Source of the DNA: a virus
Virus record (IMG/VR): IMGVR_UViG_3300043640_000137
Location: 24,525 to 88,524 of that record
DNA length: 64,000 bases
Reading direction: 5' to 3' (one strand)
Shown: in pieces, positions 1 through 64,000 of the stretch
How the letters are laid out: the number at the start of each line of letters is the position of its first letter
How positions within the stretch are numbered: position 1 is the stretch's first letter
The notes under the pieces: model-generated
Databases searched by the model: none
What the model saw: only the letters and a program-made list of their open reading frames with translations
What the model was told of the DNA's origin: nothing
Program-made: the position numbers and the translations under genes

Positions 1-1290
1 CAGGGCTTCTTCTTCGCCGACCTCCGCAAGAAGTACGAGCACGCTGCGTCGGCCGTCACGACCGGCCCGAACCTGTACGATGTCGCTTCAACCGCGGGTG
101 TCGTGGCCGGTTCGCTCCTGTTCGCGAGCGGCTTCACGAACGCGGCCAACAATGGTCTGCACACGGTCGCGAGCCTCGTCGCCAGTACCTCGGTCACGGT
201 GACGGAAGCAACTGCGGCCGAGGGTTCGCCGCCGGCAACCAATTTGCTTGTGCGCGTCGGTCATGAAGGGGCTTCGGGCGACCTCACCATCGACGTGAGC
301 GGCACGCTACCGGCGATGAAGAGCACGACGCTTGATTTCACCACGCTCGGGCTGGTTCCCGGTGAGTGGCTGTTCATCGGCGGTGACACGTCTGACACTC
401 AGTTCCTCAACGCGGTAAATAGCGGCTTCGCGCGCATCCATTCGGTCGCGGCGCATCAGATCAACTTGGACAAGGTGCAGGACACCTTCGTCACCGATGC
501 AGGCACCGCCAAGACCGTCCAGTTCTTCTTCGGTCGCGTGCTGAAGAACGAAGCCAACGATCCGACGCTGATCAAGCGCCGCACATATCACATCGAGCGC
601 ACGTTGGGCGTACCCGATGATGCGCTGCCGAGCGGCGTGCAGGCCGAGTACCTGATCGGCTCCGTGCCGAGCACCGCCAAGTTCAACTTCAAGACGGCGG
701 CGAAGATCGACCTCGACTTGGATTTCGTCGGCACCGACAATACCCAGGTCTCGAACACCGATGGGTTGCTCGCGGGCGACCGCCCGGTGCTTGTCTCGGC
801 AGACGCCTTCAACACGTCGAGCGACTTTGCCCGACTGAAGATGTCGGTCCTCGATCCGGCGTCGTCGAACCCCTCGCCGCTGTTCGCCTTCCTGAGCGAC
901 TTCACCGTGACGATCGACAACAAGCTCTCGCCGAACAAGGCGATCTCCGTGCTCGGCGCGTTCGAAGTCACCGCCGGCTTCTTCAACGTCGATGCGACGG
1001 CGACCGCCTACTTCAGCGAGGTTGCGGCGGTCCAGGCCGTGCGCGACAACGCCGACGTGACGATCGACTACGCGCTCGTGAAGAACGAGACCGTGGGTTT
1101 GGAGACCGTCGCGCAGGGCATCGTCATGGACATCCCGCTCGTCTCGCTCGGTGACGGCCGCTTGAACGTCGCGATCAATGCGCCGATCACGCTCGCGCTC
1201 ACGATCCCGGCCGCTGGCGATCGGGTGTTCAATCACACGATGTTGATGTCGTTCTTCGATTATCTGCCGCAGGCGGCGTTGCCGGCGTGA
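1..1290 (+). CDS. Major tail (tube) protein, 5'-truncated by the window
   Basis: The frame is open from base 1 (QGFFFADLRK...). The protein is beta-rich with a C-terminal 'GAFEVTAG..TAYF' segment typical of siphophage tail tubes, and lies directly before the tail chaperones and tape measure. Confidence 0.8.
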   Translation, partial: QGFFFADLRKKYEHAASAVTTGPNLYDVASTAGVVAGSLLFASGFTNAANNGLHTVASLVASTSVTVTEATAAEGSPPATNLLVRVGHEGASGDLTIDVSGTLPAMKSTTLDFTTLGLVPGEWLFIGGDTSDTQFLNAVNSGFARIHSVAAHQINLDKVQDTFVTDAGTAKTVQFFFGRVLKNEANDPTLIKRRTYHIERTLGVPDDALPSGVQAEYLIGSVPSTAKFNFKTAAKIDLDLDFVGTDNTQVSNTDGLLAGDRPVLVSADAFNTSSDFARLKMSVLDPASSNPSPLFAFLSDFTVTIDNKLSPNKAISVLGAFEVTAGFFNVDATATAYFSEVAAVQAVRDNADVTIDYALVKNETVGLETVAQGIVMDIPLVSLGDGRLNVAINAPITLALTIPAAGDRVFNHTMLMSFFDYLPQAALPA

Positions 1291-1399
1291 TCGGTGACGG
1301 CGGAAGCGTGATCTGAAATTCGGTCAAGGCCGGCTTCCGGTCTTAGGCCATAAAAAAGGGTGCCGGCTACGGCATGCACCCGCATAACCAGGAGACGGG

Positions 1400-1909
1400 A
1401 TGATGATGAGCGATACGAAAGATGACGAGGTAGTGCGCCAGATCGAGCACGAAGACGTGCGTGCGGAAGTCGTCGAGGCGTTCCCGCCGAAGAAGTCGAT
1501 CTACGACGTGTTCGGCACCGATACCGCGCGGGAGAAGAGCGGCGCGGTCTTCGAATATGGAGACATCAAAGTGCGTGTGGCGCGAGCCGGCGGCGCCAAT
1601 GATCGCTTCACCCGCCTCACGATCCAGAAGATGCAGCCGTACCGCCGCATGCTTCAGGCACAGCAGAACAAGCTCGACGCCAACACGATCGCCCTCCTGC
1701 GGACGATTCAGACCGAGGTCTTCGCGGAGACTGTCGTGCTCGGATGGGACGGCATCGCCGATCGCGAAGGCAAAGACATCCCGTTCTCGAAGGTGAACTG
1801 TCTGCAACTGCTTCAGCAGCTTCCCGACTTCTTCGACCAGCTATCCGGCTTCGCTCAGGACATGAGCAACTTCCAGAGCAGCGTGGACGAAAGCGACGTA
1901 AAAAACTAA
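1400..1909 (+). CDS. Tail assembly chaperone (gpG-like)
   Basis: 169 aa between tail tube and tape measure; RBS GGAG; ends at a slippery A AAA AAC heptamer. Confidence 0.85.
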   Translation: MMMSDTKDDEVVRQIEHEDVRAEVVEAFPPKKSIYDVFGTDTAREKSGAVFEYGDIKVRVARAGGANDRFTRLTIQKMQPYRRMLQAQQNKLDANTIALLRTIQTEVFAETVVLGWDGIADREGKDIPFSKVNCLQLLQQLPDFFDQLSGFAQDMSNFQSSVDESDVKN

Positions 1910-2247
1910 CCGACGTCCTTCTCTACGACTTAGAGCAAGGACAGGTTGAAGAGATCATCGTCCGGCAGGCGGTGCGGAACAAGACGGCGGTCCCCGAAAA
2001 GGTCGCCAACGCACCGTCGCTCCTGCCTGGGCTGGATTTTTTCTACACGGCGTTCCTCCAACTCTGCACATGCAGGGCGATTGGCTTCAGTGTCGGGCCG
2101 ATCCCCTGGACCGCAGTCAGCGAATACGCGCGCCGGCACCAATTGATCGACGATGACTTCGAGACCTTCGCGGTGGTGTTGAAACGCCTCGATAGCGTCT
2201 ACCTCGATCACCAGGACAAGAAGCGGCAAAAAGACCAGAAGAAGTAG
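1900..2247 (+). CDS. Tail assembly chaperone, -1 frameshift extension (gpGT-like)
   Basis: Heptamer A_AAA_AAC at 1900-1906 sits just before TAA. The -1 frame (ORF 1744..2247) continues with 'LCTCR..G..GPIPWTAV..YA'. Confidence 0.8.
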   Translation, partial: KKLTDVLLYDLEQGQVEEIIVRQAVRNKTAVPEKVANAPSLLPGLDFFYTAFLQLCTCRAIGFSVGPIPWTAVSEYARRHQLIDDDFETFAVVLKRLDSVYLDHQDKKRQKDQKK

Positions 2248-2315
2248 CTGGTAAACGGCTAGGCAGCCTGTTAATCTAGCTGTCCATCCACTTTATGTAG
2301 CTGCGGGAGGGAGTC

Positions 2316-2759
2316 ATGGTTTCGATCGCGCTCTTCCCGCAACGCATGAACCTCCGGGCGTCCCAGGTGATAGCCGCGGCGACGCGCGCGGTCCAGGCGG
2401 CGGCCAAGGTCGCGGTGAAGACCGTTACCGAGACCACGCCGGCAGACACCGGGCAGGCACGCTCGAACTGGATCACGACTCGCGACATCAAGTTCACCGG
2501 CACGATCCCGGCGTACTCGCCCGGCAGCCATCTCGGCATCGGTGAAAGTGCGAATGCCGGCGCTGCGCAGGCGCAAGGCAACATCGCGATCGACAGCTTC
2601 AATGCGAAGTCGAACAAGAGCGTCATCATCCAGAACAACCTCCCGTACATCGAAGGGCTCAACGACGGCTCGGTCTCGCGCCAGTCGAGCCAGATGGTTC
2701 CGCGGGCTTTGCAGGCGGCCGTTGTCGCCGTGAAGGCCATCAAGATTTTCGGGGATTGA
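2316..2759 (+). CDS. HK97 gp10-like virion/neck protein
   Basis: Motifs 'TPADTGQARSNW' and 'QNNLPYIEGLNDGS'; RBS GGAGGGAG. Confidence 0.7.
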   Translation: MVSIALFPQRMNLRASQVIAAATRAVQAAAKVAVKTVTETTPADTGQARSNWITTRDIKFTGTIPAYSPGSHLGIGESANAGAAQAQGNIAIDSFNAKSNKSVIIQNNLPYIEGLNDGSVSRQSSQMVPRALQAAVVAVKAIKIFGD

Positions 2760-3034
2760 TCATGGGCTACCCGCAAGCTTTTGCCCTTCTCGGCGCAAAA
2801 ACGCAAACCTACATCGCGGCTGCGATGGTCTCGAAGCGTCTCGACACGCCGAACTCGCTTGTCTCGGCGGTCGTCGAAGGGCTCAGCAAGGCGACAATTG
2901 ACGGGATGGACAGCGGCGCGCTGTGCAAGCGTATGCCGGGCCTCGACGTTGTGACGCCGGTTGCGATCGAAGCGCTGCTCGTCAGCGGCACCGTGCCGGC
3001 GACTGCCGACACGTTTGAAGCGGCGTTGCCGTAA
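2756..3034 (+). CDS. Hypothetical protein
   Basis: 92-aa ORF tightly coupled between its neighbours. Confidence 0.55.
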   Translation: MIMGYPQAFALLGAKTQTYIAAAMVSKRLDTPNSLVSAVVEGLSKATIDGMDSGALCKRMPGLDVVTPVAIEALLVSGTVPATADTFEAALP

Positions 3035-3039
3035 CCGCC

Positions 3040-6000
3040 ATGGCAAGTGAACGCCTGGACATCATCATTAGCGCGGTCGGCGGCCAAGCCGCGGCGTCCG
3101 AGATCAGCAGCATCGGCGGTGCGGCTGAGAAGACGACCTCACTGCTCGGATTCCTGCGCGCGGCGCTCGTCGCTATTGCGGCAGTCGAGATCGTGACGCA
3201 GTTCACGGAGATGGCAGACGTCTTCACGAACGTCCAGAACCGTCTCGTGCTCGTCACCAACGGCGTGCAGCAGGCCAACAACGTCTTCAACGGCCTCTAC
3301 GCGGTCGCGCAGCAGACGCGGCAGCCGCTCGAAGCGACGGCCGACGTGTTCACGCGCGTTGCCCGGTCGGCCGAGGGCCAGACGCTCACCTTTAACCAGT
3401 TGCTCGACGTGACGAAGGGCTTGAACGAAACGCTATTGCTCTCGGGCGCGTCCGGCACGCGTGCGAAGCAGGGCCTCACCGAGTTGGCCGAGGGCTTGGG
3501 CCTCGGCGTGTTGCAAGGCCGCCAGTTGCGCGCCTTGATCACCGACATTCCCGAACTCGCGAACGTCATCGGCAAGAAGGTCGGTATCGCCGGCTCGCAG
3601 TTGTTCGAGTTCGCGCAGCAGAACCCCGGTAAGCTGACGCCTGATCTGATCATCAAGGCGATCGAAGAGGCGCTGACTGAGTTGCAGGCGCGGTTGGCGC
3701 GCACCGGCCTCACCTTCGGCCAGACCTTCGACCGTATGGCCAATTCTCTCGACGTGTTCCTCGGCCGGCTCGCGCAGGGGACCGGCGCTGCGCAGAAGCT
3801 CGATACCGTGTTGCAGTTTATCGTCGCGCACGCCGGCCAAATCGTTGCGGCGCTGGCGGCGTTCGCGGGCATCGTCGCTTTCAACTTCATCGTCGGTCAA
3901 GCACTTGCACTCGGTACTGCGCTTGCGGGCGTGTTCGGCATCGTCACGCGGCTCCTCAGCGTGTTCGGGCTGATCCTCGTGCCGTTTCAGCTTTTCCGTA
4001 CGATAGCGATCGCCATAGGCGCGATCACATTCCTGCCGCTGGCGGCGGCGTTCAGCCTCATCTCCGGGATCGTTGTGGCCATGGCCAACCCGGTCAAGGC
4101 ACTGGCTGCGGCATTCGATCTGTTGAAAGTCGCGGTCCTTACCAACCCGCTCTTCCTGACGGGCGCGGCTGTTATCGCTGCGGCAGTTGTCGCGTTCTAT
4201 GTATTCCATGACCAGATAACGGGGATTGTGAATAGCCTCGGCGGGATATCGGGTATCTGGAACACCATCGTAAACGGCGCGGCTGCTGCGGTCACGGTCA
4301 TCATCGCGGAGTGGCGGCAACTGCCCGCCGTCTTCGACGACATAGGCAATCAGATCACGCAGAAGCTCGTGAATGCCTGGACGACTGCCAAGGACAAAGC
4401 AACCTTGATCATGGAGGGCCTGAAGCACCCGCTCTCGGCAACGATTGACGTGCTCAACGGCACGCCGTCGCCGCCGGCTCCGGCAACCACGCCGCCGGTT
4501 GTTGCCAACCCCGAGGCGGGTGCCGCGCAAGGGCTGCTCGACGACTTCAACAAGAATTTCGCGGCGCGTCAGGCGACGGGAACGAACGTCGTCAACACGG
4601 GGATCGAGGCTGCCATCGCGAAGGGTAAGCAGATGGTCGCATCGCTCACCAGCCTCACGGCGGGGACGGGCGGTGCCGAAAATGCGGGCGCGAGCGGCAG
4701 TGATCATCCGCAGTCTTCGGGGGATGTAGCCGATCTTGACGCCCTTTCGAAGAAGGCGCAGTCCCTTCTCGCGTCCGTGAGTCCGCTGATCGCGTTGCAG
4801 CAGAAGATGGCCGATACGAGCAAGGCCGTTGGTGAAGCGAGCCGGTACTATGCCGATCAAGTCACGTTCCTCACGCAGCAGATCGACGCTGGCAAAGACT
4901 CAGATGGCCACTACGCGAAGAACCTCGAACAGGTCCGGCAGAACCAGCAGCTTCTCAGCACGGTCATGGGCGATACGGAGCGCAAGACTGCGGGCCTCTC
5001 GACTTCTACCGACCAGTACGCGCAGAAGTTCCAGGTGCTCAACCAAGTGCTCAAAGACGGTAAGATCAGCCAGGAAGAATACAACCAGACCATTCAGAAG
5101 GACAGCATCGCCTTCCTCGCCACGCAGACGGATGCGCAGTCGGGGGTCGCGCGCACGTTCCTGAAGATGCAGGAGCAGACCGCCGACGCTGCGTCGGGCA
5201 TCGAGAAGGCGCTGACGGGTGCGTTCGATGCGGCGAACGATGCTGTTGTCCAATTCGTCACGACGGGCAAAGTCCAGATCACCGATCTCGCCAACACGAT
5301 CGAGTCAGGATTGTTGAAGCAGGCGTTGACGGGCCTCGAAGGTGATTTCGGCGCGCAACTCGGCTTCGGCTCGAAGCAAGGCGGCAACGGTGCGGTCGCC
5401 TCGATCTTCAACGGCATCAAGGGACTCATCCCCGGCCTCGGCGGCAGCAGCGGTGATCCGTCCTCCAAGGGCGGCATGGACAAGCTCAACGACATAATCA
5501 GCGGATCAGGGCTGACGTCTGCGCAGGGCATGCCCGTCTACGTGACCAACGCAGCCGGAGGCATCCCTGGCCTCGGGGGCGGGTCGAACCCGCTGGCCGG
5601 CGCGGAGAAAGCGGCGTCCCCGGACGGAAGCGGCGGTGGCTTCTTCGACTCCATCGGCAGCTTCTTCAAGGGCGCCGGCAGCGATGTGAGCGATATCCTT
5701 AGCAAGATCGGCGGCGGCATCGAGAGCGGCGCGTCTAGCCTCGCTTCGGGCGCGGGCAGCTTGGCCTCAGAAGCGGGGCCGTTGATCTCTAGCCTGTTCG
5801 GCTATGCGTCGGGCGGTAGCTTTCAGGTCGGCGCGGGGACGTCGCTCGGCGATACGAACGGCACGGACAACCGGCTCATCGCCTTCCGCGCTCGTGACGG
5901 TGAGACGGTCAGCGTCACGCCTCCGGGTCAGCGCTCGGGCGGCAGCGGAGTCACCGTCATCCAGAACATCAACACGCCTGACGCCAGCAGCTTCCGTGCA

Positions 6001-6072
6001 TCGCAAGGCCAGCAAGCTTCGGGTGCGTATGTCGCACTCGCGCGCGCCACGCGCCGGAACAATATGGGATAA
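3040..6072 (+). CDS. Tail tape measure protein
   Basis: 1010 aa, Ala/Gly-rich and helical. N-terminal tape-measure domain ('QTRQPLEATADVFTR'), hydrophobic middle, C-terminal 'YASGGSF..GTDNRLIAFRARDGETVSV'. Confidence 0.95.
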   Translation: MASERLDIIISAVGGQAAASEISSIGGAAEKTTSLLGFLRAALVAIAAVEIVTQFTEMADVFTNVQNRLVLVTNGVQQANNVFNGLYAVAQQTRQPLEATADVFTRVARSAEGQTLTFNQLLDVTKGLNETLLLSGASGTRAKQGLTELAEGLGLGVLQGRQLRALITDIPELANVIGKKVGIAGSQLFEFAQQNPGKLTPDLIIKAIEEALTELQARLARTGLTFGQTFDRMANSLDVFLGRLAQGTGAAQKLDTVLQFIVAHAGQIVAALAAFAGIVAFNFIVGQALALGTALAGVFGIVTRLLSVFGLILVPFQLFRTIAIAIGAITFLPLAAAFSLISGIVVAMANPVKALAAAFDLLKVAVLTNPLFLTGAAVIAAAVVAFYVFHDQITGIVNSLGGISGIWNTIVNGAAAAVTVIIAEWRQLPAVFDDIGNQITQKLVNAWTTAKDKATLIMEGLKHPLSATIDVLNGTPSPPAPATTPPVVANPEAGAAQGLLDDFNKNFAARQATGTNVVNTGIEAAIAKGKQMVASLTSLTAGTGGAENAGASGSDHPQSSGDVADLDALSKKAQSLLASVSPLIALQQKMADTSKAVGEASRYYADQVTFLTQQIDAGKDSDGHYAKNLEQVRQNQQLLSTVMGDTERKTAGLSTSTDQYAQKFQVLNQVLKDGKISQEEYNQTIQKDSIAFLATQTDAQSGVARTFLKMQEQTADAASGIEKALTGAFDAANDAVVQFVTTGKVQITDLANTIESGLLKQALTGLEGDFGAQLGFGSKQGGNGAVASIFNGIKGLIPGLGGSSGDPSSKGGMDKLNDIISGSGLTSAQGMPVYVTNAAGGIPGLGGGSNPLAGAEKAASPDGSGGGFFDSIGSFFKGAGSDVSDILSKIGGGIESGASSLASGAGSLASEAGPLISSLFGYASGGSFQVGAGTSLGDTNGTDNRLIAFRARDGETVSVTPPGQRSGGSGVTVIQNINTPDASSFRASQGQQASGAYVALARATRRNNMG

Positions 6073-6074
6073 CG

Positions 6075-7100
6075 GTGATGGGCTTTTTTGACGTGCGTCT
6101 GCCGGAGGATATCGAGCGCGGTGCGATCGGTGGCCCTGGCTTCAAAACGACGGTGCTTCAACTCGCTTCCGGCGCCGAGCAGCGCGTCGTGAACTGGAAC
6201 CGCTCGCGCGCCAAGTACAACATCTCGTACGGGATCACGAACAAGAGCGATCTCGATCCGGTCATCAATATGTTCTACGCGATGCAGGGCATGGCCAGCG
6301 GCTTCCGCTTCAAGGATTGGGGCGACTTCCAGATCGGAGACACGCATAGCGGCGACACCGACACGGCGCAGGAGATCGGGCTCGGCGATGCGGTGAACGC
6401 CGCCTTCCAAATCTTCAAGCGATACGACGTGACGGTCACGTTCTACGATCGCATCGTCTACAAGATTGTCAGCGGAACGCTGCGCCTCTTCGTCGATGGC
6501 GCTGAGCAGATAGAGAACGTCCAATACACCGCGAACTATGCGACGGGCCTTATCACGTTCCTGGCCGGCCACATCCCAGGCACGAAGGCCACCAACTCGT
6601 TGACCCTCGCGACCATCGTCGGCATCGCGAGCGAGACGGTGACGCTCGGCTCGATCACGTACGAGTTCGTGTCGGCGCTGACCGGCGCGGCCAACGAAGT
6701 TAAGATCGACATCAACGCCAACAACACGGCGAACAACCTCGCCGCCGCGGTTAACGGCTCCGCGGGCGCCGGCACAATATACGGCACGGGTACAGTCGCG
6801 AGCGGCTCGGTAGTAGCGGTCAACGTCGCAGGGGAGATCACGTTCACCGCGCGCACGGGAGGCGTCGGTGGCAACGCGGTCGCGTGCAGCGGAACGCTCA
6901 CCGATCCCAGCAACGTGTTCGGCAATACGGACGGCCATCTGAACGGCGGCACTTCGCCCGCGGTCTCTGTGATGGCGGAGTTCGATGTGCCGGTACGCTT
7001 CGATAGCGATGACCTCGGCGTCAACACGCAAGTCTATTCGAACGAAGCGGTGATCGAGATTCCGCAGATCAATCTCGTCGAACTTCGCGAGAACAGCTAA
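6075..7100 (+). CDS. Distal tail protein (DUF2460, GTA-like) with internal insertion
   Basis: 'GAIGGPGFKT..LASGAEQR..W', 'GFRFKDWGDF', 'EFDVPVRFDSD'. Confidence 0.9.
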   Translation: MMGFFDVRLPEDIERGAIGGPGFKTTVLQLASGAEQRVVNWNRSRAKYNISYGITNKSDLDPVINMFYAMQGMASGFRFKDWGDFQIGDTHSGDTDTAQEIGLGDAVNAAFQIFKRYDVTVTFYDRIVYKIVSGTLRLFVDGAEQIENVQYTANYATGLITFLAGHIPGTKATNSLTLATIVGIASETVTLGSITYEFVSALTGAANEVKIDINANNTANNLAAAVNGSAGAGTIYGTGTVASGSVVAVNVAGEITFTARTGGVGGNAVACSGTLTDPSNVFGNTDGHLNGGTSPAVSVMAEFDVPVRFDSDDLGVNTQVYSNEAVIEIPQINLVELRENS

Positions 7101-8374
7101 TGGCCAAGAGCGCTTCATCGGGGCTATTAGCCGACTTGCAGCAGGACGTCGCGGGACTAGCGACGCTATGGACCATCACGCGCAAAGACGGCGTGACGCT
7201 CCGCTTCACCGATCTCGACACCGACGTCTTGTTCGACGGCGACACATACTCGGCCGCGGTCGGCTACACGCGCACGGCAATCGAAAGCCAAGTTGGCACG
7301 AGCGTCGATAATGTGGACGTCACCGGCTTCTTCAACGATGACGCTATATCCGAGCACGACTTGCGCGCGGGCCGGTATGACTACGCGAATGTGTCGATCC
7401 GTCTCGTGAACTGGCAGAACCTCGCGAACGGCCCGATGACGATCCGCACGGGTACGCTCGGCGAAGTCAACTTCTCAGACAACGGTCAATACTCTGTAGA
7501 GATTCGTGGACTCACGCAGGCGTACACGACGATCATCGGTGTTCTCGTGCAGGCTGAGTGCCGCGCGAACGTCGGCGATCTCCACTGCAAGATTCCGCTC
7601 AAGCCCCCGGTCGTGAAGCGCGGTATCGCGTATGCCGTGGGCCAGTTCGTCCGCGCGCCAGTGGCGGTTTCGGGTATCGCCAACCCGGACATCGCGTCGA
7701 TCGTCGCCGGTCTGATCACCGAAGATTACGACAACCGCATTTATGTCTGCGCGACTGCTGGCACGACCGATGCGACGACTCAGCCTGTTTACGATGAGAC
7801 GGTAGGCGACGGCACAACGGACGGGTCTGCGGTCTTCGAAGCGATGGAATCGTGGACGCGCAGCGCCGTCGTCGCGAGCGTTGTCGGAGACGATCGCACG
7901 TTCACGATCACCGTTGATGAGCCCCGTGCGTCTTCTGCGACGCAAGATGCCGAGAACTCGGCCGAGCTTTCCATCCTTCAGTCGATGGTATCGGTCGAGC
8001 AAGCCATGATCGCGACGGCGACGAGCACAGATGTCAACGGCAATACGATTTATGAGTCGCTTAACACGCCTAGCGCGACGCCGGCAGCACCGTGGTTCAC
8101 CTACGGCGCGGTCGGCTGGGACACAGGCTTGAATGCCGGGCTCGCGATGGAAATCAAAGGCTGGGATGCGACGACCAACAAGGTCACGGTCTACCTCGCG
8201 ATGCCGTACACGGTCGCGGTCGGCGACAAGCTCTCGATCTATCCGGGATGCACGAAGCTCGTGCCGGCGTGCGCCAACAAGTTCAACAATGTCCTCAATT
8301 ACCGCGGTGAGCCCTACGTACCGGGCCAGGACGCGATCCTCGCGTATCCGACACCGCCCGGAACGAGTGGCTGA
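7100..8374 (+). CDS. Baseplate hub protein (DUF2163/BR0599 family)
   Basis: 'WTITRKDG..LRFTD', 'CRANVGD..C', C-terminal 'GCTK..CANKFNNVLNYRGEPYVPG'. Confidence 0.9.
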   Translation: MAKSASSGLLADLQQDVAGLATLWTITRKDGVTLRFTDLDTDVLFDGDTYSAAVGYTRTAIESQVGTSVDNVDVTGFFNDDAISEHDLRAGRYDYANVSIRLVNWQNLANGPMTIRTGTLGEVNFSDNGQYSVEIRGLTQAYTTIIGVLVQAECRANVGDLHCKIPLKPPVVKRGIAYAVGQFVRAPVAVSGIANPDIASIVAGLITEDYDNRIYVCATAGTTDATTQPVYDETVGDGTTDGSAVFEAMESWTRSAVVASVVGDDRTFTITVDEPRASSATQDAENSAELSILQSMVSVEQAMIATATSTDVNGNTIYESLNTPSATPAAPWFTYGAVGWDTGLNAGLAMEIKGWDATTNKVTVYLAMPYTVAVGDKLSIYPGCTKLVPACANKFNNVLNYRGEPYVPGQDAILAYPTPPGTSG

Positions 8375-8376
8375 AC

Positions 8377-8802
8377 ATGAAACGCACTGAAGTAGTCGCC
8401 GAGGTTCGCAAGCTGAAGGGCGTTGCCTGGAAGCATGAAGGGCGCACGCGTCACGGTATCGACTGTGCCGGTGTCGTCATCGTGGTCGGCAATGCGTTCG
8501 GCCAGTATAAGTTTCAGCCGCTCGCGAACTACACGCGGCGGCCGGATGGCACATACGTTTCGCACTTCCGCCGGCATCTCATCGAGAAGCCTGTTGCGCG
8601 AGCTAAGGATGGCGATGTCGTGCTCTTCTCGGAAAGCACGCATCCATGCCACTGCGGCATCATCACGACGATGTATGGCAAGCCGGCGGTTGTGCATGCG
8701 CATGCACTGCGCGGCACGGTGATCGAAGAAACATTGGTGTCCGCGGAGTCCGTCGTCGGTCAGCCGACGTTCTGCTTTGCGTACCCCGGCATTGAGGACT
8801 GA
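8377..8802 (+). CDS. NlpC/P60 tail-associated peptidase
   Basis: 'WKHEGR..GIDCAG' and 'HCGI..VVHA' give the Cys-His-His triad; GTA-like gene order. Confidence 0.9.
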   Translation: MKRTEVVAEVRKLKGVAWKHEGRTRHGIDCAGVVIVVGNAFGQYKFQPLANYTRRPDGTYVSHFRRHLIEKPVARAKDGDVVLFSESTHPCHCGIITTMYGKPAVVHAHALRGTVIEETLVSAESVVGQPTFCFAYPGIED

Positions 8803-8805
8803 CCG

Positions 8806-11800
8806 ATGGCGTCATTAGGATTCGGCATTGTAGGCGGCGTTATTGGTGCCTTCTTCGGCATGCCGCAGCTTGGCTTCGTGCTGGGCTCCGTGCTCGGCAC
8901 ATTGCTGTTTCCGCCGAAAGGCCCTCCGGGCACAGAGGGTCCGCGCCTCGGCGATCTGAGCGTCATGATCTCCTCTTACGGCGCGGCGATTCCGAAGGCG
9001 TGGGGCACGTTCCGCATGGCCGGCAACGTGATATGGGGAACCCCTATCGTCGAGCAAAAGCTGACGACCAAGGTCAAGCAGGGTAAAGGGTTCCTGACTC
9101 CCTCTACCACGGAGACCACCTATAACTATTACGGCAACTTCCAGGTCGCTTTCGCGCAGGGGCCAGCAAGCGGCGTCGTTCGTATCTGGGCCGACAAGAA
9201 GATCATCTATGACGGTCGAGCCAACGCGGGCGGCCTCGTGCTGCCAGGGCTCAACTTCCGCTTCTACGGCGGCTCTGAAGAGGAAGTGCCGGACTCGATC
9301 GTCGAGGCGAATGTCGGCGCAGGTCTGGCGCCAGGGAACCGCGGTATTTGCACGATCGTATTCGACACGCTCCCACTCGCCGCGTTCGGCAACCGCATAC
9401 CCTCGATCGAGGCGGAGATCGCATTCGACTCCAATGAGGCCAACACGTCGCGCGCCGGCATCGCGAACACTGAGGGCATCTTCGCTAGTACCCCCCTCGG
9501 TAGCGCGATGGCCGTCGATCGGTCGCGGCGCCTCATATACACAATCGGTTCGGGCGGCACTGGGGACGCTGGGCTGCGCATATTCAACATGGACACGCTC
9601 GTCGAAATCCGTCAGCGGTCTCAGGCCGACATCTTCGCGAACAGTTCGGCGCTGAGCGCGGCTCCCTCTAACGGGTTCAATTTTGAGGGCGGCTTCACTG
9701 TCGGCGGCGGTGGGTTCATCTACACGGGGCTCGGCGATTCGAATTACGATCCGATCGTTTCGATTGATCCGAATGTTTTGATGGTGGCAGGGCACGGGGC
9801 CGGGGTGCTCGGTGATTTTGGTAACTTGTCGGGAGACATCCCGGCGGTGTGGTCGCTGGCAGAAGCCTCGGGCCTAGCAGTGCTTGATCCCATTGCGGGT
9901 CTTACAACGCCGCGATACCTCGCCGGTCTGACACTAGCATCGTCTTCTCTCGCATCGAAGTTCGTCATTTCCCAAGACACTGACTTCGGGTTCCTTCCTG
10001 TGTTCGGTGTGAACTTGGGAGGCAACGGGGGCGATGGGACTTCTCTTTCGCTGACGGGGGCGACGCAGTGGCCCGTCCTTCGCCGCGCACGCGGCATCGC
10101 AGTAGACTACAATCCCGCGGATACGGAGGGGGGTGCTGCGCGCTGGTGGGTCGGAGACCAAGAGCTTGCCGGGGGTAACACGTCCCTCGCGATCCTCCGG
10201 TACACGATCGACGAGAGTGGGTTCAACGTCATTTTGAAGACCACGCTCGATCCCGCCGCATGGTTCAATGATGCTGCGGCCGGAACGCACGCAATCGGCC
10301 CCATCGTCGATCAGCGCGACGGCGGGCTCCTCTTCCTCGTGCAGCCATCGAACACCAGTGGTTGCTACGTGCTGAAGTGGGCGGACAACGGGACTGACGG
10401 CGGGACGGGGACCAACGGTCTTCAATGGGTTCTGAGAACAGAGACGGGCTGGCCGCAAGATGAGAACACGATCTGCCATGAGTCGCAGGTATCTTCGAGC
10501 CGCTTCGGGTTCTTCGACGGGACCAGCGCCGCGCTGATCGACACGTCGGTCGGCAAGATACTGGTCGATCAGGCGGTCGCGCTACCTTCGGGATGGGAGG
10601 TATCGGTCGGTCAGACGCAGTTCTATGACGGTGACTCGCAGAGCGTCTATACGTTCACGAATCAGAGCAGCACCGGCATCGGCCAAATATACCTCGGCCG
10701 AGTCACGGGTGAGAGCGCATCGCTCGATGCGATCGTCGGCGACATTTCGAGCCTCGCCGGCTTGAAGGCTAGTCAGATCGACGTGTCCCGGCTCACGTCA
10801 ACCGACGTCCAGGGCTTCGCTCTCGCGCAGCAGATGGCCGCGAGTGACGCGCTTCAGCCGCTGCTCACGGCGTATGTGATCGACACGATTGAGACAGACG
10901 GCAAGGTCGTCTTCGTCCCGCGCGGTAATGACTCTGCCGCATCGTACACGAAGAGCGATCTCATGTTCGACAGCGACAGTGCGTCCAGCGTCTTTCAGGA
11001 GACGCGTATGCAGGAGTGGGAGCTTCCGCAGTCGCTCTCGATCAACTTCATCGACCCTGCTCTCGACTACCAACCGAACTCGGTCTCGGTCTCGCGCGTC
11101 GGTGCGCCCGCTGTAGGCACGATCGCAGCGTCGAGCCCCGATGCCGAGCAGTTCCAGGTTCCAACTATCACGGTCGGCTCAGTGGCGGCCCAGGCCGCGA
11201 ACCTCGCTATCGTGATGGGCGCCACCGAAGCGGTGCAGCTTGCAGAACGGCTGCTCTACACGGCTTGGAATGAGCGAATGTCGGAGGCGTTCCGTGGCTC
11301 GATCAGCATGCTCGAACGCGATCCTGGTGACGTGATCACAGTTGACCTTGAAAACGGAACGGTGCTCACCCTGCGCTTGACGAAGGCGACGCTGAACGCC
11401 GACTACAGCACCAACTTCCAAGCGACGGTACAGGATAAGACGACGCTCGTTGCGACGAAGACTTCGTTGGGCGGCTTCGGCATGCCGCAGCAAGTTCCGC
11501 CGGGTCAGGGCAAGACGCAACTCTTCGTCTTCGATATACCGCTGCTGCGCGATATCGACGACACGAACGGCGTCGCTTCGCGGCTCTACGTCGGCATGAA
11601 CGGGTACACGAACAACTGGCCCGGTGGCGTGCTGTGGCGCTCGACGGACGGAGGCGCGACGTACGCATTGACCGGCACGCGAGCCGTTGTCGGCTGTGCA
11701 AACGGATACGTCGTTGGCGGGTTCCTGCCGGCCACTGACGCTCCCTTCCAGACGGATCGTAAGACCGCGCTTCGAGTCGTCATGAACGAGGGCGAACTGG

Positions 11801-12471
11801 AAAGTGAAACGCAGTCGAACTTCTTGAACAACGCCAACGTCGCGATCATTGGCGATCCCTTCCTCGGTAATTGGGAAGTCGTACTGTTCCGTGATGCCGT
11901 GCAGCAGGACGATGGATCGTACCTCGTCAGCACGATCATGCGCGGTCGGCGTGGTACGGAGGGGCAAGTCAATACACACGGAACCGGCGAGTTCATCATC
12001 GTCCCGACTGCGGCGGCCTTCTCGACGTACGTGATGGCCCTCAATGACCTGGGCGACCCTGCGTTCTTTCGAGGCGTCGGTCTCACCGAGCTTGTCGAGG
12101 ATGCGGATACGGTGACGTTGACACCGAGAGGCAACGATCTGAAGCCGTACGCGCCCTGCCATCTGAAGGCCGCGAAGTCCGGCAGCGATATCGCGATCAC
12201 TTGGGTTCGCCGCAACCGGACGCTCGGTGGCTTGAGAGACCTCACCGGAACGGTCCCGATGACCGAGGCAACCGAAAGCTACTCGATCGACATCTTCAAC
12301 GGGAGCAGCGTTGTTCGTACGTTGACAGCTACTTCTCCCACTGTTACTTATACAAGCGCCAATATCACAGCAGATTTTGGTAGCTTGCCAGCCACATTAA
12401 CCTTCGCGGTCTACCAAATCAGCGCCGCCATCGGTCGCGGGTTCCAGGCGAAGACGACGATCACCCTATAG
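8806..12471 (+). CDS. Tail tip / central fibre protein (Phage-tail_3, megatron-like)
   Basis: 1221 aa; 'EGPRLGDL..SSYGAAIP..WG', 'RIWAD', 'FGNRIPSI', 'MRGRRGTE', 'ITWVRR'. Confidence 0.9.
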   Translation: MASLGFGIVGGVIGAFFGMPQLGFVLGSVLGTLLFPPKGPPGTEGPRLGDLSVMISSYGAAIPKAWGTFRMAGNVIWGTPIVEQKLTTKVKQGKGFLTPSTTETTYNYYGNFQVAFAQGPASGVVRIWADKKIIYDGRANAGGLVLPGLNFRFYGGSEEEVPDSIVEANVGAGLAPGNRGICTIVFDTLPLAAFGNRIPSIEAEIAFDSNEANTSRAGIANTEGIFASTPLGSAMAVDRSRRLIYTIGSGGTGDAGLRIFNMDTLVEIRQRSQADIFANSSALSAAPSNGFNFEGGFTVGGGGFIYTGLGDSNYDPIVSIDPNVLMVAGHGAGVLGDFGNLSGDIPAVWSLAEASGLAVLDPIAGLTTPRYLAGLTLASSSLASKFVISQDTDFGFLPVFGVNLGGNGGDGTSLSLTGATQWPVLRRARGIAVDYNPADTEGGAARWWVGDQELAGGNTSLAILRYTIDESGFNVILKTTLDPAAWFNDAAAGTHAIGPIVDQRDGGLLFLVQPSNTSGCYVLKWADNGTDGGTGTNGLQWVLRTETGWPQDENTICHESQVSSSRFGFFDGTSAALIDTSVGKILVDQAVALPSGWEVSVGQTQFYDGDSQSVYTFTNQSSTGIGQIYLGRVTGESASLDAIVGDISSLAGLKASQIDVSRLTSTDVQGFALAQQMAASDALQPLLTAYVIDTIETDGKVVFVPRGNDSAASYTKSDLMFDSDSASSVFQETRMQEWELPQSLSINFIDPALDYQPNSVSVSRVGAPAVGTIAASSPDAEQFQVPTITVGSVAAQAANLAIVMGATEAVQLAERLLYTAWNERMSEAFRGSISMLERDPGDVITVDLENGTVLTLRLTKATLNADYSTNFQATVQDKTTLVATKTSLGGFGMPQQVPPGQGKTQLFVFDIPLLRDIDDTNGVASRLYVGMNGYTNNWPGGVLWRSTDGGATYALTGTRAVVGCANGYVVGGFLPATDAPFQTDRKTALRVVMNEGELESETQSNFLNNANVAIIGDPFLGNWEVVLFRDAVQQDDGSYLVSTIMRGRRGTEGQVNTHGTGEFIIVPTAAAFSTYVMALNDLGDPAFFRGVGLTELVEDADTVTLTPRGNDLKPYAPCHLKAAKSGSDIAITWVRRNRTLGGLRDLTGTVPMTEATESYSIDIFNGSSVVRTLTATSPTVTYTSANITADFGSLPATLTFAVYQISAAIGRGFQAKTTITL

Positions 12472-12480
12472 GACATCACC

Positions 12481-13194
12481 ATGGGCAACCTTTCCGTCGA
12501 TCAAGTCGTGGCGAGCCAAGATAACAAGGAAACGACCATCAACGATGCTACCGCGGTACTCGAAGACGCGTTAACCGAACTGTTCGCGAAGACGCTCACA
12601 AGCCTCACCAGCCCGATCACGTTGACGACCGACGAGTGGCTGCGTGCGATCCGTGTGGACTTCACCGGGGCGCTGACAGGAGACTTCGTTGCTCACGCGC
12701 CGGCCGTGAAGAAGCTCTCGATCATCTCGAACCTCACGACCGGCGGCTTCGACGTGAAGGTCGATATCGCGAGCGGCAATGGGGTCACGGTGCATCCCGG
12801 CCAACAGAAGCTCGTCTATGCTGACGGCACGAACGTCGTGCTCGTGCAAGACATGTCGCAGCTTGTCGGCACATTTATCCCTGGCCTGCCGGGCGACGGT
12901 GCGCAAGTGCTGCGGTTCCTCGCGCCGTTCGACTTCACGATCAAGAAGGCGCTGGCCGGCGCGCGGGCGACAGCGAAGACTAATCCGACTGCGACGGCGA
13001 CGTTCTCATTGCAGAAGAACGACACGCAGTTCGGCACGATTGCGATCGGCACCAGCGGCGCTGTGACGCTGACGAACACGGCCGACGTGACCTTCACCGA
13101 CGACACCGACATCTTCTCGATCGTGGCGCCGAGCCCGCAGGACGTGACTCTCGCGGATGTCTCGCTGATCGTGCCGATCATTCGGAGCACTTGA
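12481..13194 (+). CDS. Tail fibre / fibre adaptor protein
   Basis: N-terminus 'QDNKETTINDA' resembles the DUF2793-type fibre anchor; follows the tail tip gene. Confidence 0.6.
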   Translation: MGNLSVDQVVASQDNKETTINDATAVLEDALTELFAKTLTSLTSPITLTTDEWLRAIRVDFTGALTGDFVAHAPAVKKLSIISNLTTGGFDVKVDIASGNGVTVHPGQQKLVYADGTNVVLVQDMSQLVGTFIPGLPGDGAQVLRFLAPFDFTIKKALAGARATAKTNPTATATFSLQKNDTQFGTIAIGTSGAVTLTNTADVTFTDDTDIFSIVAPSPQDVTLADVSLIVPIIRST

Positions 13195-13195
13195 T

Positions 13196-15046
13196 ATGAC
13201 AAATTACTATGTCTCCTCGGTCGCCTTCACCGCTGTCTCGACGTGGGCCGCGCTGACCAGCGGCGTTGCGACGGCGGTCTCGCTCGGGCAGTACGTGCGC
13301 AACACGAGTCCCGCTGCGGATGCGACCGGCGTGGATAGTAACCAGCGCGTATGGAAGTGTACGACCGCGGGTACGACAAGCACGACGGAGCCCACGGCAT
13401 GGAGCACCACGTCTCCCGGCAACGATGGATCGACCACGACGGATGGTACGGTCGTCTGGACCGAAGTCATGGGCCGTGAGGCCGAGCAGGTAGCCGGTAC
13501 GTGGCATGCACCGGCACCCGACGTCCGCTCGATGATCACTTGTAAGAACCCGACTGCCGGCGACACAATCTTCATCTCTAGTGATCACGCCGAGACATAC
13601 ACCGTCCCGAGCTTCGTTGCCTTCTCACCAACTACCAACGTCGCGGCATCCCGCAACGTCAGATACATATCTGTGTCACGTACCGGCACGCACTTGCCTC
13701 CCATCGCAGCAGACATAACGAGCGGCGCGTCCCTCTCCGCAGCGATTGCGGCTACCAGCGTCACCTACGGCCTGCAATGGGCATACTACAGCGGCATCAC
13801 GTTCCATCTTACCGACACGGGTGCCCAGAATAACCAGATCAAGTTCGAAGGTTCGAGCGGGACGAATCCTTCTGGGCAGAAGTGCATACTGGAAAACTGC
13901 TTGCTCTTGATTGACTCGACGGGGCTGTCCTCATCCATTGTGATCGGCGACGCCTCCGCGGGCAGCGCGCTTGTGGAATGGATCAATACCGCGATCAAAT
14001 ACACGGGTGTTGCGGCATCCCCCGCTATCGCGCTTATGCAGTTCGCGAGTTTGATCTGGCGGGATACCCCGAGCAACGCCGTGCAGGGAACGGCGCCGGA
14101 TTCGCTACTTGGAGTCAACACCGTGGGCTCGAACACTCAGGGCTTCGCAACATTGCGCGGCCTTGATCTTTCAGGATGCGGAGCGGGAAAACTAATCAAC
14201 CCGGTCTCTACCGTGGGACCGACTCGCATCTCGCTTGAAAACTGCAAGCTCTCTGCGACCGTCACGGACGCTAACATTATCGCCAAAACGAAAGGCAGCA
14301 CTGACGACGCGCTATGCCTCTCCGTCGATAACTGCGACAACAGCACGAGTGGCCGGAACTGGCGCATGTTCCGTGCGTACTCGATGGGCATAGTCAAATC
14401 CGTCAGCAGCCCCGCACGAGATACCGGCGCGTCAGATGGGGTGACGGGCATCTCGTGGGCTTTCAGCAGTATTAGCGACACGCGCTTCGGAACGCTGCCC
14501 AACGTCTCGCTGCAAGGGCCTCAGATCGTGCGGCGGTACGACACGACCGGCTCTTCCAAGACCCTCACCGTTGAGATGCTGTATAACGGCACCGCGTTGC
14601 TGACCAATGCCCAAGCATGGATCGAGGCCGAAGTTCTCGGCACGGCAGGCGTTCCGCTCTCGGGGACTATTTCGTCTGGGATCGCGACCCCACTGACCAC
14701 CGCGGGCAACCTATCGACGAGCACGAAGACATGGGATGCGCCTGCGCGCGTCAACTCGCACGCTTACGTGCTCGGCGATGTGATATCCACAACGAGCAAT
14801 GTCGGCCCGGTCTTCTTCTGCACAACCGCAGGCACGAGTGCGTCGTCTGAGCCCGGAGGGTACGCATCGGCAGTCGATGGCGGTAGCGTGACGGATGGCA
14901 CCGCTCACTTCCGCGCCGGCTTCCGCATGAGCGCGAGCGTGACATTCACGGCCCAGGTCAAAGGGATGGTGCGTGTGATACCGAGGTTCGCCGTCACTAA
15001 CGACGCCTTCCACTTTTTCGTCGATCCCATGCTGACGATTACGTGA
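13196..15046 (+). CDS. Tail fibre / receptor-binding protein
   Basis: 616 aa, Ser/Thr-rich, beta-helix-like middle, two 'CTTAGT..EP..DGT' modules. Confidence 0.65.
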   Translation: MTNYYVSSVAFTAVSTWAALTSGVATAVSLGQYVRNTSPAADATGVDSNQRVWKCTTAGTTSTTEPTAWSTTSPGNDGSTTTDGTVVWTEVMGREAEQVAGTWHAPAPDVRSMITCKNPTAGDTIFISSDHAETYTVPSFVAFSPTTNVAASRNVRYISVSRTGTHLPPIAADITSGASLSAAIAATSVTYGLQWAYYSGITFHLTDTGAQNNQIKFEGSSGTNPSGQKCILENCLLLIDSTGLSSSIVIGDASAGSALVEWINTAIKYTGVAASPAIALMQFASLIWRDTPSNAVQGTAPDSLLGVNTVGSNTQGFATLRGLDLSGCGAGKLINPVSTVGPTRISLENCKLSATVTDANIIAKTKGSTDDALCLSVDNCDNSTSGRNWRMFRAYSMGIVKSVSSPARDTGASDGVTGISWAFSSISDTRFGTLPNVSLQGPQIVRRYDTTGSSKTLTVEMLYNGTALLTNAQAWIEAEVLGTAGVPLSGTISSGIATPLTTAGNLSTSTKTWDAPARVNSHAYVLGDVISTTSNVGPVFFCTTAGTSASSEPGGYASAVDGGSVTDGTAHFRAGFRMSASVTFTAQVKGMVRVIPRFAVTNDAFHFFVDPMLTIT

Positions 15047-15050
15047 CGCC

Positions 15051-15509
15051 ATGACGACCGAACAATATCTCATCCCAGGCGGCGGCTTCTACAACGACAG
15101 CGGCACACCGGCCGACTACCTCATACCGGGCGGCTCACTGTCCGTTGATACGTCTTCGAGCGCGAGCACGGTTAACGGCGTCGGATCGGCGGCCGGTGTA
15201 GCCGCAGTCAGTGGAGCGTCCGTCACAACGGTATCTCGGGCGGGCTCGGCGGCCGGCAAGGCCACGGTCAGCGGAGCTTCCATCGCGGTGGTATCCAGAG
15301 TCGGCTCGGCGGCCGGCAAGGCCACGGTCAGCGGAGCATCCCTTGCTGCGGCAGTTAGAGCGGGCTCGGCGGCTGGCAAAGCCACGGTCAGCGGAGCCGC
15401 CTTCTCGCTGGCATCTCGGGCGGGCTCGGCGGCCGGCAAAGCCACGGTCAACGCGGTCAGCCTCGGCGCGGCCGGAAGCCAGCCAGTTCTCCTCATGTTT
15501 GGTTTCTAA
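15051..15509 (+). CDS. Repetitive Ala/Gly/Ser virion (fibre-associated) protein
   Basis: Five 20-aa repeats '(R)AGSAAGKATVSGA...'. Confidence 0.6.
   Translation: MTTEQYLIPGGGFYNDSGTPADYLIPGGSLSVDTSSSASTVNGVGSAAGVAAVSGASVTTVSRAGSAAGKATVSGASIAVVSRVGSAAGKATVSGASLAAAVRAGSAAGKATVSGAAFSLASRAGSAAGKATVNAVSLGAAGSQPVLLMFGF
15180..15462 (+). repeat. 60-bp coding tandem repeat, about 4.7 copies
   Basis: GGCTCGGCGGCCGGCAA(G/A)GCCACGGTCAGCGGAGC recurs at a 60-bp period (15243, 15303, 15363, 15423, plus a degenerate copy at 15183). Confidence 0.9.
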
Positions 15510-15594
15510 ACCGGCCAGTTCACGTAGCTCGGCTACGTATATTCCATATTCTTCCGCTATTGTATTTGCCCATCTTGTCAGTTAATGTAGCTGA

Positions 15595-15852
15595 ATGGGC
15601 GTGACCAAAGGCATCCTCATCGATCTGTTCACCAACTCGGAAGGCCATCGCGCCGACGAGATGGCTTCGCTGTCGATTGTCGGCGTGCTCGTGTTCATCG
15701 GCCTCGCGATTTACAGCGTTGCATACAAGGGCTCGGCCTTCGATCCGACAGGATACGGCACGGGCCTCGGTGCGGCGATCGGCGGTGCAGCGGTCGGCAT
15801 CGGCCTGAAGGGCAAGATGGAGCGCGACATCGGCAAAGACGGAGAAAAATGA
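15595..15852 (+). CDS. Putative holin
   Basis: 85 aa, two hydrophobic segments, charged C-terminus, directly upstream of the spanins. Confidence 0.55.
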   Translation: MGVTKGILIDLFTNSEGHRADEMASLSIVGVLVFIGLAIYSVAYKGSAFDPTGYGTGLGAAIGGAAVGIGLKGKMERDIGKDGEK

Positions 15853-16340
15853 TGTTCGGACTCAGCACGATCAAGCTCATCGGCATTGGCCTCGGGGTCG
15901 TTGCCATCATCGGCGTCATCTTCGCCGGCTACCGCTTCGTATCGAATCAGATCGACGACCGGGTGAACGGCGCCGTCGTCGCAACTCAGTCTCAGGATGC
16001 GGCACGTATCAATGCCGTCACTGCTGCGCAGACCGCCGCGGAGGCGAAAGCCAACGCCGCTCAGGAAGCGCAGACCATGCAGCGTCTCAACGATCTTGGC
16101 CATGCACAGCAGCAGAATGCGAGCAAGGCGCAGGACATTTCCGGGAGCCTTCATCATGACTTCTCTGCGTCCTCTTCGCCTGACGGCGATGCTTCTGCCG
16201 CTCGCGATGATTTCGATCGGCTTAACCGCATGCTCGAATGCGCTTCCGGGGCTGCTGGCAGTTGTGTCAGCGCCGAAGCTGGCCCCGCCGATGCGGCCCA
16301 GCCCGGAAGCTCCGGCGCCGGTAAAGCTCCGCGATCTTAA
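15849..16340 (+). CDS. Inner-membrane spanin (Rz-like)
   Basis: Single N-terminal TM helix followed by an Ala/Gln coiled coil; overlapped by a lipoprotein ORF. Confidence 0.75.
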   Translation: MMFGLSTIKLIGIGLGVVAIIGVIFAGYRFVSNQIDDRVNGAVVATQSQDAARINAVTAAQTAAEAKANAAQEAQTMQRLNDLGHAQQQNASKAQDISGSLHHDFSASSSPDGDASAARDDFDRLNRMLECASGAAGSCVSAEAGPADAAQPGSSGAGKAPRS

Positions 16341-16548
16341 CTGGCAGGTCGTCGTCGATCCCAAGACGCACGAGCCCGTCTTCGGGCTCAGCGTCCAGGG
16401 CCTCTACGACCTCGAAGGCAACGAAGTGATGCTCGGCCAGTGGATCGGCGACTCGAAAGCCGTGATCGAGTTTTATCGTGCCGACAACGCCGCTGCCAAT
16501 GCGGAGAATGCACCTTCAAGCTCCGCAAAGGATGCGGGCAAAAAGTAA
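16156..16548 (+). CDS. Outer-membrane spanin lipoprotein (Rz1-like), overlapping
   Basis: RBS GGGAG at 16143 and ATG at 16156; signal peptide ending in lipobox LTAC; Pro-rich mature part; +1 frame overlap with the i-spanin. Confidence 0.8.
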   Translation: MTSLRPLRLTAMLLPLAMISIGLTACSNALPGLLAVVSAPKLAPPMRPSPEAPAPVKLRDLNWQVVVDPKTHEPVFGLSVQGLYDLEGNEVMLGQWIGDSKAVIEFYRADNAAANAENAPSSSAKDAGKK

Positions 16549-16592
16549 TCCTCGGACGATGGGTTGCGCAGTTTCAGTGTTCGAGGCGTGTC

Positions 16593-16973
16593 ATGGGCGA
16601 GTTCGATGTCGAGACTATGCTGCGGAACCTCACCCTGGATGTGCGAGACCTCCGCAAAGAGGTAGCCGCGATCCCGGAGAAGGCTGCCGAGGCCGCGCGT
16701 CGTGAAGCGCGCACCGCGCTCCTGAAGGTCGGGCTCGATACTACCAACGCGACGGAGCACCAGCGCGACATGGCTCTCGTCAGCGAAATCCGTGACATGG
16801 CCGAGCAGGGCAAGTTCTTCGAGCCGCTTCGTGCCGCGACCGACTGGAAGATCGCACAGGACGTCGTGAAGAGGGCCGGCCTCAAAGCCGCTACCGCGAG
16901 CCTCGTGGCGGCAGCGATCGGACTCTTCTGGCTCGGCTTCTCCGACAAGCTGCGGAGCATGTTTCACCTATGA
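16593..16973 (+). CDS. Phage membrane protein (coiled coil plus C-terminal TM; holin/antiholin candidate)
   Basis: Helical body and a C-terminal hydrophobic segment; located in the lysis cluster. Confidence 0.5.
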   Translation: MGEFDVETMLRNLTLDVRDLRKEVAAIPEKAAEAARREARTALLKVGLDTTNATEHQRDMALVSEIRDMAEQGKFFEPLRAATDWKIAQDVVKRAGLKAATASLVAAAIGLFWLGFSDKLRSMFHL

Positions 16974-17305
16974 TCAAAGCTATCGTCGCCTGGACCCTTT
17001 GGGTACAGCCGGCACAGTGGTCCGAGCAAGTGGAACCGTTCTACATCGGCGTGTCTTTCCTTTGCCCTCACTGTGATCATACGGATTGCCCAGAGTGCGG
17101 AGCGCATCGCGGCAAAAGGTTGGCCGTGCGTTTCTGGCCGCCTATCGATCCCGGATCATGGGAGCCGCGGGTCACGCCGATTCCTCATGTCGGGTTTCAT
17201 ACCCGTGTGAGCGGCGACACCTTCGAGGCCCTTACCCTATCGCCGAGTGTGGGACTCGATCCTCACTGGCACGGTCACATCGTCAACGGGGTACTGAAGC
17301 CATGA
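16970..17305 (+). CDS. DUF6527-like zinc-binding protein
   Basis: 'FLCPHC' and 'LTLSPSV..HWHGHIVNG'. Confidence 0.55.
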   Translation: MIKAIVAWTLWVQPAQWSEQVEPFYIGVSFLCPHCDHTDCPECGAHRGKRLAVRFWPPIDPGSWEPRVTPIPHVGFHTRVSGDTFEALTLSPSVGLDPHWHGHIVNGVLKP

Positions 17306-17556
17306 GCATTACGCTTGCTCGCGCACTCGGAGCTATCGTCGCCTGGACCCTTTGGACGCTGCTCGGAATCTACATCGGCGTGACCGTGTGGATGGACCTC
17401 TTCGCCTTCGCCGAGGCGAAGTGCGGGACCGTCATGTTCTCGTTGACGTGGCCGATCTTCGCATTCGGCGGGCACACGGGACTCGACGCTTGGGGACCGT
17501 ACCTCTGGGTCGAGTATCACATCGCCGGCTTCTGCGTCTGGTACTGGCCATTATGA
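17302..17556 (+). CDS. Small membrane protein
   Basis: ATGA-coupled to both neighbours; hydrophobic and Trp-rich. Confidence 0.5.
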   Translation: MSITLARALGAIVAWTLWTLLGIYIGVTVWMDLFAFAEAKCGTVMFSLTWPIFAFGGHTGLDAWGPYLWVEYHIAGFCVWYWPL

Positions 17557-18020
17557 GGCAGTCGAATGTTCTCGCTTGCGTTCTGGACGCGGAAACGCTC
17601 GACCCGCGTGCATGGGACGACTTCCCCGAATGGAGACGCGTCTTCCTGTCCGAGCGCAATGACCGGCTCTTCGCGATCGTTGACCGGCAGGAATACGACT
17701 TCGCGCAACAGTTCTCCTGGGCCTGCCACAAGCAGGGAGGCTGGCGGTATCCCAACTACTACGCGCGTCGCACGGCCGGGCGCAACGAGGACGTTTCACA
17801 CGGTACGCCGTTTTATCTCCATGTCGAAATCATGAAGCTTGTCGCGCCGTCGCCGTCGCCGAATCACACGATTGCCGATCATCGTAACGGCAACACGCTC
17901 GACTGCCGGCGCTGCAATCTCCGCTGGGTGACGCTGACCGAGAACCGAGCGAACCGCCATGGCTTTTGGAGAGGTCGCGGACCCGAGCAAGCGTGGAACG
18001 GATGGAAGGAAGCATCATGA
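17553..18020 (+). CDS. HNH homing endonuclease
   Basis: 'YLHVEIM..ADHRNGNTLDCRRCNLRWVT..ENRAN'. Confidence 0.85.
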   Translation: MRQSNVLACVLDAETLDPRAWDDFPEWRRVFLSERNDRLFAIVDRQEYDFAQQFSWACHKQGGWRYPNYYARRTAGRNEDVSHGTPFYLHVEIMKLVAPSPSPNHTIADHRNGNTLDCRRCNLRWVTLTENRANRHGFWRGRGPEQAWNGWKEAS

Positions 18021-18188
18021 GCGATTGGGGCTTCGCATTCTCAGCCGAATGGGCCAGCACACCTTGGACGGTGGGTGCGTGGCCTTTGCCGATGCTCTGC
18101 ATATTCCGTGGTCAAGAGACTCACGATCTACACGTCAAGGTCGGCCGGCTGCTCCTGACGATCGTCTGCCGCAAGGGAGGGTTCTGCC

Positions 18189-18905
18189 GTGGTGACTGAA
18201 ACAATCGACGATATGGCCTTCGACATCGTGCAGCGCGAAGGCGGCTACGTGAACGACTCGGCGGACAAGGGCGGCCCGACGAACCACGGCATCACGCTCG
18301 CCGTCGCGAAGAAGCACGGGTACAGCGATGTGCAGCAGATCACGGTGCCGATCGCCGAGCAGATCATGATCGCCGACTACTTCACCGCGCCCGGCTTCGA
18401 TAAGTTGCCGGCGGTGATCCAGCCGCAGATGTTCGACATCGCCGTGAACTCCGGCGCGGGCGAAGCGGTGAAGCTGCTGCAACACGCGCTCGTGAGCCTC
18501 GGCGGTGATACGATCGTGGTGGACGGCGTACTCGGCCCTAAGACGATTGAGATACTTGACGCGGCGTGCAGCTATCACGGCGAGGCCGATGTGGATGACG
18601 CGATCGTGGACGCCCGCATCGCCTTCTACCGATCGCTCGTCGCGGCCGACCCGGCGGAGCAGCAGTTCCTCAATGGATGGACCGCTCGGGCCAAGACCTT
18701 CGAGATGGTCAAGGGCACCAAGCTTGTGACGCCGGCAACGACGCTGCCCATCACGGCTACCGCGCCGCCGGCAGGCGTCCAGGTCTCGAAGTCGGTTCAG
18801 GTGGTGTCGCAGGCGACGGCCCCGGCTCCGGCATGTGCGTCGGCCAGCCGGTGGACCTTCGAAGCGCTGCTCTCGAAATTGGGTCTTGCCCCAAGTCTGG
18901 TCTAG
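18189..18905 (+). CDS. Endolysin, glycoside hydrolase family 108 with peptidoglycan-binding domain
   Basis: 'REGGYVND..DKGGPTNHGIT', 'FDIAVNSG', 'VDGVLGPKT', 'FLNGWTAR'. Confidence 0.92.
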   Translation: MVTETIDDMAFDIVQREGGYVNDSADKGGPTNHGITLAVAKKHGYSDVQQITVPIAEQIMIADYFTAPGFDKLPAVIQPQMFDIAVNSGAGEAVKLLQHALVSLGGDTIVVDGVLGPKTIEILDAACSYHGEADVDDAIVDARIAFYRSLVAADPAEQQFLNGWTARAKTFEMVKGTKLVTPATTLPITATAPPAGVQVSKSVQVVSQATAPAPACASASRWTFEALLSKLGLAPSLV

Positions 18906-18912
18906 GATAAGC

Positions 18913-18947
18913 GAACGGCCCCATCGCGGGACAGGGCCGTTCCTTCT
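18913..18947 (+). terminator. Hairpin after the endolysin at the strand convergence
   Basis: GAACGGCCC...GGGCCGTTC stem followed by a pyrimidine tail. Confidence 0.45.
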
Positions 18948-19040
18948 CAAGCGTTACGCTCGCCACCGTCAGGGTAGGGGCTGGTAGTGGGGGACTCCCG
19001 ACCTGACGGACCCCGAAGATGCGTCGTCCCGCTGCCGGCG

Positions 19041-19403
19041 TCAATGCCCCAGGCACAGGTGGTTGTAGACGAACCCGCCGACCTGGGCCTTGTACGGCGT
19101 GCGGGCGATCGTCGGGTCGGTCAGGTACGCTGTGCCGTCCGAGAGATCGACGACGAAGGCCGAGTCGGCCGACATGCCTCCGAAGCCATTGCGTGCCGAG
19201 ATCGAGCCGCAGACGGCCTTCACGGGCTCGCCGCGGGCGTTCCGGGCTCCTGGCAAGACCGCAGCCGTGGCGAAGCGTGCGGACCCAGGATCGCGAAGCT
19301 CGGTGAGGGCTAGAGCTTTAGCGGCTTCGACCGGATCGTTCTCTGCGTGCGCCTCTGGGGCCAGCAGCAGCAGCATCAAAGCCAGGATCAACAGGTATCG
19401 CAT
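19041..19403 (-). CDS. Exported protein with signal peptide
   Basis: 'MRYLLILALMLLLLAPEAHA' signal; 'LRDPGSARF..VCGSISARNGFGG'; RBS GGAG. Confidence 0.7.
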   Translation of the reverse strand: MRYLLILALMLLLLAPEAHAENDPVEAAKALALTELRDPGSARFATAAVLPGARNARGEPVKAVCGSISARNGFGGMSADSAFVVDLSDGTAYLTDPTIARTPYKAQVGGFVYNHLCLGH

Positions 19404-19468
19404 GTCAGGGTCTCCTCGTGGCTGGCGGCTACCGTGCAGGGAAGACGTGAACGAACGATTAAGCCGCT

Positions 19469-19701
19469 ACATCCTTGCTAACATCCTGCTACGACGTGAA
19501 CAGAAGCGGAAAACGATGTCGAAAAACGTCGAGCCGTGTCGAAGGATACCGCAGAATTGCGCCGTATGTCGAAAAGCTCGTACTAGGCTCTTGCTTTCGG
19601 GAGGCAGGGGCCGGAGGTTCGAATCCTCTCACTCCGACCAATAAAATCAACAACTTAGCAAATCGGCACCGCCCAACATCCTTGCTAACATCCTGCTACG
19701 A
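19469..19701. repeat. Integrase arm-type sites and IHF site flanking attP
   Basis: A perfect 26-bp direct repeat ACATCCTTGCTAACATCCTGCTACGA at 19469-19494 and 19676-19701; AATCAACAACTTA (WATCAANNNNTTR) at 19645-19657. Confidence 0.8.
19596..19640 (+). mobile_element. attP core: 3' part of tRNA-Pro(CGG)
   Basis: TTCGGGAGGCAGGGGCCGGAGGTTCGAATCCTCTCACTCCGACCA comprises anticodon loop, T-arm and CCA end. There is no 5' acceptor strand or D-arm upstream. It lies next to the integrase. Confidence 0.9.
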
Positions 19702-19837
19702 GGCGCGGGGCCGGTGTTTCGACCGGGTGCCAGTGACCGCAAGCTGGACACGCTTTAGCGACGATCACGCGGCTGCCCGTCCAGCCACACTTAGGACAGA
19801 GGACCGGCTTCTTCGGTCGCCAGTTGCGGCCCATGGC

Positions 19838-20062
19838 TTACCGCCGGCCCCGATTGGTCGCGGCTTCACGGCGCTTGATCTCGGCGAACATCTCGTCGCA
19901 TTTCAAATTGCCGTGCTTCGTGACGAAGTGGCTGAGCTTCATGCGGCCGTCGATCCGGCGCACCTGATCCCGGCTGCTGGTCAGGACGGTCAGCCGGTCG
20001 AACTCGGCAAGCTCGGACTCGGTGTACGAGATCATCTCTACGGTTCTCTGCTCGGCCATCAT
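19838..20062 (-). CDS. Hypothetical protein
   Basis: ATGA-coupled to the integrase stop; RBS GGAG. Confidence 0.5.
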   Translation of the reverse strand: MMAEQRTVEMISYTESELAEFDRLTVLTSSRDQVRRIDGRMKLSHFVTKHGNLKCDEMFAEIKRREAATNRGRR

Positions 20063-21231
20063 CGTTGCTCCATCGCTTTGAGGACGCGTTCGTTCCGGCC
20101 GGGCGCGAGATGTCCGTATGTCCGCTCGACCATCTCTCCGCTCATGTCGATAAACTGACCGACGTCGGCGTAGGGCAAGCCCCGCTGTACGAGCCACGAG
20201 GCGCAGGAGTGACGGAGCGTGTGCGGCGTCGCCAGTCGGAGCTTGCGGGCAGACTCGATCCACTGGTCTCGGTCCATTGGTGACGTGGCCTTGGCAGCAG
20301 CCTTGTCGGCGATCTTCGTGGCCTCTTCACACGCGGTCCTGAATGAGCGCTTCAGGTTCTTCATCGTCGAGCCTTCATATTCGAGCACATACGAAGTCGT
20401 CCGCTTGCGCAGATACCGGAGCAGGGTGAGGAGGCGCCGCGGAATCTCAGCCCGGCCTTTCCGCTTCTTGCTCTCGACTGCGCGCCGACCTTGGAAGTCG
20501 ATGCGACAGCCCGGTAGATCGACGTGACCGGCGATAGGGTTCGCCTGCCATTGCAGCTTCAGGATCGCTTGCTTGCGACGGCCCATGTAGAAGCCGATGA
20601 GGATGAAGTACGGCAGATGAGCTTTCGCCTTCTTCTGCCGGCGGGCAGCGACGACCAGCGTCGCGATCTCGGTGCGATCGAGCCAGATGTCTTTCGACGG
20701 TGACTTAGGTGGTAGCTCGACCGGAACCGACTGTGTGAGCTTGCCTTCCGCGACGCAGTAGTTGATCGCAGCGATGAGTGTGCCGAGTTCCTTGCGTGCG
20801 GTGCCGGCTGCCATGCCTGCGTCCACGCGAGACTTCACATACGCGCGGCATGTCCTCGGTGTGATGGCAGAGAGGTACTGGTCCGTCCACCACAACACGA
20901 GCGCGGTGATGCAGTACGCGATGCGACCAGGGTCTTCGACGGTAGGCGCATGCTCTTCGCCGTAGACGGCAAGAACGTCAGCGATCGTTACCTGATCGGG
21001 ACGACGAGCCCCGTTCCATTTGAGCGCTCGGCTGTTGAGGAAGTCGCCGAGTTCGCCTTCAGCCTTCGCGCGATGCTCAAAGCTCGCGCCTGTGCTCCGC
21101 TCGTGTGGCCGCCTGCGTTCGGACCAGACGATGTACCAAATGTACTGGGTGAAGCCTTTGCGCGGCTTGGCTCCGTGCTTGGTGTCGGGTCCGAAGAGGA
21201 TGAGTCGAGGGCCGGGGTTTGGCCGCGGCAT
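20059..21231 (-). CDS. int: Tyrosine integrase
   Basis: 'YMGRRK', 'TPHTLRHSCASWL', 'ERTYGHL' catalytic R, H-x-x-R and Y; adjacent attP. Confidence 0.95.
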   Translation of the reverse strand: MPRPNPGPRLILFGPDTKHGAKPRKGFTQYIWYIVWSERRRPHERSTGASFEHRAKAEGELGDFLNSRALKWNGARRPDQVTIADVLAVYGEEHAPTVEDPGRIAYCITALVLWWTDQYLSAITPRTCRAYVKSRVDAGMAAGTARKELGTLIAAINYCVAEGKLTQSVPVELPPKSPSKDIWLDRTEIATLVVAARRQKKAKAHLPYFILIGFYMGRRKQAILKLQWQANPIAGHVDLPGCRIDFQGRRAVESKKRKGRAEIPRRLLTLLRYLRKRTTSYVLEYEGSTMKNLKRSFRTACEEATKIADKAAAKATSPMDRDQWIESARKLRLATPHTLRHSCASWLVQRGLPYADVGQFIDMSGEMVERTYGHLAPGRNERVLKAMEQR

Positions 21232-21422
21232 GGTTTGGTCTGCTCCTGTATGTAGCGCTTCAGTGCTGCGCCCGTGATGAGCGTCGTTGCGCCGATGCGA
21301 ACGACCTCCAACTTGCCACCGTAGGCGGCGCGCTTCAAGCTCTGTGGCTTCACATCTTCATGGATAAGTGTTGCCGCTTGCTTGAAAGAGTACCGATTAT
21401 CATCGACGATGGCGCTGAGCAT
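20988..21422 (-). CDS. Excisionase-like HTH protein overlapping the integrase start
   Basis: N-terminal MerR/Xis-like 'YSFKQAA..LKRAAYGGKLEVVRIG'; low-complexity tail overlaps int in another frame. Confidence 0.65.
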   Translation of the reverse strand: MLSAIVDDNRYSFKQAATLIHEDVKPQSLKRAAYGGKLEVVRIGATTLITGAALKRYIQEQTKPCRGQTPALDSSSSDPTPSTEPSRAKASPSTFGTSSGPNAGGHTSGAQARALSIARRLKANSATSSTAERSNGTGLVVPIR

Positions 21423-23257
21423 TAGGGAAGCTCCCGACCGAGGATGACGCGGTAGTCACCGAAGAGGATGTCCTGAAGCTCAGAACCTTTGCTACGGCCG
21501 TAATAGCGGTGATACCAGGGCAGACGCGGGCCGTCGCCGAAACGCCAGCCACCGGACTCCGACACGAGCAGCGTGAAGCTAAACGCCAGTGTTAAGCGGG
21601 TGCCAGGGACGAGGAAGTCGATCAGGCGGCGGGCCATTACGAAGGCTCAACCCGCAGAGACACTGGAACCTGCCAGCCGATGACGCGGAGCACGACTTGG
21701 CCGCCGGCATTGAGCAGTGCGAGTTCTTCGGGCGACGGCTGCCACGCGCTATCGCAGTGCTTCACGTGCTGCTGCCCGAATGAATCGTAGAACTCCGCGC
21801 GGATAGGAAGGCGCCCGCAGGTGCCATCACGCTTCGCGTCCCAATCGCTCGGCGCTCCGGGGTTCGCGTTGGCTCCGGCAATAGCTTTCGGTGTCATTGT
21901 ATTCCTCCAACTCTCAAAAGGATGTGCCAGACCATTGCGCACACGAGGCATATTCCAAGGAACCTAAGCATCGTGGCTCCGGCGGTAGTTAGCGACGAGC
22001 GGCGCAAGGTCTGCGGCCGTGCCCAGGAAGCTCTCGAAGTCGGCGCAGCAGTCGAGCATGTCTTCCGCGACGGCCAGATCGGTCTCGCCTTCGATCTCGT
22101 AGCCGTTTTCGATGCGGTGCCCGAGCGCTTCCATGACGATCGCGTGGTAGTGAGCAGCGACGGCCATCACCATTCTCCCGGAGGCGGATCGTCTTCTGTG
22201 AGGCCCGCGTTGAACCACGCCTGGAACCACTCCCACGCGCCGAGCGTGCCGGTCGAGACAGCTATGCCGGCAGCTTCGAGCAGCGTGTAGCCGCAGAACT
22301 TCTCTTCTTCAGCCGGCGGAGCGTTGGCCATGCACAGCGCGAGATCAGCGATAGCTCCGTTCTGATCGGCGCCGGCTCGTGTCTGTGCAAGCTGTTCTTC
22401 CAGTTCCTCGATACGGTCGGCAGCGAGGTTAAGGGACTCCATAATGTGGATCGGGTTTCGGTCGATGTTGTCACCGACCTCGAAGGAGACTTTGCGGAGC
22501 CCTGCTGCCGTCACCATCACCAAAGCTCCCGTGCGTTGCGGAGCATGTCCCGCGTGAAGATGAATGGCAGCGACCCCGCGTTGATGACGCCGTTCAACAG
22601 CGCGACTGCCGGAACCCACGTAAAGGTGTAGAGCAGGATGAACGGGAAGACCTCGATCGAGATGGTGCAGGCGTAGTGGAGCGCGATGTCGGTGCCGTCA
22701 GTCATGGGTTCCCGTACCTTTCACGGACTGATGATGATAATCGCCGCACTGCCAAGCGCGACGGCGAGCGCCGAACGTGAACTCGAAATTCTTCCGGCCC
22801 ATGACGTACCACCACACAAGAGGGCGGCGGGGGACGCGATGCTGCCAGAACTTCGAGCGGCTGAGATCACAGGTCATGGGCCGGTTCCGAACAGAGAGTC
22901 GAACAAGTCCCACATCGCATCGACGGAGTGCGTGATCCCCGCGGCAACGCAATTGCCGAAGTGCATGAACTCATATTCGACACGGCCGGCGTGCTCGATG
23001 AACGAGAGCCAGTATCCCCGCTCTGTGCCGATCACGACGGTCTCCTCTCGCCCGTCTCGAACATCTCGCGGCCGTCGAGCGAGTGATGGACGGTGACGCC
23101 TTCGTCATCGGTAGGGTTGCACCAGCAAGGGCCGTCCGCTTCCGAGTCAGGCAAGATGTGCGGACGCAGATCGTCGATCGGGTAGACGACCCGAGTGGTC
23201 ACAGGCCCGTTCAGCGAGTCGCCGTAGGAGCTTGCCTTCCAACCGCCGAAGGTCATG

Positions 23258-23494
23258 TCAGCCGGCTCCCGTGTAGGATCGACGCGTCTGCATCTTCGGC
23301 GTCGTCCATTTGGTGATCGCGCCGTTCGCCGCCTGCGTGGTGACGTGCTTGATGCGGAACTCGTTCTGCAAGCGCCGAAGCGCGATGCGGGCGGTCTTGT
23401 TGTCCACGCCGAACTTCTCGGCTATGTCGTCGGTCGAGGCTTCACCCTGCTCACGGATGAAAGCCACGACCTCATCGTCTTTGTGCAAGCCCAT
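23258..23494 (-). CDS. Winged-HTH DNA-binding protein
   Basis: 'STDDIAEKFGVDNKTARIALRRL'. Confidence 0.65.
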   Translation of the reverse strand: MGLHKDDEVVAFIREQGEASTDDIAEKFGVDNKTARIALRRLQNEFRIKHVTTQAANGAITKWTTPKMQTRRSYTGAG

Positions 23495-23503
23495 GATACC
23501 CTC

Positions 23504-24136
23504 TTAATGGATCGTGCGGCGCGTGGTATCCTTCACGCGACGGCTGCGCTTGGCAGGGATGTCGGCACCGTTGCCGATCGCGCGGAAGGCTTCGCCGTTC
23601 ATGACGGACGTGCCGAGCGCAGCCATGTCCTCTTGAAAGCCTTCTTGATCGCGGAAGGTGTAAGCGGGCTTCGGGTTCGGATACTTGTCGATGAGCGCCG
23701 CGGCCTTTTGATTGAGCGCGAGCAGCCAGCCCTTCGGAGCGTGCGGCGGGCGGTCATCGATCAGCTTGCCGTAAATCTGCGCGGAGCGGAGCACCACGAG
23801 GCAGGCAGCGGCCTTGGTGAGATGCGACAGGCCGGACTCCTCATCGGTGTCTTCGCCTTCCCACCACGCGGGCATGTGCCGAGCCATGATCGCGTCGTAG
23901 TAGACGGAAGCGCGGACGCCCGCGATGAGGTAGTTGTGCCGGCCGTACTTCAGCGCGCCTTCGAGCATCGCGACGCCGATCTCCAAGATCATCGGCATGG
24001 GCACGGTCGAGAGGTACGCCTTCTTGACGCCGACCGAATCCTTCGGGTTGGTGGATTTGCTCGTCAGCTTGACGACCTCACCGCTAATGCGAGGGCCGAC
24101 ACCGCGGACACTGGCTCGTTTTAGGGTCTTGACCAT
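23504..24136 (-). CDS. dATP/dGTP diphosphohydrolase domain protein (DUF5664)
   Basis: 'NPKD..G..K', 'GALKYGRHN', 'RH..AWWEGEDTDEESGLSHL', 'DDRP'. Confidence 0.85.
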   Translation of the reverse strand: MVKTLKRASVRGVGPRISGEVVKLTSKSTNPKDSVGVKKAYLSTVPMPMILEIGVAMLEGALKYGRHNYLIAGVRASVYYDAIMARHMPAWWEGEDTDEESGLSHLTKAAACLVVLRSAQIYGKLIDDRPPHAPKGWLLALNQKAAALIDKYPNPKPAYTFRDQEGFQEDMAALGTSVMNGEAFRAIGNGADIPAKRSRRVKDTTRRTIH

Positions 24137-24352
24137 AATTTCACCTATTCAGCAAAGAGACGAAAATGTCGGGAGAGCCGGCCGCTGCTACTGTCCGGCC
24201 CGTTGTCGCGCTTGATGCGGTCGATCGCATCGGCAGCCTGATTGACAGCGAGGAGCAGAGCGGTCTCCGGTGAGCGGTGCGCAGCCGATCAGAGTGCGGA
24301 TGCGTTTGTCCCTCGGCGCGCAGTTGCTTGGTCGTGATGACCATAATTTCAC

Positions 24353-25093
24353 CTATGAGGGAATCGAGAGGTTGATCTCGTCGAGCGTCGGGAAGATGCG
24401 GAAGTTGACGGCGGCTTCCTTGAAGAGCGTGACCACGCGATCGAAGTCAGCCTTCCACTTCGGATCGTCGAGACGCATCGCATAGCCGAAGACATGCGTG
24501 ATGCCGGCCTGGACGATGGCTCGGCCGCAATCCATGCACGGAACCCAGGTGCAGTAGAGCGTCGAGCCTTCGAGCGGTGTGCCGCGGCGAGCAGCGAGAT
24601 AGATCGCGTTGCGCTCGGCGTGCTCGGTCCAGAAATACTTCTCGGGACGCTCGTGACGCTCGGGCGCCGTATCGTCGATGCCGGCGGGGAAGCTGTTGTA
24701 TCCGGTCGAGAGCGTGGCGTTGTCCCGGCCAACGATGACGCAGCCGATCTGAGTCGAGCGGTCCTTGCTGCGCAGTGCCGCCACTCGCGCCATCGTCATG
24801 TGGTAGTGATCCCAGTCGGGGATGCGACGGGAGCCGTCATTATTGAAACCGGGCTCGAAGGCGTACTCGGATGGAACGACGGAGTATTCGCTGGCCTCGG
24901 ATGCCGCGAAGCCAGGATGCTCGGCTTTGCAGTCGGGGCATTCCACGGCGCTCATGATGCGGCGCCCGTGCTTGCATAAGTGACGACTTAACGATAGGCC
25001 GACATCGAGACGGTCACGCAAGGTTGCGCCTTCGTCCTCGCACTTGAAGCACTTCAGCGTCAGCCGTGTGCCGTGCTTGCAGAGGAGTGCCAT
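24353..25093 (-). CDS. dCMP deaminase with N-terminal Cys/His repeats
   Basis: 'SKDRSTQIGCVI', 'TGYN', 'HAERNAI', 'PCMDC'. Confidence 0.9.
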   Translation of the reverse strand: MALLCKHGTRLTLKCFKCEDEGATLRDRLDVGLSLSRHLCKHGRRIMSAVECPDCKAEHPGFAASEASEYSVVPSEYAFEPGFNNDGSRRIPDWDHYHMTMARVAALRSKDRSTQIGCVIVGRDNATLSTGYNSFPAGIDDTAPERHERPEKYFWTEHAERNAIYLAARRGTPLEGSTLYCTWVPCMDCGRAIVQAGITHVFGYAMRLDDPKWKADFDRVVTLFKEAAVNFRIFPTLDEINLSIPS

Positions 25094-25095
25094 GG

Positions 25096-25401
25096 TCAGA
25101 ACCCTTCCCGACGCGGTGCGCCGTTCTCTTCCATGCAGGCGACGCCAAGGGCAGTCACCTTGCGGATGAAGTCGAGCACCTTGTTCTTTGCATCCGGCCC
25201 CCATGAAGTCGCGGCAATGCGCTTCGCTTCGTCGAGGTACACGTCCATGTAAAGGATGAACTCATCGACCGAATGGCTCGGAGCACCGTTGTCGCGGCTC
25301 TTGCGCATGTTCTGGTACGCGCGCTCGCTATCCACCGCCTCGTAAGCCGATTGCCGCTCGACCGAACGGGGGTAGATGAGAGCACCGATGTTCTGGGTCA
25401 T
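25096..25401 (-). CDS. MazG-like all-alpha protein
   Basis: Helical; 'EFILYMDVYLDEA..IRKVTALGVACME'. Confidence 0.5.
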   Translation of the reverse strand: MTQNIGALIYPRSVERQSAYEAVDSERAYQNMRKSRDNGAPSHSVDEFILYMDVYLDEAKRIAATSWGPDAKNKVLDFIRKVTALGVACMEENGAPRREGF

Positions 25402-26213
25402 AGTACGTGGAACCTTCTAGCGAAGTGGTAGAGGAGGATCAGGGCACCGAGGCAGACAGCAGCCTTGAAGAGATCGCCTTGCTGCCACGCCCAAATCCGT
25501 ACATTCCAGACGAGACCGCGCATGTCAGAACCCTTGTGCCGGCTTGAAGATGATCCCGATGACGAGGACCACCAGGAGGATGAAGGCGATGTTGGAAAGG
25601 TCGCAGGGCAGCAGCTTGCCCGTCTCCTCATCGCCGCCGCATGACCCGCACATGAGGTCGAGCAGCCGGTCATTGCCCCACTGCGTCCACATCCACCGGA
25701 AGCGCGTGCTGTAGTGAAGGTTGTCGTGCAAGGTCAGCAGCAGCATCGCCGTGTTGAGCCAGAGGGTGCGGAGAAAAAGGGTCTTGACCATAAAATCACC
25801 GCCGCGGTTTCAGGTATTCGACTTCGAGAGACTCCAAGGCGTTGAGCACGGCCTTGATGTCCCGCTGTGCGACGCTGGTGCTTGCATGGACCAGCAGCAC
25901 GATCGCTCGCTCGTTGAGCCTGCCGGCGCGCAGCCTCTTCACGCCTTGCGACATCTCGACGATCGCTGCGGCGAGGACTTCGCTCGGAGTCTCGTCGGGC
26001 GTCACGACTATGCTGCGGGTCATCGGCCTACCCTCTTGATGCGCGAGATGTGGATCGGCGCGTAAGGCAGGCCCTCCATCGCGTGCATGGCTCGGTCGGC
26101 AGCCGTGTCGATGAGGCTGCGAACCTCTTCACGCGTGAGATGCTGCGTGTCCACCGAGATCGTGATGTCGATCTTCGCGTGGGGCGTATCGGCGGCGAGC
26201 CGGGTTGAGCGCC

Positions 26214-26795
26214 TCACCGGACGTACGCCTCGGCCGGCATGCGACCTTGCGCATCGAGCGCGTAAAGGGTGCGGGCTTTGTTGCCGAAGCCGTAGGAGTA
26301 TCCCACGGGCGGCTTCCGACCAGCGGAGTCGGGGTTGCCGTTGCCGTTGCCGGTGCGGGGGTAGTGGGGTCCTTGCGCCAGTCGCGCGACAAGCTCCTCG
26401 ACGCTGAAGAAGACGCCGCCGGACGCGAAGTTATACATGACGTCGTAGCGCTCGGGCATCGGACCTTCGATCAGGATGAAGCCCTGCTTGCCGCAGCCGA
26501 TCATGTAGCCGAGTTCCAGATGGCCGCTCTTGCCGGCGGGCATCAAGAGAACGGCCGTGTCCTGCGCGTCGAGATGTCGCTTGTCGAAGTCGAACACGTC
26601 CTGCGCGTGGGGCGCGGCGAGCGCTTCCGAGTACGTGCGACCGCGCTGCGTCTCGTAGCGCTGCCAGCAGTCGTCAGCCTCGGGACCAGCGGCGAACCAG
26701 TCGTCGAACACGGCATGCCCGCTACGGCGAAGCTCAGCGGAGACAAGGGGGACGCGCTCGTTGCGTAGCGATCCGATCAGATAGATTTTTCGCAT
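26214..26795 (-). CDS. Nucleoside 2-deoxyribosyltransferase-like protein
   Basis: 'KIYLIGS', 'FDKRHLD..D..VLL', 'SGHLELGY'. Confidence 0.75.
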   Translation of the reverse strand: MRKIYLIGSLRNERVPLVSAELRRSGHAVFDDWFAAGPEADDCWQRYETQRGRTYSEALAAPHAQDVFDFDKRHLDAQDTAVLLMPAGKSGHLELGYMIGCGKQGFILIEGPMPERYDVMYNFASGGVFFSVEELVARLAQGPHYPRTGNGNGNPDSAGRKPPVGYSYGFGNKARTLYALDAQGRMPAEAYVR

Positions 26796-27079
26796 GACAC
26801 TTCCTCGACGACCGGAAACGACGCGTACCGGCTGATAAAATTGGCTGGGATATTCTTGCCGATCTCGTGTGCGAGTCCGGTGGGATCGGTGTATTCGAGA
26901 CCACGGAGGTCATTGACCTTCATGACCTTCAACACGCCTTCCTTCGCAAGCTCGTCGAGCACCTTCTTCATACGCGCGCCGATACGGGACGCTGTGTTGA
27001 AGGTGAGCTTGGTCGCGGACTGGTGCTTCCAGAACACGGCGCAGACTGCTCGCGCGCTTTCGGTGAGAACGACCACGGG

Positions 27080-27616
27080 CTAAAGCCCCGGTGTGAGCAG
27101 ATGCGCCGCGATGATCGCGGCCTCTTCGAGCGTCGGCACGATGTAGCCGGCGATGGCCTGGATCATGCCGTGCCAATGCGGGTTCACCAGCGGAACCTCT
27201 TCATCGGGGCGAGGATTCGAGCGGAACATCTGACCGTCTCGCTCGATGACGAGGATGACCGGCTTGCGGTAGGCGTGCGCGAGGCCGAACTCGATCGCAG
27301 TGCCGACCGATGCCTTCTCGGCGCCGAGGAAGTTCGCGATCATGAGATCGCAGTTCATGACGTCGTTGCCGTCGCGACACATGATGCCCTTGGCCGTGGC
27401 CATGGCGTGTTGCGGGTACATGTTGGGATCGCCGACGAGGATGCCCGCGTCCTTCAGAAAGGACTTGCCGCGCATCGGCGACAGCGTGCGAATGTGGTCC
27501 GGCAGAAGCTTCGCGAGGTCCGCGCGCCAACCAAGAGCCGAGTCCTGGTAGTTGAGGCCGGTGATCGGCCCAGCCGTGTAGACGGTTTTCTGAGGGTACG
27601 GCAGGAGGTTCAGCAT
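27080..27616 (-). CDS. Nucleoside 2-deoxyribosyltransferase / dNMP N-glycosidase
   Basis: 'VYTAGPITG', 'D..CDLMIANF', 'SVGTAIEFGLA'. Confidence 0.85.
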   Translation of the reverse strand: MLNLLPYPQKTVYTAGPITGLNYQDSALGWRADLAKLLPDHIRTLSPMRGKSFLKDAGILVGDPNMYPQHAMATAKGIMCRDGNDVMNCDLMIANFLGAEKASVGTAIEFGLAHAYRKPVILVIERDGQMFRSNPRPDEEVPLVNPHWHGMIQAIAGYIVPTLEEAAIIAAHLLTPGL

Positions 27617-27939
27617 CGTCGTCTCCGTTTCAATCCTAGGAAGCTGTTGCTCAGCTATTATTAAGACTGTAACGGAAAGGTTTTTGGCTGTCTAGCCTTT
27701 TTAAGTAGCTGATCGGTGTTTTATCCAGAGCGTCCGCGCGCTCATGGTGCCGAGGACCGTTTCAAGGAGGAAGAGGTACATCGGCCACGGCTGAACGAAG
27801 AAGGTCCAGGCGGCCCAGATGATGCAGCCGAGAAGGAGCAACGCCGACGCGAGCTTCACGTTGCGCGCCATCGTCCAATAACCGCCGAAGATAACGGCGG
27901 CGCCGACAAGCTGGATCGCGTCGGAGATGCTTAACATGA

Positions 27940-28320
27940 TCAATCTTTCTTATGGCTCAGGCTGCCGAACTCGTTGACGCGTTGCGGGCGCAGACCGTTG
28001 ATCGCGTGCTTGTCTTCGGTGCTGGCGTGGATTTCCGCCGATGAGATGCCTGCGAGGCCGGCATATATTCTGAGGCAGATGCGAACGTCGCAAAGCTCTT
28101 TGACCGCTTCGACAATGCTCGGCTTCGTGCCTCGCGCGACCTCTTTAATGACCGCCTGCTGGACCACGGCCTCGATCTGGTGAGGCGGAACACCAGCGGC
28201 GAAGCAGAACTCGACGTATTCTTCGAGTCCCTTCAGAGCCATCGGCCGCGATGCCGGCTCGACGCCGCCGGATGCTTCAAGGAACTGTCGGCGATACTGC
28301 TCGGCGAACTTATTGATCAT
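27940..28320 (-). CDS. MazG-like NTP pyrophosphohydrolase
   Basis: 'LEEYVE ... KELCDV' EExxE/ExxD pattern; 'K..IN..R'. Confidence 0.65.
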   Translation of the reverse strand: MINKFAEQYRRQFLEASGGVEPASRPMALKGLEEYVEFCFAAGVPPHQIEAVVQQAVIKEVARGTKPSIVEAVKELCDVRICLRIYAGLAGISSAEIHASTEDKHAINGLRPQRVNEFGSLSHKKD

Positions 28321-28566
28321 CGTTCTCTCCTAGTGACAGCAGTCGGGGGCAGTCGTCCCAATCGATGAAGCCATGCGGACACGGCGGCGTATATCTGTCG
28401 TGCGGGTTCGTCCGAACCGGCGTCGCGATGCTGTCCTTCAGGCAGCACGGCTGGCCCTTCATGCACGGCACTTCCATCGGGCACACGCCGATGCCGCTGG
28501 CGGGACAATCCTGGCGACGGCTGCCGTCCAGGAGTCGCCACTTCAGCCGCTTCAGAAATCGCCGCA

Positions 28567-30282
28567 TCACCCGCTCCCTTTCGCGCGCCACTTGCCGTTC
28601 CAGAACGTGACGATCGCGCGCTTGCCGTTCTCGTAGGTGAGAATCTGCGAGTGCGACCACGAACTCGGGCCGTGTGTCCAGTCGGGATCGAGCACGCCGC
28701 AAGTGCCGGACGTGAAGACGCCATCGACGATCGAGGCCGAATGCTCGTGACCGCGGTTCATGCGGCGGCCCATGCGAGCGTAGGCCAGCGGGCTACCAGG
28801 GCGGCCGTTGGGGCCGGTGTCGCCGTGCATACCGTTCTCGATGCCGCCGTGATCGTCGGGGCACAGGATGAAGCTCTCGTCTTCTGCGAGGAACTGCGCC
28901 AGCTTCTCGGGCTTCGCGACGCCGATCTCCCGAAGCGCAAGGTAGAGGTAGTTCGGGCTCAGGCCACGGTGGATGCAGTCGTAGACACGAGCCGACATCG
29001 CAAGCCAGAACTCGCAGTTCACCGGGTCTTCGCGGCCGTCTTGCTCCTGAAGCCAGCGAGCGAGATGGTGATGATGGTTGCTATCGACGATGACGCTCTT
29101 GCACCACGGCCGGAAGGCGAGCCGGAGGAACGCTGCGACGTCGGTCACTTCTTTGCGGATGTCCTCGGCGCCTTGGATGTAGCGGCGGAACATCGTGTGC
29201 GGGTTCTTCATCTCGTGATGCGAGCGACCGCGGAAGTGGAGAACGTCGTGGAGGAACTGGTACTCCGGCTTCAACTCATCGAGCATGCCGTTGGCGCCCC
29301 AGGCGATATCGTACGCGCCTTTGTCGCCCTCAGCGACGTGGATGTCGCCCCAGGTGATGCCCTTGACGCGATGGCCGGTCGTGACCTCGCCGTCCTTCAC
29401 CCGCATGTCGTAGGCGTAGATCACGCCTTCGCTGTTCGCGTTGAGTTGGATAGGGAACCAGTCGCCGTCGCTATCGACCTGGACGAGCAGCCCACCGTAG
29501 CAATGATGGAACTCGGCCTTCAGCCCTTCCTTGCGCTGGATGTAGTTGCGCTGCGTGAGGGTGCCGGTGGTGTAGTTGAATTTCGCCGGCTCCCCTCGGG
29601 CCGACGCGATCGACTGCATCTGAATCTTGACGTGAGGGAAGATGCCCGAGCGACGGCCGGTGTAGACTTCGAGCCCGGAGAGCGGTCGTACCGCGGTCGG
29701 CAGGATGTTCATCTCGCCGCACCAGACGAGCCCAGGCGCAAGCTCCTCACGGGTGTCGCAAAGGTACGGCTCGATCCGAGAATCCCACCAGCGGTCCTCG
29801 CTGCCGCCCAGGCGCTCGCGTTTGGTGAACGCCCCTTTGTCACCCTTCGCGCCGAGGCCCAGCTTCATATAAGCGAACCGGGAGACGAGCAGATCGGCGT
29901 CGAGGTAGTCCTTCAGCGCGAGCATGTTCTGCCACAGCTTCTCGTGCAGCTTCGTGTTGTTCTGCGCGCACGTCAGGATGTAGGAGTAGACCTGACCTTC
30001 AGGCGGCGTCTCGAAACCGCCCGGCTGCATGGCGCGAAGCTGACCACCGGGCCGCGGCTTCGATTTCGGTGTCGCATTCGCAACGACATCTTTGTGTTGG
30101 GTCTTCGGCTTCGCACCGACCGACAGAGGCTCCATGAGTCCTTCCGCCACGGCGGCGTGATACACTTTGAGGAAGCTGACCCACGACATGTTGTCGTCGG
30201 TGCCGCGGATCGAGCGCCACGATGCTTTGAGGCTGCCCTTTTCTTTGTAGAGCTTCACGAGCTTCTTCGGTGTCATGGCCAT
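28567..30282 (-). CDS. Large calcineurin-like metallophosphoesterase-fold phage protein
   Basis: 'WGDIH', 'LHD', 'SNH', 'MHGD', 'GHEHS' metal-binding motifs. Confidence 0.7.
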   Translation of the reverse strand: MAMTPKKLVKLYKEKGSLKASWRSIRGTDDNMSWVSFLKVYHAAVAEGLMEPLSVGAKPKTQHKDVVANATPKSKPRPGGQLRAMQPGGFETPPEGQVYSYILTCAQNNTKLHEKLWQNMLALKDYLDADLLVSRFAYMKLGLGAKGDKGAFTKRERLGGSEDRWWDSRIEPYLCDTREELAPGLVWCGEMNILPTAVRPLSGLEVYTGRRSGIFPHVKIQMQSIASARGEPAKFNYTTGTLTQRNYIQRKEGLKAEFHHCYGGLLVQVDSDGDWFPIQLNANSEGVIYAYDMRVKDGEVTTGHRVKGITWGDIHVAEGDKGAYDIAWGANGMLDELKPEYQFLHDVLHFRGRSHHEMKNPHTMFRRYIQGAEDIRKEVTDVAAFLRLAFRPWCKSVIVDSNHHHHLARWLQEQDGREDPVNCEFWLAMSARVYDCIHRGLSPNYLYLALREIGVAKPEKLAQFLAEDESFILCPDDHGGIENGMHGDTGPNGRPGSPLAYARMGRRMNRGHEHSASIVDGVFTSGTCGVLDPDWTHGPSSWSHSQILTYENGKRAIVTFWNGKWRAKGSG

Positions 30283-30539
30283 TGTCGGCGCTCCATAAAA
30301 GCAACAAGAATCTCGCCGTGGCACGCCTTCGGCTTGCACACGCATCCAATCGTTTTGTCGGTGAGAACTTCGCGGGCGCGTTCAACAATCTCCGGGTGAT
30401 CGCGAAGGTGTTGCGCGTAGAGCATGAGACACTTATCCCGGCCGTAGACTTCGACGCGAAACGGATTGCTGAAAATGCTCGGCCGCAAGATCGACACGTC
30501 GTAGCGTTCGCCGCTTCGGATGTTGATCACACGAGTCAT
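30273..30539 (-). CDS. DUF4326 domain protein
   Basis: 'RPSIFSNPF', 'IGCVCKPKACHGEIL'. Confidence 0.8.
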   Translation of the reverse strand: MTRVINIRSGERYDVSILRPSIFSNPFRVEVYGRDKCLMLYAQHLRDHPEIVERAREVLTDKTIGCVCKPKACHGEILVAFMERRQWP

Positions 30540-30707
30540 GGAGTGCCGAGCAAGGTGTAGACGCTCGCCTGCCGGTTCGTTGGCCACAGACAGAAACGGA
30601 GAAAATGATCTGTGTTCGCCCCAATCCTTGGTGCTTCCGTTGACACTCGGCACTCCACTTTCTCAAACGTACAATAGGCCCTGGCAGGAGTCAATGTAGC
30701 TCGATAG

Positions 30708-31181
30708 CTATTTGATAATTCCGGTAAGCTTTTGATAACCGTACAGAGCTATAAGCGCTGCTTCGGCGATGCCGTCCTTGTACCCGCCGCGAGGACCGAT
30801 GAAGTCCTTGGTCTGCTTAGGGAACAGTTCCATGATGCGGATCACGGACGTTGACTTGTCGGCCTTGACCTTCATGGCCGGCTTCCAGACAGACGGCGAA
30901 GCCTCGGTGATTGGCGTGCGCGACGCTTGGAAGATGCCAGTGATGCGGCCCGTGGCGTATCCAAAGTTGAACATGCTCACCGTGCCTTGGTCGGGACGGG
31001 CGCCTACCTTCTCGATGAAGAGATGGTCGGCCGGCAGGATCAGGATATCGAGCAAGTCCATAAGCTCGGGCCACACGACGAACTTGCCGGCCTTCGGGAT
31101 TTCGAGAGTTACAAGCGACGTGCCGTCGTACTTTGCGACGCCACCGCTCTTGCCTGGATCGACACCAACAACGCTAAGCAT
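30708..31181 (-). CDS. RuvC-like Holliday junction resolvase
   Basis: 'GVDPGKSG', 'FIEKV', 'SMFNFG', 'PSVWK', 'DGIAEAALIA'. Confidence 0.9.
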   Translation of the reverse strand: MLSVVGVDPGKSGGVAKYDGTSLVTLEIPKAGKFVVWPELMDLLDILILPADHLFIEKVGARPDQGTVSMFNFGYATGRITGIFQASRTPITEASPSVWKPAMKVKADKSTSVIRIMELFPKQTKDFIGPRGGYKDGIAEAALIALYGYQKLTGIIK

Positions 31182-31199
31182 GGTTCAAGCCTTCCTCGA

Positions 31200-31973
31200 T
31201 TATTGATTGATGGCAGCGAGGTCGTTTAGGTCGAAGGCTGCGGCCTCTTCGTCTTCGATACGTTGCCGCGCAACATCGACATACTTCGACTCTTTTTCGA
31301 TTCCGATGAACCGCCGGCCTTCACGAAAAGCGGCCAATGCCGTTGTTCCCGACCCGATACAACTGTCGAGAATAACGGCGTTACGCTCTGTGTATGTTCG
31401 GATCAGATACCGAAAGAGATCAACCGGCTTTTGAGTCGGATGAAGGCCGACTTGAGAACTGTGCTTCGGGAACAGCAAAATCGACTTCGGGTATTTCAAC
31501 CCGCTAAGGTCATCCGGCGCACGGCCCGAAATCAGCCTCGTCTCGGATACGTTCTTCGTCGATCCGCCCTGCTTATGGTTGGGCCGTCCCGGCGTCATCT
31601 GCGGGTTGTAGGAGCACTGCTTATCGTAAAACACCAGCACGCTTTCATGCTGCTTTAACGGTTGCCGCTTCGCGTTCGCGAAGTTAGTCGGGTTCACTTT
31701 GTCCCAGACCCATTCGTATTTGAACATCTTGGGGTTGGACATGACCAGCGCACTTGTGAACGGCTGGCTCGCCGTTAACACGATTGCCGACCCCGGCTTG
31801 ATAACGCGCTTGTACTGTTCCCACAGCGGCTCGAACTGAACCACCGCGTCCCACGGGCAATACGTAGTTCCGTATGGAAGATCGCAGAGGATCATGTCCA
31901 CGCAAGCGTCGGGAATGCGCCGCATGACGGCAAGGCAGTCGCCTTCGTGGATTTTGTTGATCAAGGCGTCCAT
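31200..31973 (-). CDS. DNA N6-adenine/N4-cytosine methyltransferase (beta class)
   Basis: 'DLPYG', 'HPTQKP', 'LDSCIGSGTT'. Confidence 0.92.
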   Translation of the reverse strand: MDALINKIHEGDCLAVMRRIPDACVDMILCDLPYGTTYCPWDAVVQFEPLWEQYKRVIKPGSAIVLTASQPFTSALVMSNPKMFKYEWVWDKVNPTNFANAKRQPLKQHESVLVFYDKQCSYNPQMTPGRPNHKQGGSTKNVSETRLISGRAPDDLSGLKYPKSILLFPKHSSQVGLHPTQKPVDLFRYLIRTYTERNAVILDSCIGSGTTALAAFREGRRFIGIEKESKYVDVARQRIEDEEAAAFDLNDLAAINQ

Positions 31974-31975
31974 AA

Positions 31976-34900
31976 TCACGCCTTCCGATACCTCTGCCCG
32001 CACCAGCCCTCGACGTTGATGGGGCAGCCGGGCAACCATGCTGGTGTCACCATCATCAAGTCCTCGAACTCTCGCTGCGTGCCGTGGCTCGCTTCGGCTT
32101 CCGAGATCACTTCGTCATGGACGGTGAGCACGATCGGATACTGCGCAACCTCGACGCGGCCCATCGCTTCGGCCAGGATGTCGCGCGAGATCGCCTGCAC
32201 CACGTTCTCCGTGAGCATGCCGCCGTATGTGCGAATGAAATTCCAACGGCCGCCGAGCTTGCTATCCCGGCCCCAATAGCCGATCTGCTTCTTGTTCCAG
32301 GGCTTGCCGTCGCGGCCGAACATCTGAACAGTGTCGAGCCGTGGCTCGCGATACCAGAGCTTGCGGCCGTTCGGCAGCTTGCACGAAAGCCATGTGCCCG
32401 CTGCATCTGTCTCGACCTGATACGTGATGCCGTTGAAGTCGAAGGCTCGGCCGGGATACATGACCGCGCTGACCGCGGCTTCTTCGAGCCCGTACCAAAG
32501 CAGCTTCACTTTCGGGAAGCTCTCGCGATAACCGTTGACGAGAAACTGTGCCTGCTCGTCGGTGAGGATGACCTTGTAGTCTTTCTTCGCCTGCTCTTGC
32601 AGCCGTTGCCAGCCCATCTGGTATCCGCAGTTGCTCGCGCAGAGCGGAAGGCCACCGCCGGGCGATCTAACGAAGAAGCGGTGCCGCGGCCCGCATTCGA
32701 TCAGATCGTACACGTTCACGGGAGCGTCGGTTGAGCACTTGCTGCGATCGCGTCGCCATGCGGACGTTGCCGATTTCGTAATTGCCGTCGTTGTTGACGC
32801 GATCAATTTCGAGAGAAGGGTTGTTCCAGCCGGCAACCATTTGAATGTCGATAAGGAAGTTGCGCCGATCGAGCCAGTCGATGCAGACTTGGATTCCTCG
32901 CGCGCCGTAGTCGATGAAGCCAGGGTTATCGGAGTTGAGGCATCGGGAGAGCATACCGGCGTGGCGAGAAGCCCACATATTGCGGAGAGTGTCGTCAGGC
33001 ATGACGTCGCCGTAGCCTTCGTTCTCTCGTATCCACTTCGCAGTCGCTTTCTTAGCGCACGCATTGCATCGCGTGGTGCGAGCGCTTCGAAGGTTTGAGA
33101 TGTTGACCTGCGTTTCTGAACCGCAAACGCACACGGCGTAGACAGCGGTGATCCCACCGCGCGGGCCTGCTCGGAAGCCGGCAATCGTGAGATCGCCCAA
33201 TCGTGAACCGACTGTTGGTATCTCGCGCTCGCGTTGACGACCGCAGACGCGGGCACCCAATCGTCGGGGGTCATCATCATATGATCCGGCGTAACCCCAA
33301 TCCCCGCTAAGCGGGTTGTCGGTTTCTTTCCTTGGTAATGAGGACCGTCGTGGTTCACCCATTCTTCACCGTCCCATACCTTGTCAGCCGTGGTCACATC
33401 GACGATACGAATCCAACCTCGATCCGTAAGGACTTCGGTGTCGGCCTCGAAGCAGCCGAGGATCGTGATCTTGCCTAGCTGCCGCTCGTTCGGGTCTTTC
33501 TCTTTGTCGATCGGCCGGTTGTAGAGCTTCTGCGCCATGACGCAGTAGATGTCTGGGCCTTCTTTGCGATCCGACTTCAGGAAAGCTTCGAGCGCGTCTT
33601 CCTCCCCGGCGAGCCACATCGTCACGCGCGCCTCGATCGCGCTGAAGTCGGCGACGCGGTAGGTCTTGCCCTTGGCCGCGATGAACATGCCGCGAAGCGC
33701 AGACGCGATTGCGTCCATCGGATCGCCGTAGAACATCGTGAGCAGATCGGCGCTGCGGCACTTGATGGCCGCGATCAGGGGCTCGATGCCCTTCTTGACG
33801 ATCTTCGGGTTGCCACGGGGGAAGTTGTGCGGCTGCACGAGGCGCCCAGCCCAGCGGCCGGTGCCGGCGCCGTGGTACTGCATCATCCCGCGAACACGGC
33901 CGTCCTCGCACATGCAGTCGATCATGCGCTTCAGCTTCTTCGTCGAGCCGCGCGACAACTGCTGGCGGATACGGAGGACGCGCTTGACCTTGGGCCACGC
34001 CTCGTTGTTCTCGCTGTCGTCCAGCGGTGGGCCGCCGTTGTCGCCGATACCGGCGATCTCGTCCTCGTCCTCTTCCGGCTCTTCGTCGAAGTCTTCGTCG
34101 CCCTGGTCGATCGCTTGCTCGACGATATCCTTCGATAAGCTTTCGAGAATCACGCCGTTCTTCGCCGCCCACTCTTTGATCTTCGCGACTTGGTTGCCGG
34201 TCGTAACCTCGCCGCCCGTCAGAGTCATCAACTCGGCGGTGAGTCTCGTCTCGACGTCGTGAATGATGCTGAGCGCGGATTGGACCGCTTCGATATCAAC
34301 GCGAACGCCACGCCAGTTGATCTTTTGGTCGAGTACCCAGATCACGTACTCGGCGTCGTCCATGTCGCCTATCGTTTGGCCGAGAAGGTCTTCCGCCTCG
34401 ACGTCTTGATCGCAGTAGTCCTGAAGCGCCTGGAAGAGCGTACGGTCGTCGCCCCATTCGCTCGGCGTCGGCCCGTTGGCATCCGCCCATAGCGTCGGGA
34501 TCGGCGGCAGGTTGAGGACCGCTTGGTAATGTGCATCCTTCTGCTCTTGCGTTGGCTTGGGCTTCTTCGGCAGCGGGTGAACGCCGTGCTGCTCAGCCCA
34601 CGCGAGGATGTCCGCCTTCAGCGGCTTGCGCGGTTTGCTGAGCTTCTGAAGGAGGTACTTGCCGTGCTTATCTTTCTGGACGTCGAGATCGAGAACGCGG
34701 CCGACTTCATCCAGGCCGAGAGGCAAGGCGCGTTGTGCGCAGCGAGCTTGCGTGTCGTACCAGCGCTTCGGCATCGGAATGCCGAGCTTCTTGTGCAGTT
34801 GGTTCAGCCAGATCGACTGCTCGAACAGCGCGTTGTGCGCCTCGATCGTGCCGCCCTTCTCTACGAAGTCGATGAGTTCTTGGGGGAACGGCAGGCCCGG

Positions 34901-35065
34901 CTTCCACCGGCCACGTTTACCGCCCGGCAGCTTATACGACATCGTTTGGATGTGCGTGGACGGATGCTCGGAATACTTCACGGCGCCGACGTTTTTAAGA
35001 TCAGCCTCACTGCCGGTCTCAAAATCGACGGTGGCGCGATGAGCGCTGAGGAGCCGGTTGCTCAC
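31976..35065 (-). CDS. Family A DNA polymerase (3'-5' exonuclease plus polymerase) with intein
   Basis: Exo 'VDFET' and 'HNALFE'; 'TGRWAG', motif A 'ADFSAIEAR', motif B 'RQLGK...LG|CGYQMG' split by the intein, motif C 'VHDE'. Confidence 0.95.
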   Translation of the reverse strand: MSNRLLSAHRATVDFETGSEADLKNVGAVKYSEHPSTHIQTMSYKLPGGKRGRWKPGLPFPQELIDFVEKGGTIEAHNALFEQSIWLNQLHKKLGIPMPKRWYDTQARCAQRALPLGLDEVGRVLDLDVQKDKHGKYLLQKLSKPRKPLKADILAWAEQHGVHPLPKKPKPTQEQKDAHYQAVLNLPPIPTLWADANGPTPSEWGDDRTLFQALQDYCDQDVEAEDLLGQTIGDMDDAEYVIWVLDQKINWRGVRVDIEAVQSALSIIHDVETRLTAELMTLTGGEVTTGNQVAKIKEWAAKNGVILESLSKDIVEQAIDQGDEDFDEEPEEDEDEIAGIGDNGGPPLDDSENNEAWPKVKRVLRIRQQLSRGSTKKLKRMIDCMCEDGRVRGMMQYHGAGTGRWAGRLVQPHNFPRGNPKIVKKGIEPLIAAIKCRSADLLTMFYGDPMDAIASALRGMFIAAKGKTYRVADFSAIEARVTMWLAGEEDALEAFLKSDRKEGPDIYCVMAQKLYNRPIDKEKDPNERQLGKITILGCFEADTEVLTDRGWIRIVDVTTADKVWDGEEWVNHDGPHYQGKKPTTRLAGIGVTPDHMMMTPDDWVPASAVVNASARYQQSVHDWAISRLPASEQARAVGSPLSTPCAFAVQKRRSTSQTFEALAPRDAMRALRKRLRSGYERTKATATSCLTTLSAICGLLATPVCSPDASTPITLASSTTAREESKSASTGSIGATSLSTFKWLPAGTTLLSKLIASTTTAITKSATSAWRRDRSKCSTDAPVNVYDLIECGPRHRFFVRSPGGGLPLCASNCGYQMGWQRLQEQAKKDYKVILTDEQAQFLVNGYRESFPKVKLLWYGLEEAAVSAVMYPGRAFDFNGITYQVETDAAGTWLSCKLPNGRKLWYREPRLDTVQMFGRDGKPWNKKQIGYWGRDSKLGGRWNFIRTYGGMLTENVVQAISRDILAEAMGRVEVAQYPIVLTVHDEVISEAEASHGTQREFEDLMMVTPAWLPGCPINVEGWCGQRYRKA
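32630..33454 (-). mobile_element. Intein (275 aa) in polymerase motif B
   Basis: Starts CFEADTEVLTDRGW; block B 'VTPDH'; block F 'VYDL'; ends CASN followed by extein Cys. Removing it restores 'ILGCGYQMG'. Confidence 0.92.
32667..33362 (-). CDS. HNH-type homing endonuclease nested out of frame inside the intein
   Basis: 'CVCG..NLRS..T.RCNAC', 'MLSRCLN..YGARGIQVC..W', 'EIDRVNNDGNYEIGNVRMATRSQQVLNRR'. The start codon is uncertain. Confidence 0.85.
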   Translation of the reverse strand: MGEPRRSSLPRKETDNPLSGDWGYAGSYDDDPRRLGARVCGRQREREIPTVGSRLGDLTIAGFRAGPRGGITAVYAVCVCGSETQVNISNLRSARTTRCNACAKKATAKWIRENEGYGDVMPDDTLRNMWASRHAGMLSRCLNSDNPGFIDYGARGIQVCIDWLDRRNFLIDIQMVAGWNNPSLEIDRVNNDGNYEIGNVRMATRSQQVLNRRSRERVRSDRMRAAAPLLR

Positions 35066-35385
35066 GGGTACGCGCCCGATGACATGTTTTCGGCGACGGA
35101 TCGCACGCGGCTCGGATAGTCCTCTTCCTTCAAGTTGAACCCGGTGCCGGCTCTCAGCGAGGCGGTGTCAACCAAGTCCATGTTGAAGTGATCGACTTCG
35201 AGCGAGTCCATCGCGTCGAGCAGATCGTGGCAGAGCTTGTCATAGAACTCATCCGAGACAAGTGACTCGTTCAGGTGATAGTAGGCGTAGCTCGTGACCA
35301 GATACCAAGGCACGAGCATCGACGGCCCGTAGTTGAGCACGGCGACCTCGCACAGGCTCTCGATCTTCTCGCGGTCAATCGCCAT
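35062..35385 (-). CDS. Stand-alone NAD-dependent DNA ligase N-terminal (Ia)-like domain protein
   Basis: 'SYAYYHLNESLVSDEFYDKL' resembles the LigA 'YY..D.P.ISD.EYD.L' motif. Confidence 0.65.
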   Translation of the reverse strand: MAIDREKIESLCEVAVLNYGPSMLVPWYLVTSYAYYHLNESLVSDEFYDKLCHDLLDAMDSLEVDHFNMDLVDTASLRAGTGFNLKEEDYPSRVRSVAENMSSGAYP

Positions 35386-36135
35386 GACGCAGCGCCTTGA
35401 TCGCTTTGCTCACGCCTGCGAGAGCCTTTGCGCGGCGTCGAGCGGCCGTGCGTCGCCGGTCCTCGCGAACACTCATCTCAATGTGTCGGGATCGAAGGCG
35501 GAACCGGAGCGTGTGGACCTTCGTGCAGTCGCAGCAGCAAAAGCGGAACCCCTTGCGTGATGGCTGAAGCCAATAGCCCTCGGGCTTCTCCACGCCGTCT
35601 ACGAACACCACGTACTGCTTTTTACGTGCCATGGTGCGCGCGTCTCCGGGAAAGGAAAAGGTGAGCGGCTAATGGAGTTGCACCACTTAGCCCGGATATA
35701 GGCCACCGCTCGCAGTTTGGGTCTCACCCTTGGGAGGAATAATGAGACCGCCTTCGTTAAATCAGTCGAGATGGATCAGCGTGACTTCCGTCGTCGCGTT
35801 GCAATTCACCGCGTCGTAATGGCCGAAGCTCTTGACGTGAACGACGTGCGGCGTAGTCGTGTCCGGCACGAGGTCAATGTCTGCGAGGATGATGCTACGA
35901 ACTTGCGGCGGGATACCGTTGTCGAGGACGTGAACGCCGTCCTTCTCCGTGAGCAGCGCCGTGTACGCCGCAGCTTTCGAGGAGAAGTATTTGTCGATAT
36001 TCCACGACATGACGATCTCCGGGTTTGGAAAAAAGCGCGGAGGGCTTCGCACCCTGCCTTGCCGACCCTCGTGTCGGTTGCACTTCCTGAGCCTTACGAG
36101 CGCAGGAGCGGGTCTTCTTCCGGTCGAGACCGGAT

Positions 36136-36852
36136 TTAGAACGGGATTTCGTCGTCGAGGCCGGCCATCGGGTTGTGCTCGGACTTGCCGCCCTGCACAC
36201 CGTCGAACCGGCTCATGAGACCGCCGCCGCCACCGCCGATCGGATCGCCGGTACGCACGAGACGGGCCGAGTTGATGTAGAACTTCAGGAACTTGCCCTG
36301 AGCGGTCTTCGTCGCCTTGACCACGATCTCGCCGATGCCGTAGCCACCGCCGCGGAACGCCTGCTTGGCTTTCGCCATATCGACGTCCGAAGCACGGTTC
36401 AGCGTGACCACCTTGCCACCGTCACGCATCGAGAGCAGCGGCGGGTAGTCCTGGTTGGCCGAGACCTTGATGATCTTCATGCCCTTGTAGTGGCTGAAGT
36501 CAGCGACCTTCTTCTTCTCGGCAGCCGCCTTCTCTTTCTTCTCGGCGAGTTGATCGCCGTCGATGATCGGCCAGTTGAGTTCGCTGGCAGCGACCGCTTC
36601 TTTGACGTTGATGTCGGGCCATTCCTCTTTCGCGACTGCGACGAGCATAAGCGCGAGGGAGACCTCGACGAGATTGCCGTTCTGATCTTCCAGGAATTTG
36701 CCGATCATGTCGGGCTTCAGGATAAGCTCCGACGAGAAGGTAGGATCGCCCTTGGCCTTGCCATTCTCTTCGTAGGCTTTGGCCGTAACGAGGGAGTTCG
36801 AGTAACAGAACCGAACCTCCGGGGTAAGCAAGCGTCGTGATGCACCAGCCAT
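36136..36852 (-). CDS. Single-stranded DNA-binding protein (DUF2815 / T7 gp2.5-like)
   Basis: 'TPEVRFCY', 'PIIDGD', acidic tail 'DDEIPF'; lies between DUF2800 and the polymerase. Confidence 0.8.
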   Translation of the reverse strand: MAGASRRLLTPEVRFCYSNSLVTAKAYEENGKAKGDPTFSSELILKPDMIGKFLEDQNGNLVEVSLALMLVAVAKEEWPDINVKEAVAASELNWPIIDGDQLAEKKEKAAAEKKKVADFSHYKGMKIIKVSANQDYPPLLSMRDGGKVVTLNRASDVDMAKAKQAFRGGGYGIGEIVVKATKTAQGKFLKFYINSARLVRTGDPIGGGGGGLMSRFDGVQGGKSEHNPMAGLDDEIPF

Positions 36853-37321
36853 GTCAGTTCTCCAAGGTCATTAAGTTGAAAAAGCCAAATGAGTAAATTC
36901 AGCTTGTCCAGATTTCTATGCTAGTTTCCCCGACTGGTCAAGCTATTTTAAGTAGCTTGGAAGGGTTAATTTTTGGGGCGGCTCTTGACCAGCTTGCGGT
37001 GGTACTGCCGGGCCTCGTACCAGCGGCGCACCCACACGGGACGCGTGCCCGAGCCCGAGACGTTGATCCACATGAAGGGACGCTGGCGACAGACCATGAT
37101 CAGCAGAGCGGCTTACGGCAGATCGGGCAGTGTCGTGTCTCCGGGCACCAGTAGCAGGCGCCGCCGAAGGCGTGCCTCACCCTCTGCCACCAACTGAATG
37201 ATCGCATCGTTCGTCTCCACATCTAAACCGGCGTCTTCGAGTAGACCGAGAACCGTTTCTTCCAATGTGCTTGGCGCGTTGTCGGGTTCGTTCGGTCCTG
37301 CGTCATCAAAACGACGAGCAG

Positions 37322-38608
37322 TCATTCGGGGATGTCCACGCCGCGCAGCCGATCTTCCGTGAGCATCACGTCGAACTTGCTCATGAGAGGCACATGCGCC
37401 TCGCGCTTATCATCGTCTCGCGCCAGCGTCAGGCCGCTATCGGGCATGTAGCCCCACACGCGAACGAATTTACTGGCGCCGTCGAGGTTCTTTTCAAGCT
37501 GTGCCGGCGAGAGGAGTGCTGGCTTCGTGAACGCTTCGTCGCCCCACTTCGCGCGTGCTGCGTCATCGACGCTGACGACGGACTTCGTGCCATCTTCGGC
37601 CGTGATCTCCATCGACTTTTTGTAGACGCGGTTTGCTTTCTGCTTCACAAGCTTGTGGCCCTTGACCGTAGAGCCGCTGAGCGCGCGTCGCAGCGCTTCT
37701 TCCTGCATGCGTTCAAGTTGCCGGCGGATGATGTCGCCCTTGACCAGGAAATCACCAAGCTCTTCGTCGGTCAGCGTCTCGGGGTCGCTGGCGATGTTGA
37801 AGTTGGAAAGCTCGCTGTTCACCAGCGGGCAAGAGTTGGCATACTTCGCGGGGCAGAAGCGGCACCACTTGCCCAGCGTGAGCAGCGCATCGGGATCGCG
37901 GGTGTCCTGCATCGCCGGCACGGCTTCGTTCTCGAACCAGCCTGTGATCGCGGCAGCCGTGGTCTCGAACTCGCGGATGCGGCCTTTCGGATGCGGCATG
38001 CGCGGCTGCACGATCGTCAGGATGACCTTCTCGACGTCGGCGGCGCCGGGCAGGTTCTCGATCGCCAGTGCGGCGTAGTATTTCGGTTGCGGGTAATCCG
38101 GCTCGACGCAGACCATGCCGTTCTTGTAGTCGATGACGTAGAGCAGCTTCAGCTTGCGGACGTGCAGCATGCAGTCCGACGTGCCGTAGGCATCTTCGTC
38201 GAGGACGGAGCCCATGCCTTTTTCGACATATAGCACCGGATCGAAGTCTTTATACTTCGTGATGAGATCGCGGATATAGGTGAGATACCGCTGCACGGAG
38301 TCAGCCATCTCTTGGTCGCACTCGAAGGTCCAGTCATCGACCTTCAGCTTCGTGCCCATGTGCTCCCAGGCTTCGGTGCCGGCGTCGAGGGATGTCTGGC
38401 AGATCGTGTGTGCGGCAGTACCGAGCGCAGCGGCCGGGGAGCCACGCTGCATCAATTCGGGGCTGGCCTGCGTGAGCTTGCGAATGAGGTTATTGCTGCC
38501 CTTGCAGTGCATCCAGCGATCCGCGCTGCTGGCGCCGACCTTGGAGTGATGAATCTCTTCGACCTTGACGAGCGGGGCAAGGGACGAAAGGTTGGCGCCG
38601 TCAGGCAT
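37322..38608 (-). CDS. DUF2800 Cas4-like PD-(D/E)XK exonuclease
   Basis: 'HS..ASSADRWMHC.GS', 'GTAAH', 'GTSD', 'IDYKNG', 'IVQPR', 'WCRFCPAK'. Confidence 0.9.
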   Translation of the reverse strand: MPDGANLSSLAPLVKVEEIHHSKVGASSADRWMHCKGSNNLIRKLTQASPELMQRGSPAAALGTAAHTICQTSLDAGTEAWEHMGTKLKVDDWTFECDQEMADSVQRYLTYIRDLITKYKDFDPVLYVEKGMGSVLDEDAYGTSDCMLHVRKLKLLYVIDYKNGMVCVEPDYPQPKYYAALAIENLPGAADVEKVILTIVQPRMPHPKGRIREFETTAAAITGWFENEAVPAMQDTRDPDALLTLGKWCRFCPAKYANSCPLVNSELSNFNIASDPETLTDEELGDFLVKGDIIRRQLERMQEEALRRALSGSTVKGHKLVKQKANRVYKKSMEITAEDGTKSVVSVDDAARAKWGDEAFTKPALLSPAQLEKNLDGASKFVRVWGYMPDSGLTLARDDDKREAHVPLMSKFDVMLTEDRLRGVDIPE

Positions 38609-38931
38609 TAGACCACTCCTGCTGAGGCTGCGCTGACGCGCGTCCAGACGATGGCATTGTGGCCACTCTCGTTCGGACGGCGCTCTCCCGTGTCGATCAC
38701 GTCCCCGCTATGCACGAGTTCGCTGACGCGTGGTCGGATCGCCAGGATGCTTCTGCCTATATCGGCAGCGATCTCATCGGCGGTCATGCGCCGGCCGGTA
38801 AGAACGTCGCTGACGCGATCTCGAAGGTTGCTCGCTCGCGGTGCGATAGCCGCCGCTGCGATTGCGGAAGTCTCGCGGGCTTTGAACCCAGGCTCGTTCG
38901 GATACATCGTCATCTCCCTGTTGGCGCCCAT
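38608..38931 (-). CDS. Winged-HTH protein
   Basis: 'MTADEIAA..SILAIRPRVSEL..G.VIDTGERR'. Confidence 0.7.
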   Translation of the reverse strand: MGANREMTMYPNEPGFKARETSAIAAAAIAPRASNLRDRVSDVLTGRRMTADEIAADIGRSILAIRPRVSELVHSGDVIDTGERRPNESGHNAIVWTRVSAASAGVV

Positions 38932-39027
38932 CTCCCCAGGAGCCCGCCGCTGTGCCTAGACGGTGGTCCCTTGTCGGGGCCGGCTAGAGCGGTGTTGCTC
39001 CTGGGGCGGGACTTCTGAGCGGCGGCT

Positions 39028-39780
39028 TTACGCCATCGCCTCCATCTCGATCTCGTCCTTCACGGTCTGAAGATCGGCCTCGGGCAGTTCCGAGGTACGA
39101 GCAACGCCGTGCTGTGCGAGGATGTCTTTGATCTTCGCGACCGCGACCTTCTTGCTCTGCACGGTCTTCGTGATGAACGCCTGCAAGCCATCGGCCGTCA
39201 GCTTGTCATCGTCGCCCGCCGCAGCGCCTTTGCCCGCATTCTGCGTCGTCGGCGCCGGATCGTCGGGGATGTCGCTCGCCGCGGCGCCGTTGGCGGCCGG
39301 CTTCGTGGTTGCAGCGGCGCCCTTGCCGGCAGTCGTGTCATCCGGGATTTCATCGACGGCCGGGTCTTTACGTTCGCCGCCCGTGCTGATGTTGTCCGGC
39401 TTCGGCGCCGCCTCGGCCGGCACTTCGCCCGAAGTGCCCTTCGGCGCCTTGTCGGCCTTCGGAGGCTTGTCGGCCTTCGGAGCCTTGTCGGCCTTCGGGG
39501 CTTTGTCGCCGGCAGGCTGAGTCTCGGTCTGCGTGGTCGTCGCCGTCGTGGCGTTGAGCGCAACCGCCGCGGTATCGGTCTTCGTACCACCGGCAGCCGT
39601 GTTGCCTCGCAGGCCGTCGATCACTGTCTGACGGGCCAGGGACATCAAGGTCGCGGCGGAAGCGGCAACGTCATCGCTGCCGTTAAAGTTCGCGTGTAGC
39701 GTGACCTCGCCCTCGACGGGCTCGTATTGCGCTGCCTGCACTTTGCGCGAAAAGCGCACGCTGATACCGGAAACATCCAT
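39028..39780 (-). CDS. Low-complexity replication-module protein
   Basis: ADKAPK repeats and a C-terminal helical domain 'ILAQHGVARTSEL'; has its own promoter and RBS AGGAG. Confidence 0.6.
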   Translation of the reverse strand: MDVSGISVRFSRKVQAAQYEPVEGEVTLHANFNGSDDVAASAATLMSLARQTVIDGLRGNTAAGGTKTDTAAVALNATTATTTQTETQPAGDKAPKADKAPKADKPPKADKAPKGTSGEVPAEAAPKPDNISTGGERKDPAVDEIPDDTTAGKGAAATTKPAANGAAASDIPDDPAPTTQNAGKGAAAGDDDKLTADGLQAFITKTVQSKKVAVAKIKDILAQHGVARTSELPEADLQTVKDEIEMEAMA

Positions 39781-39845
39781 GTCGTCTCTCCTGGTTTAGG
39801 ATATTAAATTTGTGAAAGTGACGTTATGGCTACTTTCCGTAGCTG

Positions 39846-40529
39846 TCAAGCAGCTTGTTTCAGCGCGTCGCTTATAATATGCCAGAGCATCTCGACCGGC
39901 GCCGCGTCGTATCGGTTGAACTCGTTGTCGGGATGGCCGCCGACCGGGACGAAGACACGCGGCCGTGCAGCAGCGCCTTGCGCCACGGTCGGGCCGTCCT
40001 TCTGTATCAGCGTCACAGTGATCTCGGCCGTGACACTTTCATGAAGCGTGCCGGCATCGCAGCGGTACTCTTCGCCCGCGTGAACGATCTGCGTGTCGTT
40101 AACAAATAAACCGTATGTGCCGGGATCGCGCTGTTGGAGCACCGTGTCCTCGCACAAGTCTTCGCCAAGCATCCGCGTGTGCGGCTCGTAGAAGTTGCCG
40201 ATCGGTAGGTTGATGGCCTCGATAAGGCCGGGCCACGGGCCTTCCTCATACTCGACGTTGATCATCCGGCCGCTCAGGACGTGGCTCGTGAAGCCGAAGA
40301 CATGATCGTGGATCGGCGTCGGGAACTTCTGACGCGGGATACGGAGATCGCCGAAGACATGCAGCCGGACGCGATCATCGAGATCAAGCTGGATGAACCC
40401 ATTGCCGTGAACGCGTGGCCTATGCGTCTTCGAGAAGTTGAACTCGTCCATCAAACCGGCTAGTTGCCCGAGCGAATGAAGCTTGCCGCCGGACCAGCCG
40501 TGGTAAGGATTGATTGTGAGCGGCTTCAT
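39846..40529 (-). CDS. Cupin-fold hypothetical protein
   Basis: 'HGNGF', 'RLHVF', 'IHDH.FGFTS.VLSG', 'LHES'. Confidence 0.55.
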   Translation of the reverse strand: MKPLTINPYHGWSGGKLHSLGQLAGLMDEFNFSKTHRPRVHGNGFIQLDLDDRVRLHVFGDLRIPRQKFPTPIHDHVFGFTSHVLSGRMINVEYEEGPWPGLIEAINLPIGNFYEPHTRMLGEDLCEDTVLQQRDPGTYGLFVNDTQIVHAGEEYRCDAGTLHESVTAEITVTLIQKDGPTVAQGAAARPRVFVPVGGHPDNEFNRYDAAPVEMLWHIISDALKQAA

Positions 40530-40795
40530 GACGTTCTCTCCCTACGCGTGATGACGAAGGCTCTCGCCGGGGCATTCGGGCGCGAGATTGCCGAGCTTCA
40601 CGCCCCTGCGGAAATACTCGTTGAGTCTAAACGTCGGGAAGTTGCTGCCGCGGCTCGTCGTCCGGCGTAGCAGTCCGCATTCCAGACACAAGCAGTCGAG
40701 GACGGCGACGATGTGACCCTTCCGTCGCCCAAACGCGACCGGCAGCCTGTGCCAGCGATGCCGTGGCATAGGAACGCTACGGCTTATGCTCTTGC

Positions 40796-42430
40796 TCACG
40801 CTGATCTCCTATCGAGCGTGTCGTATATGATGTGGCTTTTTTCTATGGTGGTGCCGAGGATGCGTTCGCAGAGCGAGCCTTCGGCGACCATCAACTGCGC
40901 CGTGACGTTGTTGTGCTGGCCCATGCGGTGGCAACGATCGACGCACTGCTCATTGTCCTTCGGAACCCATGACGGCTCGGCGAAGACGACGTGGCTCGCG
41001 ACGTTCTGGAGTCCGTCGATGCCTTCGCCGGCAGCGATCATCTGCCCGAGGAAGATGCGTGGCGCGGTCTTCTCCAACCGCTGAAAGTCCACGACGCTTT
41101 TGTCTTTGGCCGTGCTGCTCATGCCGCCGCGGACCATGACCACGCCGTATGCCGCAAGCTCCTTCGCGAGGTAATCCATCACGGTCTTGTGGTGCGCGAA
41201 GACGACGACCTTCTTAATCTCGACGGTATCGAGCAGGTACTCGATATGAGCTTTGACGCTCGGCGCCATCGCTTCGCCCATCTCGCGACGAACTGTCGAG
41301 ACTTGGCCCCATATCTCGGCGAACGGGTCGTGAAGATCGGTGATGTCGAAGTGGATCAGCTTCTCTTTCGCGAGAATTTCCTTGATCCGGCCGTCCGGCT
41401 CGACGTAGGTGAGTTCGTATTGTTTGTCGGGAAGGTCTTCGAGGACGTCTTCCTTCAGCCGGCGGATCATGAAGTTGCAGCGCAGGCGCGCTTGTAGCTC
41501 GGGCAGCCGGCCCTTCTCTTCGCGAACGAAGCCGGACTCCATGCGACCGCTCGGGTTGAAGCGGAAGCAGAACTCCTCTTCCGTCATCCAGTCGATCGAC
41601 TCGTGGCAAAGTCCCTTAGCCAAAGTAAAACACTCGCGCGGACGATTTGGCAGGGGCGTTCCCGTGAGCGCGACAATCTTCTCGACCTTCTCGGCGAGGA
41701 TCGCAGTCTTGAACCGGCCGCGGCCACCGCCGAACAGGGCGCGCGTGCGGCTGGCTGACGGGGTTTTGAGGTAGTGCGCTTCGTCGAGGACGATCATGTC
41801 CCAATCGCGAGCGCAGAGCGCTTCGTGCAGATGCTCGTTGCGCAGCAACTCGTACGAGATGATCGTGTAGTTGGTCGTCGGGGCGATGCCATGGCGGGAG
41901 CTACCGACGAAGACGGCGCGCACATGCGGTATGGTGCTCCACCGCCGAACCATCTTCTGCCATTGCTTGCGCACTGACGCAGGACAGACGATCAGGACGT
42001 GGTGATAGCCTTTTGCATTCGCTATGCCGATCGCCTGCACGGTCTTGCCCAGGCCGGGCTCGTCGCCGATGAGCACGTTCTGATGCGCCAGACCATAGTC
42101 GATGCCGGCGGATTGGAATGGGCGATAGTCGAGCGGGTTCCCAAGCTCGTCTGTGACAGGATGCGGATGCTTGCTGCTCGATACTTTTGCCCAGGACTGT
42201 TCGTAGTCGGTCCAGAGATTTGCAAGCTGCGCTTGCGCCTTCGGATCGGCGTCTTTGTAGTAGGAGAGCGCGGCGTAGGGTGACTGCGTGAAGTAGACCT
42301 TATCGCCGTTGGCAGCGCGTATCTTCGTCGAGAGCGTGAGCCCTACGGCTTCGGCGCGCGCGTTATCGTTCGAGACGACAACGAAGTCCTTGGTGTTCTG
42401 ATTGAATTTCAGGCTCGCCGCATCAACCAT
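40796..42430 (-). CDS. SNF2-family helicase
   Basis: 'DEPGLGKT', 'DEAH', 'LTGTP', 'GEGIDG', 'QCVDRCHRMGQ'. Confidence 0.92.
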   Translation of the reverse strand: MVDAASLKFNQNTKDFVVVSNDNARAEAVGLTLSTKIRAANGDKVYFTQSPYAALSYYKDADPKAQAQLANLWTDYEQSWAKVSSSKHPHPVTDELGNPLDYRPFQSAGIDYGLAHQNVLIGDEPGLGKTVQAIGIANAKGYHHVLIVCPASVRKQWQKMVRRWSTIPHVRAVFVGSSRHGIAPTTNYTIISYELLRNEHLHEALCARDWDMIVLDEAHYLKTPSASRTRALFGGGRGRFKTAILAEKVEKIVALTGTPLPNRPRECFTLAKGLCHESIDWMTEEEFCFRFNPSGRMESGFVREEKGRLPELQARLRCNFMIRRLKEDVLEDLPDKQYELTYVEPDGRIKEILAKEKLIHFDITDLHDPFAEIWGQVSTVRREMGEAMAPSVKAHIEYLLDTVEIKKVVVFAHHKTVMDYLAKELAAYGVVMVRGGMSSTAKDKSVVDFQRLEKTAPRIFLGQMIAAGEGIDGLQNVASHVVFAEPSWVPKDNEQCVDRCHRMGQHNNVTAQLMVAEGSLCERILGTTIEKSHIIYDTLDRRSA

Positions 42431-43310
42431 CGTACTGCTCGCACATGCGGTACTCACGGAGCCGCTGGCGCATAACCTCTTCGGCAGCTATCGCGCGGTC
42501 CCACTCGTCTTCGTCGCGGTAGCCGAGCACGGCGTCGCGAATGAGCGCGTCGATGATCTCGGGGTTGAGCGCGTCAAGCTCCCACGACTCGTCGCCGAAC
42601 TTTTCACGGTAGCCGTCGCTGCGCGAGTCGGTCAGCTTGACGGGATTGGGCGGCGGGCTGTGCTCCTCGATCTGTTCCCAATTCAACGCCATGCGTCGAA
42701 CGGTGACGAAATTGCCGAGGAAGATGTCGAGCCGATCTTGATTGTCGCGTGTCATATCGACACCGCTCGGATCGTGATCGCCGAAGTGCAGGATCACAAC
42801 CTGCTGATTGGCGTTGTTAAACCGGCGAAAGCGATGGCTCGCGCGCCACTGCTCGGATTGGGATGAGTACCCGCGGCATGCGAAGTACGGCACGTCGAGG
42901 TCGCTGCACGCCGGCTCGACGACACCGATCAGCGCTTCCTTCTCGATCCAGACCTCGACGCGAGTGCCTTGCTGAGACCATTTGTCGATCGCGAATAGAT
43001 CGACGGCCGTCTGAAGGATGTCGCCCTGGCTCGCCCAGTGCGAGTTGCTCGTGAGATGGCGCGTGCGGTCCTCTATCGCGTCCCAATCGATGAGGCCCGC
43101 AAGCCTCGCATCGTTGATCACGCTGCCGAGGCGTTTGTATTCGGGTTGCTTGTTCGGGAGCAGGCCGCGCGCGACGAACTGATAGTAGAGTTGGCGCAGC
43201 GTGAGCGTGAAGCCCTTGCCCATGTACTCGTCGCAGATCACGTTCGCCTGGGCGATGAGCTTCTGCGAGGACGAGTTGAAGCGCTTCTCGATGTATTGTT
43301 CGAGCGGCAT
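42423..43310 (-). CDS. Topoisomerase VI-A/Spo11/JetD-like wHTH-TOPRIM protein
   Basis: 'LTLRQLYYQ', 'EVWIEKEAL', 'RGYSS', 'GDHDPSG', 'ELDAL'. Confidence 0.8.
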   Translation of the reverse strand: MPLEQYIEKRFNSSSQKLIAQANVICDEYMGKGFTLTLRQLYYQFVARGLLPNKQPEYKRLGSVINDARLAGLIDWDAIEDRTRHLTSNSHWASQGDILQTAVDLFAIDKWSQQGTRVEVWIEKEALIGVVEPACSDLDVPYFACRGYSSQSEQWRASHRFRRFNNANQQVVILHFGDHDPSGVDMTRDNQDRLDIFLGNFVTVRRMALNWEQIEEHSPPPNPVKLTDSRSDGYREKFGDESWELDALNPEIIDALIRDAVLGYRDEDEWDRAIAAEEVMRQRLREYRMCEQYDG

Positions 43311-43505
43311 GTCAGGGAGCCCGCGCCACAGGAACCTTGCCCTCGCCATCGCATGCCGGGCAGTCCACGAGTGACGGCGCGTCACCTTCGAGGAAGTCCA
43401 ATGCTGAGCTTACGAGGCCGGTGGCATCGCAGGCGGGACAATCGACAGGAGGTACATTGGGTTGCGTCATGATGAAAGTAACTTAATAGCTACTTTCACT
43501 CCCTG

Positions 43506-45737
43506 TCAAGCGTCTTTATCCGCTTGTCCCATCATGTCGGTATTGGTCTCGACTTCGAAGACTTGGCCCCTGCCGCGGTTCTTCAGCCGGACTTTCACCG
43601 GGCTATCGACGTACGTGATCGGATGTCCATCGGGCGCCTTCTGCCACAGCAGCAGTAAGTCCTTCTCGATCGCGTCAACGGAAGGCTTGGTCGAAAGGTT
43701 AACGTATTCTTGCAAGCGATCGACTTGCCCTTTAGCCCATTGCGCTTCTTCACCCGTGCCACGGGACAGTTCGAGTAGCCCGATGACGCGGTTCTTCTTA
43801 TTCGACCGCGGCGCTTCGCCGGCAATGTACTTCGCGACCTCGTTAACCGTGTATGGCATGCCCTTCGAATGGGTGAAACGCTTCTCGTGCCGCAGCAGGT
43901 TCAACTCGGCGATAACCATCGCATATGCCGTGCGCTTGCCGAGTGCATCCGGGCCGACGAACACTTCGCCGCTCTTCTTGATCGGGACGACACCCGTGCG
44001 CGGCCGGTTGAACTTATCAATCTCGCCGAGCGGGACGATCTTGAACTCGAACTGCGCGTAGGCGCCGGACGGGCCACCTTTGATACGGGTGACTTCGAAC
44101 TTGGCGCCCTTGACCATATCGAGTGGCGTTAGCTCCCAGATGGCTTCCGTGTTGTTCTCCATCACCGACGATCCCATGATCGTCAGGCGATCATCCTTCG
44201 GCGGGTGACAGGCGATCACAGCAGCAGCGCGGAGCGTGCGCGCGATGAACTCGGCGTGATGCCATGCCTTTTGCATCAACACGTCGTCGCTTTGGCTGGC
44301 GCCAGCGGTCGCGCGCTGCCACGTATCGAAGATCAGAAGGACGCTATCGGTATCCTCGATCTTTGTCAGCGCCCACCGAATGAAAGACTCACATGACTCG
44401 ACATCGAGCAGATCGATGATGCCGCGCAAGAACCAGAAGTTCGGAATGTCTTCGACTTGGTTCTCGATGCCCCAGCCTTTGATCATGTCCGCGGTGCCGG
44501 TATCGTCTTCACCCGCGAGGTAGAAGACCTTGCGGCCGGGCTCAACAGGGAAGCCGTGCCATGCCTTACCCATCGCGACATGCAGCGAGAGATCGGTCAG
44601 CATGACGGTCTTACCACTGCCGCGCTTCGCGACGACGGCGCTCACGCCCTGCGCCGGCAGGATGTCGGGGATGATCATCTCGCGATGCTCGATCCCGCCG
44701 ATACGAGAGAACGGGTACGCGAGTTTTTCCCATCGGTCGAGCTTCTTATTCTCGACGCGCTTCTCTTCCGCTTCGACGGCTTCAGTGCCGCCCGATGCAG
44801 CCATGGCGCGTTCCATCGCTTCGTCGAGCGCGGCAGTGTCGGTGCCCTTCGAACCCGGCCGCGTTTCCCGGTACTTCAGTGCGTTCTCCACCTTCACGGC
44901 GAGATCGGCCAAGTCCCAAGGCGGTTCGCATGTATCGTTCCACGATCGGCGTTCGCCGTCGATCAGGATCAGCGGCTCGGTCAGAAGCTCCAACGCCTTC
45001 AAGTCCGACACGCCGAGGTCGATGAGCCCGGCGGCCGTCAGCAGCGTGTGCTTGTCGCCTTCTTGTCCCTCGATCGCCGGCCGACGATTGCGGAGCCAGT
45101 CGCTTGCCATCTGAACGGCTTCGGGCGTATCGAGGTCGAAGACGGGATTGATGGTGGTCTCACCTTTCTCGCCTTGCTTCTTCAGCCGGACGATGACCCA
45201 AGCTGGCGGCGAGATGGGAGTCGCGTCGTGCTCGACAACGTATTCGCCCGGCGTGTCCTTCGGGTCGCACATGCCCGCGATGAGCTTCGAGTACGGGCCG
45301 ACGACATAACCGCCAGGACCGCGAATGTCGATACCAGCGGGAAAGTTGTGCGCGTTCGCGGAAGCGAACGGTGCTTGGAGATAGAGATGCGTGCCGCCGG
45401 AAGGCGTGCCGACGGTGAACGTCGCGCCGCCCGTGATCGGATCGTTGCCGGGCTCCATCTCAATGTCCATGAGATGAACGTCGCCGAGCTTGCCCGGCTT
45501 GACGTCAACGTCGATGATGACGTGATGCTCGTCGGGATTGACGCCGTAGTTCATTGACGGGCTGGATTCAAACCACGCTCGGATCGTGACCTCATCGGTG
45601 GTGGCAACGTCATACCATGAATGGCCAGCCGGCGGCTCTTTGGCCCCGTCGCGCAGAGGGAAAATCTTAAAGCCCTGCCGAGCGAGCTTCGCAGCCCACT
45701 CACACGCTGGATTTAAAGATGTGTCATCACCGGCCAA
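43506..45737 (-). CDS. Bifunctional primase-polymerase fused to an AAA/RecA-type helicase
   Basis: 'IFPL..K.P', 'IDVDVK', 'TPSGGTHLY', 'IDIRGPGGYVV'; Walker A 'AKRGSGKT', Walker B 'LLIFDT'. Confidence 0.9.
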   Translation of the reverse strand: MAGDDTSLNPACEWAAKLARQGFKIFPLRDGAKEPPAGHSWYDVATTDEVTIRAWFESSPSMNYGVNPDEHHVIIDVDVKPGKLGDVHLMDIEMEPGNDPITGGATFTVGTPSGGTHLYLQAPFASANAHNFPAGIDIRGPGGYVVGPYSKLIAGMCDPKDTPGEYVVEHDATPISPPAWVIVRLKKQGEKGETTINPVFDLDTPEAVQMASDWLRNRRPAIEGQEGDKHTLLTAAGLIDLGVSDLKALELLTEPLILIDGERRSWNDTCEPPWDLADLAVKVENALKYRETRPGSKGTDTAALDEAMERAMAASGGTEAVEAEEKRVENKKLDRWEKLAYPFSRIGGIEHREMIIPDILPAQGVSAVVAKRGSGKTVMLTDLSLHVAMGKAWHGFPVEPGRKVFYLAGEDDTGTADMIKGWGIENQVEDIPNFWFLRGIIDLLDVESCESFIRWALTKIEDTDSVLLIFDTWQRATAGASQSDDVLMQKAWHHAEFIARTLRAAAVIACHPPKDDRLTIMGSSVMENNTEAIWELTPLDMVKGAKFEVTRIKGGPSGAYAQFEFKIVPLGEIDKFNRPRTGVVPIKKSGEVFVGPDALGKRTAYAMVIAELNLLRHEKRFTHSKGMPYTVNEVAKYIAGEAPRSNKKNRVIGLLELSRGTGEEAQWAKGQVDRLQEYVNLSTKPSVDAIEKDLLLLWQKAPDGHPITYVDSPVKVRLKNRGRGQVFEVETNTDMMGQADKDA

Positions 45738-45789
45738 GGATCATCTCCCTGCCGCGCTGGCGCTTGATCATGATGGGTACTCCGGCGGT

Positions 45790-46128
45790 TTAAAAGACGC
45801 CGGCTTCAATGAGATCGAGAGTCGTCTGCGAATATCGGATGATGCCACCGTGGCGGATCAGCGGCGGCATGCTACGGTTGCGAAGCGTGCGTTCCGTGCA
45901 GTTGAGCCGCTTCGCTGCGAGAGCCGGCGTCAGAAGCTTGTCGGTGCCGTGGAAAATCGCTTCGAGCAGTTCGGCGTTGCAGCCAAAAGCCTTCGCGATC
46001 TGCCTCACTGTGTATTTCGGGTCCATCGACTCCGACCAGTTCGGGTTGCCTTGGCCGGTGATCGCTCGTAGGACCGTCCGCTGGTGACAGCCAAGTGAGG
46101 CAGCCACCTGATTCAGTGAGACTTGCAT
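45790..46128 (-). CDS. Multi-HTH transcriptional regulator (repressor candidate)
   Basis: Three HTH-like segments; RBS GGAG; its promoter spacer contains a perfect AGCTAC-N5-GTAGCT palindrome. Confidence 0.6.
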   Translation of the reverse strand: MQVSLNQVAASLGCHQRTVLRAITGQGNPNWSESMDPKYTVRQIAKAFGCNAELLEAIFHGTDKLLTPALAAKRLNCTERTLRNRSMPPLIRHGGIIRYSQTTLDLIEAGVF

Positions 46129-46196
46129 ACCGTCATCTCCCTTTTAACGAACCTTAACAGCTACATTCCGTAGCTGTCAAGCTACATTAAATGGGG

Positions 46197-46451
46197 CTAG
46201 ACTCGGCCTCGGCCGCCGTCGCAAATATCCACCACGAAGCGCAGTCCCATCGCAATCACCTGGATCGCTTCTTTGCGCATCGCATCGAGATCGCGGCGCT
46301 TCTGGTTTGTCCAGACATGCGCCTTTAACTCGTCGAACTCTTCGTGCATGATCGCGAACTGCTCATGCGCGCTATTCGCAGCGACCGGAAACATCGCATA
46401 CGCTCGTTCCAATTCCGCGACGGCTTCCGCCGCAACCTCAGTCGCGCCCAT
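46197..46451 (-). CDS. MazG-like protein
   Basis: 'SAHE..AIMHEEFDEL..V..KEAIQVIAM'. Confidence 0.65.
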   Translation of the reverse strand: MGATEVAAEAVAELERAYAMFPVAANSAHEQFAIMHEEFDELKAHVWTNQKRRDLDAMRKEAIQVIAMGLRFVVDICDGGRGRV

Positions 46452-48049
46452 GATCGCTCTCCTGGTTTTATATACTGCAACCTATTGTCGGCTGGCCCCG
46501 ATATAGACCGCGGGCTATTTACTGCTCGCCTTCGCCGCGCTCCTGCGGCGGTGCTTCGTACATCAAGCCGTCCATCCGAAGCTCGCGGTATCCCTCGCGC
46601 GCCATCTTCACGCATTCGGAAGGGTCGTGGCCCTCGCCATACTGCTCATCCAGCATCTCAGCCATGGCGCCGGCCAGGACCATGATCTTTCTCTCGAACT
46701 CACCCTCGCTGTGGCACTCATGCGGGAAGATGTCGGCCTGCTTCTTCAGAACACCGCCGACCGCGAGCTTCCGAGAGGACTCGACCTCGACGCGGATGAA
46801 CCGCCGTCGCCCTACCGGCCGGGTTTTGTCTTCCATAAGCCTGACGTTGACGATGCTCATTTGAACCTCCTTAGTTTGTGTCTCGTTGCCGAGCGAGGGC
46901 GCCAGTATCGGCTTTGATCTGCCGCATGGCTTTACGGATGATCGAATCGTTGCGACGGCGCATCTCCCGGTTTTGTCCTGGGTGCGCCATCCGCTGCTGA
47001 AGGGCCTCCCGGCGTTCATCAAGGCGCAGTTTGCGATCGTCGTTATTCATTTCCGTCTCCGATTGATGGCGCGAATAAAGATGACCGTAACGTACGCCGG
47101 CCAGAGCAGCACGACAAAGGTCCAGGAGAGATAGTTCGTCTTGTGTCCGAGCATCTTCTGCCCGCGCAAGCACAACTCTCCGAACGCGGCTCCAATCGTC
47201 AGATACGCCGCGATGCTGAGGAGCCACTGAGTCATGATCGGTAGTGGTCCTTCAGCAGATAGAAGTCGTTCGCTGTGATGACTACTTGGAAGTCTTCGCC
47301 CTCCGTCACCACGGCGCTGGCGAGCGCGCGGATATCGTCGATGGCGCCTTCCTGAAGAAAGCAGTGCTCACGCGTAATCGCTTTGATCTCTTCTGGCATG
47401 CGCGTGATGATCTGCGAGATCGGCACGAACCAGAGCCAAGGTCGCGTGCGTCGCATCGCTCGCGCCACGTCCCTCGCGATCTCATCCCGCTCTTGCTTGA
47501 TCCGCCGCTTCACTCGATCACAAGCATCGACGATCTTGTGCGCCGGGAGGAAGGCGTGTGTCTCAGCCGTCATCTTTGACCCGCTTCACGAAGTAGCCGG
47601 CGCCGGCTTTGTAGGTCAGTTCGAAGCTGATACCTTTTTGGACGCAGTGGTTGAGGACGTGGTGCAGCAGCGCGCCGATCTGGCTGTGCATACCGCTGCG
47701 GCCCTTCTTGTCGAAAGCTTCGACCGCTTCCTTGACGGCCTTTGCCGTTGGCCGTGGCCGTGCTTGCAGTGGCATGTAGATCATTCGTCAACTCCCGCGC
47801 AGTCTTCACATTCTTGGTTGCCGTCGTCGTTGCTCAGTCCTTCGGTGTCGCACCACCAGCCGCAGATCGAGCAGAGGAAGAGCATCGAGTCGAACTCCGC
47901 TTCGTCCTCGTGCGTGAGCCCGTTCTGCTCCATGCCGAAGAGAGAAAGCAGCGCGCCTTCGAGCGAGCCGCAGGAGCCGCGAAGATGGTTGCAAAGCTCT
48001 TCCATCTGCGCGTCGGTGAGCGCGTGGTCGCGCCGCGGAACCGAGTTCG

Positions 48050-48733
48050 TCATGCTGCCTTCTTCCCTTCCCAGAATTGGGTACTATGTCCTTCCCACCG
48101 CCGGTCCCATACGAACCAGGAGAAGTTGTGCCGCGGCCCGGCGTCGGGCCTATTCGGGTCAAGACCAGCTTTCACCCGTCGCTGCCGCTTCTGATCTTCG
48201 GTCAGCCACCAGTCCCATCGCGGCCGGCTGGTCAGCACGATCTCGAAAGCGAACGGCACCTTCTTGAATGGGCCGAAGGGCTGACGATCGAAGTAGCTCC
48301 GGCGCTTGCCGGCGTGATTGACCTCACCGCGAAGCAGCGCAGCGACTGTCTGCACCTTCGGCATCGACAGGGCGTGCTCGATGAACTCGTCTTGCAGATT
48401 GTACGGAGGGTTCATGACAATCGCTTCGACGCCTGGATCGAGCAGTTCGTCGTTCAAGAAGTCGCGAGCGCCAGCCGCGCGCACTGGATAGAGCGTTTCG
48501 TCGAAGTCGCTCATGTCGAGGTCGCAGGCGATGATGTCGCTGTAGGCGATGCCGTCGTCTTCCACGAGCACGTCGATGATGTCGCCACGGCCGCATGCCG
48601 GTTCGAGGATCAGCATGCCGGGCAGGTTGAGGCGGCGCATCAATGCGCGGGTCATCCAGTGCTCGGTGTAATACTTCTCGCCTTCGTTGCGCTCGAAGGC
48701 ACTCTGCACCATCGCCTTGTCGCGCGTGATCAT
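48050..48733 (-). CDS. DNA adenine methyltransferase
   Basis: 'YYTE', 'LEPACGRG', 'MNPPY'. Confidence 0.85.
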   Translation of the reverse strand: MITRDKAMVQSAFERNEGEKYYTEHWMTRALMRRLNLPGMLILEPACGRGDIIDVLVEDDGIAYSDIIACDLDMSDFDETLYPVRAAGARDFLNDELLDPGVEAIVMNPPYNLQDEFIEHALSMPKVQTVAALLRGEVNHAGKRRSYFDRQPFGPFKKVPFAFEIVLTSRPRWDWWLTEDQKRQRRVKAGLDPNRPDAGPRHNFSWFVWDRRWEGHSTQFWEGKKAA

Positions 48734-50360
48734 TCGTCGTCTCCGTCACCGAAGGCGGCGTTGGTCGTCCCCATTTCGTGGAGCGGGACAGTGCGCGTTA
48801 CGTATCCAGGGCCTCGGTTGCCGCTCGGGCCACGCTTCACGCCTGCCGGCGGCGCTGGACGTGGCTGAGGCGCAGCGACGGGCTGTGCTGGTGCAGCGGG
48901 CGTCGTCACGGGATCGGTGGAACCTTGCTGCACGGCAGGACGGCCCTCATCCGCTGCGATGGCTGCTGTATCGGCGATCAGGTTGAGCATCTTCGCGAAG
49001 CGCGCCGGCTCAGATATCAGCGCGCCTACCATCGCCTCGTGCTCAGCCGTGGCGTTTTCAGGCATACCGGCGACCGCAGTCAGAAGCTCGACGCGGACCT
49101 CGTGCTTAACGGCATCGGCTTGCGACGCGAAGTCGCTCGTCGAACCGTCTGGGTTTTTCACCCGATAAACCTGGACAGCCTCGACCATGATCAGTTCAGC
49201 CGTGATCCTGGCACCGGGACCGCGAGTGCGAAGTCGTCGATTGGATCAGGCTGCGCGGATTGATCGACGGTGCTCAGCACAGCGATCCCGTGATCGATGT
49301 AGGCGCAGTCGAGGCCCGTCGAGCCGTCGCCGAAGGTCTTCAGCGGATCGAGGCCGAATGGTGCGACGATGGCGGGCCACAGCGCCCGCGTGGCTTCGCG
49401 AAGCAGTGCCTGCCGAGCCGCGACAAGCTGCTGGTGCTTCATGTCGAGCAGTTCCATGTCTTCCTTGAACTCATGCACGAGACCGTGGAACGCCTTGGCG
49501 GCGTCGAGCGCCATGCCAGTCAAAAGAAACGTCTTTGGATTACCCACGATCGTTCTCCCTCTTCTCAGTCTGCAAGACGCTATCGACGATCTGCTCGGCC
49601 TGCTCCCGCGACATCTCAGGGTGCGCAAGCATGATCTCACCCACCGCCCACGACCGACGTGTCTCGTCCGTGTTGCCGCCCTTGGAGATCGCGTTGAGCC
49701 GGCGCTGGGCCATCCCGAGTTGCGAGAAGGTGAGTCGCGTCTGCGTCATTTGTCGGACCTCGGGATCGGTGGGATGTCGAGCAGTGATGCAGCAATCGTC
49801 TTCCGGCTGGACCGGCGCTTCGGAAGGGAAGGGCTGCCGTGGTTATCGTCGCCGCGGTAATCGAGTGCGCGCTCGCGTTGCTCGGGCGTTAGCGTCGCCA
49901 GGAAACCAGTCTTCTCGGCGAGCACCTGCGGCTTGCGCTTCTCTCGCTCGATGGCGAGGTTGATGATCTCAGCGCTCCGCGTGCCGGCGATCATCTGCTA
50001 CCCCTTGACGGCCATGCCGCCGATTGGCTCGCGGCGTGCGGGCTGCGACGGCTGTTGCGGGGAAAGCTCTTCGTCTGGGACCAGCATGTCCATGACGACC
50101 AGGACGTGTGGCGTGCCGACGCCGGCACCGCCCATGACAACGAACGGCTCGCATGTGTGCAGACGCCAGTTCGCCTTGCCGTGCTCTTTCAGCAGGGCTT
50201 GAAGCTCTTCTGGCGATGTGAGGAAGGTGAGATAGTCGTAAGCCATACCAGGGAACTTATAGAGCCATTCCCCGGCTGTCAAGCTACTTTATATAGCTGT
50301 CGAGGGTCTTCCCAATAAGGTTGAGCCCCGCACGGGTATCAGCCGCACGAGGCTCGAATT

Positions 50361-50508
50361 AGAAGGCACCCTGCTTCTTGCTATCATAAAAGCTATTGCC
50401 CTCTCTGAAACTGCGCATTGTCACTTATGCTATCAAAACAGATTTTGCGCAGCTTCAGAGAAGGCGGGAGCGCAGAGACACTTGCTATCAGGCGTGCAGT
50501 TGCTCCCG
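50361..50508 (-). ncRNA. TIGR-like stem-loop guide array, three tandem units
   Basis: On the - strand each unit reads stem-GCAA-N9-TGATAGCA(A/T)-N9-(T/C)G-stem; units at 50465-50508, 50403-50460 and 50361-50404. Confidence 0.85.
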
Positions 50509-50523
50509 GTTCTCCTACGCCTT

Positions 50524-51132
50524 TCAGCGTATATCTTTCGCCTGCTTGATGATCTTCTCGACCGCCTTTGCGGTGAACTCCTGCGAGACGCGGCTCTCGG
50601 AGTCCGGCAGGCCCGCGCACAGTTGCTCGGCGATAAAGCTGTGCTCGCGGCCTCGACGGCCCCACGCCTTCAGCTTCTCTTGCGTCATGTCGCCGATGTA
50701 GCAGTCGAAGTCCGCGATCTTGTAATCGACGAACCATGCGAGCGCCGTCGTAGCGCCCTGCGTGTGCGCCACTGCTGCCGCTGCCTTAGCACCGCGCGTA
50801 GCTGCTGCCGTCGATTGGCCGCGGGCCTTGCCACGACGAGGGCCTGACTGCCGGGGTGTCTGCGCCGGGTTCAACTCCGTCTCGCGGGCGTCCATCTTCC
50901 TACCGGCCATGCGGGTGATCACGCCCAGGAAGTCGTCGTCGATCTTCAGCGCTTGCGGGCACTGGTCGATGATGGCGACCGCAAGGTTTGCTGGCGACCG
51001 GCTGTTTTCAAGTTCCTGATCGACGAGGTTACGGAGCATCGACTCCGCGTTCTCACGCGCTTTCTGCGCCGTCGATTTCTCCGCACGATGGGCGCGCTCG
51101 ACAGCGCCCGCATTCTCTATACTGGTCTGCAT
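50524..51132 (-). CDS. Hypothetical protein embedded in the TIGR-like locus
   Basis: 202 aa; RBS GAGAGG; guide-like units on both sides. Confidence 0.7.
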   Translation of the reverse strand: MQTSIENAGAVERAHRAEKSTAQKARENAESMLRNLVDQELENSRSPANLAVAIIDQCPQALKIDDDFLGVITRMAGRKMDARETELNPAQTPRQSGPRRGKARGQSTAAATRGAKAAAAVAHTQGATTALAWFVDYKIADFDCYIGDMTQEKLKAWGRRGREHSFIAEQLCAGLPDSESRVSQEFTAKAVEKIIKQAKDIR

Positions 51133-51162
51133 AACTTAGCCTCTCGTTGCTTTACACACTGG

Positions 51163-51879
51163 TTAAAAAAAAAAAGTGGAAGGCGCGGAATCTGTTGCTA
51201 TCAGCGTAATCTTGAAGTAGAGCACAGCGAGCTTGTTGCCCGGTCGCATCGCGGCGCCCTCACCATCGTCAGCCCGCGCGTAGCTGTTCTTCGGTGCGAG
51301 GCCGATGTAGCGGCGCAGTCCTTGCGGCGTGGTCTTCTCGACCGTGCCGTCTTCGAGTTCGAACTGCCGCGGATCACCGAGCAACCCGAGGATACATCCG
51401 TACCCGTAGAGGCTGACGCCCTTGGTAGCGTCGATCCAGCCGTCGCCCGCCCATCCAGCGCAATCGCCACCGGGGAGCTTTGCGACGATCTTCTCCATGG
51501 CGCGACGCGACTTCTTCTCGGCCGCGATCAGTCCGTCGATCGCCGGCTGTGACGCGCGCATCATCTCCGCCGTAGCTTCGTCCATCTCTTCGCCGCCGGG
51601 GAGTCCCATCGGCTCACCTTTTTCGTATCGAGCGAGCGATTCCTCGACCTGTTTGAGCTTCGTCTTGCGCTCGTCGTCCGGCAGGAACGCGTTGTAGCCG
51701 ATCTGGAACGCAACGAAGGATTCGTTCTGATTGATGAGGCGCATCCGCGCAACTTCCGCGCGCTTGTTAAGCCGATACCAGCGCTGAAGGTCTTCGAGTT
51801 GCGCCGTGAACGGCAGCCCCTCGATCGCCGCGGGCTCGGGCTTCACAACTTCCAACTTCGGCTTGCGCTTGGTGGGCAC
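51163..51879 (-). CDS. Nop-domain / IS110-like RNA-binding protein (TasA-like), probably C-terminally truncated
   Basis: GTG start with RBS GGAGAG; coiled coil, then 'KGVSLYGYGCILGLLGDPRQF..GLRRYIGLAP' (IS110 Transposase_20/Nop signature). No DEDD RuvC or HNH domain is visible. Confidence 0.75.
   Translation of the reverse strand: MPTKRKPKLEVVKPEPAAIEGLPFTAQLEDLQRWYRLNKRAEVARMRLINQNESFVAFQIGYNAFLPDDERKTKLKQVEESLARYEKGEPMGLPGGEEMDEATAEMMRASQPAIDGLIAAEKKSRRAMEKIVAKLPGGDCAGWAGDGWIDATKGVSLYGYGCILGLLGDPRQFELEDGTVEKTTPQGLRRYIGLAPKNSYARADDGEGAAMRPGNKLAVLYFKITLIATDSAPSTFFF
51176..51215 (-). ncRNA. Partial TIGR-like unit overlapping the 3' end of the Tas-like gene
   Basis: AGATTACGC-TGATAGCAA-CAGATTCCG-CG-CCTTCCAC; the left stem is missing. 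Confidence 0.65.
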
Positions 51880-51904
51880 TTGGCTCTCCGTTTCAAAAAA
51901 GATC

Positions 51905-51946
51905 GAACGCAGTCTACAAATTGCTATCACATGACATATTGCGTTC
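51905..51946 (-). ncRNA. TIGR-like unit in the 5' leader of the Tas-like gene
   Basis: GAAC-GCAA-TATGTCATG-TGATAGCAA-TTTGTAGAC-TG-CGTTC. Confidence 0.85.
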
Positions 51947-51955
51947 TTGAAAGAG

Positions 51956-52000
51956 AGCTTATGAAATATTTCCGTCCCTGTCAAGCTACTTTATGTAGCT
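51956..52000 (-). promoter_or_regulatory. Sigma70-like promoter with operator, driving the TIGR-like locus
   Basis: TTGACA-N17-TAAGCT with AGCTAC-N5-GTAGCT abutting the -35 box. Confidence 0.75.
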
Positions 52001-53608
52001 AAAATCCTATTCTCGAATGTGCCATCCGCAGCGCGCGATACTGGTCTTCGCGCCACGTCCAGTGTGCAATCGAGACGACGGCCTCGATCTCGAGTCCTCG
52101 TAGCGTCTGTTCATCGTACGCGAACACGGCGCGCGGAGCTTTGTCAGCGTGGTCCCGACACCAATCGTCAAACTGCCGACGCGTGCCGGCGATGACCGCG
52201 ATCTTCGCCGTGCTCATCCGAGCTTGATCCTATCAGCTATGCGGTTGAGCCCGAAACGGTATAGGCGACGGCGCGCCCTGAACATGATCTTCCACCACGC
52301 CCACCGCAGCGGAGGCAGCAGATCGGGCTCTTGTGGCTTGGGATCGGGCCGCGCGCGGCGCTGGTAGCACGACTCCATGTACCCGCATTCGCATCTTTCA
52401 GCGAAGCGACGGCACTTAGGACAGAAGGTAAGCGGGACCGCGATCTTGCTCATAGGCTGCGGAGCCTCTTAATGAAGGACTCGGCACCCGTGTTATACAT
52501 TTTCGAGAACAACCGGCGCTTCCACAGATTGCGCACGTCCATAGTCCATTCGTCATCGGGGATCGCGTGACCAAGCTCTTTCTCGGCCTGGGCGCGGATG
52601 TAGTCTAGTGGATCGCTCATGCGGAAGCGCCGGTCCAACGGTCATGGATTTGGATTAGCGAAACGATCACGCGATTGTCGTAGGTGTCACGGCATTCCAT
52701 GTCCTGTAACGACCCGTCTTGCTGATAGATGCGATACCATATGCGCCCGTCTCGACCTTTGATCTTCGAGAAGTCGTAAGGATCGCAGCGTTCGTATTCG
52801 TCAATCTTCTTCGTCATCGCCCGCCTCGTAAGCAATGCAGTCGCAGCTTTCACATGCCGTCGATCCGGGATACTTCGTGGCCGTGTTCTTCTTCACTGTG
52901 TCCGCATTCGCAAGCCATGATCTATCCCTTAGTCGAAGCTCGGGTAGCCGGCGTCGATCACGGCGTACTCGATACGGTTGGCGACCACTTCGAGCGCGTC
53001 GCCGATAGTCACGATATCCTCACTGTCTTCCTTTGATTCTCGGGCGACGTCCCTGAGTATGTCGCGCACGATCTTCAGCGCGTCGTATGCGTCCATCATG
53101 ATTCGTCTTCCACCTTCTTGACCCATGTATCGGAATCGGGCTCGTAGACGTACCCTTCCCGCTTCAGCCTTTCGATGGTGTCGCGCTCCCGATGAGCGGC
53201 GTGTGCCATCTGCCGAAGATAGTCGGAGAGCTTCGCGGTGAACGTCATGCTTCGGCTTCCGTGGCCTCTTCTAGGACGTTCGCGGGCATAAGCATCGTCA
53301 CGTCAGCGACTCCAATTCCTTGATGCGCTTCTCCAAGCGCTCCATGTACTCGGCCGCTTGGCGCAAGCCCGGCGGGTTGCCGCCGTGAACTCGAAGCGCC
53401 TGCTTGACTGTCTCGACATGCGCCGGATCGACCTTGAATGACTCCGCGGGCACGCTACCGGCCACAATCCGAAGCCCGCGCTTTTCGAGATGATGCCGGA
53501 CGTTGAGTGCCGTCACCCGGCCTTCACCGTCGCACACAGCGTCGGACAGCGCCTCGTTGATGTCGTCGTCCATGACCGCGATTGCGTCTTCGTTAGCCAT
53601 CTTAACTC

Positions 53609-53794
53609 CTACCGATAAAGTTGAATGTGCGTGGTCTGCAAACCCGCAACGCCGTGGCCGAGACGCGTGAGCCATGTCTGGAACTCCTCGATCGACAACG
53701 AGTGCGCTTCACACGCCGCCTCGATCGAGATCGCACCATCCTGAACTGACTTAACCAGTTCCGCTTTCCGCCGTGCCGTCCACCGCTTTTGCAT
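53609..53794 (-). CDS. sciP: SciP-like CtrA inhibitor (DUF1153)
   Basis: 'RWTARRKAELV..V.DG.ISIE.AC..HSLSIEEF.TW..HGVAGLQTT.IQ.YR' matches the SciP pattern along its length. Confidence 0.85.
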   Translation of the reverse strand: MQKRWTARRKAELVKSVQDGAISIEAACEAHSLSIEEFQTWLTRLGHGVAGLQTTHIQLYR

Positions 53795-54965
53795 GATGTA
53801 ACCTATGAACGAACTTTCCGTGACTGTCAAGCTACTTTATGTAGCTGTTTTATTGTTTTCCCCAAGACCTGACGATAGCCATGACCGCTTCTCTCGCCTC
53901 TGGGCATCCATCCCTGCACGCCCTCGTCATGACGTAGATCATGGCCGCGCTATCGTTCGGGAAGACGCGGCTCGCCCCATGGAACTCAGCGTCAGCATCA
54001 TCCTCACGCGGAGCGATATCACGGTTCGCGTGAAGTTCGAGGATCGGCTCTTTCTCCGTGCCGATGTTCACGACATCCCAATGCACGCGGTACGGATCGT
54101 GAGACGGCACCGGACGCCGGCTGAGATGAAGCGGTGACTGCCTGATCTTCATCGGTGCTTACTCACGTTGCTGGGATCGAAGTTCATCTGGTAGCCGGCG
54201 ACGTATGGCGTCACGCCGATCCAATCTGGATACACGGAGCCGCCACAGCCCGACACCGGCCCGACGGCGGTGATCCTGCCGACTCCATAGCCGGGCACGC
54301 GCACTTGCTCACCGAGGATGATTTCGTCAAAGGCAATCACTTCAAGCCTCCATAAAGTAGGATCGCGGTCGTCAAGCCGCCGATGAGAATTATAATCGCC
54401 GCGAGATGGTAGTACCTCATTTTTGCGCTCTCGCTCCTGGGCATTCGTTGCTCATTCGCCTGGCCGGATTCGGTGGAACCTTGCCGCACGGTGCCTCGCT
54501 GCTTGTCGAAGCCAAGTCGCAAACCGTTCTGCGTCTACCACCAGCGGCGACTTCTCAGCGAGCCACACGGCTAGCAGGTCCATGTAGCTGTTGCCCTTAC
54601 CCAGGTGCGATACTGCGTGCGCAAGGACTCGGCGCTCGATGTCGGCGAAGTCCGCGTCGATGATTACGATACGCGGCTGTTCCCGGCCGGCTCGGTGGAA
54701 GCGGCTCTGCGATTGGATGATGTCGAGGGTTATCGCGTCGAGGGCTTGCTTCTGGTGCGGAAGCAGACGGCCGGTAGGGCTCTGCCCGGAATCGGTGGAA
54801 CCTTGCTGCACGGCGAGATTGGATTCGGTGGAACCTTTCTGCACGCCGCCTAGCAAAGCGGCATAGAGATCGCGCACCAGCATCTCAGTGATCAGCGGCA
54901 GCCGCGCCCTCTCTTCCGCGTCGAGCAGGCACCACGCATTGGCCCGCCCCAATAGCTGCTTCATG

Positions 54966-55409
54966 TCAGCCATAGACGATATCCTTCAGAGCGACGCATT
55001 GCAGAAACACATCGGCCGTGGTCGCGTCTTCGTTGTCGTTGAGGAAATCGCCGAAGTGCTGGCCGTACTTCTCCGCCATGAGCTTCAGCCCGACCTTGAA
55101 ATCCGCTTGCGTGATGCGTCGGCTTTGCGGCTCGCCCTCTTCGTTGTACTCGCCGACTTCGATCTCGAAGAGGCTGCCATCGCCGAACAGCGCCGGGCAG
55201 TCATACCAGTTGTCTGACTCGGAGTCAGCCTCCGCCGCTGCAACAGCCTCCCGCCCCGATAAAACTTCGGAGAAGTGGTTGCCGGGCTCCCATCGAAGCA
55301 ACAGCACGCTTCTGCACCAGTAGTTGCTTCCGCCTTCGATTGCCGTGACCATAAGGTCTGCAATGCGTCGCGGCGCGATCTCGATCTCAATTTTCATTTG
55401 CTGCTCCAA
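54966..55409 (-). CDS. Conserved acidic phage early protein
   Basis: 'TAIEGGSNYW' and C-terminal 'DATTADVFLQ..DIVYG'. Confidence 0.6.
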   Translation of the reverse strand: MEQQMKIEIEIAPRRIADLMVTAIEGGSNYWCRSVLLLRWEPGNHFSEVLSGREAVAAAEADSESDNWYDCPALFGDGSLFEIEVGEYNEEGEPQSRRITQADFKVGLKLMAEKYGQHFGDFLNDNEDATTADVFLQCVALKDIVYG

Positions 55410-57950
55410 CTGTTCATCCCTTCGGGCGCGTCGATGCCATACCCGCCACGCTCCACTTTATCCTTGTCGGGAAGCTGGGCGATATACGCCTCGGCTTCGG
55501 CAATGGTGCCAAAGCGCTTTAGCACCGTGAACCCTTCGCTCTCTTCGTCAACCACGAACACGGGTTTAAGCGTCATTTGCTGCTCCCATTTATCGAGCCA
55601 ACCTTTTTGGTCCGCTTCCCTAAGCACGTACTCCACCATGTAGGCGAGGTATCCTGCGTCGTTCTCTTGCCCGAGCTTGGCGTTGATGCGCTCCATGCTC
55701 GGCTTAATGATCTCGGACACGCAGCGAGCATTAAACCGGCGGAGTGGCGTAGGGTGATCGGCCTTGCGGCATTCCTTAAAAATCGCGACCGCTTTGTCGA
55801 TCTCATCCTGGGTCAGGAAGTCGTCCAACGTCACTTGCTTGTCTGCCATACTTTCTCTCCCAATGAAACTCTCTAGCCAGCTACTATACGCCCTGGCCGG
55901 AATCGGTGGAACCTTGCTGCACGCGAGCGACAAACGCGTCCAGCCCTCTTCGCTTCTTGCGCGCGGCGGCGCTGTGCCTCGCCTGCGTGCGCTTTTTTAT
56001 CTTAGCTTCATGCGCCGCTAAGTGCGCGGCTACGGCCCTCTCCTGCTCTTGATCTTGCACTAGAAAAGCTCCGCTAACTCTTGCTTCAACTTCGCGTCGT
56101 CGTCCTGCACGGGCTCCGCCTTGCGCTTACGCTCGCGATCCTCGGCGTCGATGGCTTTGCAGAACGCGATCCAGTTCGCTTCGGCACGCTGAAAGCACAA
56201 CACGTCATCGGGATTATGCCGCGAACTCGGCGCATAGAACTCAGTGGGCTTAGCCACGGGCCGGCTCCGATTCGGTGGAACCTTGCTGCACGGCGGCGCC
56301 GTGATCATGCTCGATGCCGTAGGGCGCAAGGCACACTTGAAGGAAGCCATTCGTCTGCCGGCTGACGTTCGCGCACACCTTGCCGAGCACTGGCGCCAGC
56401 GCCTCGCGGCATGCGGCCTCAAAGCAATCGTCACACATTCCGACTTCCTGGGTCTGGCATGTGACGTGCTGCTCGCCGCAGACTTCGCAATAGGGTAGGT
56501 CCATCACACAGACTCCTTTGCAACCGTCTCCGATTCGGTGGAACCTTGCTGCACGGTGTCCTTCGGAAGCAAAGGAAGGTCGATAAAGCCGGGCCGCGCG
56601 TCAGGCGCTTTGAATAGCTCCCAATCTCCGGCCGCGAGGCGGAAGGCGCTGACGGAGCCGTGAGCGAGGTCAAGCTCTATCAGCGTGCGCCGTATCAGCC
56701 CGTAGCCCGGCATCTTGTCTGCCGATATCCCAAGGCGGACGAAGCCCTGAGACTCAAGCTGCGATGGATCGTAGCTCTTCGGGCCAGAGTAAAGCGTCGT
56801 GTGGCCTTGCTCGCGGGCGCGCTCGAACATCGCGTCCATCTTGGCGTTGCGGCGCTGGGCGCCGGTCATTGTCCGCCAGCCTGGGAACTTAGACATTGAC
56901 CGTCTCCGATTCGGTGGAACCTTGCTGCACGGCGGATACGCTCATATCGAACGCTCCTTCTGTTTGGCCAGCCAATCGAACCACGCCAACGCGCTCTGGA
57001 CGGTTCTGTAGCGACCGCCGTTGCAGTGGCAGGCTTGCGGCTCCCAACCGGCGAAGTCATAGTTGCCCTCGGTCGCTGTCCGGTAGCGCACAGATAAGCG
57101 CCTCTCCCAACAAACCATATCCTCGGGTATCCACTCTTCGCGCTCTTGCCCGTCAGAAGTGATAACCGCAAGGCTGGCGTTTAAGTACCTGACCGCCTCG
57201 AACCCCGCGCGCTGCATCGCTTCAAGATGCGAGGGCGGGAGCACCGGGACGGCCGTCGCTTTGCGTTTGCTCATGGCTCAGCCCTCGATCTTGGCAAGGA
57301 TGGTGCGCAGGATCGCGCGGTCGGGATCACTTGGATGCTCAATCTGCGGAACGCATCGCCGCACCCAGGCCGCAAGCTCGCGCAGCGTCGCCGCGTCGAG
57401 CGTGACATTGCCGCGTGGATCACGCGTGAAGATATCGTGGCCGATGCGGATGTTCCCGCTATCGCGCACGGAGTAAACCAAGTCGTGGTATCGGGCGTCC
57501 CGCTTGTCGCGCTCTTTGCGCGCCGCAGCAAGATCGTCGGTTGTGAACCGAGTGCGCGTCCATTCTGACGCCGCGATGTGCCGATGGCAGAGAACGTATT
57601 GACCGCTCATTTGTCGCTCCCATTCGCCTTCGGCTCGGGCTTCGCGGATTCGGTGGAACCTTGCTGCACGTCTTCGTCTTCATCGCTTTCGGGATGGTGG
57701 ACGAAGACCCAGGCCGAGACCCAAACGCCTTCCTCGGTGTAGCTGTAGAGCGGCGCGTCATCGATCTCTAAGTCGTCATTGACGGCGACTTGCTCGGCGT
57801 ACTCGGGATACTTGTCACCGTAGGTTGCGAGGATCGTGAGAACCTCAGCTTGCGTCAGGCCCGAGCCCAACGCTTCGCGCACCATGCTTTTCAAGCGGTC
57901 ATTGTCAGCCATTCGATCGACTCCTGATTCGGTGGAACCTTGCTGCACGC

Positions 57951-58382
57951 TCAGCGATACCAATATTGCACGCCGTCGAAATCGACTTGCTGATAGTCCA
58001 TCTTCAATTCGTCCGCCGCGCGGTCCCAATCGATGTAGGACAGCGGCCATTGCGCGTCGCGGCCGATGGCGCCGATGTCTTCGGCATGCTCTTGGGCATA
58101 GTCTTGGAAGGATGAGTCCCGGATGAGCGTGACCGGATACCAAGCGCCGTTCCATTCGTGATCGCCGCCATTGCCGCGAAGCTCATCCAGAAGCGCGGTC
58201 AGATTGGCGCGCTCTTGCGCCTCGTCAGTCAGGTCAACGCCTTCGACGCCGGACACTTCGCCTTCGCCGCCGATTGACGATTGCGCCGAAAGGTCTTCAA
58301 GCTCCGTTCCGATTTCCTCGACGCGTGCAATCACGTCGCGCACGTCGATATAGCCTTCGGAATTACTAATGCTATCAGCCAT
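57951..58382 (-). CDS. Acidic ArdA-like antirestriction (DNA mimic) protein
   Basis: Very acidic; 'FQDYAQEHAEDIG..YIDWDRAADELKMDY' resembles the ArdA C-terminal domain. Confidence 0.55.
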   Translation of the reverse strand: MADSISNSEGYIDVRDVIARVEEIGTELEDLSAQSSIGGEGEVSGVEGVDLTDEAQERANLTALLDELRGNGGDHEWNGAWYPVTLIRDSSFQDYAQEHAEDIGAIGRDAQWPLSYIDWDRAADELKMDYQQVDFDGVQYWYR

Positions 58383-59148
58383 CACACGCTCCCGGATTCG
58401 GTGGAACCTTGTTGCACGGCGTTCTCGCTCCGCGCGTCCTTCAGAACCTTTATGCTCTCTCGCAGCCATTGCCAGCCGGCCGTCATGCTGCCCTTGCACT
58501 CGGGTTCGAAGAGCACGATTGCGAGCGCGAGAAGCTCTTCCATGTCCGTCGCCGCGCCAATCAGGTTGGCGTTCGCAACCGCCTGTCCCGGCAACAGGTG
58601 CGAGCGGTCGGTGTCCGTAACCAGCACGCCGTTTGCATCTCGAATGACGGTGACTTGAACGGTCCAAGGACCGGGTGAATGTTTAACGGGCATCGTTCGA
58701 CTCCTTGCACTCGGCTTCGTTATCGGTGTCGCGCGATATGCGGTCGCGCGGTACGCCTAGCTCGTCTGCCATCTCTGCCGCCGATTGCTGCGCCCATTTT
58801 TCCAAGGTCGCCGCTGGCACGGGCCGGTCATTCACGGCGACCGATTGAGAGTCGAGCGGATGGTCGCCGGCCGTGTATTCTTTGACGGGCTGGCCGTCGC
58901 GCCCGTATGCCGTGACCGCGTAGCCGTGGCCGGTCAGGTACCATTGAACGAAGGGCTTCATTGCCAATCCCCGTATCCCGCGCAATCGGGCTGCGGCTCT
59001 TCGCTGTCTTCCGCTTCCATCGCGTCAAGCCAGCCGTGAATCCACGCGTAGCTGTTCTCCGCTTTCGAGGAAGATTCGGACGCGTACCGGCCATCGACTC
59101 CGGCCATGCACGCTTGCCAGCCCGCGACATACGCTTGCGCTTCGGTTG

Positions 59149-59850
59149 TCATGACCGCGCCCATCGTTGCTTAACCACAAGGTCACAATCGGAATAGATA
59201 TCGGTAAGCTCCGCGAGCAAGGCTGCGCATTCATCCGGCGTTGCGTTGCGCGTCTCATTAAACCAAGAGCGCGAGCATTCCGAGTGCTGGCCGATGTGCG
59301 CGTAGCACACGGCCATTCCGGGGTTGGCGCTCAGCGTAGGGAACACGGCGCTAACGTCGCCCTTGAACTTACCGGCGCACTCCACACGGAATAGAACCGG
59401 AAGCTTCTCTTTGCCTGACGCGGCCTTGCGCGGTTGAGTCGTTCTGTCGCTGACGATGGCGCCAGTCCTGCCAATCGTGACGCGCTGGTTAAAGCGATGC
59501 TTCCCTGCCGGCGTTATGAGCCGAAAGCCGCGAACGGACTCAACCCGGTATCCGGGGCGATGCTCTGTCAGCGCTTCATTCATCCGGCCGCGCGTCAACA
59601 TGCTATAGAAGCCGCCGCTGTCGAGCGTCACGTTGCCGCGTGGATCACGCGTGAAGATGTCGGTGGAGTGAAGGCGCACGCGGAGCGTTTCGTCGCTCAG
59701 CCTATATTCGATTGTGTTCCGCGCCACGATCCGCGACGTGATCACTTCGCAAGGCTTGCCGCTTGCCTGTATCTCGCTCGCGATCTCGGCGAGCATGCCC
59801 TTCTTACTCTTGCGCGCGATGGCTTGCGCGGAATACTGACCGTAACCCAT
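59149..59850 (-). CDS. Phage early protein (two-domain hypothetical)
   Basis: 'RLHSTDI..LDSGG..LTRGRMN' plus 'AVFP..CYAHIGQHS'. Confidence 0.5.
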   Translation of the reverse strand: MGYGQYSAQAIARKSKKGMLAEIASEIQASGKPCEVITSRIVARNTIEYRLSDETLRVRLHSTDIFTRDPRGNVTLDSGGFYSMLTRGRMNEALTEHRPGYRVESVRGFRLITPAGKHRFNQRVTIGRTGAIVSDRTTQPRKAASGKEKLPVLFRVECAGKFKGDVSAVFPTLSANPGMAVCYAHIGQHSECSRSWFNETRNATPDECAALLAELTDIYSDCDLVVKQRWARS

Positions 59851-60099
59851 GACATCAATCTCGCTATCGCTTTCGGGCGATGCGGGAGGCGCTGGTATCA
59901 CGCCTCCGCGCAGTCTTGCCCGGATTGAAACTCTTTCTCTCAGTGGATTGCGCGCTTGCGCTGCGGTCTACATGATCGGCTCCCGTTCTCTCTCGCTTCC
60001 TTGAAAGAGACAGTAGAGCTACTTTCCGTGGCTGTCAAAAAGAAAATGTAGCTCGGCGAATATATTCGTCGTTAATTTCTTAACCTATATCCGGCCATG

Positions 60100-60129
60100 A
60101 AAAAAGGCGCCTCGATTTCTCGGGGCGCC
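60100..60129 (-). terminator. Rho-independent terminator
   Basis: - strand GGCGCCCCGA-GAAA-TCGAGGCGCC-TTTTTT. Confidence 0.7.
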
Positions 60130-60740
60130 CTCTGCCGGAAGCATGCTTTTCTAAGGCATGCTTTTTTTTTCTATCACTTATCTAGGCATAGATCAGCCCA
60201 TCGTCGCCTCGGTCGCTGGCGTGGTCGCATCGCCCATGTTCAAGTTGTTGTCTTTCCAGTAGCGGAGCACGTTGCAACCGACCTTTCGCTGCACAGCCTT
60301 AGCGCATAGCTCTTCAAGCTCTGCATCAATCGCTTCTGTGATCTGGCCCGAGCTTGGTTCTGCCGCCGCTAGTAGCGTATAGTCGAAGCGGAAGACGGCA
60401 AAATCATCGCCCGCAACGCTTGCCTCGAACGCATAGGCTTTGTCCGCTTCCTCCGCCGTGTGCCACCAATCGAAGCCGCCGCCGCCTGCCCGTGGACCGG
60501 GATTGACGTACTCCGTCGCGACGCAATAGACCTTCTTCCCTGTCATGACGATAGACCTCTCTTTGCTGATTCGGTGGAACCGTGCTGCACGTCAAATAAA
60601 TCCCAAGCTTGATCGACGCGTTCCAAGATTCGGTGGAACCTCGCTGCACGCCGGCCCGATTCGGTGGAACCACGCTGCACGGCGCCACCGTCCGCGCTCG
60701 CGCTCGATCTCTCGCTTTTGAGATAATTCCGCTCGATCGG

Positions 60741-60817
60741 TAAGGTTAACGATCCATTAAGGTTAACGCGCATTAAGGTTAACGATCCATTAAGGTTAAC
60801 GCGCATTAAGGTTAACG
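60741..60817. promoter_or_regulatory. TAAGGTTAAC x5 array containing CtrA-type TTAA-N7-TTAA boxes
   Basis: Copies at 60741, 60758, 60774, 60791 and 60807; TTAACGATCCATTAA at 60746 and 60779. Confidence 0.65.
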
Positions 60818-63800
60818 CCCGGCCAGCTTTCATTTACCATTCCTCGCCGCGAGCGCGGCTACCGCTTCCGGCGCCGTGTCTCTGCCGCCTGCCCGTAGGA
60901 TGTCCGATATCGCCGCTAGGACTGCGCTAGGCGTCTTTCCCGCGCGCTCGCGCATCGTGCCTGCTATCCGGTCTAGGGCGCCACATGCCGCCATGCGCTC
61001 CGCTCCGCCGCGATCAAGCTCGCCTAGGAAGCCTGCCGCTAGGTGCTGGCGTATGCCGGCGCCCATATGCGGCCGTTGCTCGATTGTGTACCGTGCCTTG
61101 CCCGTGTCCGCATCATAGGCGACATCCACGGATATCGCACCGCGCCACGATGTAGCCAGCGTGCGCAACCCTGTCTTTTTGTCACCTATGCGCGAGACTG
61201 TCCCGGTTCCGCCGCGAAGCGCGCGGCCGGTAACGCTTCCCTTAAATTCTGCCATGCCTCGACTCCTTGGGGCGAATGGTCGCCCGGTATCGTTTCGTCG
61301 CCGCAAGGGAAGCTCGCCTAGCGCGTTCTGCTATGCCATAGCCAGATTGCTACGCCTCCCAGACTTCGCGCCCCTTGGCCTTCCCTTGCGATCTAGCGGT
61401 TCAAGTGACCGTGCGAGCCGAGATAGCCCGGCCTGCCGGCAATCGCCCCGTTAGCATCGTGACGCGGTGCCGGCGACGCGAGTTGCTCGCCTATGGCCTT
61501 TAGCATTGCATCCCTAAGCCGGTCAGAGAATGCCGCCATGATCGCCGCGCGCGGAGTGGTGCCGGCCGCGATGTCGCGATCCACTTCCTCAATCCGCGCT
61601 TAGGTATTGCGACAAGGCATAGTGATTGAACGGCACTCGGCGCCGTGCTGCGCTCGCTTCCTGGCGCGCATCAAAGCGCGTTGCAGCGTGAACTAGCGCG
61701 GCGTGTATCGTGCCGCCGAATAGCTTGAACGGTTCCGCTGTCATATGTCTATCCCGCGTCGCTCCGCTTCGCCGCGCGCAATCTCCGCGTATTCATCACG
61801 GCCGGCGCCGGACTCCTTTTCATAAACGCCGCGAACTTGTGAGTCCGTGCATTGCCGGCAATAAAGCCGGAACCCTTCTCTATCGCGCCGTGTCATGCGG
61901 CTGACCCCTTAGAAATAACCCGGATCGTCGGCAACGGCGCCGACATTATCGGCAATCCAGCAACTAGCCGCGCTGATAAAGTCTAACGCTTTGGCGTTGC
62001 ACGATGGACAATCGATCGTGCCATCTGTGCCCAAATGATCATCTTCGCATTCGAAGCCGTCAGGCATGCCGTGCCAGCCGAAATTTCGCGCGACACTGGG
62101 ATAGTCCCATTCCGCTTGCACTAGAATCGTGTTGCTTTCGTCGCGTGCATCGTGAGTCCCGTCTGCCCGCTCGCGCGCAATGATGTAGCAGCAAGGCGCG
62201 AAGCTTGAGTCGCGGCATAGGTGAATGAGGCTCACTTGCTCGACTCCTCTTGCTGGCAAAACTCGGCGGCAAGTTTTGTCTGTATCTCGCGCTCGCTTAG
62301 CATCCCGGACGCGCGACACGCGACACCGTGCGGCTTATCGTGCGGTTTCATCGTGCCGAAGCCCTTAGCGCCGCAATGCGGGCACTTCCAAATGGTGACG
62401 CTCATTTGTAAACCGCGATTCCGTTTGAGTAGCAGGACTCCACGCTGGCGCCTTCCCGGATATCGCCCGGCCGAAGGATATAGAGCGCGGCGCCGCGCGG
62501 GTCGCCTTGAATGTAGAAACTCAGAGTCGGATATCGCGCCATGATCGCCGCAAGGCGTTTCAGCGCCCCTGACTCTCTGTCACCTATCGACTCATACTTC
62601 GCGACATTGAGGCCATGGACGTGCCGCTCTAGGAAGGGCTTGCCCTTCTCGTCATGAATAAACGTGCCGTTCTCTTTTCGGCCGCGCGTTATGACCCATG
62701 ACGAATAGTCATTCGAGTCGCCGCACTCTAGTTCATGCCAGCGATGCAACGTCATGGACACGCGGCGAAGCGCTTGTGCATCGTCATACGCGATGCCGGC
62801 CGCTATCAGTCTGTCAACGCAATCGGAAAGGCTCATGCTTCGACTCCTACTTTGCGCGCGCGGCAGAACGAAAGCCGCATGCGACCGACTTTGAAAAACC
62901 ATATCCCGCCAACCTTGCGCGCGGACGGCGCAAGCGCCTTTAGCTTCGCGCTCATTTTCCCGACTCCTCAGTAAAGACGGACTCGGCCAGTGCCTTGGCG
63001 CCTTTAGCGCTTTCGCAAAGCTGCCCGTAAACGTCGCGGCCGAAACGCGAGATCGTACTCGCGCCGTCCCAAACGCTCGCGCCCGCATGCCATTTCGTGC
63101 CGCGCGCGGCCCTCTCGCCGAATAACCCTTTAGTGTGTTCCGGCGCCGCGAATAACGTAACATTAGCGCCCATTTCGGCGCGCCATCCTGCGCCGTCTTT
63201 AAGCCATGGGAACGTGCTACTAGCCGTATCCGACTCCTAGCTAAGAATGGTTGCCAAGTCCGCCGCGTCTTGCGCGGCTCGCTCCGCTTCGATGCTTCGC
63301 GCGGTTGCCGCGTAGTCCCTCGCCGCGCGCAAAGCGATATCGTGCGACTCAACCGTGTATCGATAGATCGCCGCGACGATTGACTCCGCACCATCGAGCA
63401 TGTTGCAAGCCAAGCCTGCCGCGACAAGCTCGCGCGAAGCGGCATGGAACGCATTACCTATCGCCGCTTGCGTTGCTTCCGGCGCCGCCGCGAGCATACG
63501 CGCCCAATGCTTATCAACATTAGTTAGGCTCATTTACATCGACTCCAAGGCTTCGATTTCCCGCCGCGCTTCCTTAGCCGCGCCGGCAGAGTCGCAGTCC
63601 CAAGAGACAACCATTTTTTCCCAAGCTATGCAAGCCGGGCGATTCATAGATCGTGACGGATGCGCCGCGCTTCGTGCCGCCTGGAATCGTGTATCGTTGA
63701 ATGTAGGCGACGTGCCGCGCCGTGCGGATAGCGCGGCTCATTCGTCAACCCGCGCAACAAGGTTAGACGCGGTAGGGCATCCCGAGCCCGCGCCGTCGCT

Positions 63801-64000
63801 CATGCGAAAAAGCGCCGTTGCCTTCTCGTCGCCGATTGAGACGCATTGCAGGTATGGACCGTCACTATAGGTGTAGGGCCTTGATAGCGCGCGCCAGCGC
63901 ACGCCCCGATTATCGATGTACGCGCAACCCGGCTCGACTCTCACGCCATTAGCCCGTGGCGGCGACGGGAAAAGACCCGTGTTGTTTTTCACTTGCTCGA

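Follow-up and report, generated by a model that had tools for sequence, protein, structure and literature searches.

In textbook accounts, the homing endonuclease of an intein is a domain within the frame of the intein itself. The window analysed here, a stretch of 64,000 nucleotides of viral DNA from the IMG/VR record IMGVR_UViG_3300043640_000137, raises the question of how one and the same segment can serve as part of a polymerase intein and, in another frame, as the gene of a nuclease. An earlier note, made from the letters of the sequence, had described an 825-nt intein through which the polymerase frame stays open, and a 231-codon ORF in the -1 frame of the same DNA. Both were found at the coordinates given there: the polymerase frame has no stop within the 275 codons of the intein, and the second ORF is offset by +2 from it (Table 1). 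Our analysis leads us to regard the locus, with considerable confidence, as a composite selfish element, in which a mini-intein of the class-1 type in motif B of a PolA polymerase would harbour a +2 nuclease gene that is overprinted between the splicing halves, translated from an internal start and active in homing.

Table 1. Positions in the window of the polymerase, intein and nested-gene features
Feature	Position	Strand	Description
Family-A (PolA-type) DNA polymerase precursor ORF	31976..35065	-	1029 aa, stop-free; from the ORF list
Intein	32630..33454	-	275 codons, polymerase aa 538-812; Cys1 to ..Ala-Ser-Asn, then Cys+1
N-terminal splicing domain	33155..33454	-	Intein aa 1-100; Cys1, WDGEEW, block B TPDH at aa 55-58; pLDDT 91-98
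Host-frame linker	32720..33154	-	Intein aa 101-245; spacer rich in Ser, Thr and Ala that is read through in translation; disorder predicted
C-terminal splicing domain	32630..32719	-	Intein aa 246-275; VNVYDL..GPRHRF..CASN; pLDDT 88-95
Proposed start region	33360..33370	-	SD-like GGTGA 33370..33366, TGA 33368..33366, ATG 33362..33360, over the Glu-Trp codons of WDGEEW
Nested ORF, putative PacI-like/HNH-like homing endonuclease	32667..33362	-	231 codons, +2 (= -1) frame; frame 3 relative to polymerase
Nested-ORF leader	33213..33362	-	Aa 1-50, overlaps the N-terminal splicing domain of the intein; pLDDT <65, probably unstructured
Nuclease core	32721..33212	-	Aa 51-214; CxC..CxxC zinc-ribbon-like N-part, YGARGI, predicted beta-beta-alpha unit with D187 R188, Y195, N199 and N211

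The polymerase precursor matched the DNA_pol_A model (PF00476, E 9.2e-12) over residues 358-536, and the match ends one residue ahead of the intein. The insertion context (..GKITILG / C....ASN / CGYQMG..) lies in what we take to be polymerase motif B; in a blastn comparison of the polymerase gene with phages, query coverage was 13% at most. Of the two sets of splicing blocks, both of which had been called normal, the N-terminal one is as described and the C-terminal one departs from it. The nucleophiles Cys1 (33454..33452) and Cys+1, immediately after Asn275, are present, and block B has its Thr-x-x-His in the form of TPDH. Across 41 aligned inteins C1, W27 D28 G29, W32, T55 and H58 are invariant in the first part, and D250, G255, R257 and N275 in the last. 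The window intein keeps Asn275 and has Ser at the penultimate position (..CASN), a place taken by His in 90% or more of the 41 inteins of the alignment. Three other inteins, L122, L111 and L166, likewise end in Ser-Asn, and inteins lacking the penultimate His are still able to splice.

Neither the Pfam nor the NCBIfam models matched the intein above threshold. In the structural model of the host frame pLDDT was 91-98 over aa 1-100, 42-52 over aa 101-240 and 88-95 over aa 241-275, and the modelled linker was devoid of secondary structure. This central part is rich in Ser, Thr and Ala, as the earlier note had remarked (46% in aa 101-240 vs 22% in the two splicing parts). The best Foldseek match of the model was the DnaX mini-intein 7cfv (E 3.5e-4, probability 1.00); gp41-1, Ssp DnaB and Npu DnaE were also found, and all the matches listed were inteins, bacterial intein-like, Vint or hedgehog proteins, that is, of the Hint type. 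The model thus predicts that the N- and C-terminal parts join to form a Hint fold. Precursor splicing would restore the polymerase, as suggested by the intact host frame, the essential nature of the gene and the rating of the record as 100% complete.

The product of the nested ORF matched phrog_374 (E 1.4e-31), phrog_3377 (2.3e-21) and phrog_2081 (1.5e-16), all titled "HNH endonuclease", a title being an annotation; a match to phrog_1035 was weak (E 0.0076). The nuclease profile match begins at aa 46. Block-mean pLDDT was 44, 47, 43, 52 and 64 along the leader and 74-96, mostly above 85, over aa 51-210 of the modelled protein, in which strands span residues 185-188 and 200-203 and a helix residues 205-210. 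Searches of the nested ORF against Pfam, NCBIfam and PDB sequences gave no useful match, Foldseek of its model against the PDB gave nothing at E 0.001 or better, and in the ESM Atlas unnamed viral clusters were the only hits at 0.91-0.95, clusters of NUMOD, AP2 or DUF723 proteins lying below 0.9 as mere leads. By tblastn, the nested protein was found in 789 phage records, and a metagenome protein (P0001) is 70% identical to it. As a single query it retrieved just three IMG/VR loci; alignment queries reached further. Taken as a set, these matches indicate that the nested frame represents a genuine protein family.

Next, we considered to which class of nuclease this family belongs. Of the HNH-type assignment made earlier, the quoted motifs are present in the nested frame. 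The label itself is a loose one, because all 145 family members have Arg (residue 188 in the window) where the canonical catalytic His would be, and the loop contains an invariant Tyr, as in PacI. Pfam HNH models matched none of 20 family members at E values up to 1. All 145 members share R155, R188, Y195 and N199, and 141 of them have N211. Among nucleases, PacI itself matched the model best (3m7k_A; Z 5.2, rmsd 3.0, 80 residues, model residues 116-214), at a Z below the level that the notes of the tool give for a trustworthy match. According to the available part of PMC5714182, PacI lacks the catalytic His, and a Tyr in the loop serves in its place; it belongs to group 20 of the His-Me finger superfamily (PDB 3m7k) and appears to resemble the window protein in its His-less beta-beta-alpha unit, in the conserved Tyr of the inter-strand loop and in zinc-binding Cys clusters. 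Y195 lies between the two modelled strands and is a candidate equivalent of the PacI Tyr. On the other side, HMMER detects no similarity between the two sequences, the structures match only weakly, and PacI is a restriction enzyme whereas the window protein is the product of a gene nested in an intein. The nuclease probably works in the manner of PacI, as a one-metal His-Me finger in which the loop residue Y195 would stand in for the missing catalytic His.

The family-wide loss of that His, along with the lack of Pfam HNH matches and of a solved relative by sequence, is also what one would expect if the nested protein were not a homing nuclease at all and served as a DNA-binding or regulatory protein, or as a nuclease against host or competitor DNA. 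We consider this improbable. The family occurs in the places of homing endonucleases, namely inside inteins, between the halves of split inteins and as free-standing phage genes; the nuclease moves with the intein between sites; and PacI, in the accessible text of PMC5714182, sets a precedent for DNA cutting by a His-less His-Me finger.

To place the two open frames of the window among related loci, we surveyed 97 homologous intein units, picked by their likeness to the intein family of the window. A nuclease was found in the +2 frame of 57 and in the +1 frame of 31, in frame in none, and nine had no nuclease. The host frame is free of stops in 85 of the 88 nuclease-bearing units, a count that includes near-duplicates (72 of the 85 are unique), and the third frame in none of the 88, with means of 8.7-12.1 stops. 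Homologues thus retain both frames, as the earlier note had proposed to check, and the in-frame homologues that it had named as a refutation did not appear among the 88. In all seven polymerases that are either named or from the window, the nuclease is out of frame and the polymerase CDS stop-free. Within the 543-nt nuclease core of the window the host frame contains no stop and the third frame six. When codons were shuffled synonymously so that the nuclease protein was kept, the host frame of the window came out stop-free in 518 of 20000 shuffles (0.026), and that of seven related loci in 0 to 45 of 20000 (at most 0.0022).

These counts also bear on whether the layout could be an error of assembly or sequencing, that is, whether the nuclease is truly in frame and displaced by two compensating indels. 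The window does come from a metagenome-derived virus record, and the one DNA run in which a run search found the stretch is probably its own source; no RNA runs were listed. Since that run is probably the source sample, the Logan contig that matches the stretch is a second assembly and not independent data. Made by a second assembler, it is identical to the window over 32400-33700, with no other letters and no gaps, so compensating frameshifts, the artefact which the earlier note had warned of, are absent from it. Moreover, the same offset and start site recur in independently sequenced cultured phages (Salmonella phages BPS11T2 and Ent2, and EBPR siphovirus 2), and the layout is found in 85 of 88 units and an in-frame nuclease in none. 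For practical purposes the artefact reading is refuted, and we give it next to no credence.

Differences between related loci revealed which of the frames is constrained. In pairs at least 70% identical, 58-74% of the differences fell on third positions of the nuclease frame, and pN/pS was 0.20 and 0.15 in the nuclease frame vs 1.20 and 3.95 in the host frame (four and two pairs only). The nuclease frame also gave the higher amino-acid identity in all of 988 and all of 325 pairs, including every one of the 44 in which the window takes part, in an alignment guided by the nuclease frame and hence biased toward it. The expectation that codon-position conservation would favour the nuclease frame was thereby borne out. 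The host-frame spacer was no less hydrophobic than synonymous shuffles (0.286 observed vs 0.279 in the null, with 13 of 72 units below the null), and this hydrophobicity test found no constraint on the host frame beyond stop avoidance. In the relatives, therefore, the nuclease frame is under purifying selection and the host frame is kept merely stop-free. Selection visible in both frames is the mark of overprinting, and here it is seen as the pN/pS of the nuclease and as the avoidance of stops by the host frame.

Such selection speaks against a relic, in which the nested ORF would be a decaying remnant, unexpressed or inactive in the window copy or in the whole lineage, and the intein in effect a mini-intein whose spacer is long. 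Weak start signals, the loss of the penultimate His, which hints at drift in the window copy, and the loss of the nuclease from nine of 97 units would agree with decay. The ORF of the window is nonetheless intact over its 231 codons and retains every family-invariant residue, purifying selection acts on the nuclease frame in relatives, and the control third frame is open in none. Decay appears unlikely to us.

How would a frame inside another gene be translated? The earlier note had offered internal initiation or frameshifting, and our results favour the former. In the window a TGA two codons upstream of the ATG closes the nested frame; the SD-like element is weak, a GGTGA 3 nt from the ATG, and no other ATG, GTG or TTG occurs upstream of the core except a TTG at codon 35. 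The start site is conserved in 41 of 46 unique +2 units, as ATG in 30 and GTG in 11. Five of the 46 have a stop after this site, and translation of their nuclease must begin at another place. On this sequence evidence, translation most likely starts internally, at the ATG formed by the conserved Glu-Trp codons of the intein.

Programmed ribosomal frameshifting from the polymerase frame would instead yield an N-extein/N-intein/nuclease fusion and not a free protein. A +2 offset does equal a -1 shift, and the leader contains ..GGA AAG AAA.. followed by a candidate 5-bp hairpin. A canonical X_XXY_YYZ heptamer is, however, absent from the window leader and occurs in five of 46 +2 units, each time at another place; RNA folding near the start does not stand out (z -0.85); and in 31 of the 88 units the nuclease lies in the +1 frame, in most cases with a start codon directly at its core. 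We hold frameshifting to be very unlikely, and internal initiation remains the preferred route.

With internal initiation, the mRNA of the polymerase would have two readings. Those ribosomes that translate frame 0 would make the precursor, which would splice to give active polymerase, while a minority would begin at ATG 33362 after the SD-like GGTGA and release a free nuclease of 231 aa. Both start signals would be supplied by the conserved Asp-Gly-Glu-Glu-Trp codons of the intein. In a mixed infection, the nuclease would cut intein-less polymerase alleles near motif B, and repair off the intein-bearing genome would copy the intein and the nuclease gene together, which amounts to homing. Patchy occurrence, several insertion sites and co-inheritance with the intein are indirect indications of such a homing role. 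Among phage records, the intein was found in 192 and an N-extein homologue in 1652; roughly 145 copies of the intein come from Salmonella phages. Both in motif B and in a second polymerase motif the insertion points lie a few codons apart, and some are in non-polymerase ORFs.

We then turned to the history of the element. In a tree built with FastTree alone, with no bootstrap, all 45 nested nucleases of the +2 type plus one split form made up a single clade (SH-like support 97) that excludes 70 free-standing ones; left out were duplicate nested rows and ten of the 80 free-standing matches, which had a stop, were duplicates or were shorter than 130 aa. By this tree, the inteins that share the layout are monophyletic, and they occupy several sites in polymerases as well as other genes. 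Elsewhere the nuclease family is mostly free-standing (80 of 83 loci, among them short contigs in which truncation may have removed a host ORF). Of the nine units without a nuclease, the one looked at individually (L105) is a mini-intein of 180 aa that occupies the same site. In three of the 88 units (L091, L102 and L162) the intein is split, with the nuclease gene between its halves. The idea that a free-standing endonuclease gene entered a mini-intein, already put forward in the earlier note, fits, because the family is mostly free-standing, a mini-intein occupies the same site and three split forms exist. More tentatively, and with doubts on our part, one might see here an old and stable composite mobile element, whose +2 clade would have travelled with its intein among at least three PolA positions and other genes and at times split; mini-intein, overprinted form and "fractured genes" would then form a series, and this could be the first family of homing endonucleases in which a PacI-type tyrosine mechanism replaces the HNH histidine.

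Out-of-frame endonucleases of inteins are as a kind already known (2025-26), and the window is a further case with another family of nuclease. The preprints of 2025-26, in the parts available, report such inteins with other nuclease families. The window shows what defines the class of the 2025 preprint: the host frame is open, and the slot that separates the splicing halves contains a nuclease ORF of the same strand in another frame. As far as the accessible text of that preprint goes, its inteins are likewise contiguous, with an endonuclease slot that is translated through and unstructured and a same-strand nuclease ORF in "frame 3", and its authors, too, suggest that a mini-intein was invaded by a free-standing endonuclease gene. 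In the same portion of text, their nuclease matches T4 endonuclease VII (1E7D), whereas the window has just the weak phrog_1035 match, and their polymerase host is Pol III alpha and not PolA; set against those inteins, the window family comes in +1, +2 and split versions.

A cyanobacterial dnaX intein with a +2 LAGLIDADG endonuclease (Phillips, DeSimone, Gogarten; bioRxiv 10.64898/2026.09.14.751524) resembles the window, in what could be consulted of that preprint, by its +2 overlap and low-confidence in-frame region, by a Shine-Dalgarno-like motif before the nested start, and by an omega that is low in the nested and high in the host frame. It differs in having LAGLIDADG and a cellular host, where the window has a PacI-like or HNH-like phage family and phage polymerases; the same part of the preprint credits the first proposal to Gorbalenya 1998. 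The ShiLan domain that Arsenault et al. (2025, PMC11855218) describe in a phage methylase, going by the available sections, also hides an HNH ORF in the third frame of a stop-free in-frame insertion, which is without splicing domains there, while the overlap in the window is flanked by clear Hint halves. Fractured genes (Dassa et al. 2009, PMC2677866) have, in the passages available, a separate endonuclease ORF at the endonuclease slot of the intein, which is exactly the arrangement of the three split forms in our survey; their nucleases are GIY-YIG and Vsr-like, unlike the family of the window. Since the host frame of the window is continuous, its intein would be cis-splicing, in contrast to fractured genes. 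Our literature search found no paper in which the PolA inteins of Jersey-like phages, of APSE or of phages related to them are described as having a nuclease out of frame; the supplementary tables of the 2025 preprint may list polymerase inteins.

In the overprinted layout, splicing and homing would be carried out by different proteins. The presence of contiguous, split and mini forms within one intein lineage bears on how endonucleases are gained and on the origin of split inteins. Relatives with an overprinted nuclease include the much-sequenced Jersey-like phages of Salmonella and E. coli and the aphid-symbiont phage APSE-1. The coliphage members, such as the Jersey-like ones with records of the fPoEco01 type, are tractable for the study of internal initiation inside a translated gene and of a possible tyrosine-dependent homing nuclease. 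As for annotation, the record of Ent2 labels the intein "splicing domains only", and other records overlook the nested gene. Finally, phrog_93 appears to be partly built from the meaningless host-frame translation.

The virus record from which the window comes is 88.5 kb long and is rated 100% complete by CheckV. When we re-checked the open reading frames (ORFs), every coordinate that an earlier note, made without database searches, had assigned to the intein, the nested ORF and the polymerase frame was correct, and both its observation and its interpretation, an endonuclease in an overlapping frame of the intein, stand. The polymerase ORF matches PF00476 over residues 358-536 (E 9.2e-12), the match stopping just short of the insertion, which is flanked by ..GKITILG and CGYQMG.., a site that we take to be PolA motif B. 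Of the splicing blocks, described as normal at both ends, we recovered the initial Cys, a Thr-Pro-Asp-His at intein positions 55-58 and the final Asn followed by Cys, but in the window copy the penultimate His is replaced by Ser. At the end of the polymerase gene, the next - strand ORF (32039..31200, 279 aa) would overlap it by 64 nt (31976-32039) if its first ATG were used; an internal Met slightly downstream is the likelier true start.

Features of the polymerase locus in the window
Feature	Position	Strand	Basis
Family-A DNA polymerase ORF, 1029 codons	35065..31976	-	ORF list; PF00476
Intein, 275 codons (polymerase residues 538-812)	33454..32630	-	Cys first; ..Ala-Ser-Asn last, then Cys
Nested ORF, 231 codons, frame +2 (the -1 frame of the earlier note)	ATG 33362 to stop 32669..32667	- (same as polymerase)	ORF list

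In a model of the intein in the host frame (that of the polymerase), built with 41 aligned homologous inteins, pLDDT was 91-98 for residues 1-100, 42-52 for residues 101-240, which lacked secondary structure, and 88-95 for residues 241-275. The top Foldseek match of the ordered parts was the DnaX mini-intein 7cfv (E 3.5e-4, probability 1.00), and the remaining matches listed were inteins or related Hint-type domains (bacterial intein-like, Vint and hedgehog). The centre had been called Ser/Thr/Ala-rich, and these residues indeed make up 46% of the host-frame spacer. The nested ORF best matches phrog_374 'HNH endonuclease' (E 1.4e-31), followed by three other PHROG nuclease families (E 1e-16 to 1e-21), and its relatives are present in 789 phage records (tblastn). 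Its AlphaFold2 model, built with an alignment of 20 relatives, had block-mean pLDDT values of 74-96, mostly >85, over residues 51-210 and <65 over residues 1-50. By these models, the polymerase frame gives a mini-intein whose spacer is long and disordered, whereas a folded protein results from reading frame +2. The host-frame translation including the spacer (aa 19-230; window 32765-33400, - strand) also matches phrog_93 'endonuclease' (E 8.1e-13); this family seems to include host-frame read-throughs of inteins like this one, so its name may mislead.

No compensating indels were seen in a second assembly of the sole run containing the stretch, which was identical and without gaps; the run is probably the source sample, and hence provides no independent data. 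Other genomes argue more strongly against sequencing error. Relative to the annotated polymerase CDS, a homologous nuclease occupies frame +2 in Salmonella phages BPS11T2 and Ent2 and in EBPR siphovirus 2, and frame +1 in Caulobacter phage RW, APSE-1 and Streptococcus phage Javan255, all of these CDSs being stop-free. We surveyed the best 80 of 243 IMG/VR relatives, chosen by likeness to the intein N-terminal domain, which with the named loci gave 97 intein units. The nuclease is in frame +2 in 57 and +1 in 31, nine units have none, and an in-frame nuclease, which would have spoken against the reading of the earlier note, occurs in 0 of the 97. Across the nuclease-matching stretch the host frame has no stops in 85 of 88 units (72 of the 85 unique); the third frame always contains stops (0/88 free of them), averaging 8.7 per unit among the +1 units and 12.1 among the +2 units. 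When codons were shuffled synonymously so as to keep the nuclease protein, the window's host frame stayed open in 518 of 20000 shuffles, and those of seven other loci in 0 to 45 of 20000.

Between unique units with at least 70% DNA identity, third positions of the nuclease frame hold 58-74% of the differences, and the nuclease frame had pN/pS values of 0.20 and 0.15 where the host frame had 1.20 and 3.95, all drawn from just 4 +2 pairs and, by analysis, 2 or 3 +1 pairs. The third-position excess declines smoothly with rising divergence (988 + 325 pairs). Over the same nucleotides, amino acid identity was ~0.45 between nuclease-frame and 0.23 between host-frame translations, and the former was higher in every pair, including 44/44 with the window; the alignment followed the nuclease frame and so is biased towards it. 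Other than stop avoidance we found no constraint on the host-frame spacer, whose hydrophobic fraction is not lower than in synonymous shuffles.

'HNH', as in the 'HNH-type endonuclease' of the earlier note, is the PHROG label; the PHROG HNH families do match, but Pfam HNH models matched 0 of 20 nuclease family members, and the position of the HNH catalytic His is Arg in 145/145 members of a conservation set of nested, split and free-standing forms. A search of solved structures by sequence gave no match to the nested nuclease, and Foldseek of its model against the PDB gave nothing at E 0.001 or better. PacI (3m7k_A; Z 5.2, rmsd 3.0, 80 residues) was the second-ranked VIA-align match, spanning model residues 116-214 and weak by the tool's standards. 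Both the interstrand-loop Tyr, Y195, and N199 are present in 145/145 members, N211, in the helix after the strands, in 141/145, and a CxC..CxxC cluster in at least 139/145. PacI, as described by Jablonska et al. (PMC5714182), has no catalytic His, whose role falls to a loop Tyr. Since the family is likewise His-less with a loop Tyr, we regard it as a candidate PacI-like His-Me finger.

A TGA two codons upstream of the ATG closes the nested frame in the window, so ribosomes should be unable to enter it from upstream. The ATG shares nucleotides with the Glu-Trp codons of the conserved intein WDGEEW, and an SD-like GGTGA, 3 nt 5' of it, is formed by the preceding Gly-Glu codons; the start signal is weak, and the ORF itself is intact. 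Across 46 unique +2 units the start position holds ATG in 30 and GTG in 11, and in 5 a stop comes after it; some units with ATG or GTG there have a second ATG two codons further, behind GGAGGA-like purines. The leader from this conserved start, ~46-48 codons long and overlapping the N-terminal splicing domain, is predicted to be unstructured. Most +1 units start right at the nuclease core, ~67 codons from Cys1, where the start overlaps Gly-Trp-Lys/Arg codons behind GAAGG-like purines; the first start codon is ATG in 18, GTG in 9 and TTG in 1, and one unit has none. Of the two routes that the earlier note had offered, internal initiation or frameshifting, programmed frameshifting from the polymerase frame is unlikely: the canonical -1 heptamer is absent from the window leader and occurs in only 5/46 +2 units, never at the same place, the same nuclease turns up in the +1 frame as well as in +2, and the local RNA fold around the window start is ordinary. 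With upstream entry closed as well, and the start position conserved, we infer that internal initiation is the probable route of expression.

The out-of-frame-endonuclease layout is already in print, though its publication is recent. In actinophages, Gosselin et al. (bioRxiv 2025) describe inteins that harbour an endonuclease VII-like gene in 'frame 3', and also antisense endonucleases. For the cyanobacterial dnaX intein, Phillips et al. (bioRxiv 2026, 10.64898/2026.09.14.751524), who credit Gorbalenya 1998, describe a +2-frame LAGLIDADG gene, and Arsenault et al. (2025, PMC11855218) describe an HNH gene lying out of frame in an insertion that does not splice. The window's intein is a member of this non-canonical kind, but its nuclease family differs from those that these accounts describe. 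For PolA inteins of Jersey-like, APSE or related phages, our literature search found no published account of an out-of-frame nuclease. In GenBank the Ent2 intein is labelled 'encoding splicing domains' only, and the APSE-1 record AF157835.1 (1999) lists, without function, an ORF P46 nested in polymerase gene P45. P46 (L008:3431-3853 among our homologous loci) is part of a +1-frame nuclease ORF of the window's family.

The intein is patchily distributed, its N-domain occurring in 192 phage records against 1652 with an N-extein homologue. The lineage is found at the window's type of site, between ..ELA or ..ILG and CGY.., four codons upstream, between ..GKT and C(I/V)LGLGY.. (Salmonella phages, homologous locus L011 and others), at several adjacent points of a second motif, ..YGGKL followed by CEN..QA..RD.. 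(APSE-1, RW and locus L013), and also in non-polymerase ORFs. Four IMG/VR polymerases (L101, L113, L121 and L123) carry two inteins, one at motif B with a +2 nuclease and one between ..YGGKL and CEN.. with a +1 nuclease, and locus L105 has a 180-aa mini-intein at the window's site. At L162:2532-4088, L091:1272-2998 and L102:2992-4191 the host frame is broken, and a separate nuclease ORF sits between an N-extein/N-intein ORF and a downstream host-frame ORF, which in L162 and L091, at least, is the C-intein/C-extein; this is the 'fractured gene' type of layout described by Dassa et al. 2009 (PMC2677866).

Among 83 nuclease loci, the best 80 of 579 metagenome relatives plus 3 from IMG/VR, the nuclease looks free-standing in 80, some on short contigs, and is nested in 3, of which two are PolA genes and the third is a different ORF with two such inteins. 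In a FastTree phylogeny of the 145 nucleases, 45/45 +2 nested members and one split form make one clade (support 97) without any of the 70 free-standing ones, and the +1 nested members split into a few groups. The metagenome locus L064:3038-6838 is a 1267-aa non-polymerase ORF with two homologous inteins, each with a +1 nested nuclease gene. Nuclease relatives also lie under dUTPase-annotated features in ON506928.1 (Enterococcus phage) and PP767789.1 (Clostridioides phage), which may be further nuclease genes hidden within other genes.

Follow-up and report, generated by a model that had tools for sequence, protein, structure and literature searches.

The window analyzed here spans 64,000 nt (positions 24525 to 88524) of an 88,524-bp soil phage record (IMGVR_UViG_3300043640_000137). 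Between positions 48914 and 60681 of the window, a nonpalindromic element occurs 14 times on the minus strand, at gene ends, inside open reading frames, and in the leader of gene 60193-60546 (Table 1). All gene models are our own codon-usage calls rather than curated annotations.

A 24-nt element with 14 co-oriented copies

A search with a 21-mer, allowing up to three mismatches, gave 14 matches (eight exact, five with one mismatch, and one with two), all on the minus strand, the last of them at 60661 to 60681; an earlier sequence-only reading had counted the same 14 copies in one orientation, and the coordinates it gave agree exactly. The mean over 100 dinucleotide shuffles was 0.01 matches, and none of the 100 reached 14. 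The full virus record holds 14 reverse and 0 forward matches, and the 21-mer written backwards, as a control, matched nowhere across its 88,524 bp. The 21-bp core proposed earlier stands, but the conserved block extends to 24 nt, CGTGCAGCAAGGTTCCACCGA(A/T)TC, and 5 of the 14 copies are perfect 24-mers. In a weight-matrix scan of both genome strands, the copies scored 38.2 to 44.6 bits, and no weaker copies were found elsewhere in the 88.5-kb genome (nothing else above 12 bits).

Positions 1 to 5 and 11 to 21 are invariant, followed by a variable position and then TC; variation is confined to positions 6 to 10 and 22 to 23. Three of the four changes in the 3′ block fall at position 22, which is the N of a GANTC present in 13 of the 14 copies, while the copy at 48914 differs at position 23 as well, so that GANTC is lost. 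The variable N in GANTC hints at recognition of DNA or of its methylation state. Spacing between copies is irregular (31 to 5556 nt), the spacers are genes, and no hairpin is present as RNA or DNA, in agreement with the initial judgment that this is not a CRISPR array.

Table 1. Copies of the 24-nt element and associated features, in window coordinates
Feature	Position	Strand	Context
Copy 1, CGTGCAGCAAGGTTCCACCGATCC	48911..48934	-	Internal to ORF 48730-49188; reads VQQGSTDP, opening a Pro/Ala-rich linker; 177 nt ahead of start of methyltransferase-like gene 48050-48733; sole copy without GANTC
Copy 2, variant CGTGCGG...	54467..54490	-	3′ end of ORF 54452-54973, other frame (RAARFHRI); 45 nt ahead of small membrane-like ORF (start ~54421)
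Copies 3 and 4, tandem	54789..54845	-	Internal to ORF 54452-54973; 33 nt start to start
Copy 5	55900..55923	-	C-terminal tail of small ORF 55884-56060 (VQQGSTDSGQGV, then stop); 50 nt ahead of gene 55394-55849
Copy 6, perfect	56269..56292	-	C-terminal tail of gene 56250-56504; GGAG immediately after; next start (GTG, 56257) at 11 nt
Copy 7, perfect	56532..56555	-	C-terminal tail of gene 56504-56896; next start (56504) at 27 nt
Copy 8, perfect	56908..56931	-	Intergenic, within 17-codon mini-ORF with its own AAGGAG (MSVSAVQQGSTESETVNV, then stop); start 56896 at 11 nt
Copy 9, perfect	57647..57670	-	C-terminal tail of gene 57607-57912; next start (57610) at 36 nt
Copy 10, perfect	57926..57949	-	Directly after TGA of ArdA-like gene 57951-58382; start 57912 at 13 nt
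Copy 11, variant ...GCAACAAGG	58395..58418	-	C-terminal tail of gene 58382-58693 (P0104); ArdA-like gene start at 12 nt
Copies 12 to 14, tandem	60568..60681	-	59 and 31 nt start to start; leader between TTAA-box iterons and gene 60193-60546; last copy ends 21 nt ahead of its ATG
Host-type promoter TTGACA-N17-TACTGT	60002..60038	-	Member of the phage's own promoter family; heads operon of copies 2 to 11
Five iterons, CGTTAACCTTAAT	60741..60822	-	16/17-nt period; upstream of triple motif
Gene 60193-60546	60193..60546	-	117-aa acidic ORFan downstream of triple motif
P0003	45790..46128	-	112 aa, three tandem helix-turn-helix units; first gene after promoter at 46180

Copies lie at gene junctions

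Nine of the 14 copies end 11 to 50 nt ahead of a start codon, where 14% would be expected (P ~ 2 × 10−5), and the other five are 80 to 400 nt from any start. The copies that the sequence-only reading had placed at gene ends before the next ribosome-binding site (56535, 56911, 57929, 58398, and 60571) are indeed separated from a start by 27, 11, 13, 12, and 21 nt, respectively, counted from the 24-mer; the copy at 57650, noted there as lying inside an ORF, doubles as a gene-end copy. A Shine-Dalgarno sequence (GGAG or GGGAG) begins 0 to 2 nt past the motif in four copies. Where copies resemble each other beyond the motif, they do so only on the downstream, Shine-Dalgarno/start side, as for copies 8 and 6 (56911 and 56272), whose downstream flanks are identical at 15 of 20 positions. 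This arrangement is consistent with a cis signal that is oriented with transcription and placed where cistrons meet.

Such a signal could be read in the polycistronic early mRNA, as a single-stranded motif just 5′ of translation initiation regions serving as a translational repressor or activator operator, an rRNA-pairing enhancer, or a site cut by a sequence-specific endoribonuclease, comparable to Cluster K start-associated sequences, T4 RegA/RegB, or T7 RNase III sites. Besides the distances to starts, the adjoining Shine-Dalgarno sequences, and the downstream-only similarity, this is favored by the three copies in the leader of gene 60193-60546 and by the presence of every copy on the transcribed sense strand. 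We nevertheless consider an RNA-level signal rather unlikely. No conserved RNA fold was found (z-scores of −1.4 to +1.6 over eight contexts; −0.8 kcal/mol for the motif alone), an Rfam search gave no match, neither strand of the phage contains an antisense partner of at least 11 nt, and the scanned proteins yielded no RNA-binding or RNase domain. Five copies are remote from any start, the coincidence of the variable site with the N of GANTC would be left unexplained, and we know of little precedent in phages for a 24-nt unstructured RNA being read by a protein.

A shared reading frame and conservation in a relative

Eight of the nine in-gene copies (48914, 54792, 54825, 55903, 56272, 56535, 57650, and 58398) are translated in a common frame as VQQGSTES or a close variant (P ~ 0.003). 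The peptide had originally been noted at four of these positions, 48914, 54792, 54825, and 57650; the first three read VQQGSTDP, VQQGSTDS, and VQKGSTES, respectively, and the tandem pair reads VQKGSTES-NLA-VQQGSTDS as a whole. The frame is open for at least 32 codons upstream in 13 of the 14 copies, the other two frames reach this in 4 and 5 copies, and a VQQGSTES-type peptide lies at the C terminus of six or seven proteins. Three or four copies are untranslated in this frame: 57929 begins past the ArdA-like gene's stop codon, 54470 and 60630 use a different frame, and 60568 to 60681 is probably leader.

Differences between copies are mostly nonsynonymous (Q to R, K, or H; E to D), with a single synonymous change, in copy 11. 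The GGT, TCC, and ACC codons are identical in all 14 copies, without synonymous drift, and the nonoptimal GGT is retained although the genome GC3 is ~0.75 to 0.85. The mostly nonsynonymous differences and the copies outside the frame indicate that selection acts on the nucleic acid, and the best explanation of the element is a cis-acting recognition sequence kept at that level. It is also old and maintained, as a relative's protein (P0105, ~55% identical) ends in VRQGSTESGSAS at the place of copy 11, reading VRQGSTES. P0105 is mosaic, with ~35% identity in the N-terminal half and 100% over residues 54 to 77, and ends at the motif.

The constant frame and the mosaic relative would also suit an in-frame recombination joint, that is, a short homology for swapping, deleting, or fusing early-gene cassettes between or within related phages. 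A cassette would comprise a tail, a Shine-Dalgarno sequence, and the following gene as far as another motif copy, with any regulatory role being secondary. Such a joint needs frame constancy; moreover, copies are found at gene ends or in linkers between domains, the 17-codon mini-ORF at 56911 resembles a stub left by a deletion, and the motif-to-motif units (263 to 1078 nt) each hold one to three ORFan genes. Integron attC arrays likewise consist of small promoterless genes in the same direction behind one promoter, with a conserved element at each 3′ end, but attC sites are imperfect palindromes of 57 to 141 nt that fold in single-stranded form and depend on the IntI integrase, whereas our element is 24 nt long and lacks dyad symmetry, and the only integrase is >27 kb away. 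In the promoter-stem-loop cassettes (PeSLs) of T4-type phages, according to PMC2839356, repeated regulatory motifs flank small nonessential ORFans in plastic early regions and are proposed to be joints at which recombination shuffles genes; PeSLs, however, are sigma-70 promoters and stem-loop terminators in intergenic DNA, while the motif, which lies within coding sequence, contains no promoter hexamers and no stem-loop. A joint seems unlikely to us: a search for paralogous cassettes found none, the site has no recombinase associated with it, and contigs of the single run holding the phage show only breaks at motif copies, as assemblers produce at repeats, and no joints. In addition, 24 nt is a short homology, direct repeats would cause gene deletion, and neither tandem copies 31 to 33 nt apart nor three copies in a leader would be required.

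Promoters and genomic setting

The phage is temperate (an integrase gene was found) and has its own family of host-type promoters, neither of which had figured in the sequence-only reading, nor had the constant frame or the 24-nt extent with its GANTC. The next member of the promoter family after 60038 is at 53830, and 10 copies (2 to 11) thus fall within one promoter-to-promoter unit. The first 1.6 kb of this operon is free of copies, and no copy overlaps its promoter. Upstream of the triple motif, adjacent iteron units form TTAA-N7-TTAAC, a pattern that we take to be CtrA-box-like. Gene 60193-60546 has one known homologue (P0002, 57%) and is followed by an intrinsic terminator (hairpin of −25 kcal/mol plus a U-run, ~60100-60137).

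Conserved, oriented motifs just upstream of genes are the pattern of T7-type promoter sets, and the copies might accordingly be internal phage-specific promoters that recruit host RNA polymerase in a modified form or loaded with an activator, and that possibly sense GANTC methylation, with a start for each downstream gene and tandem promoters before gene 60193-60546. The triple copy ahead of this terminator-bounded gene would agree, as would the 3′ end of the motif (ACCGAATC), which is loosely similar to the −10 part of promoters in the phage's own family. We regard this as improbable. A phage RNA polymerase or sigma factor was not found among 70 proteins searched against Pfam or 30 against PHROGs (no ORF above 650 aa is unexplained), and a distinct host-type promoter family is already present. 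A start downstream of the motif would omit the Shine-Dalgarno sequence in four copies, tandem promoters for the host polymerase would need more room than 31 to 33 nt, and the copies at 48914, 54792, and 54825 are deep in ORFs with no start nearby.

The anatomy is compatible with three of the roles first suggested from the sequence, namely, stoperator-like sites, RNA-level signals, and recombination joints. Antitermination is unlikely, as 14 copies far exceed, to our knowledge, the number in any nut- or put-type system, and nothing was found in support of DNA entry or partition. Quite improbable is another kind of polar DNA site, such as a strand-specific nick (as in phages T5, phiKMV, and tf), a Tus/Ter-like fork barrier, Chi-like protection, or a host-factor decoy. 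The motif is strictly one-stranded and asymmetric, Ter sites are of similar length, its plus strand contains GGTGG, and the phage strongly avoids restriction sites, but the placement at cistron junctions and the frame bias would be unaccounted for, no nickase or Tus-like protein was found, and the absence of the exact 21-mer among 185,579 species genomes makes a host-factor site unlikely. Very improbable is a peptide-level function of VQQGSTES as a short C-terminal tag (degron, sorting, or packaging signal), for which the single frame, the C-terminal location, and the VRQGSTES of the relative would speak, but not the copies outside the frame, the invariant codons with their nonoptimal GGT, or the scarcity of synonymous changes.

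A candidate DNA-binding protein

The DNA-binding proteins found in the phage are the integrase, a SciP-like protein of 61 aa, and otherwise only P0003. Its AlphaFold model (pLDDT of 96) predicts the last unit to be an Xis/BldC-type winged helix, matching the structures of RdfS, BldC, and Xis with Z scores of 6.4 to 7.0, which makes P0003 a candidate binder of the asymmetric 24-bp site. According to PMC5859096, BldC-type domains line up head to tail on direct repeats, with ~9 to 11 bp per domain, and according to PMC12266134, D29 Gp36, a BldC-like phage protein, represses genes downstream of its own GC-rich site. These proteins, whose sites are asymmetric, share with the modeled C-terminal unit of P0003 their fold but are single-domain and oligomerizing, whereas P0003 would offer three units in one chain; BldC sites, unlike the motif, are AT-rich and few. 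A comparable dispersed motif was not found in two other phage records with a P0003 homologue (G001, 93 kb, and G002, 30 kb), which leaves the link between P0003 and the site a conjecture. The recognition helix, HPRTVLRA, is near-invariant across the P0003 family, which fits poorly with a site private to one phage.

A stoperator-like operator as the tentative explanation

Our tentative choice, plausible though short of probable, is an asymmetric operator in DNA at which transcription would be blocked in a polar manner, as at stoperators, with the triple helix-turn-helix protein P0003 as its candidate binder. For an operator speak the co-orientation of all 14 copies with transcription and their all-or-none scores (38 to 45 bits, none between 12 and 38). 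The two invariant blocks are about one helical turn apart, as expected of a protein touching successive grooves, and tandem copies 31 and 33 nt apart are separated by about three turns. The temperate lifestyle, the phage's own host-type promoters, the concentration of ten copies in one promoter unit, and the age of the element also count in its favor. Against it count the copy-free start of the operon and the lack of a promoter-overlapping copy, whereas L5-type systems place an operator at the promoter. Ten roadblocks in 4 kb would also be denser than in any described stoperator system, and the nine copies shortly before starts, with their downstream-only similarity, point equally to a translation-linked RNA signal.

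The gp71-type stoperators of L5 and other Cluster A mycobacteriophages are likewise many near-identical asymmetric sites at gene junctions of lytic operons in temperate phages, with orientation tied to the direction of transcription. According to PMC9283540, recognition of the L5 site is the work of a monomer that has two DNA-binding domains. Those sites, however, are 13 nt long, spread over both arms, and belong to phages of an actinobacterium, whereas the present 24-nt copies occupy ~12 kb of the early region of a phage of an alphaproteobacterium, mostly in coding tails and in one frame, and an L5-type repressor homologue was not detected. The start-associated sequences (SAS/ESAS) of Cluster K mycobacteriophages, as described in PMC3203893, are also asymmetric repeats in one orientation, found just 5′ of starts of nonstructural genes only, with upstream stop codons in or near the repeat; they are absent from the host, and their role is likewise unsettled. 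SAS differ in being 13 bp long, including the Shine-Dalgarno AGGAG, and lying 3 to 7 bp from the start, while the motif excludes the Shine-Dalgarno sequence, keeps a greater distance, and has a fixed translated frame.

As a double-stranded DNA operator, the 24-nt element would be bound asymmetrically by a phage-encoded protein whose effect on leftward-reading host RNA polymerase would be polar. The resulting elongation block may silence or shut off the early anti-defense operon that carries copies 2 to 11, and for the stand-alone gene 60193-60546, the three tandem copies would serve as the guard. The tightly packed early operon would tolerate the element in C-terminal tails and interdomain linkers, almost always in the single frame that yields a presumably harmless polar peptide, VQQGSTES.

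A 24-nt repeat on one strand of the early region

The sequence-only reading had pointed to a 21-mer recurring on one strand, and this holds: with up to 3 mismatches there are 14 matches, all on the − strand and at the positions originally reported, against 0.01 in shuffled sequences. Across the genome, all 14 matches are in the reverse orientation and none is forward. By information content, the conserved block is 24 nt, CGTGCAGCAAGGTTCCACCGA(A/T)TC; a weight matrix gives the 14 copies 38 to 45 bits and everything else, on both strands, ≤12 bits. Five of the 14 copies are perfect 24-mers, and substitutions are confined to positions 6 to 10 and 22 to 23. GANTC is present in 13 of 14 copies, variable position 22 being its N. 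Three of four changes in the 3′ block fall at this position, and copy 48914 (copies are named by the start of the 21-mer) differs also at position 23, losing GANTC. All copies lie in one region, the other 76 kb of the genome being without a copy, and all 14 are on the transcribed sense strand.

Exact and degenerate patterns searched in IMG/VR and metagenome contigs, collections that may omit the phage's own record, returned only single chance matches in which the variable or flanking bases did not fit. The exact 21-mer is absent from 185,579 species genomes, and a narrow literature search found no published description of the motif. In phage PhiJL001, a search for an analogous repeat turned up promoter-like and operator-like motifs peculiar to that phage and nothing else.

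Coordinates of the features discussed (window positions unless marked genome)
Feature	Position	Strand
All motif copies	48911-60681	−
Ten motif copies in one unit	54467-58418	−
Promoter 39849	39813-39849	−
Promoter 43509	43473-43509	−
Promoter 46180	46144-46180	−
Promoter 50282	50246-50299	−
Promoter 51984	51948-52001	−
Promoter 53830	53798-53851	−
Promoter 60038	60002-60038	−
Promoter family, further sites	genome 4473, 6700, 11035, 20304, 36846	
Five TTAA-box iterons	60741-60822	
Seven TTAACCAT boxes and tandem units	genome 5000-5900	
P0003, triple-HTH protein	45790-46128	
P0004, SciP-like protein	53609-53794	−
P0104, motif-bearing protein	58382-58693	
ArdA-like protein	57951-58382	−
Acidic ORFan	60193-60546	
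43-nt paralogous segments	57395-57437, 59620-59662	
Genes with the 43-nt segments	57278-57610, 59149-59850	
TIGR-Tas candidate (rejected)	51163-51879	
Tyrosine recombinase	20059-21231	
Nucleotide-metabolism trio	23504-24136, 24353-25093, 27080-27616	−
DNA polymerase	31976-35065	−
Tandem 60-nt repeats	15180-15479	+

The phage and its host

The 88,524-bp IMG/VR record, of which the window is the right-hand 64 kb, has a completeness rating of 100% and a G+C content of ~61%. It carries tailed-phage genes (a tape-measure protein and tail proteins, including a gene-transfer-agent-type host-specificity protein) and genes for a T5-A1-like protein, DNA polymerase, exonuclease, helicase, and primase. 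Because it also encodes an integrase, the phage is probably temperate. The only ORFs longer than 650 amino acids are the tape measure, tail protein, DNA polymerase, and primase, which leaves no large ORF unexplained. The most similar proteins come from phages that infect Rhodobacter, Dinoroseobacter, Caulobacter, and their relatives, with identities up to ~48% (A1-like protein) and 39% (tail protein). The stretch is present in one soil-metagenome DNA run, which is probably its source, and no RNA run is listed. We infer that the host is a soil alphaproteobacterium.

Megablast against phages gave no nucleotide-level relative, and a loci search with the ArdA-like protein, the primase, the acidic ORFan, and P0104 gave no relatives. 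The best tblastn matches, to unrelated phages, reach at most 53% over a whole protein and 71.6% over half of the ArdA-like protein. This last protein (PHROG 25535; E = 1.5e-48) has its best matches (45 to 53%) in Mycobacterium and Gordonia phages, not in alphaproteobacterial phages.

Several other features of the genome were recorded. The nucleotide-metabolism trio is a cluster of genes for a dATP/dGTP diphosphohydrolase N-terminal domain protein, a dCMP deaminase, and a nucleoside 2-deoxyribosyltransferase, and may be a sign of modified bases in the phage DNA. Some 6-bp restriction palindromes are strongly avoided: the 88.5 kb contain no GAATTC, GGATCC, or CTGCAG site, where base composition predicts roughly 12 to 29 of each. 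GTTAAC is present 29 times in the genome. The 1,029-amino-acid DNA polymerase has an endonuclease-family segment (PHROG 93) inserted at residues 556 to 767, possibly an intein or homing endonuclease. The tandem 60-nt repeats (4 to 5 units, 70 to 75% identical) lie within a + strand gene past the tail genes.

Probable promoters and a possible link to the host cell cycle

A second repeat family has the form TTGACAG, ~17 nt, TAnnnT and is often accompanied by AGCTAC-N5-GTAGCT palindromes. Seven members are on the − strand, and further members are on the + strand. The palindromes or their half-sites lie beside or inside the family members, which occur on both strands and precede early and late genes. 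The members are probably promoters of the host sigma-70 type that carry an operator to which a dimeric regulator would bind. No motif copy overlaps them; the copy nearest to promoter 60038 is 1.6 kb downstream.

By our own gene models (called with a codon-usage score for which the long ORFs of the phage were the training set), coding is on the − strand from ~19 kb through the window end. Ten motif copies fall within a single unit between promoters 60038 and 53830, which holds ~20 small ORFan genes, the ArdA-like anti-restriction gene among them. Three tandem copies occupy the leader of the acidic ORFan, which runs from five TTAA-box iterons to the start codon, and a strong terminator lies 3′ of this gene. 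A single copy, at 48911, is 177 nt upstream of a methyltransferase-like gene.

The iterons (CGTTAACCTTAAT) have the form TTAA-N7-TTAAC, and seven TTAACCAT boxes and 95-nt tandem units lie in the 1.8-kb divergent control region; both resemble CtrA-type boxes. Similar TTAA-box clusters occur in an unrelated 93-kb IMG/VR record (G001), which also has at least 12 tRNA-like T-loop words and TTAAGGTTAAC clusters near both ends. The first gene past promoter 53830 encodes P0004, a DUF1153 protein of 61 amino acids whose NCBIfam match is to SciP, an inhibitor of CtrA (E = 2.4e-18, under the equivalog cutoff). Together, the SciP-like protein and the TTAA boxes suggest that the phage is connected to the cell-cycle regulon of its host.

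A proposed polar operator and its candidate binder

The explanation that we place first, tentatively, is that the motif is a polar DNA operator resembling a stoperator. It is favored by the orientation of the copies, their all-or-none conservation and block layout, the helical phase of the tandem copies, the GANTC pattern, the temperate lifestyle, and the density of copies in a single operon whose promoter is separate. It is weakened by the absence of a promoter-overlapping copy, the very high density, and the closeness to ribosome-binding sites.

Two DNA-binding proteins, P0003 and P0004, were identified in addition to the integrase. P0003 is the first gene product past promoter 46180; it has three tandem helix-turn-helix units, and its structure model is very confident (pLDDT, 96). 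No solved structure matched it by sequence. In the structural comparison, its last unit aligned with the RdfS excisionase, BldC, and Pukovnik Xis (Z = 6.4 to 7.0; ~48 to 58 residues aligned). BldC-type domains line up head to tail on direct repeats, at ~9 bp per domain (PMC5859096), and the BldC-like D29 Gp36 represses genes downstream of its GC-rich site (PMC12266134). Two or three units of this kind in one polypeptide would recognize a nonpalindromic site of ~20 to 30 bp with blocks one helical turn apart, and this two-block layout is the anatomy of the motif. The P0003 family, however, comprises 97 clusters with a nearly invariant first recognition helix, and neither of two records encoding a family member (G001 and the 30-kb G002) has a comparable repeat, which makes the link between P0003 and the motif a lead only. 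The acidic ORFan was rejected as a binder (acidic, no domain, and a poor model, with a pLDDT of 46). A weak TIGR-Tas match of another ORF was also set aside (16 bits against a 100-bit cutoff).

Comparison with known repeat systems

Cluster A stoperators are likewise short, asymmetric, near-identical sites oriented with transcription, but they are 13 nt long, not 24. The same site also serves there as an operator overlapping the early lytic promoter, whereas no copy here overlaps a promoter, and the sites spread genome-wide across early and late operons instead of keeping to one region. The Cluster A repressor is described as monomeric, with a helix-turn-helix and a second DNA-binding domain (PMC9283540); the three-HTH P0003 is a candidate counterpart. 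Start-associated sequences of Cluster K have a Shine-Dalgarno core 3 to 7 bp before the start (PMC3203893), whereas the motif has no AGGAG and lies 11 to 50 or 80 to 400 nt away. They too keep to one orientation and to nonstructural genes and lack host copies; the exact 21-mer of the motif is likewise missing from the species genomes. By analogy, the motif would work most like the former and looks most like the latter, and it fails defining features of both.

Other systems were rejected. PeSL elements require a sigma-70 promoter and a terminator stem-loop (PMC2839356); the motif lacks promoter hexamers, and its fold energy is only −0.8 kcal/mol. Integron attC sites require folding imperfect inverted repeats and an adjacent IntI; the motif shows neither dyad nor fold, and the phage's only tyrosine recombinase is at 20059-21231. 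A CRISPR array, already dismissed in the sequence-only reading, requires a regular short-spacer period; spacings here run irregularly from 31 to 5,556 nt, and the "spacers" are genes. We consider the motif a dispersed, oriented regulatory repeat of the phage early region, distinctive in its 24-nt length, fixed reading frame, and GANTC site.

Proximity to start codons

The copies had been described as often lying at gene ends ahead of the next gene, and indeed 9 of 14 end 11 to 50 nt before a start codon, compared with 14% of positions by chance (P ~ 2e-5, binomial; 5e-5, simulation). The remaining five are 80 to 400 nt from one. In four copies, GGAG or GGGAG starts 0 to 2 nt past the motif. 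Extra similarity among some copies is found downstream only: 15 of 20 positions agree between 56911 and 56272, and CGGCCAGG is common to 55903 and 54470. A signal for translation or processing at the RNA level best accounts for the nearness to start codons and for the one-sided similarity, but it lacks a structure or partner and is, in our view, unlikely. The motif has no dyad symmetry and forms no hairpin as RNA or DNA, eight motif contexts share no RNA fold, Rfam 15 gives 0 matches at E ≤ 1 over 46000-64000, and the phage contains no complement to the motif of ≥11 nt.

Reading frame and possible recombination

Eight of nine in-gene copies are read in one frame, V-Q-Q-G-S-T-E-S (P ~ 0.003), bearing out the reading first proposed. 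In 13 of 14 copies this frame is open for at least 32 codons upstream, compared with 4 and 5 of 14 for the other frames. All three frames of the motif itself are open, so the bias is not forced by stop codons; it may reflect tolerance of a polar, flexible peptide alone or a common phase required for recombination between copies. The motif makes up the last 11 to 20 codons of six or seven genes and is in a linker-like position in two.

P0104 has one homologue in a collection of 5.8 billion proteins (P0105; identity 54 to 57%), with ~35% identity in the N-terminal half and 100% over residues 54 to 77. Its C terminus reads ...ARS-VRQGSTESGSAS, compared with ...ARSENAVQQGSTESGSV in this phage, so the element persists at the matching junction despite the divergence of the relative, whose change falls in the block that also varies among the copies. 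The known homologue of the acidic ORFan has an N-terminal extension containing ...SSTEL..., which may, as a weak hint, be a motif-like leader read through.

An in-frame recombination joint best accounts for the frame constancy, a stub ORF, and this mosaic relative, but we regard it as more doubtful than an RNA signal. Direct traces of exchange are absent from the flanking paralogy and run contigs examined: no paralogous genes flank the copies, and the DNA-run contigs break at three copies with no joints at motifs. The sole paralogy found in the early region is the 43-nt segment (93% identical; 21 amino acids, 67%). Just as doubtfully, early anti-defense genes could be kept as an integron-like array joined by a constant-phase 24-nt linker. 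Genes, tails, and ribosome-binding sites would then be swapped, fused, or dropped between relatives with frames and translational coupling intact, and no dedicated site-specific recombinase would be needed. Such a model is compatible with a regulatory role.

Internal promoters are improbable: scans (70 proteins with Pfam and 30 with PHROGs, covering part of the small structural-arm ORFs) matched no phage RNA polymerase or sigma factor, which also rejects a T7-type promoter set with its single-subunit polymerase, and the motif has no sigma-70 pattern. By our own reading, it matches no sigma-54 or ECF consensus either. Polar DNA sites of other kinds are very improbable. A peptide tag is the least probable reading. 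Among the copies, Q is replaced by R, K, or H and E by D, and one change is synonymous; the GGT, TCC, and ACC codons are invariant in 14 of 14 copies in a genome that prefers G/C third positions; copy 57929 begins just past a stop codon, and 54470 and 60630 are in another frame, if translated. A peptide function thus cannot cover all copies, whereas a nucleic acid signal can.

Significance

To our knowledge, regulatory repeats of this dispersed, oriented type have been described almost exclusively in actinobacteriophages, as stoperators and the still-unexplained start-associated sequences. The motif is a clean example in a phage that is probably temperate and probably alphaproteobacterial, with a 24-nt length, single-frame coding tails, and a GANTC methylation site as new features. 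If it is a polar operator, stoperator-type silencing extends past mycobacteriophages, and the motif would offer a compact control part that depends on orientation; as a recombination joint, it would show how phages keep small early-gene arsenals modular. Either way, the motif marks ~9 coregulated early ORFans, including the ArdA-like anti-restriction gene, as candidate anti-defense genes worth testing.

Follow-up and report, generated by a model that had tools for sequence, protein, structure and literature searches.

TIGR-Tas systems were described only in 2025, and the locus studied here raises the question of what a small protein gene is doing among the guide units of such a system in a virus. 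The window, by which we mean the whole 64,000-nucleotide stretch of DNA analyzed, covers the right-hand 64 kb of a virus record that is complete at 88.5 kb. It contains a Tas-like gene with hairpin guide units around it and, between them, an open reading frame of 202 codons, here called ORF202. A sequence-only reading had proposed this frame as a candidate accessory or effector of the Tas-like protein, arguing that a Tas without a nuclease could obtain its effector function from a partner. The role of TasA in phages and the maturation of stem-loop tigRNAs are current questions, and a gene that shares the transcript of the guides is a natural candidate for a helper. The features of the locus are, in the direction in which they are read:

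51956..52000, minus strand, operon promoter with an inverted repeat, a −35 and a −10-like element
51905..51946, minus strand, guide unit E in the 5′ leader of tas, with a 7-bp stem, a 10-nt spacer, the loop TGATAGCA and another 10-nt spacer
51163..51879, minus strand, TasA-like gene (protein P0002), GTG start, 238 aa as called
51179..51220, minus strand, remnant of guide unit D, with the loop TGATAGCA at 51203-51196 and a 3′ side ending GCCTTC, as in unit A
51165..51175, minus strand, run of 11 T that ends the shortened tas frame (10 T in an independent assembly)
50524..51132, minus strand, ORF202, 202 aa, ATG start
50465..50508, minus strand, guide unit C, with a 7-bp stem and the loop TGATAGCA at 50490-50483
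50398..50465, minus strand, guide unit B, with a stem of up to 20 bp, the loop at 50435-50428 and a fold-energy z-score of −6.1
50361..50404, minus strand, guide unit A, with an 8-bp stem and the loop at 50386-50379
50323..50355, minus strand, 13-bp hairpin between unit A and the promoter that follows, the folded stretch having −27.1 kcal/mol
50277..50289, minus strand, next copy of the promoter motif AAGTAGCTTGACA, heading the following gene at 49998-50282

ORF202 as a gene and as a protein

The DNA of the locus has a GC content of about 60%, and in 300 shuffled versions of it the longest open frame stayed at or below 197 aa in 95% of cases and reached 300 aa at most, so that the length of ORF202 alone is not beyond chance. 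To find relatives, we performed an exhaustive phmmer search against 1.84 billion representative proteins (E ≤ 0.001, no length limit), which returned three proteins: ORF202 itself, P0004 and P0005. P0004 (204 aa) is 50% identical to ORF202 with an E value of 4e-45, residues 4-199 aligning to 5-201, and the two proteins have the MQT start and both ends in common. The match to P0005, a repeat protein of 1512 aa rich in Cys and Thr, had an E value of 2.3e-4 and was judged compositional rather than a sign of kinship. Among the 1.84 billion representatives there was no longer protein with an ORF202-like part, that is, no fused form.

The identity between ORF202 and P0004 is 55% over residues 1-87, 35% over residues 88-130 and 52% over residues 131-202, a pattern that points to two folded domains with a free linker between them. 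The GC contents at codon positions 1, 2 and 3 are 0.64, 0.49 and 0.77, resembling those of the neighboring genes and with a GC3 typical of the phage. On the strength of the homologue, the domain-wise conservation and the codon-position GC, ORF202 is a real, native phage gene whose family is very rare, two members being known, and the earlier reading of the frame as a gene is borne out. That it is instead a chance open frame in GC-rich DNA is extremely improbable: the longest frame is of this length in about one of twenty shuffled versions of the locus, which would fit a chance frame, but a full-length homologue with the same start and end, a codon-position pattern typical of coding sequence and a Shine–Dalgarno-like GAGAGG at 51145-51140, 7 nt ahead of the ATG, all speak against it.

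The sequence-only reading had found no recognizable family for the protein, and the searches agree, as Pfam, PHROGs, NCBIfam, PADLOC and the PDB sequences gave no significant match to ORF202. Residues 136-177 matched PHROG 13027, a "transcriptional regulator," at an E value of 0.032, which is not significant, and the match is absent in P0004. The profile of the GcrA sigma-70 cofactor (NF050816) scored 13.8 bits where its cut-off is 280 (E 0.053), with the low-complexity linker making up most of the match, and did not match P0004. At E ≤ 1, Pfam contained no helix–turn–helix family for ORF202, and neither Pfam nor NCBIfam gave a ParB family for ORF202 or P0004. No nuclease domain or catalytic motif of the HNH, RuvC or PD-(D/E)xK type was detected in ORF202 with Pfam, PADLOC, NCBIfam or the PDB sequences.

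The AlphaFold2 model of ORF202, computed from a two-sequence alignment, consists of helices throughout and has a mean pLDDT of 53, with only residues 145-200 reaching about 75-80. Together with the conservation, it suggests the following layout:

residues 1-87, N-terminal domain, modeled as helical in the low-confidence model
residues 88-130, linker, basic and variable, net charge +7
residues 131-202, C-terminal domain, modeled as helical in the low-confidence model

Both domains are near neutral in charge, and it is the linker that is basic. Fold searches with the model stayed at noise level (best Z 7.5, best E 0.26 and best E 2.9), and the atlas search with ORF202 gave a best feature score of 0.76, residues 128-202 having no usable feature match. 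As the protein shows no enzyme signature and its low-confidence model is all-helical, a role as a nuclease effector is unlikely.

The shortened tas gene, its guide units and their transcript

The sole relative found for P0002 is P0003 (306 aa; 61% identity). The profile NF052498, named "TIGR-Tas system RNA-guided endonuclease," matches P0003 at an E value of 1.9e-10 over profile positions 10-214 of 215, although at 41 bits the match is under the 100-bit cut-off, and it matches P0002 at an E value of 0.0086 over positions 30-112 only. The P0002 locus is the only match of this profile in the genome, and the profile also rings weakly in control genomes. No nuclease domain was found in P0002 or P0003, and the structure model of P0002, with a pLDDT of 38.5, is unusable. 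The Tas-like gene with guide units described by the sequence-only reading holds, given the stem-loop TIGR architecture, and so does the statement that its product has no nuclease. The lineage of P0002 appears to be a very divergent TasA lineage with two members known.

The homology between P0002 and P0003 ends at ...KLAVLYFK, residue 223 of P0002, which stops 15 residues further on. P0003 extends about 95 C-terminal residues beyond the break, and these carry the rest of the NF052498 profile; the missing C-terminus was not found elsewhere in the genome (best E 0.064). The remnant of unit D begins exactly where the homology breaks. The tas gene is therefore truncated within a guide unit, its frame continuing through the half-unit into the T11 run. 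Judging from this junction, a deletion probably fused tas codon 223/224 with the interior of the unit. ORF202, which starts 30 nt after the shortened tas, is intact while tas is not.

Two other readings of this region were rejected. A frameshift fusion of tas and ORF202 via the T run fails in all three frames: whether the run has 10, 11 or 12 T, tas reaches a stop without being joined to ORF202. A run of 10 T would lengthen tas by 16 codons, so that it overlaps the first ORF202 codons. An assembly slip as the cause of the arrangement was rejected because an independent Logan assembly, made from a run that is possibly the source, is identical over 8 kb except for one T fewer in the T11 run.

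The loop motif TGATAGCA is found six times in the 88.5-kb genome, against 1.46 copies expected, and five of the six copies cluster on the minus strand in the 1.55 kb surrounding tas, at 51929, 51203, 50490, 50435 and 50386. Four hairpins (E, C, B and A) follow one plan: a stem ending GCA, 10 nt, UGAUAGCA, 10 nt, UGC and the other stem arm. Genome-wide, four units fit such a hairpin plan of two short variable segments, symmetric box-like motifs and a conserved loop, and a search of the whole genome for the plan that was independent of the loop returned E, B and A only, whereas each of 20 shuffles yielded at most one. Pairing is maintained although the stem sequences differ, 4 of 8 pairs showing compensatory changes, and 83% of cells are paired in comparison with 22-53% when the partners are slid. 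The 5′ arm of unit A overlaps the outer 3′ arm of unit B, and unit E is followed by a run of six T (51900-51895). Rfam gave no match in 50000-52300, and the spacer pairs have no tandem match with fewer than 3 mismatches in 18 nt, by raw mismatch counts, in the phage's own genome.

The remnant of unit D lacks the 5′ arm, the stem and the edge motifs. The earlier placement of ORF202 between guide units is right with one reservation: the gene is co-oriented with them and lies between D and C-B-A, but D is a half-unit without a stem. As all five TGATAGCA loops around tas are identical and the stems of E, C, B and A are intact, the guide system seems to be still under selection despite the shortened Tas, and such selection seems to leave room for a helper.

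The architecture resembles that of the stem-loop TIGR-TasA systems (PlTasA, BlTasA and MbTasA) described in 10.64898/2026.09.09.750476 and PMC12045711. The likeness extends to a nuclease-free Tas, here putatively of coiled-coil and Nop type, hairpins with two variable segments of ~10 nt around a conserved loop of ~8-9 nt, symmetric motifs at the spacer borders (here GCA ... UG-AUA-GCA ... UGC), units on both sides of tas and touching its reading frame, and CUU at the stem bases (in C, A and D the 3′ base reads GCCUUC). Unlike those systems, the present locus has only four intact units, its Tas is distant (P0003 at 41 bits against a cut-off of 100) and C-terminally shortened, and a family-less protein gene lies between unit D and units C-B-A.

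Upstream of unit E, the inverted repeat AGCTACATAAAGTAGCT (52000-51984) overlaps a −35 element TTGACA (51984-51979), which is separated by a 17-nt spacer from a −10-like TAAGCT (51961-51956). The promoter motif AAGTAGCTTGACA occurs in the window at 53837, 51991 and 50289 only, each time on the minus strand, and at all three sites a perfect 6+6 inverted repeat, AGCTAC-ATAAA-GTAGCT, abuts the TTGACA. The position of the repeat at the −35 is operator-like and suggests a dimeric regulator of a middle gene class. Variants of this inverted-repeat promoter family were also seen at 46185 and G000 10542 (+).

Between tas and ORF202, the sequence-only reading had noted no promoter motif, and we likewise found none: AAGTAGCTTGACA is absent there, the 14 sites of a further motif family, GCAGCAAGGTTCCACCGAATC, leave the interval between 48931 and 54467 free, and no sigma-70-like site scores ≥9/12. 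The hairpin at 50323..50355 is the probable end of the transcription unit, although its U tract is weak, or else an RNA-stabilizing element. With a promoter at 52000-51956, no motif between tas and ORF202 and a hairpin after unit A, unit E, tas, D, ORF202 and units C, B and A are very probably one RNA. Apart from tas, no protein gene but ORF202 lies in this promoter-to-hairpin unit, and ORF202 is bracketed by guide units.

Readings of the role of ORF202

The proposal of an effector partner started from the lack of a nuclease in Tas. This rationale is weak, because nuclease-free TasA alone has been reported to be an RNA-guided transcriptional repressor (10.64898/2026.09.09.750476). The same preprint describes stem-loop TIGR units scattered upstream, downstream and inside genes in flexible positions, and the sub-arrays of PlTasA are ~450 nt apart according to PMC12045711; a gene between sub-arrays therefore needs no functional link to the system. 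Operon membership is the only link of ORF202 to Tas, and an accessory role, for which position is the sole evidence, is a lead. The locus is compact (1.7 kb), and with a positional link and a damaged tas it offers a lead rather than a discovery.

The reading that we favor, tentatively and somewhat short of calling it probable, is that ORF202 is a non-enzymatic regulatory or nucleic-acid- or protein-binding passenger of the TIGR-TasA operon. The shortened tas, ORF202 and the guide units are very probably co-transcribed from the sigma-70-type promoter at ~51984, the transcript ending with the hairpin at 50355-50323. An N-terminal domain of long helices is predicted for the protein, followed by a flexible, basic linker and a small bundle of C-terminal helices, possibly helix–turn–helix-like, and the protein may serve as a small binding or regulatory protein of the early/middle program of the phage. 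It would ride in the operon as a passenger and not as a required effector, and the deletion of the tas 3′ end and of the 5′ half of unit D probably moved it to its position 30 nt behind tas. The suggestion of a regulatory or binding role comes from the composition, the low-confidence model and the PHROG match (E 0.032) in one of the two members.

The genomic surroundings provide many genes of a comparable kind. Small orphan genes predominate in this genome arm, and 18 of the 32 proteins neighboring ORF202 have no PHROG match at 1e-5. ORF202 is like the small orphan early/middle phage genes in being short, helical, family-less and placed head to tail behind a shared promoter, and unlike them in being bracketed by guide RNAs and lying on their transcript.

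Each of the two proteins of the operon has one detectable relative, P0004 for ORF202 (50%) and P0003 for the Tas-like protein (61% identity), the former on a 1274-bp and the latter on an 1881-bp Logan contig. Protein and alignment scans of IMG/VR, JGI metagenomes, GTDB genomes and INPHARED phages gave no relative of ORF202 or P0002, and the word-based searches turned up P0003 and otherwise nothing but proteins of the window itself. The same kind of source and the similar divergence of P0004 and P0003 would fit co-inheritance; on the other hand, a single related phage would produce the same parallel pattern for any two genes.

The parallel rarity is one of the observations in favor of a dedicated non-nuclease accessory, either an adaptor on Tas-bound DNA or a maturation or loading factor of the stem-loop tigRNAs. 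We consider this unlikely, even though ORF202 shares the promoter-to-hairpin unit with tas and the guides, is bracketed by the units, and has between its conserved domains a basic disordered linker (+7) that would suit contact with RNA or DNA. ORF202 could then be the missing factor in the maturation of stem-loop tigRNAs, whose processing is improved by flanking sequence (10.64898/2026.09.09.750476). There is also a precedent for an operonic partner: in PMC12045711, TasParB is a partner of TasA encoded in the same operon, with the arrays sometimes between both genes. ORF202 is similarly operonic with tas and has guide units on either side, but it has no detectable ParB domain (Pfam, E ≤ 1), and whereas TasParB accompanies dual-repeat arrays and recurs across loci, ORF202 has one known relative.

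More generally, ORF202 shows no similarity to ParB, to Tas or to any RNA-processing family, and TasA is reported to work without partners (10.64898/2026.09.09.750476; PMC12045711), the latter source describing TasA as lacking clear protein associations, ParB-like partners excepted. The predicted complex of the Tas-like protein with ORF202 scored 0.00 in two runs in which the controls were not folded, and speaks neither for nor against such a pair. A scan of IMG/VR for three TGATAGCA with 35-65-nt gaps gave 87 loci, none of which encodes a relative of ORF202, though the sampled ones are not TIGR loci. A tblastn search with four proteins gave 0 matches in the 87 loci, and NF052498 matched none of five records with the motif. 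Among 21 ORFs flanking such loci, five match Pfam Zot and one matches G2P. Judged by the records sampled, the 87 loci are tandem repeats and arrays in filamentous-phage-like records, and we rejected them as Tas loci.

Another reading takes ORF202 for a regulator of the phage's own promoters, binding the inverted repeat AGCTACATAAAGTAGCT at the −35 of its own and two other operons. Aca proteins of anti-CRISPR operons are autoregulators and offer an analogy. The perfect 6+6 repeat abutting TTGACA at 51991, 53837 and 50289 would provide the binding sites, the C-terminal helical bundle is the best-modeled part of the protein, and residues 136-177 match PHROG 13027. We nevertheless regard this as quite unlikely: that match is not significant (E 0.032) and is absent in P0004, Pfam gives no helix–turn–helix family at E ≤ 1, and the arm contains many further small orphan genes that could fill the role just as well.

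A bolder form of the helper idea would make ORF202 the founder of a new family of non-enzymatic TasA partners that mature, load or stabilize hairpin tigRNAs and, in this phage, may even let a Tas lacking its terminal RNA-binding helices keep working. We hold this to be very unlikely.

That ORF202 itself supplies in trans the C-terminal RNA-binding helices missing from the Tas-like protein is highly improbable: the Tas-like gene is ~95 residues short, ORF202 begins 30 nt later and the guide units look intact, but ORF202 shows no similarity to the C-terminus of P0003 (BLASTP against P0003, E 1.1; hhalign against the alignment of the Tas-like proteins, probability 0.3%) and no NF052498 match at E ≤ 1. 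Moreover, the other member of the ORF202 family is a protein of 204 aa in its own right, and P0003, the relative on the Tas side, has its full length.

The surrounding genome

ORF202 lies in a right arm that is transcribed leftward, from a block of small orphan genes to a replication module of primase-polymerase, helicase, topoisomerase, exonuclease and ssDNA-binding protein. The primase-polymerase is at most ~33% identical to that of any isolate phage, and a neighboring 149-aa gene has no match among isolate phages. A single IMG/VR contig encodes a related methyltransferase (39% identity) and shares none of 40 further genes tested, and no syntenic phage was found in the collections searched. 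Two sequencing runs contain the stretch, and as both are soil metagenomes, the virus is probably of soil origin. In the second of them, the locus is represented by two identical 151-nt pieces; no RNA run was among the listed runs that contain the locus.

The motif GCAGCAAGGTTCCACCGAATC probably serves the phage as a regulatory site or an early promoter. It has 14 copies (≤3 mismatches) in 48911-60678 on the minus strand, where none is expected by chance; they mostly precede small orphan genes and often run through ORF ends, reading ...VQQGSTES.... In contigs of the source-like run, position 54490 is joined to 54822, skipping 331 nt, and in one record 35 other letters lie between the two; this join may be a population variant. 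Its end at 54822 coincides with a copy of a 21-nt promoter-like motif (54822-54842), another copy of which (54467-54487) lies just before 54490.

The scan for the loop motif also drew attention to six IMG/VR records of ~7-11 kb (L056, L060, L071, L008, L076 and L062), which are filamentous-phage-like with Pfam Zot and G2P matches and contain three TGATAGCA at a spacing of exactly 44 nt with variable flanks. In L056, L060, L071 and L008 the motifs start within a few hundred nucleotides after the assembly-ATPase gene. Loci of this type were ruled out as TIGR loci by NF052498.

Two repeats were seen elsewhere in the window. At 60741-60822 a 16-17-nt unit, TAAGGTTAACG(A/C)(T/G)C(C)AT, is repeated four to five times in tandem; the copies are iteron-like and may mark an origin or a regulator-binding array. 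In the early-gene block, a 43-nt direct repeat with 93% identity is found at 57395-57437 and 59620-59662, 2.2 kb apart.
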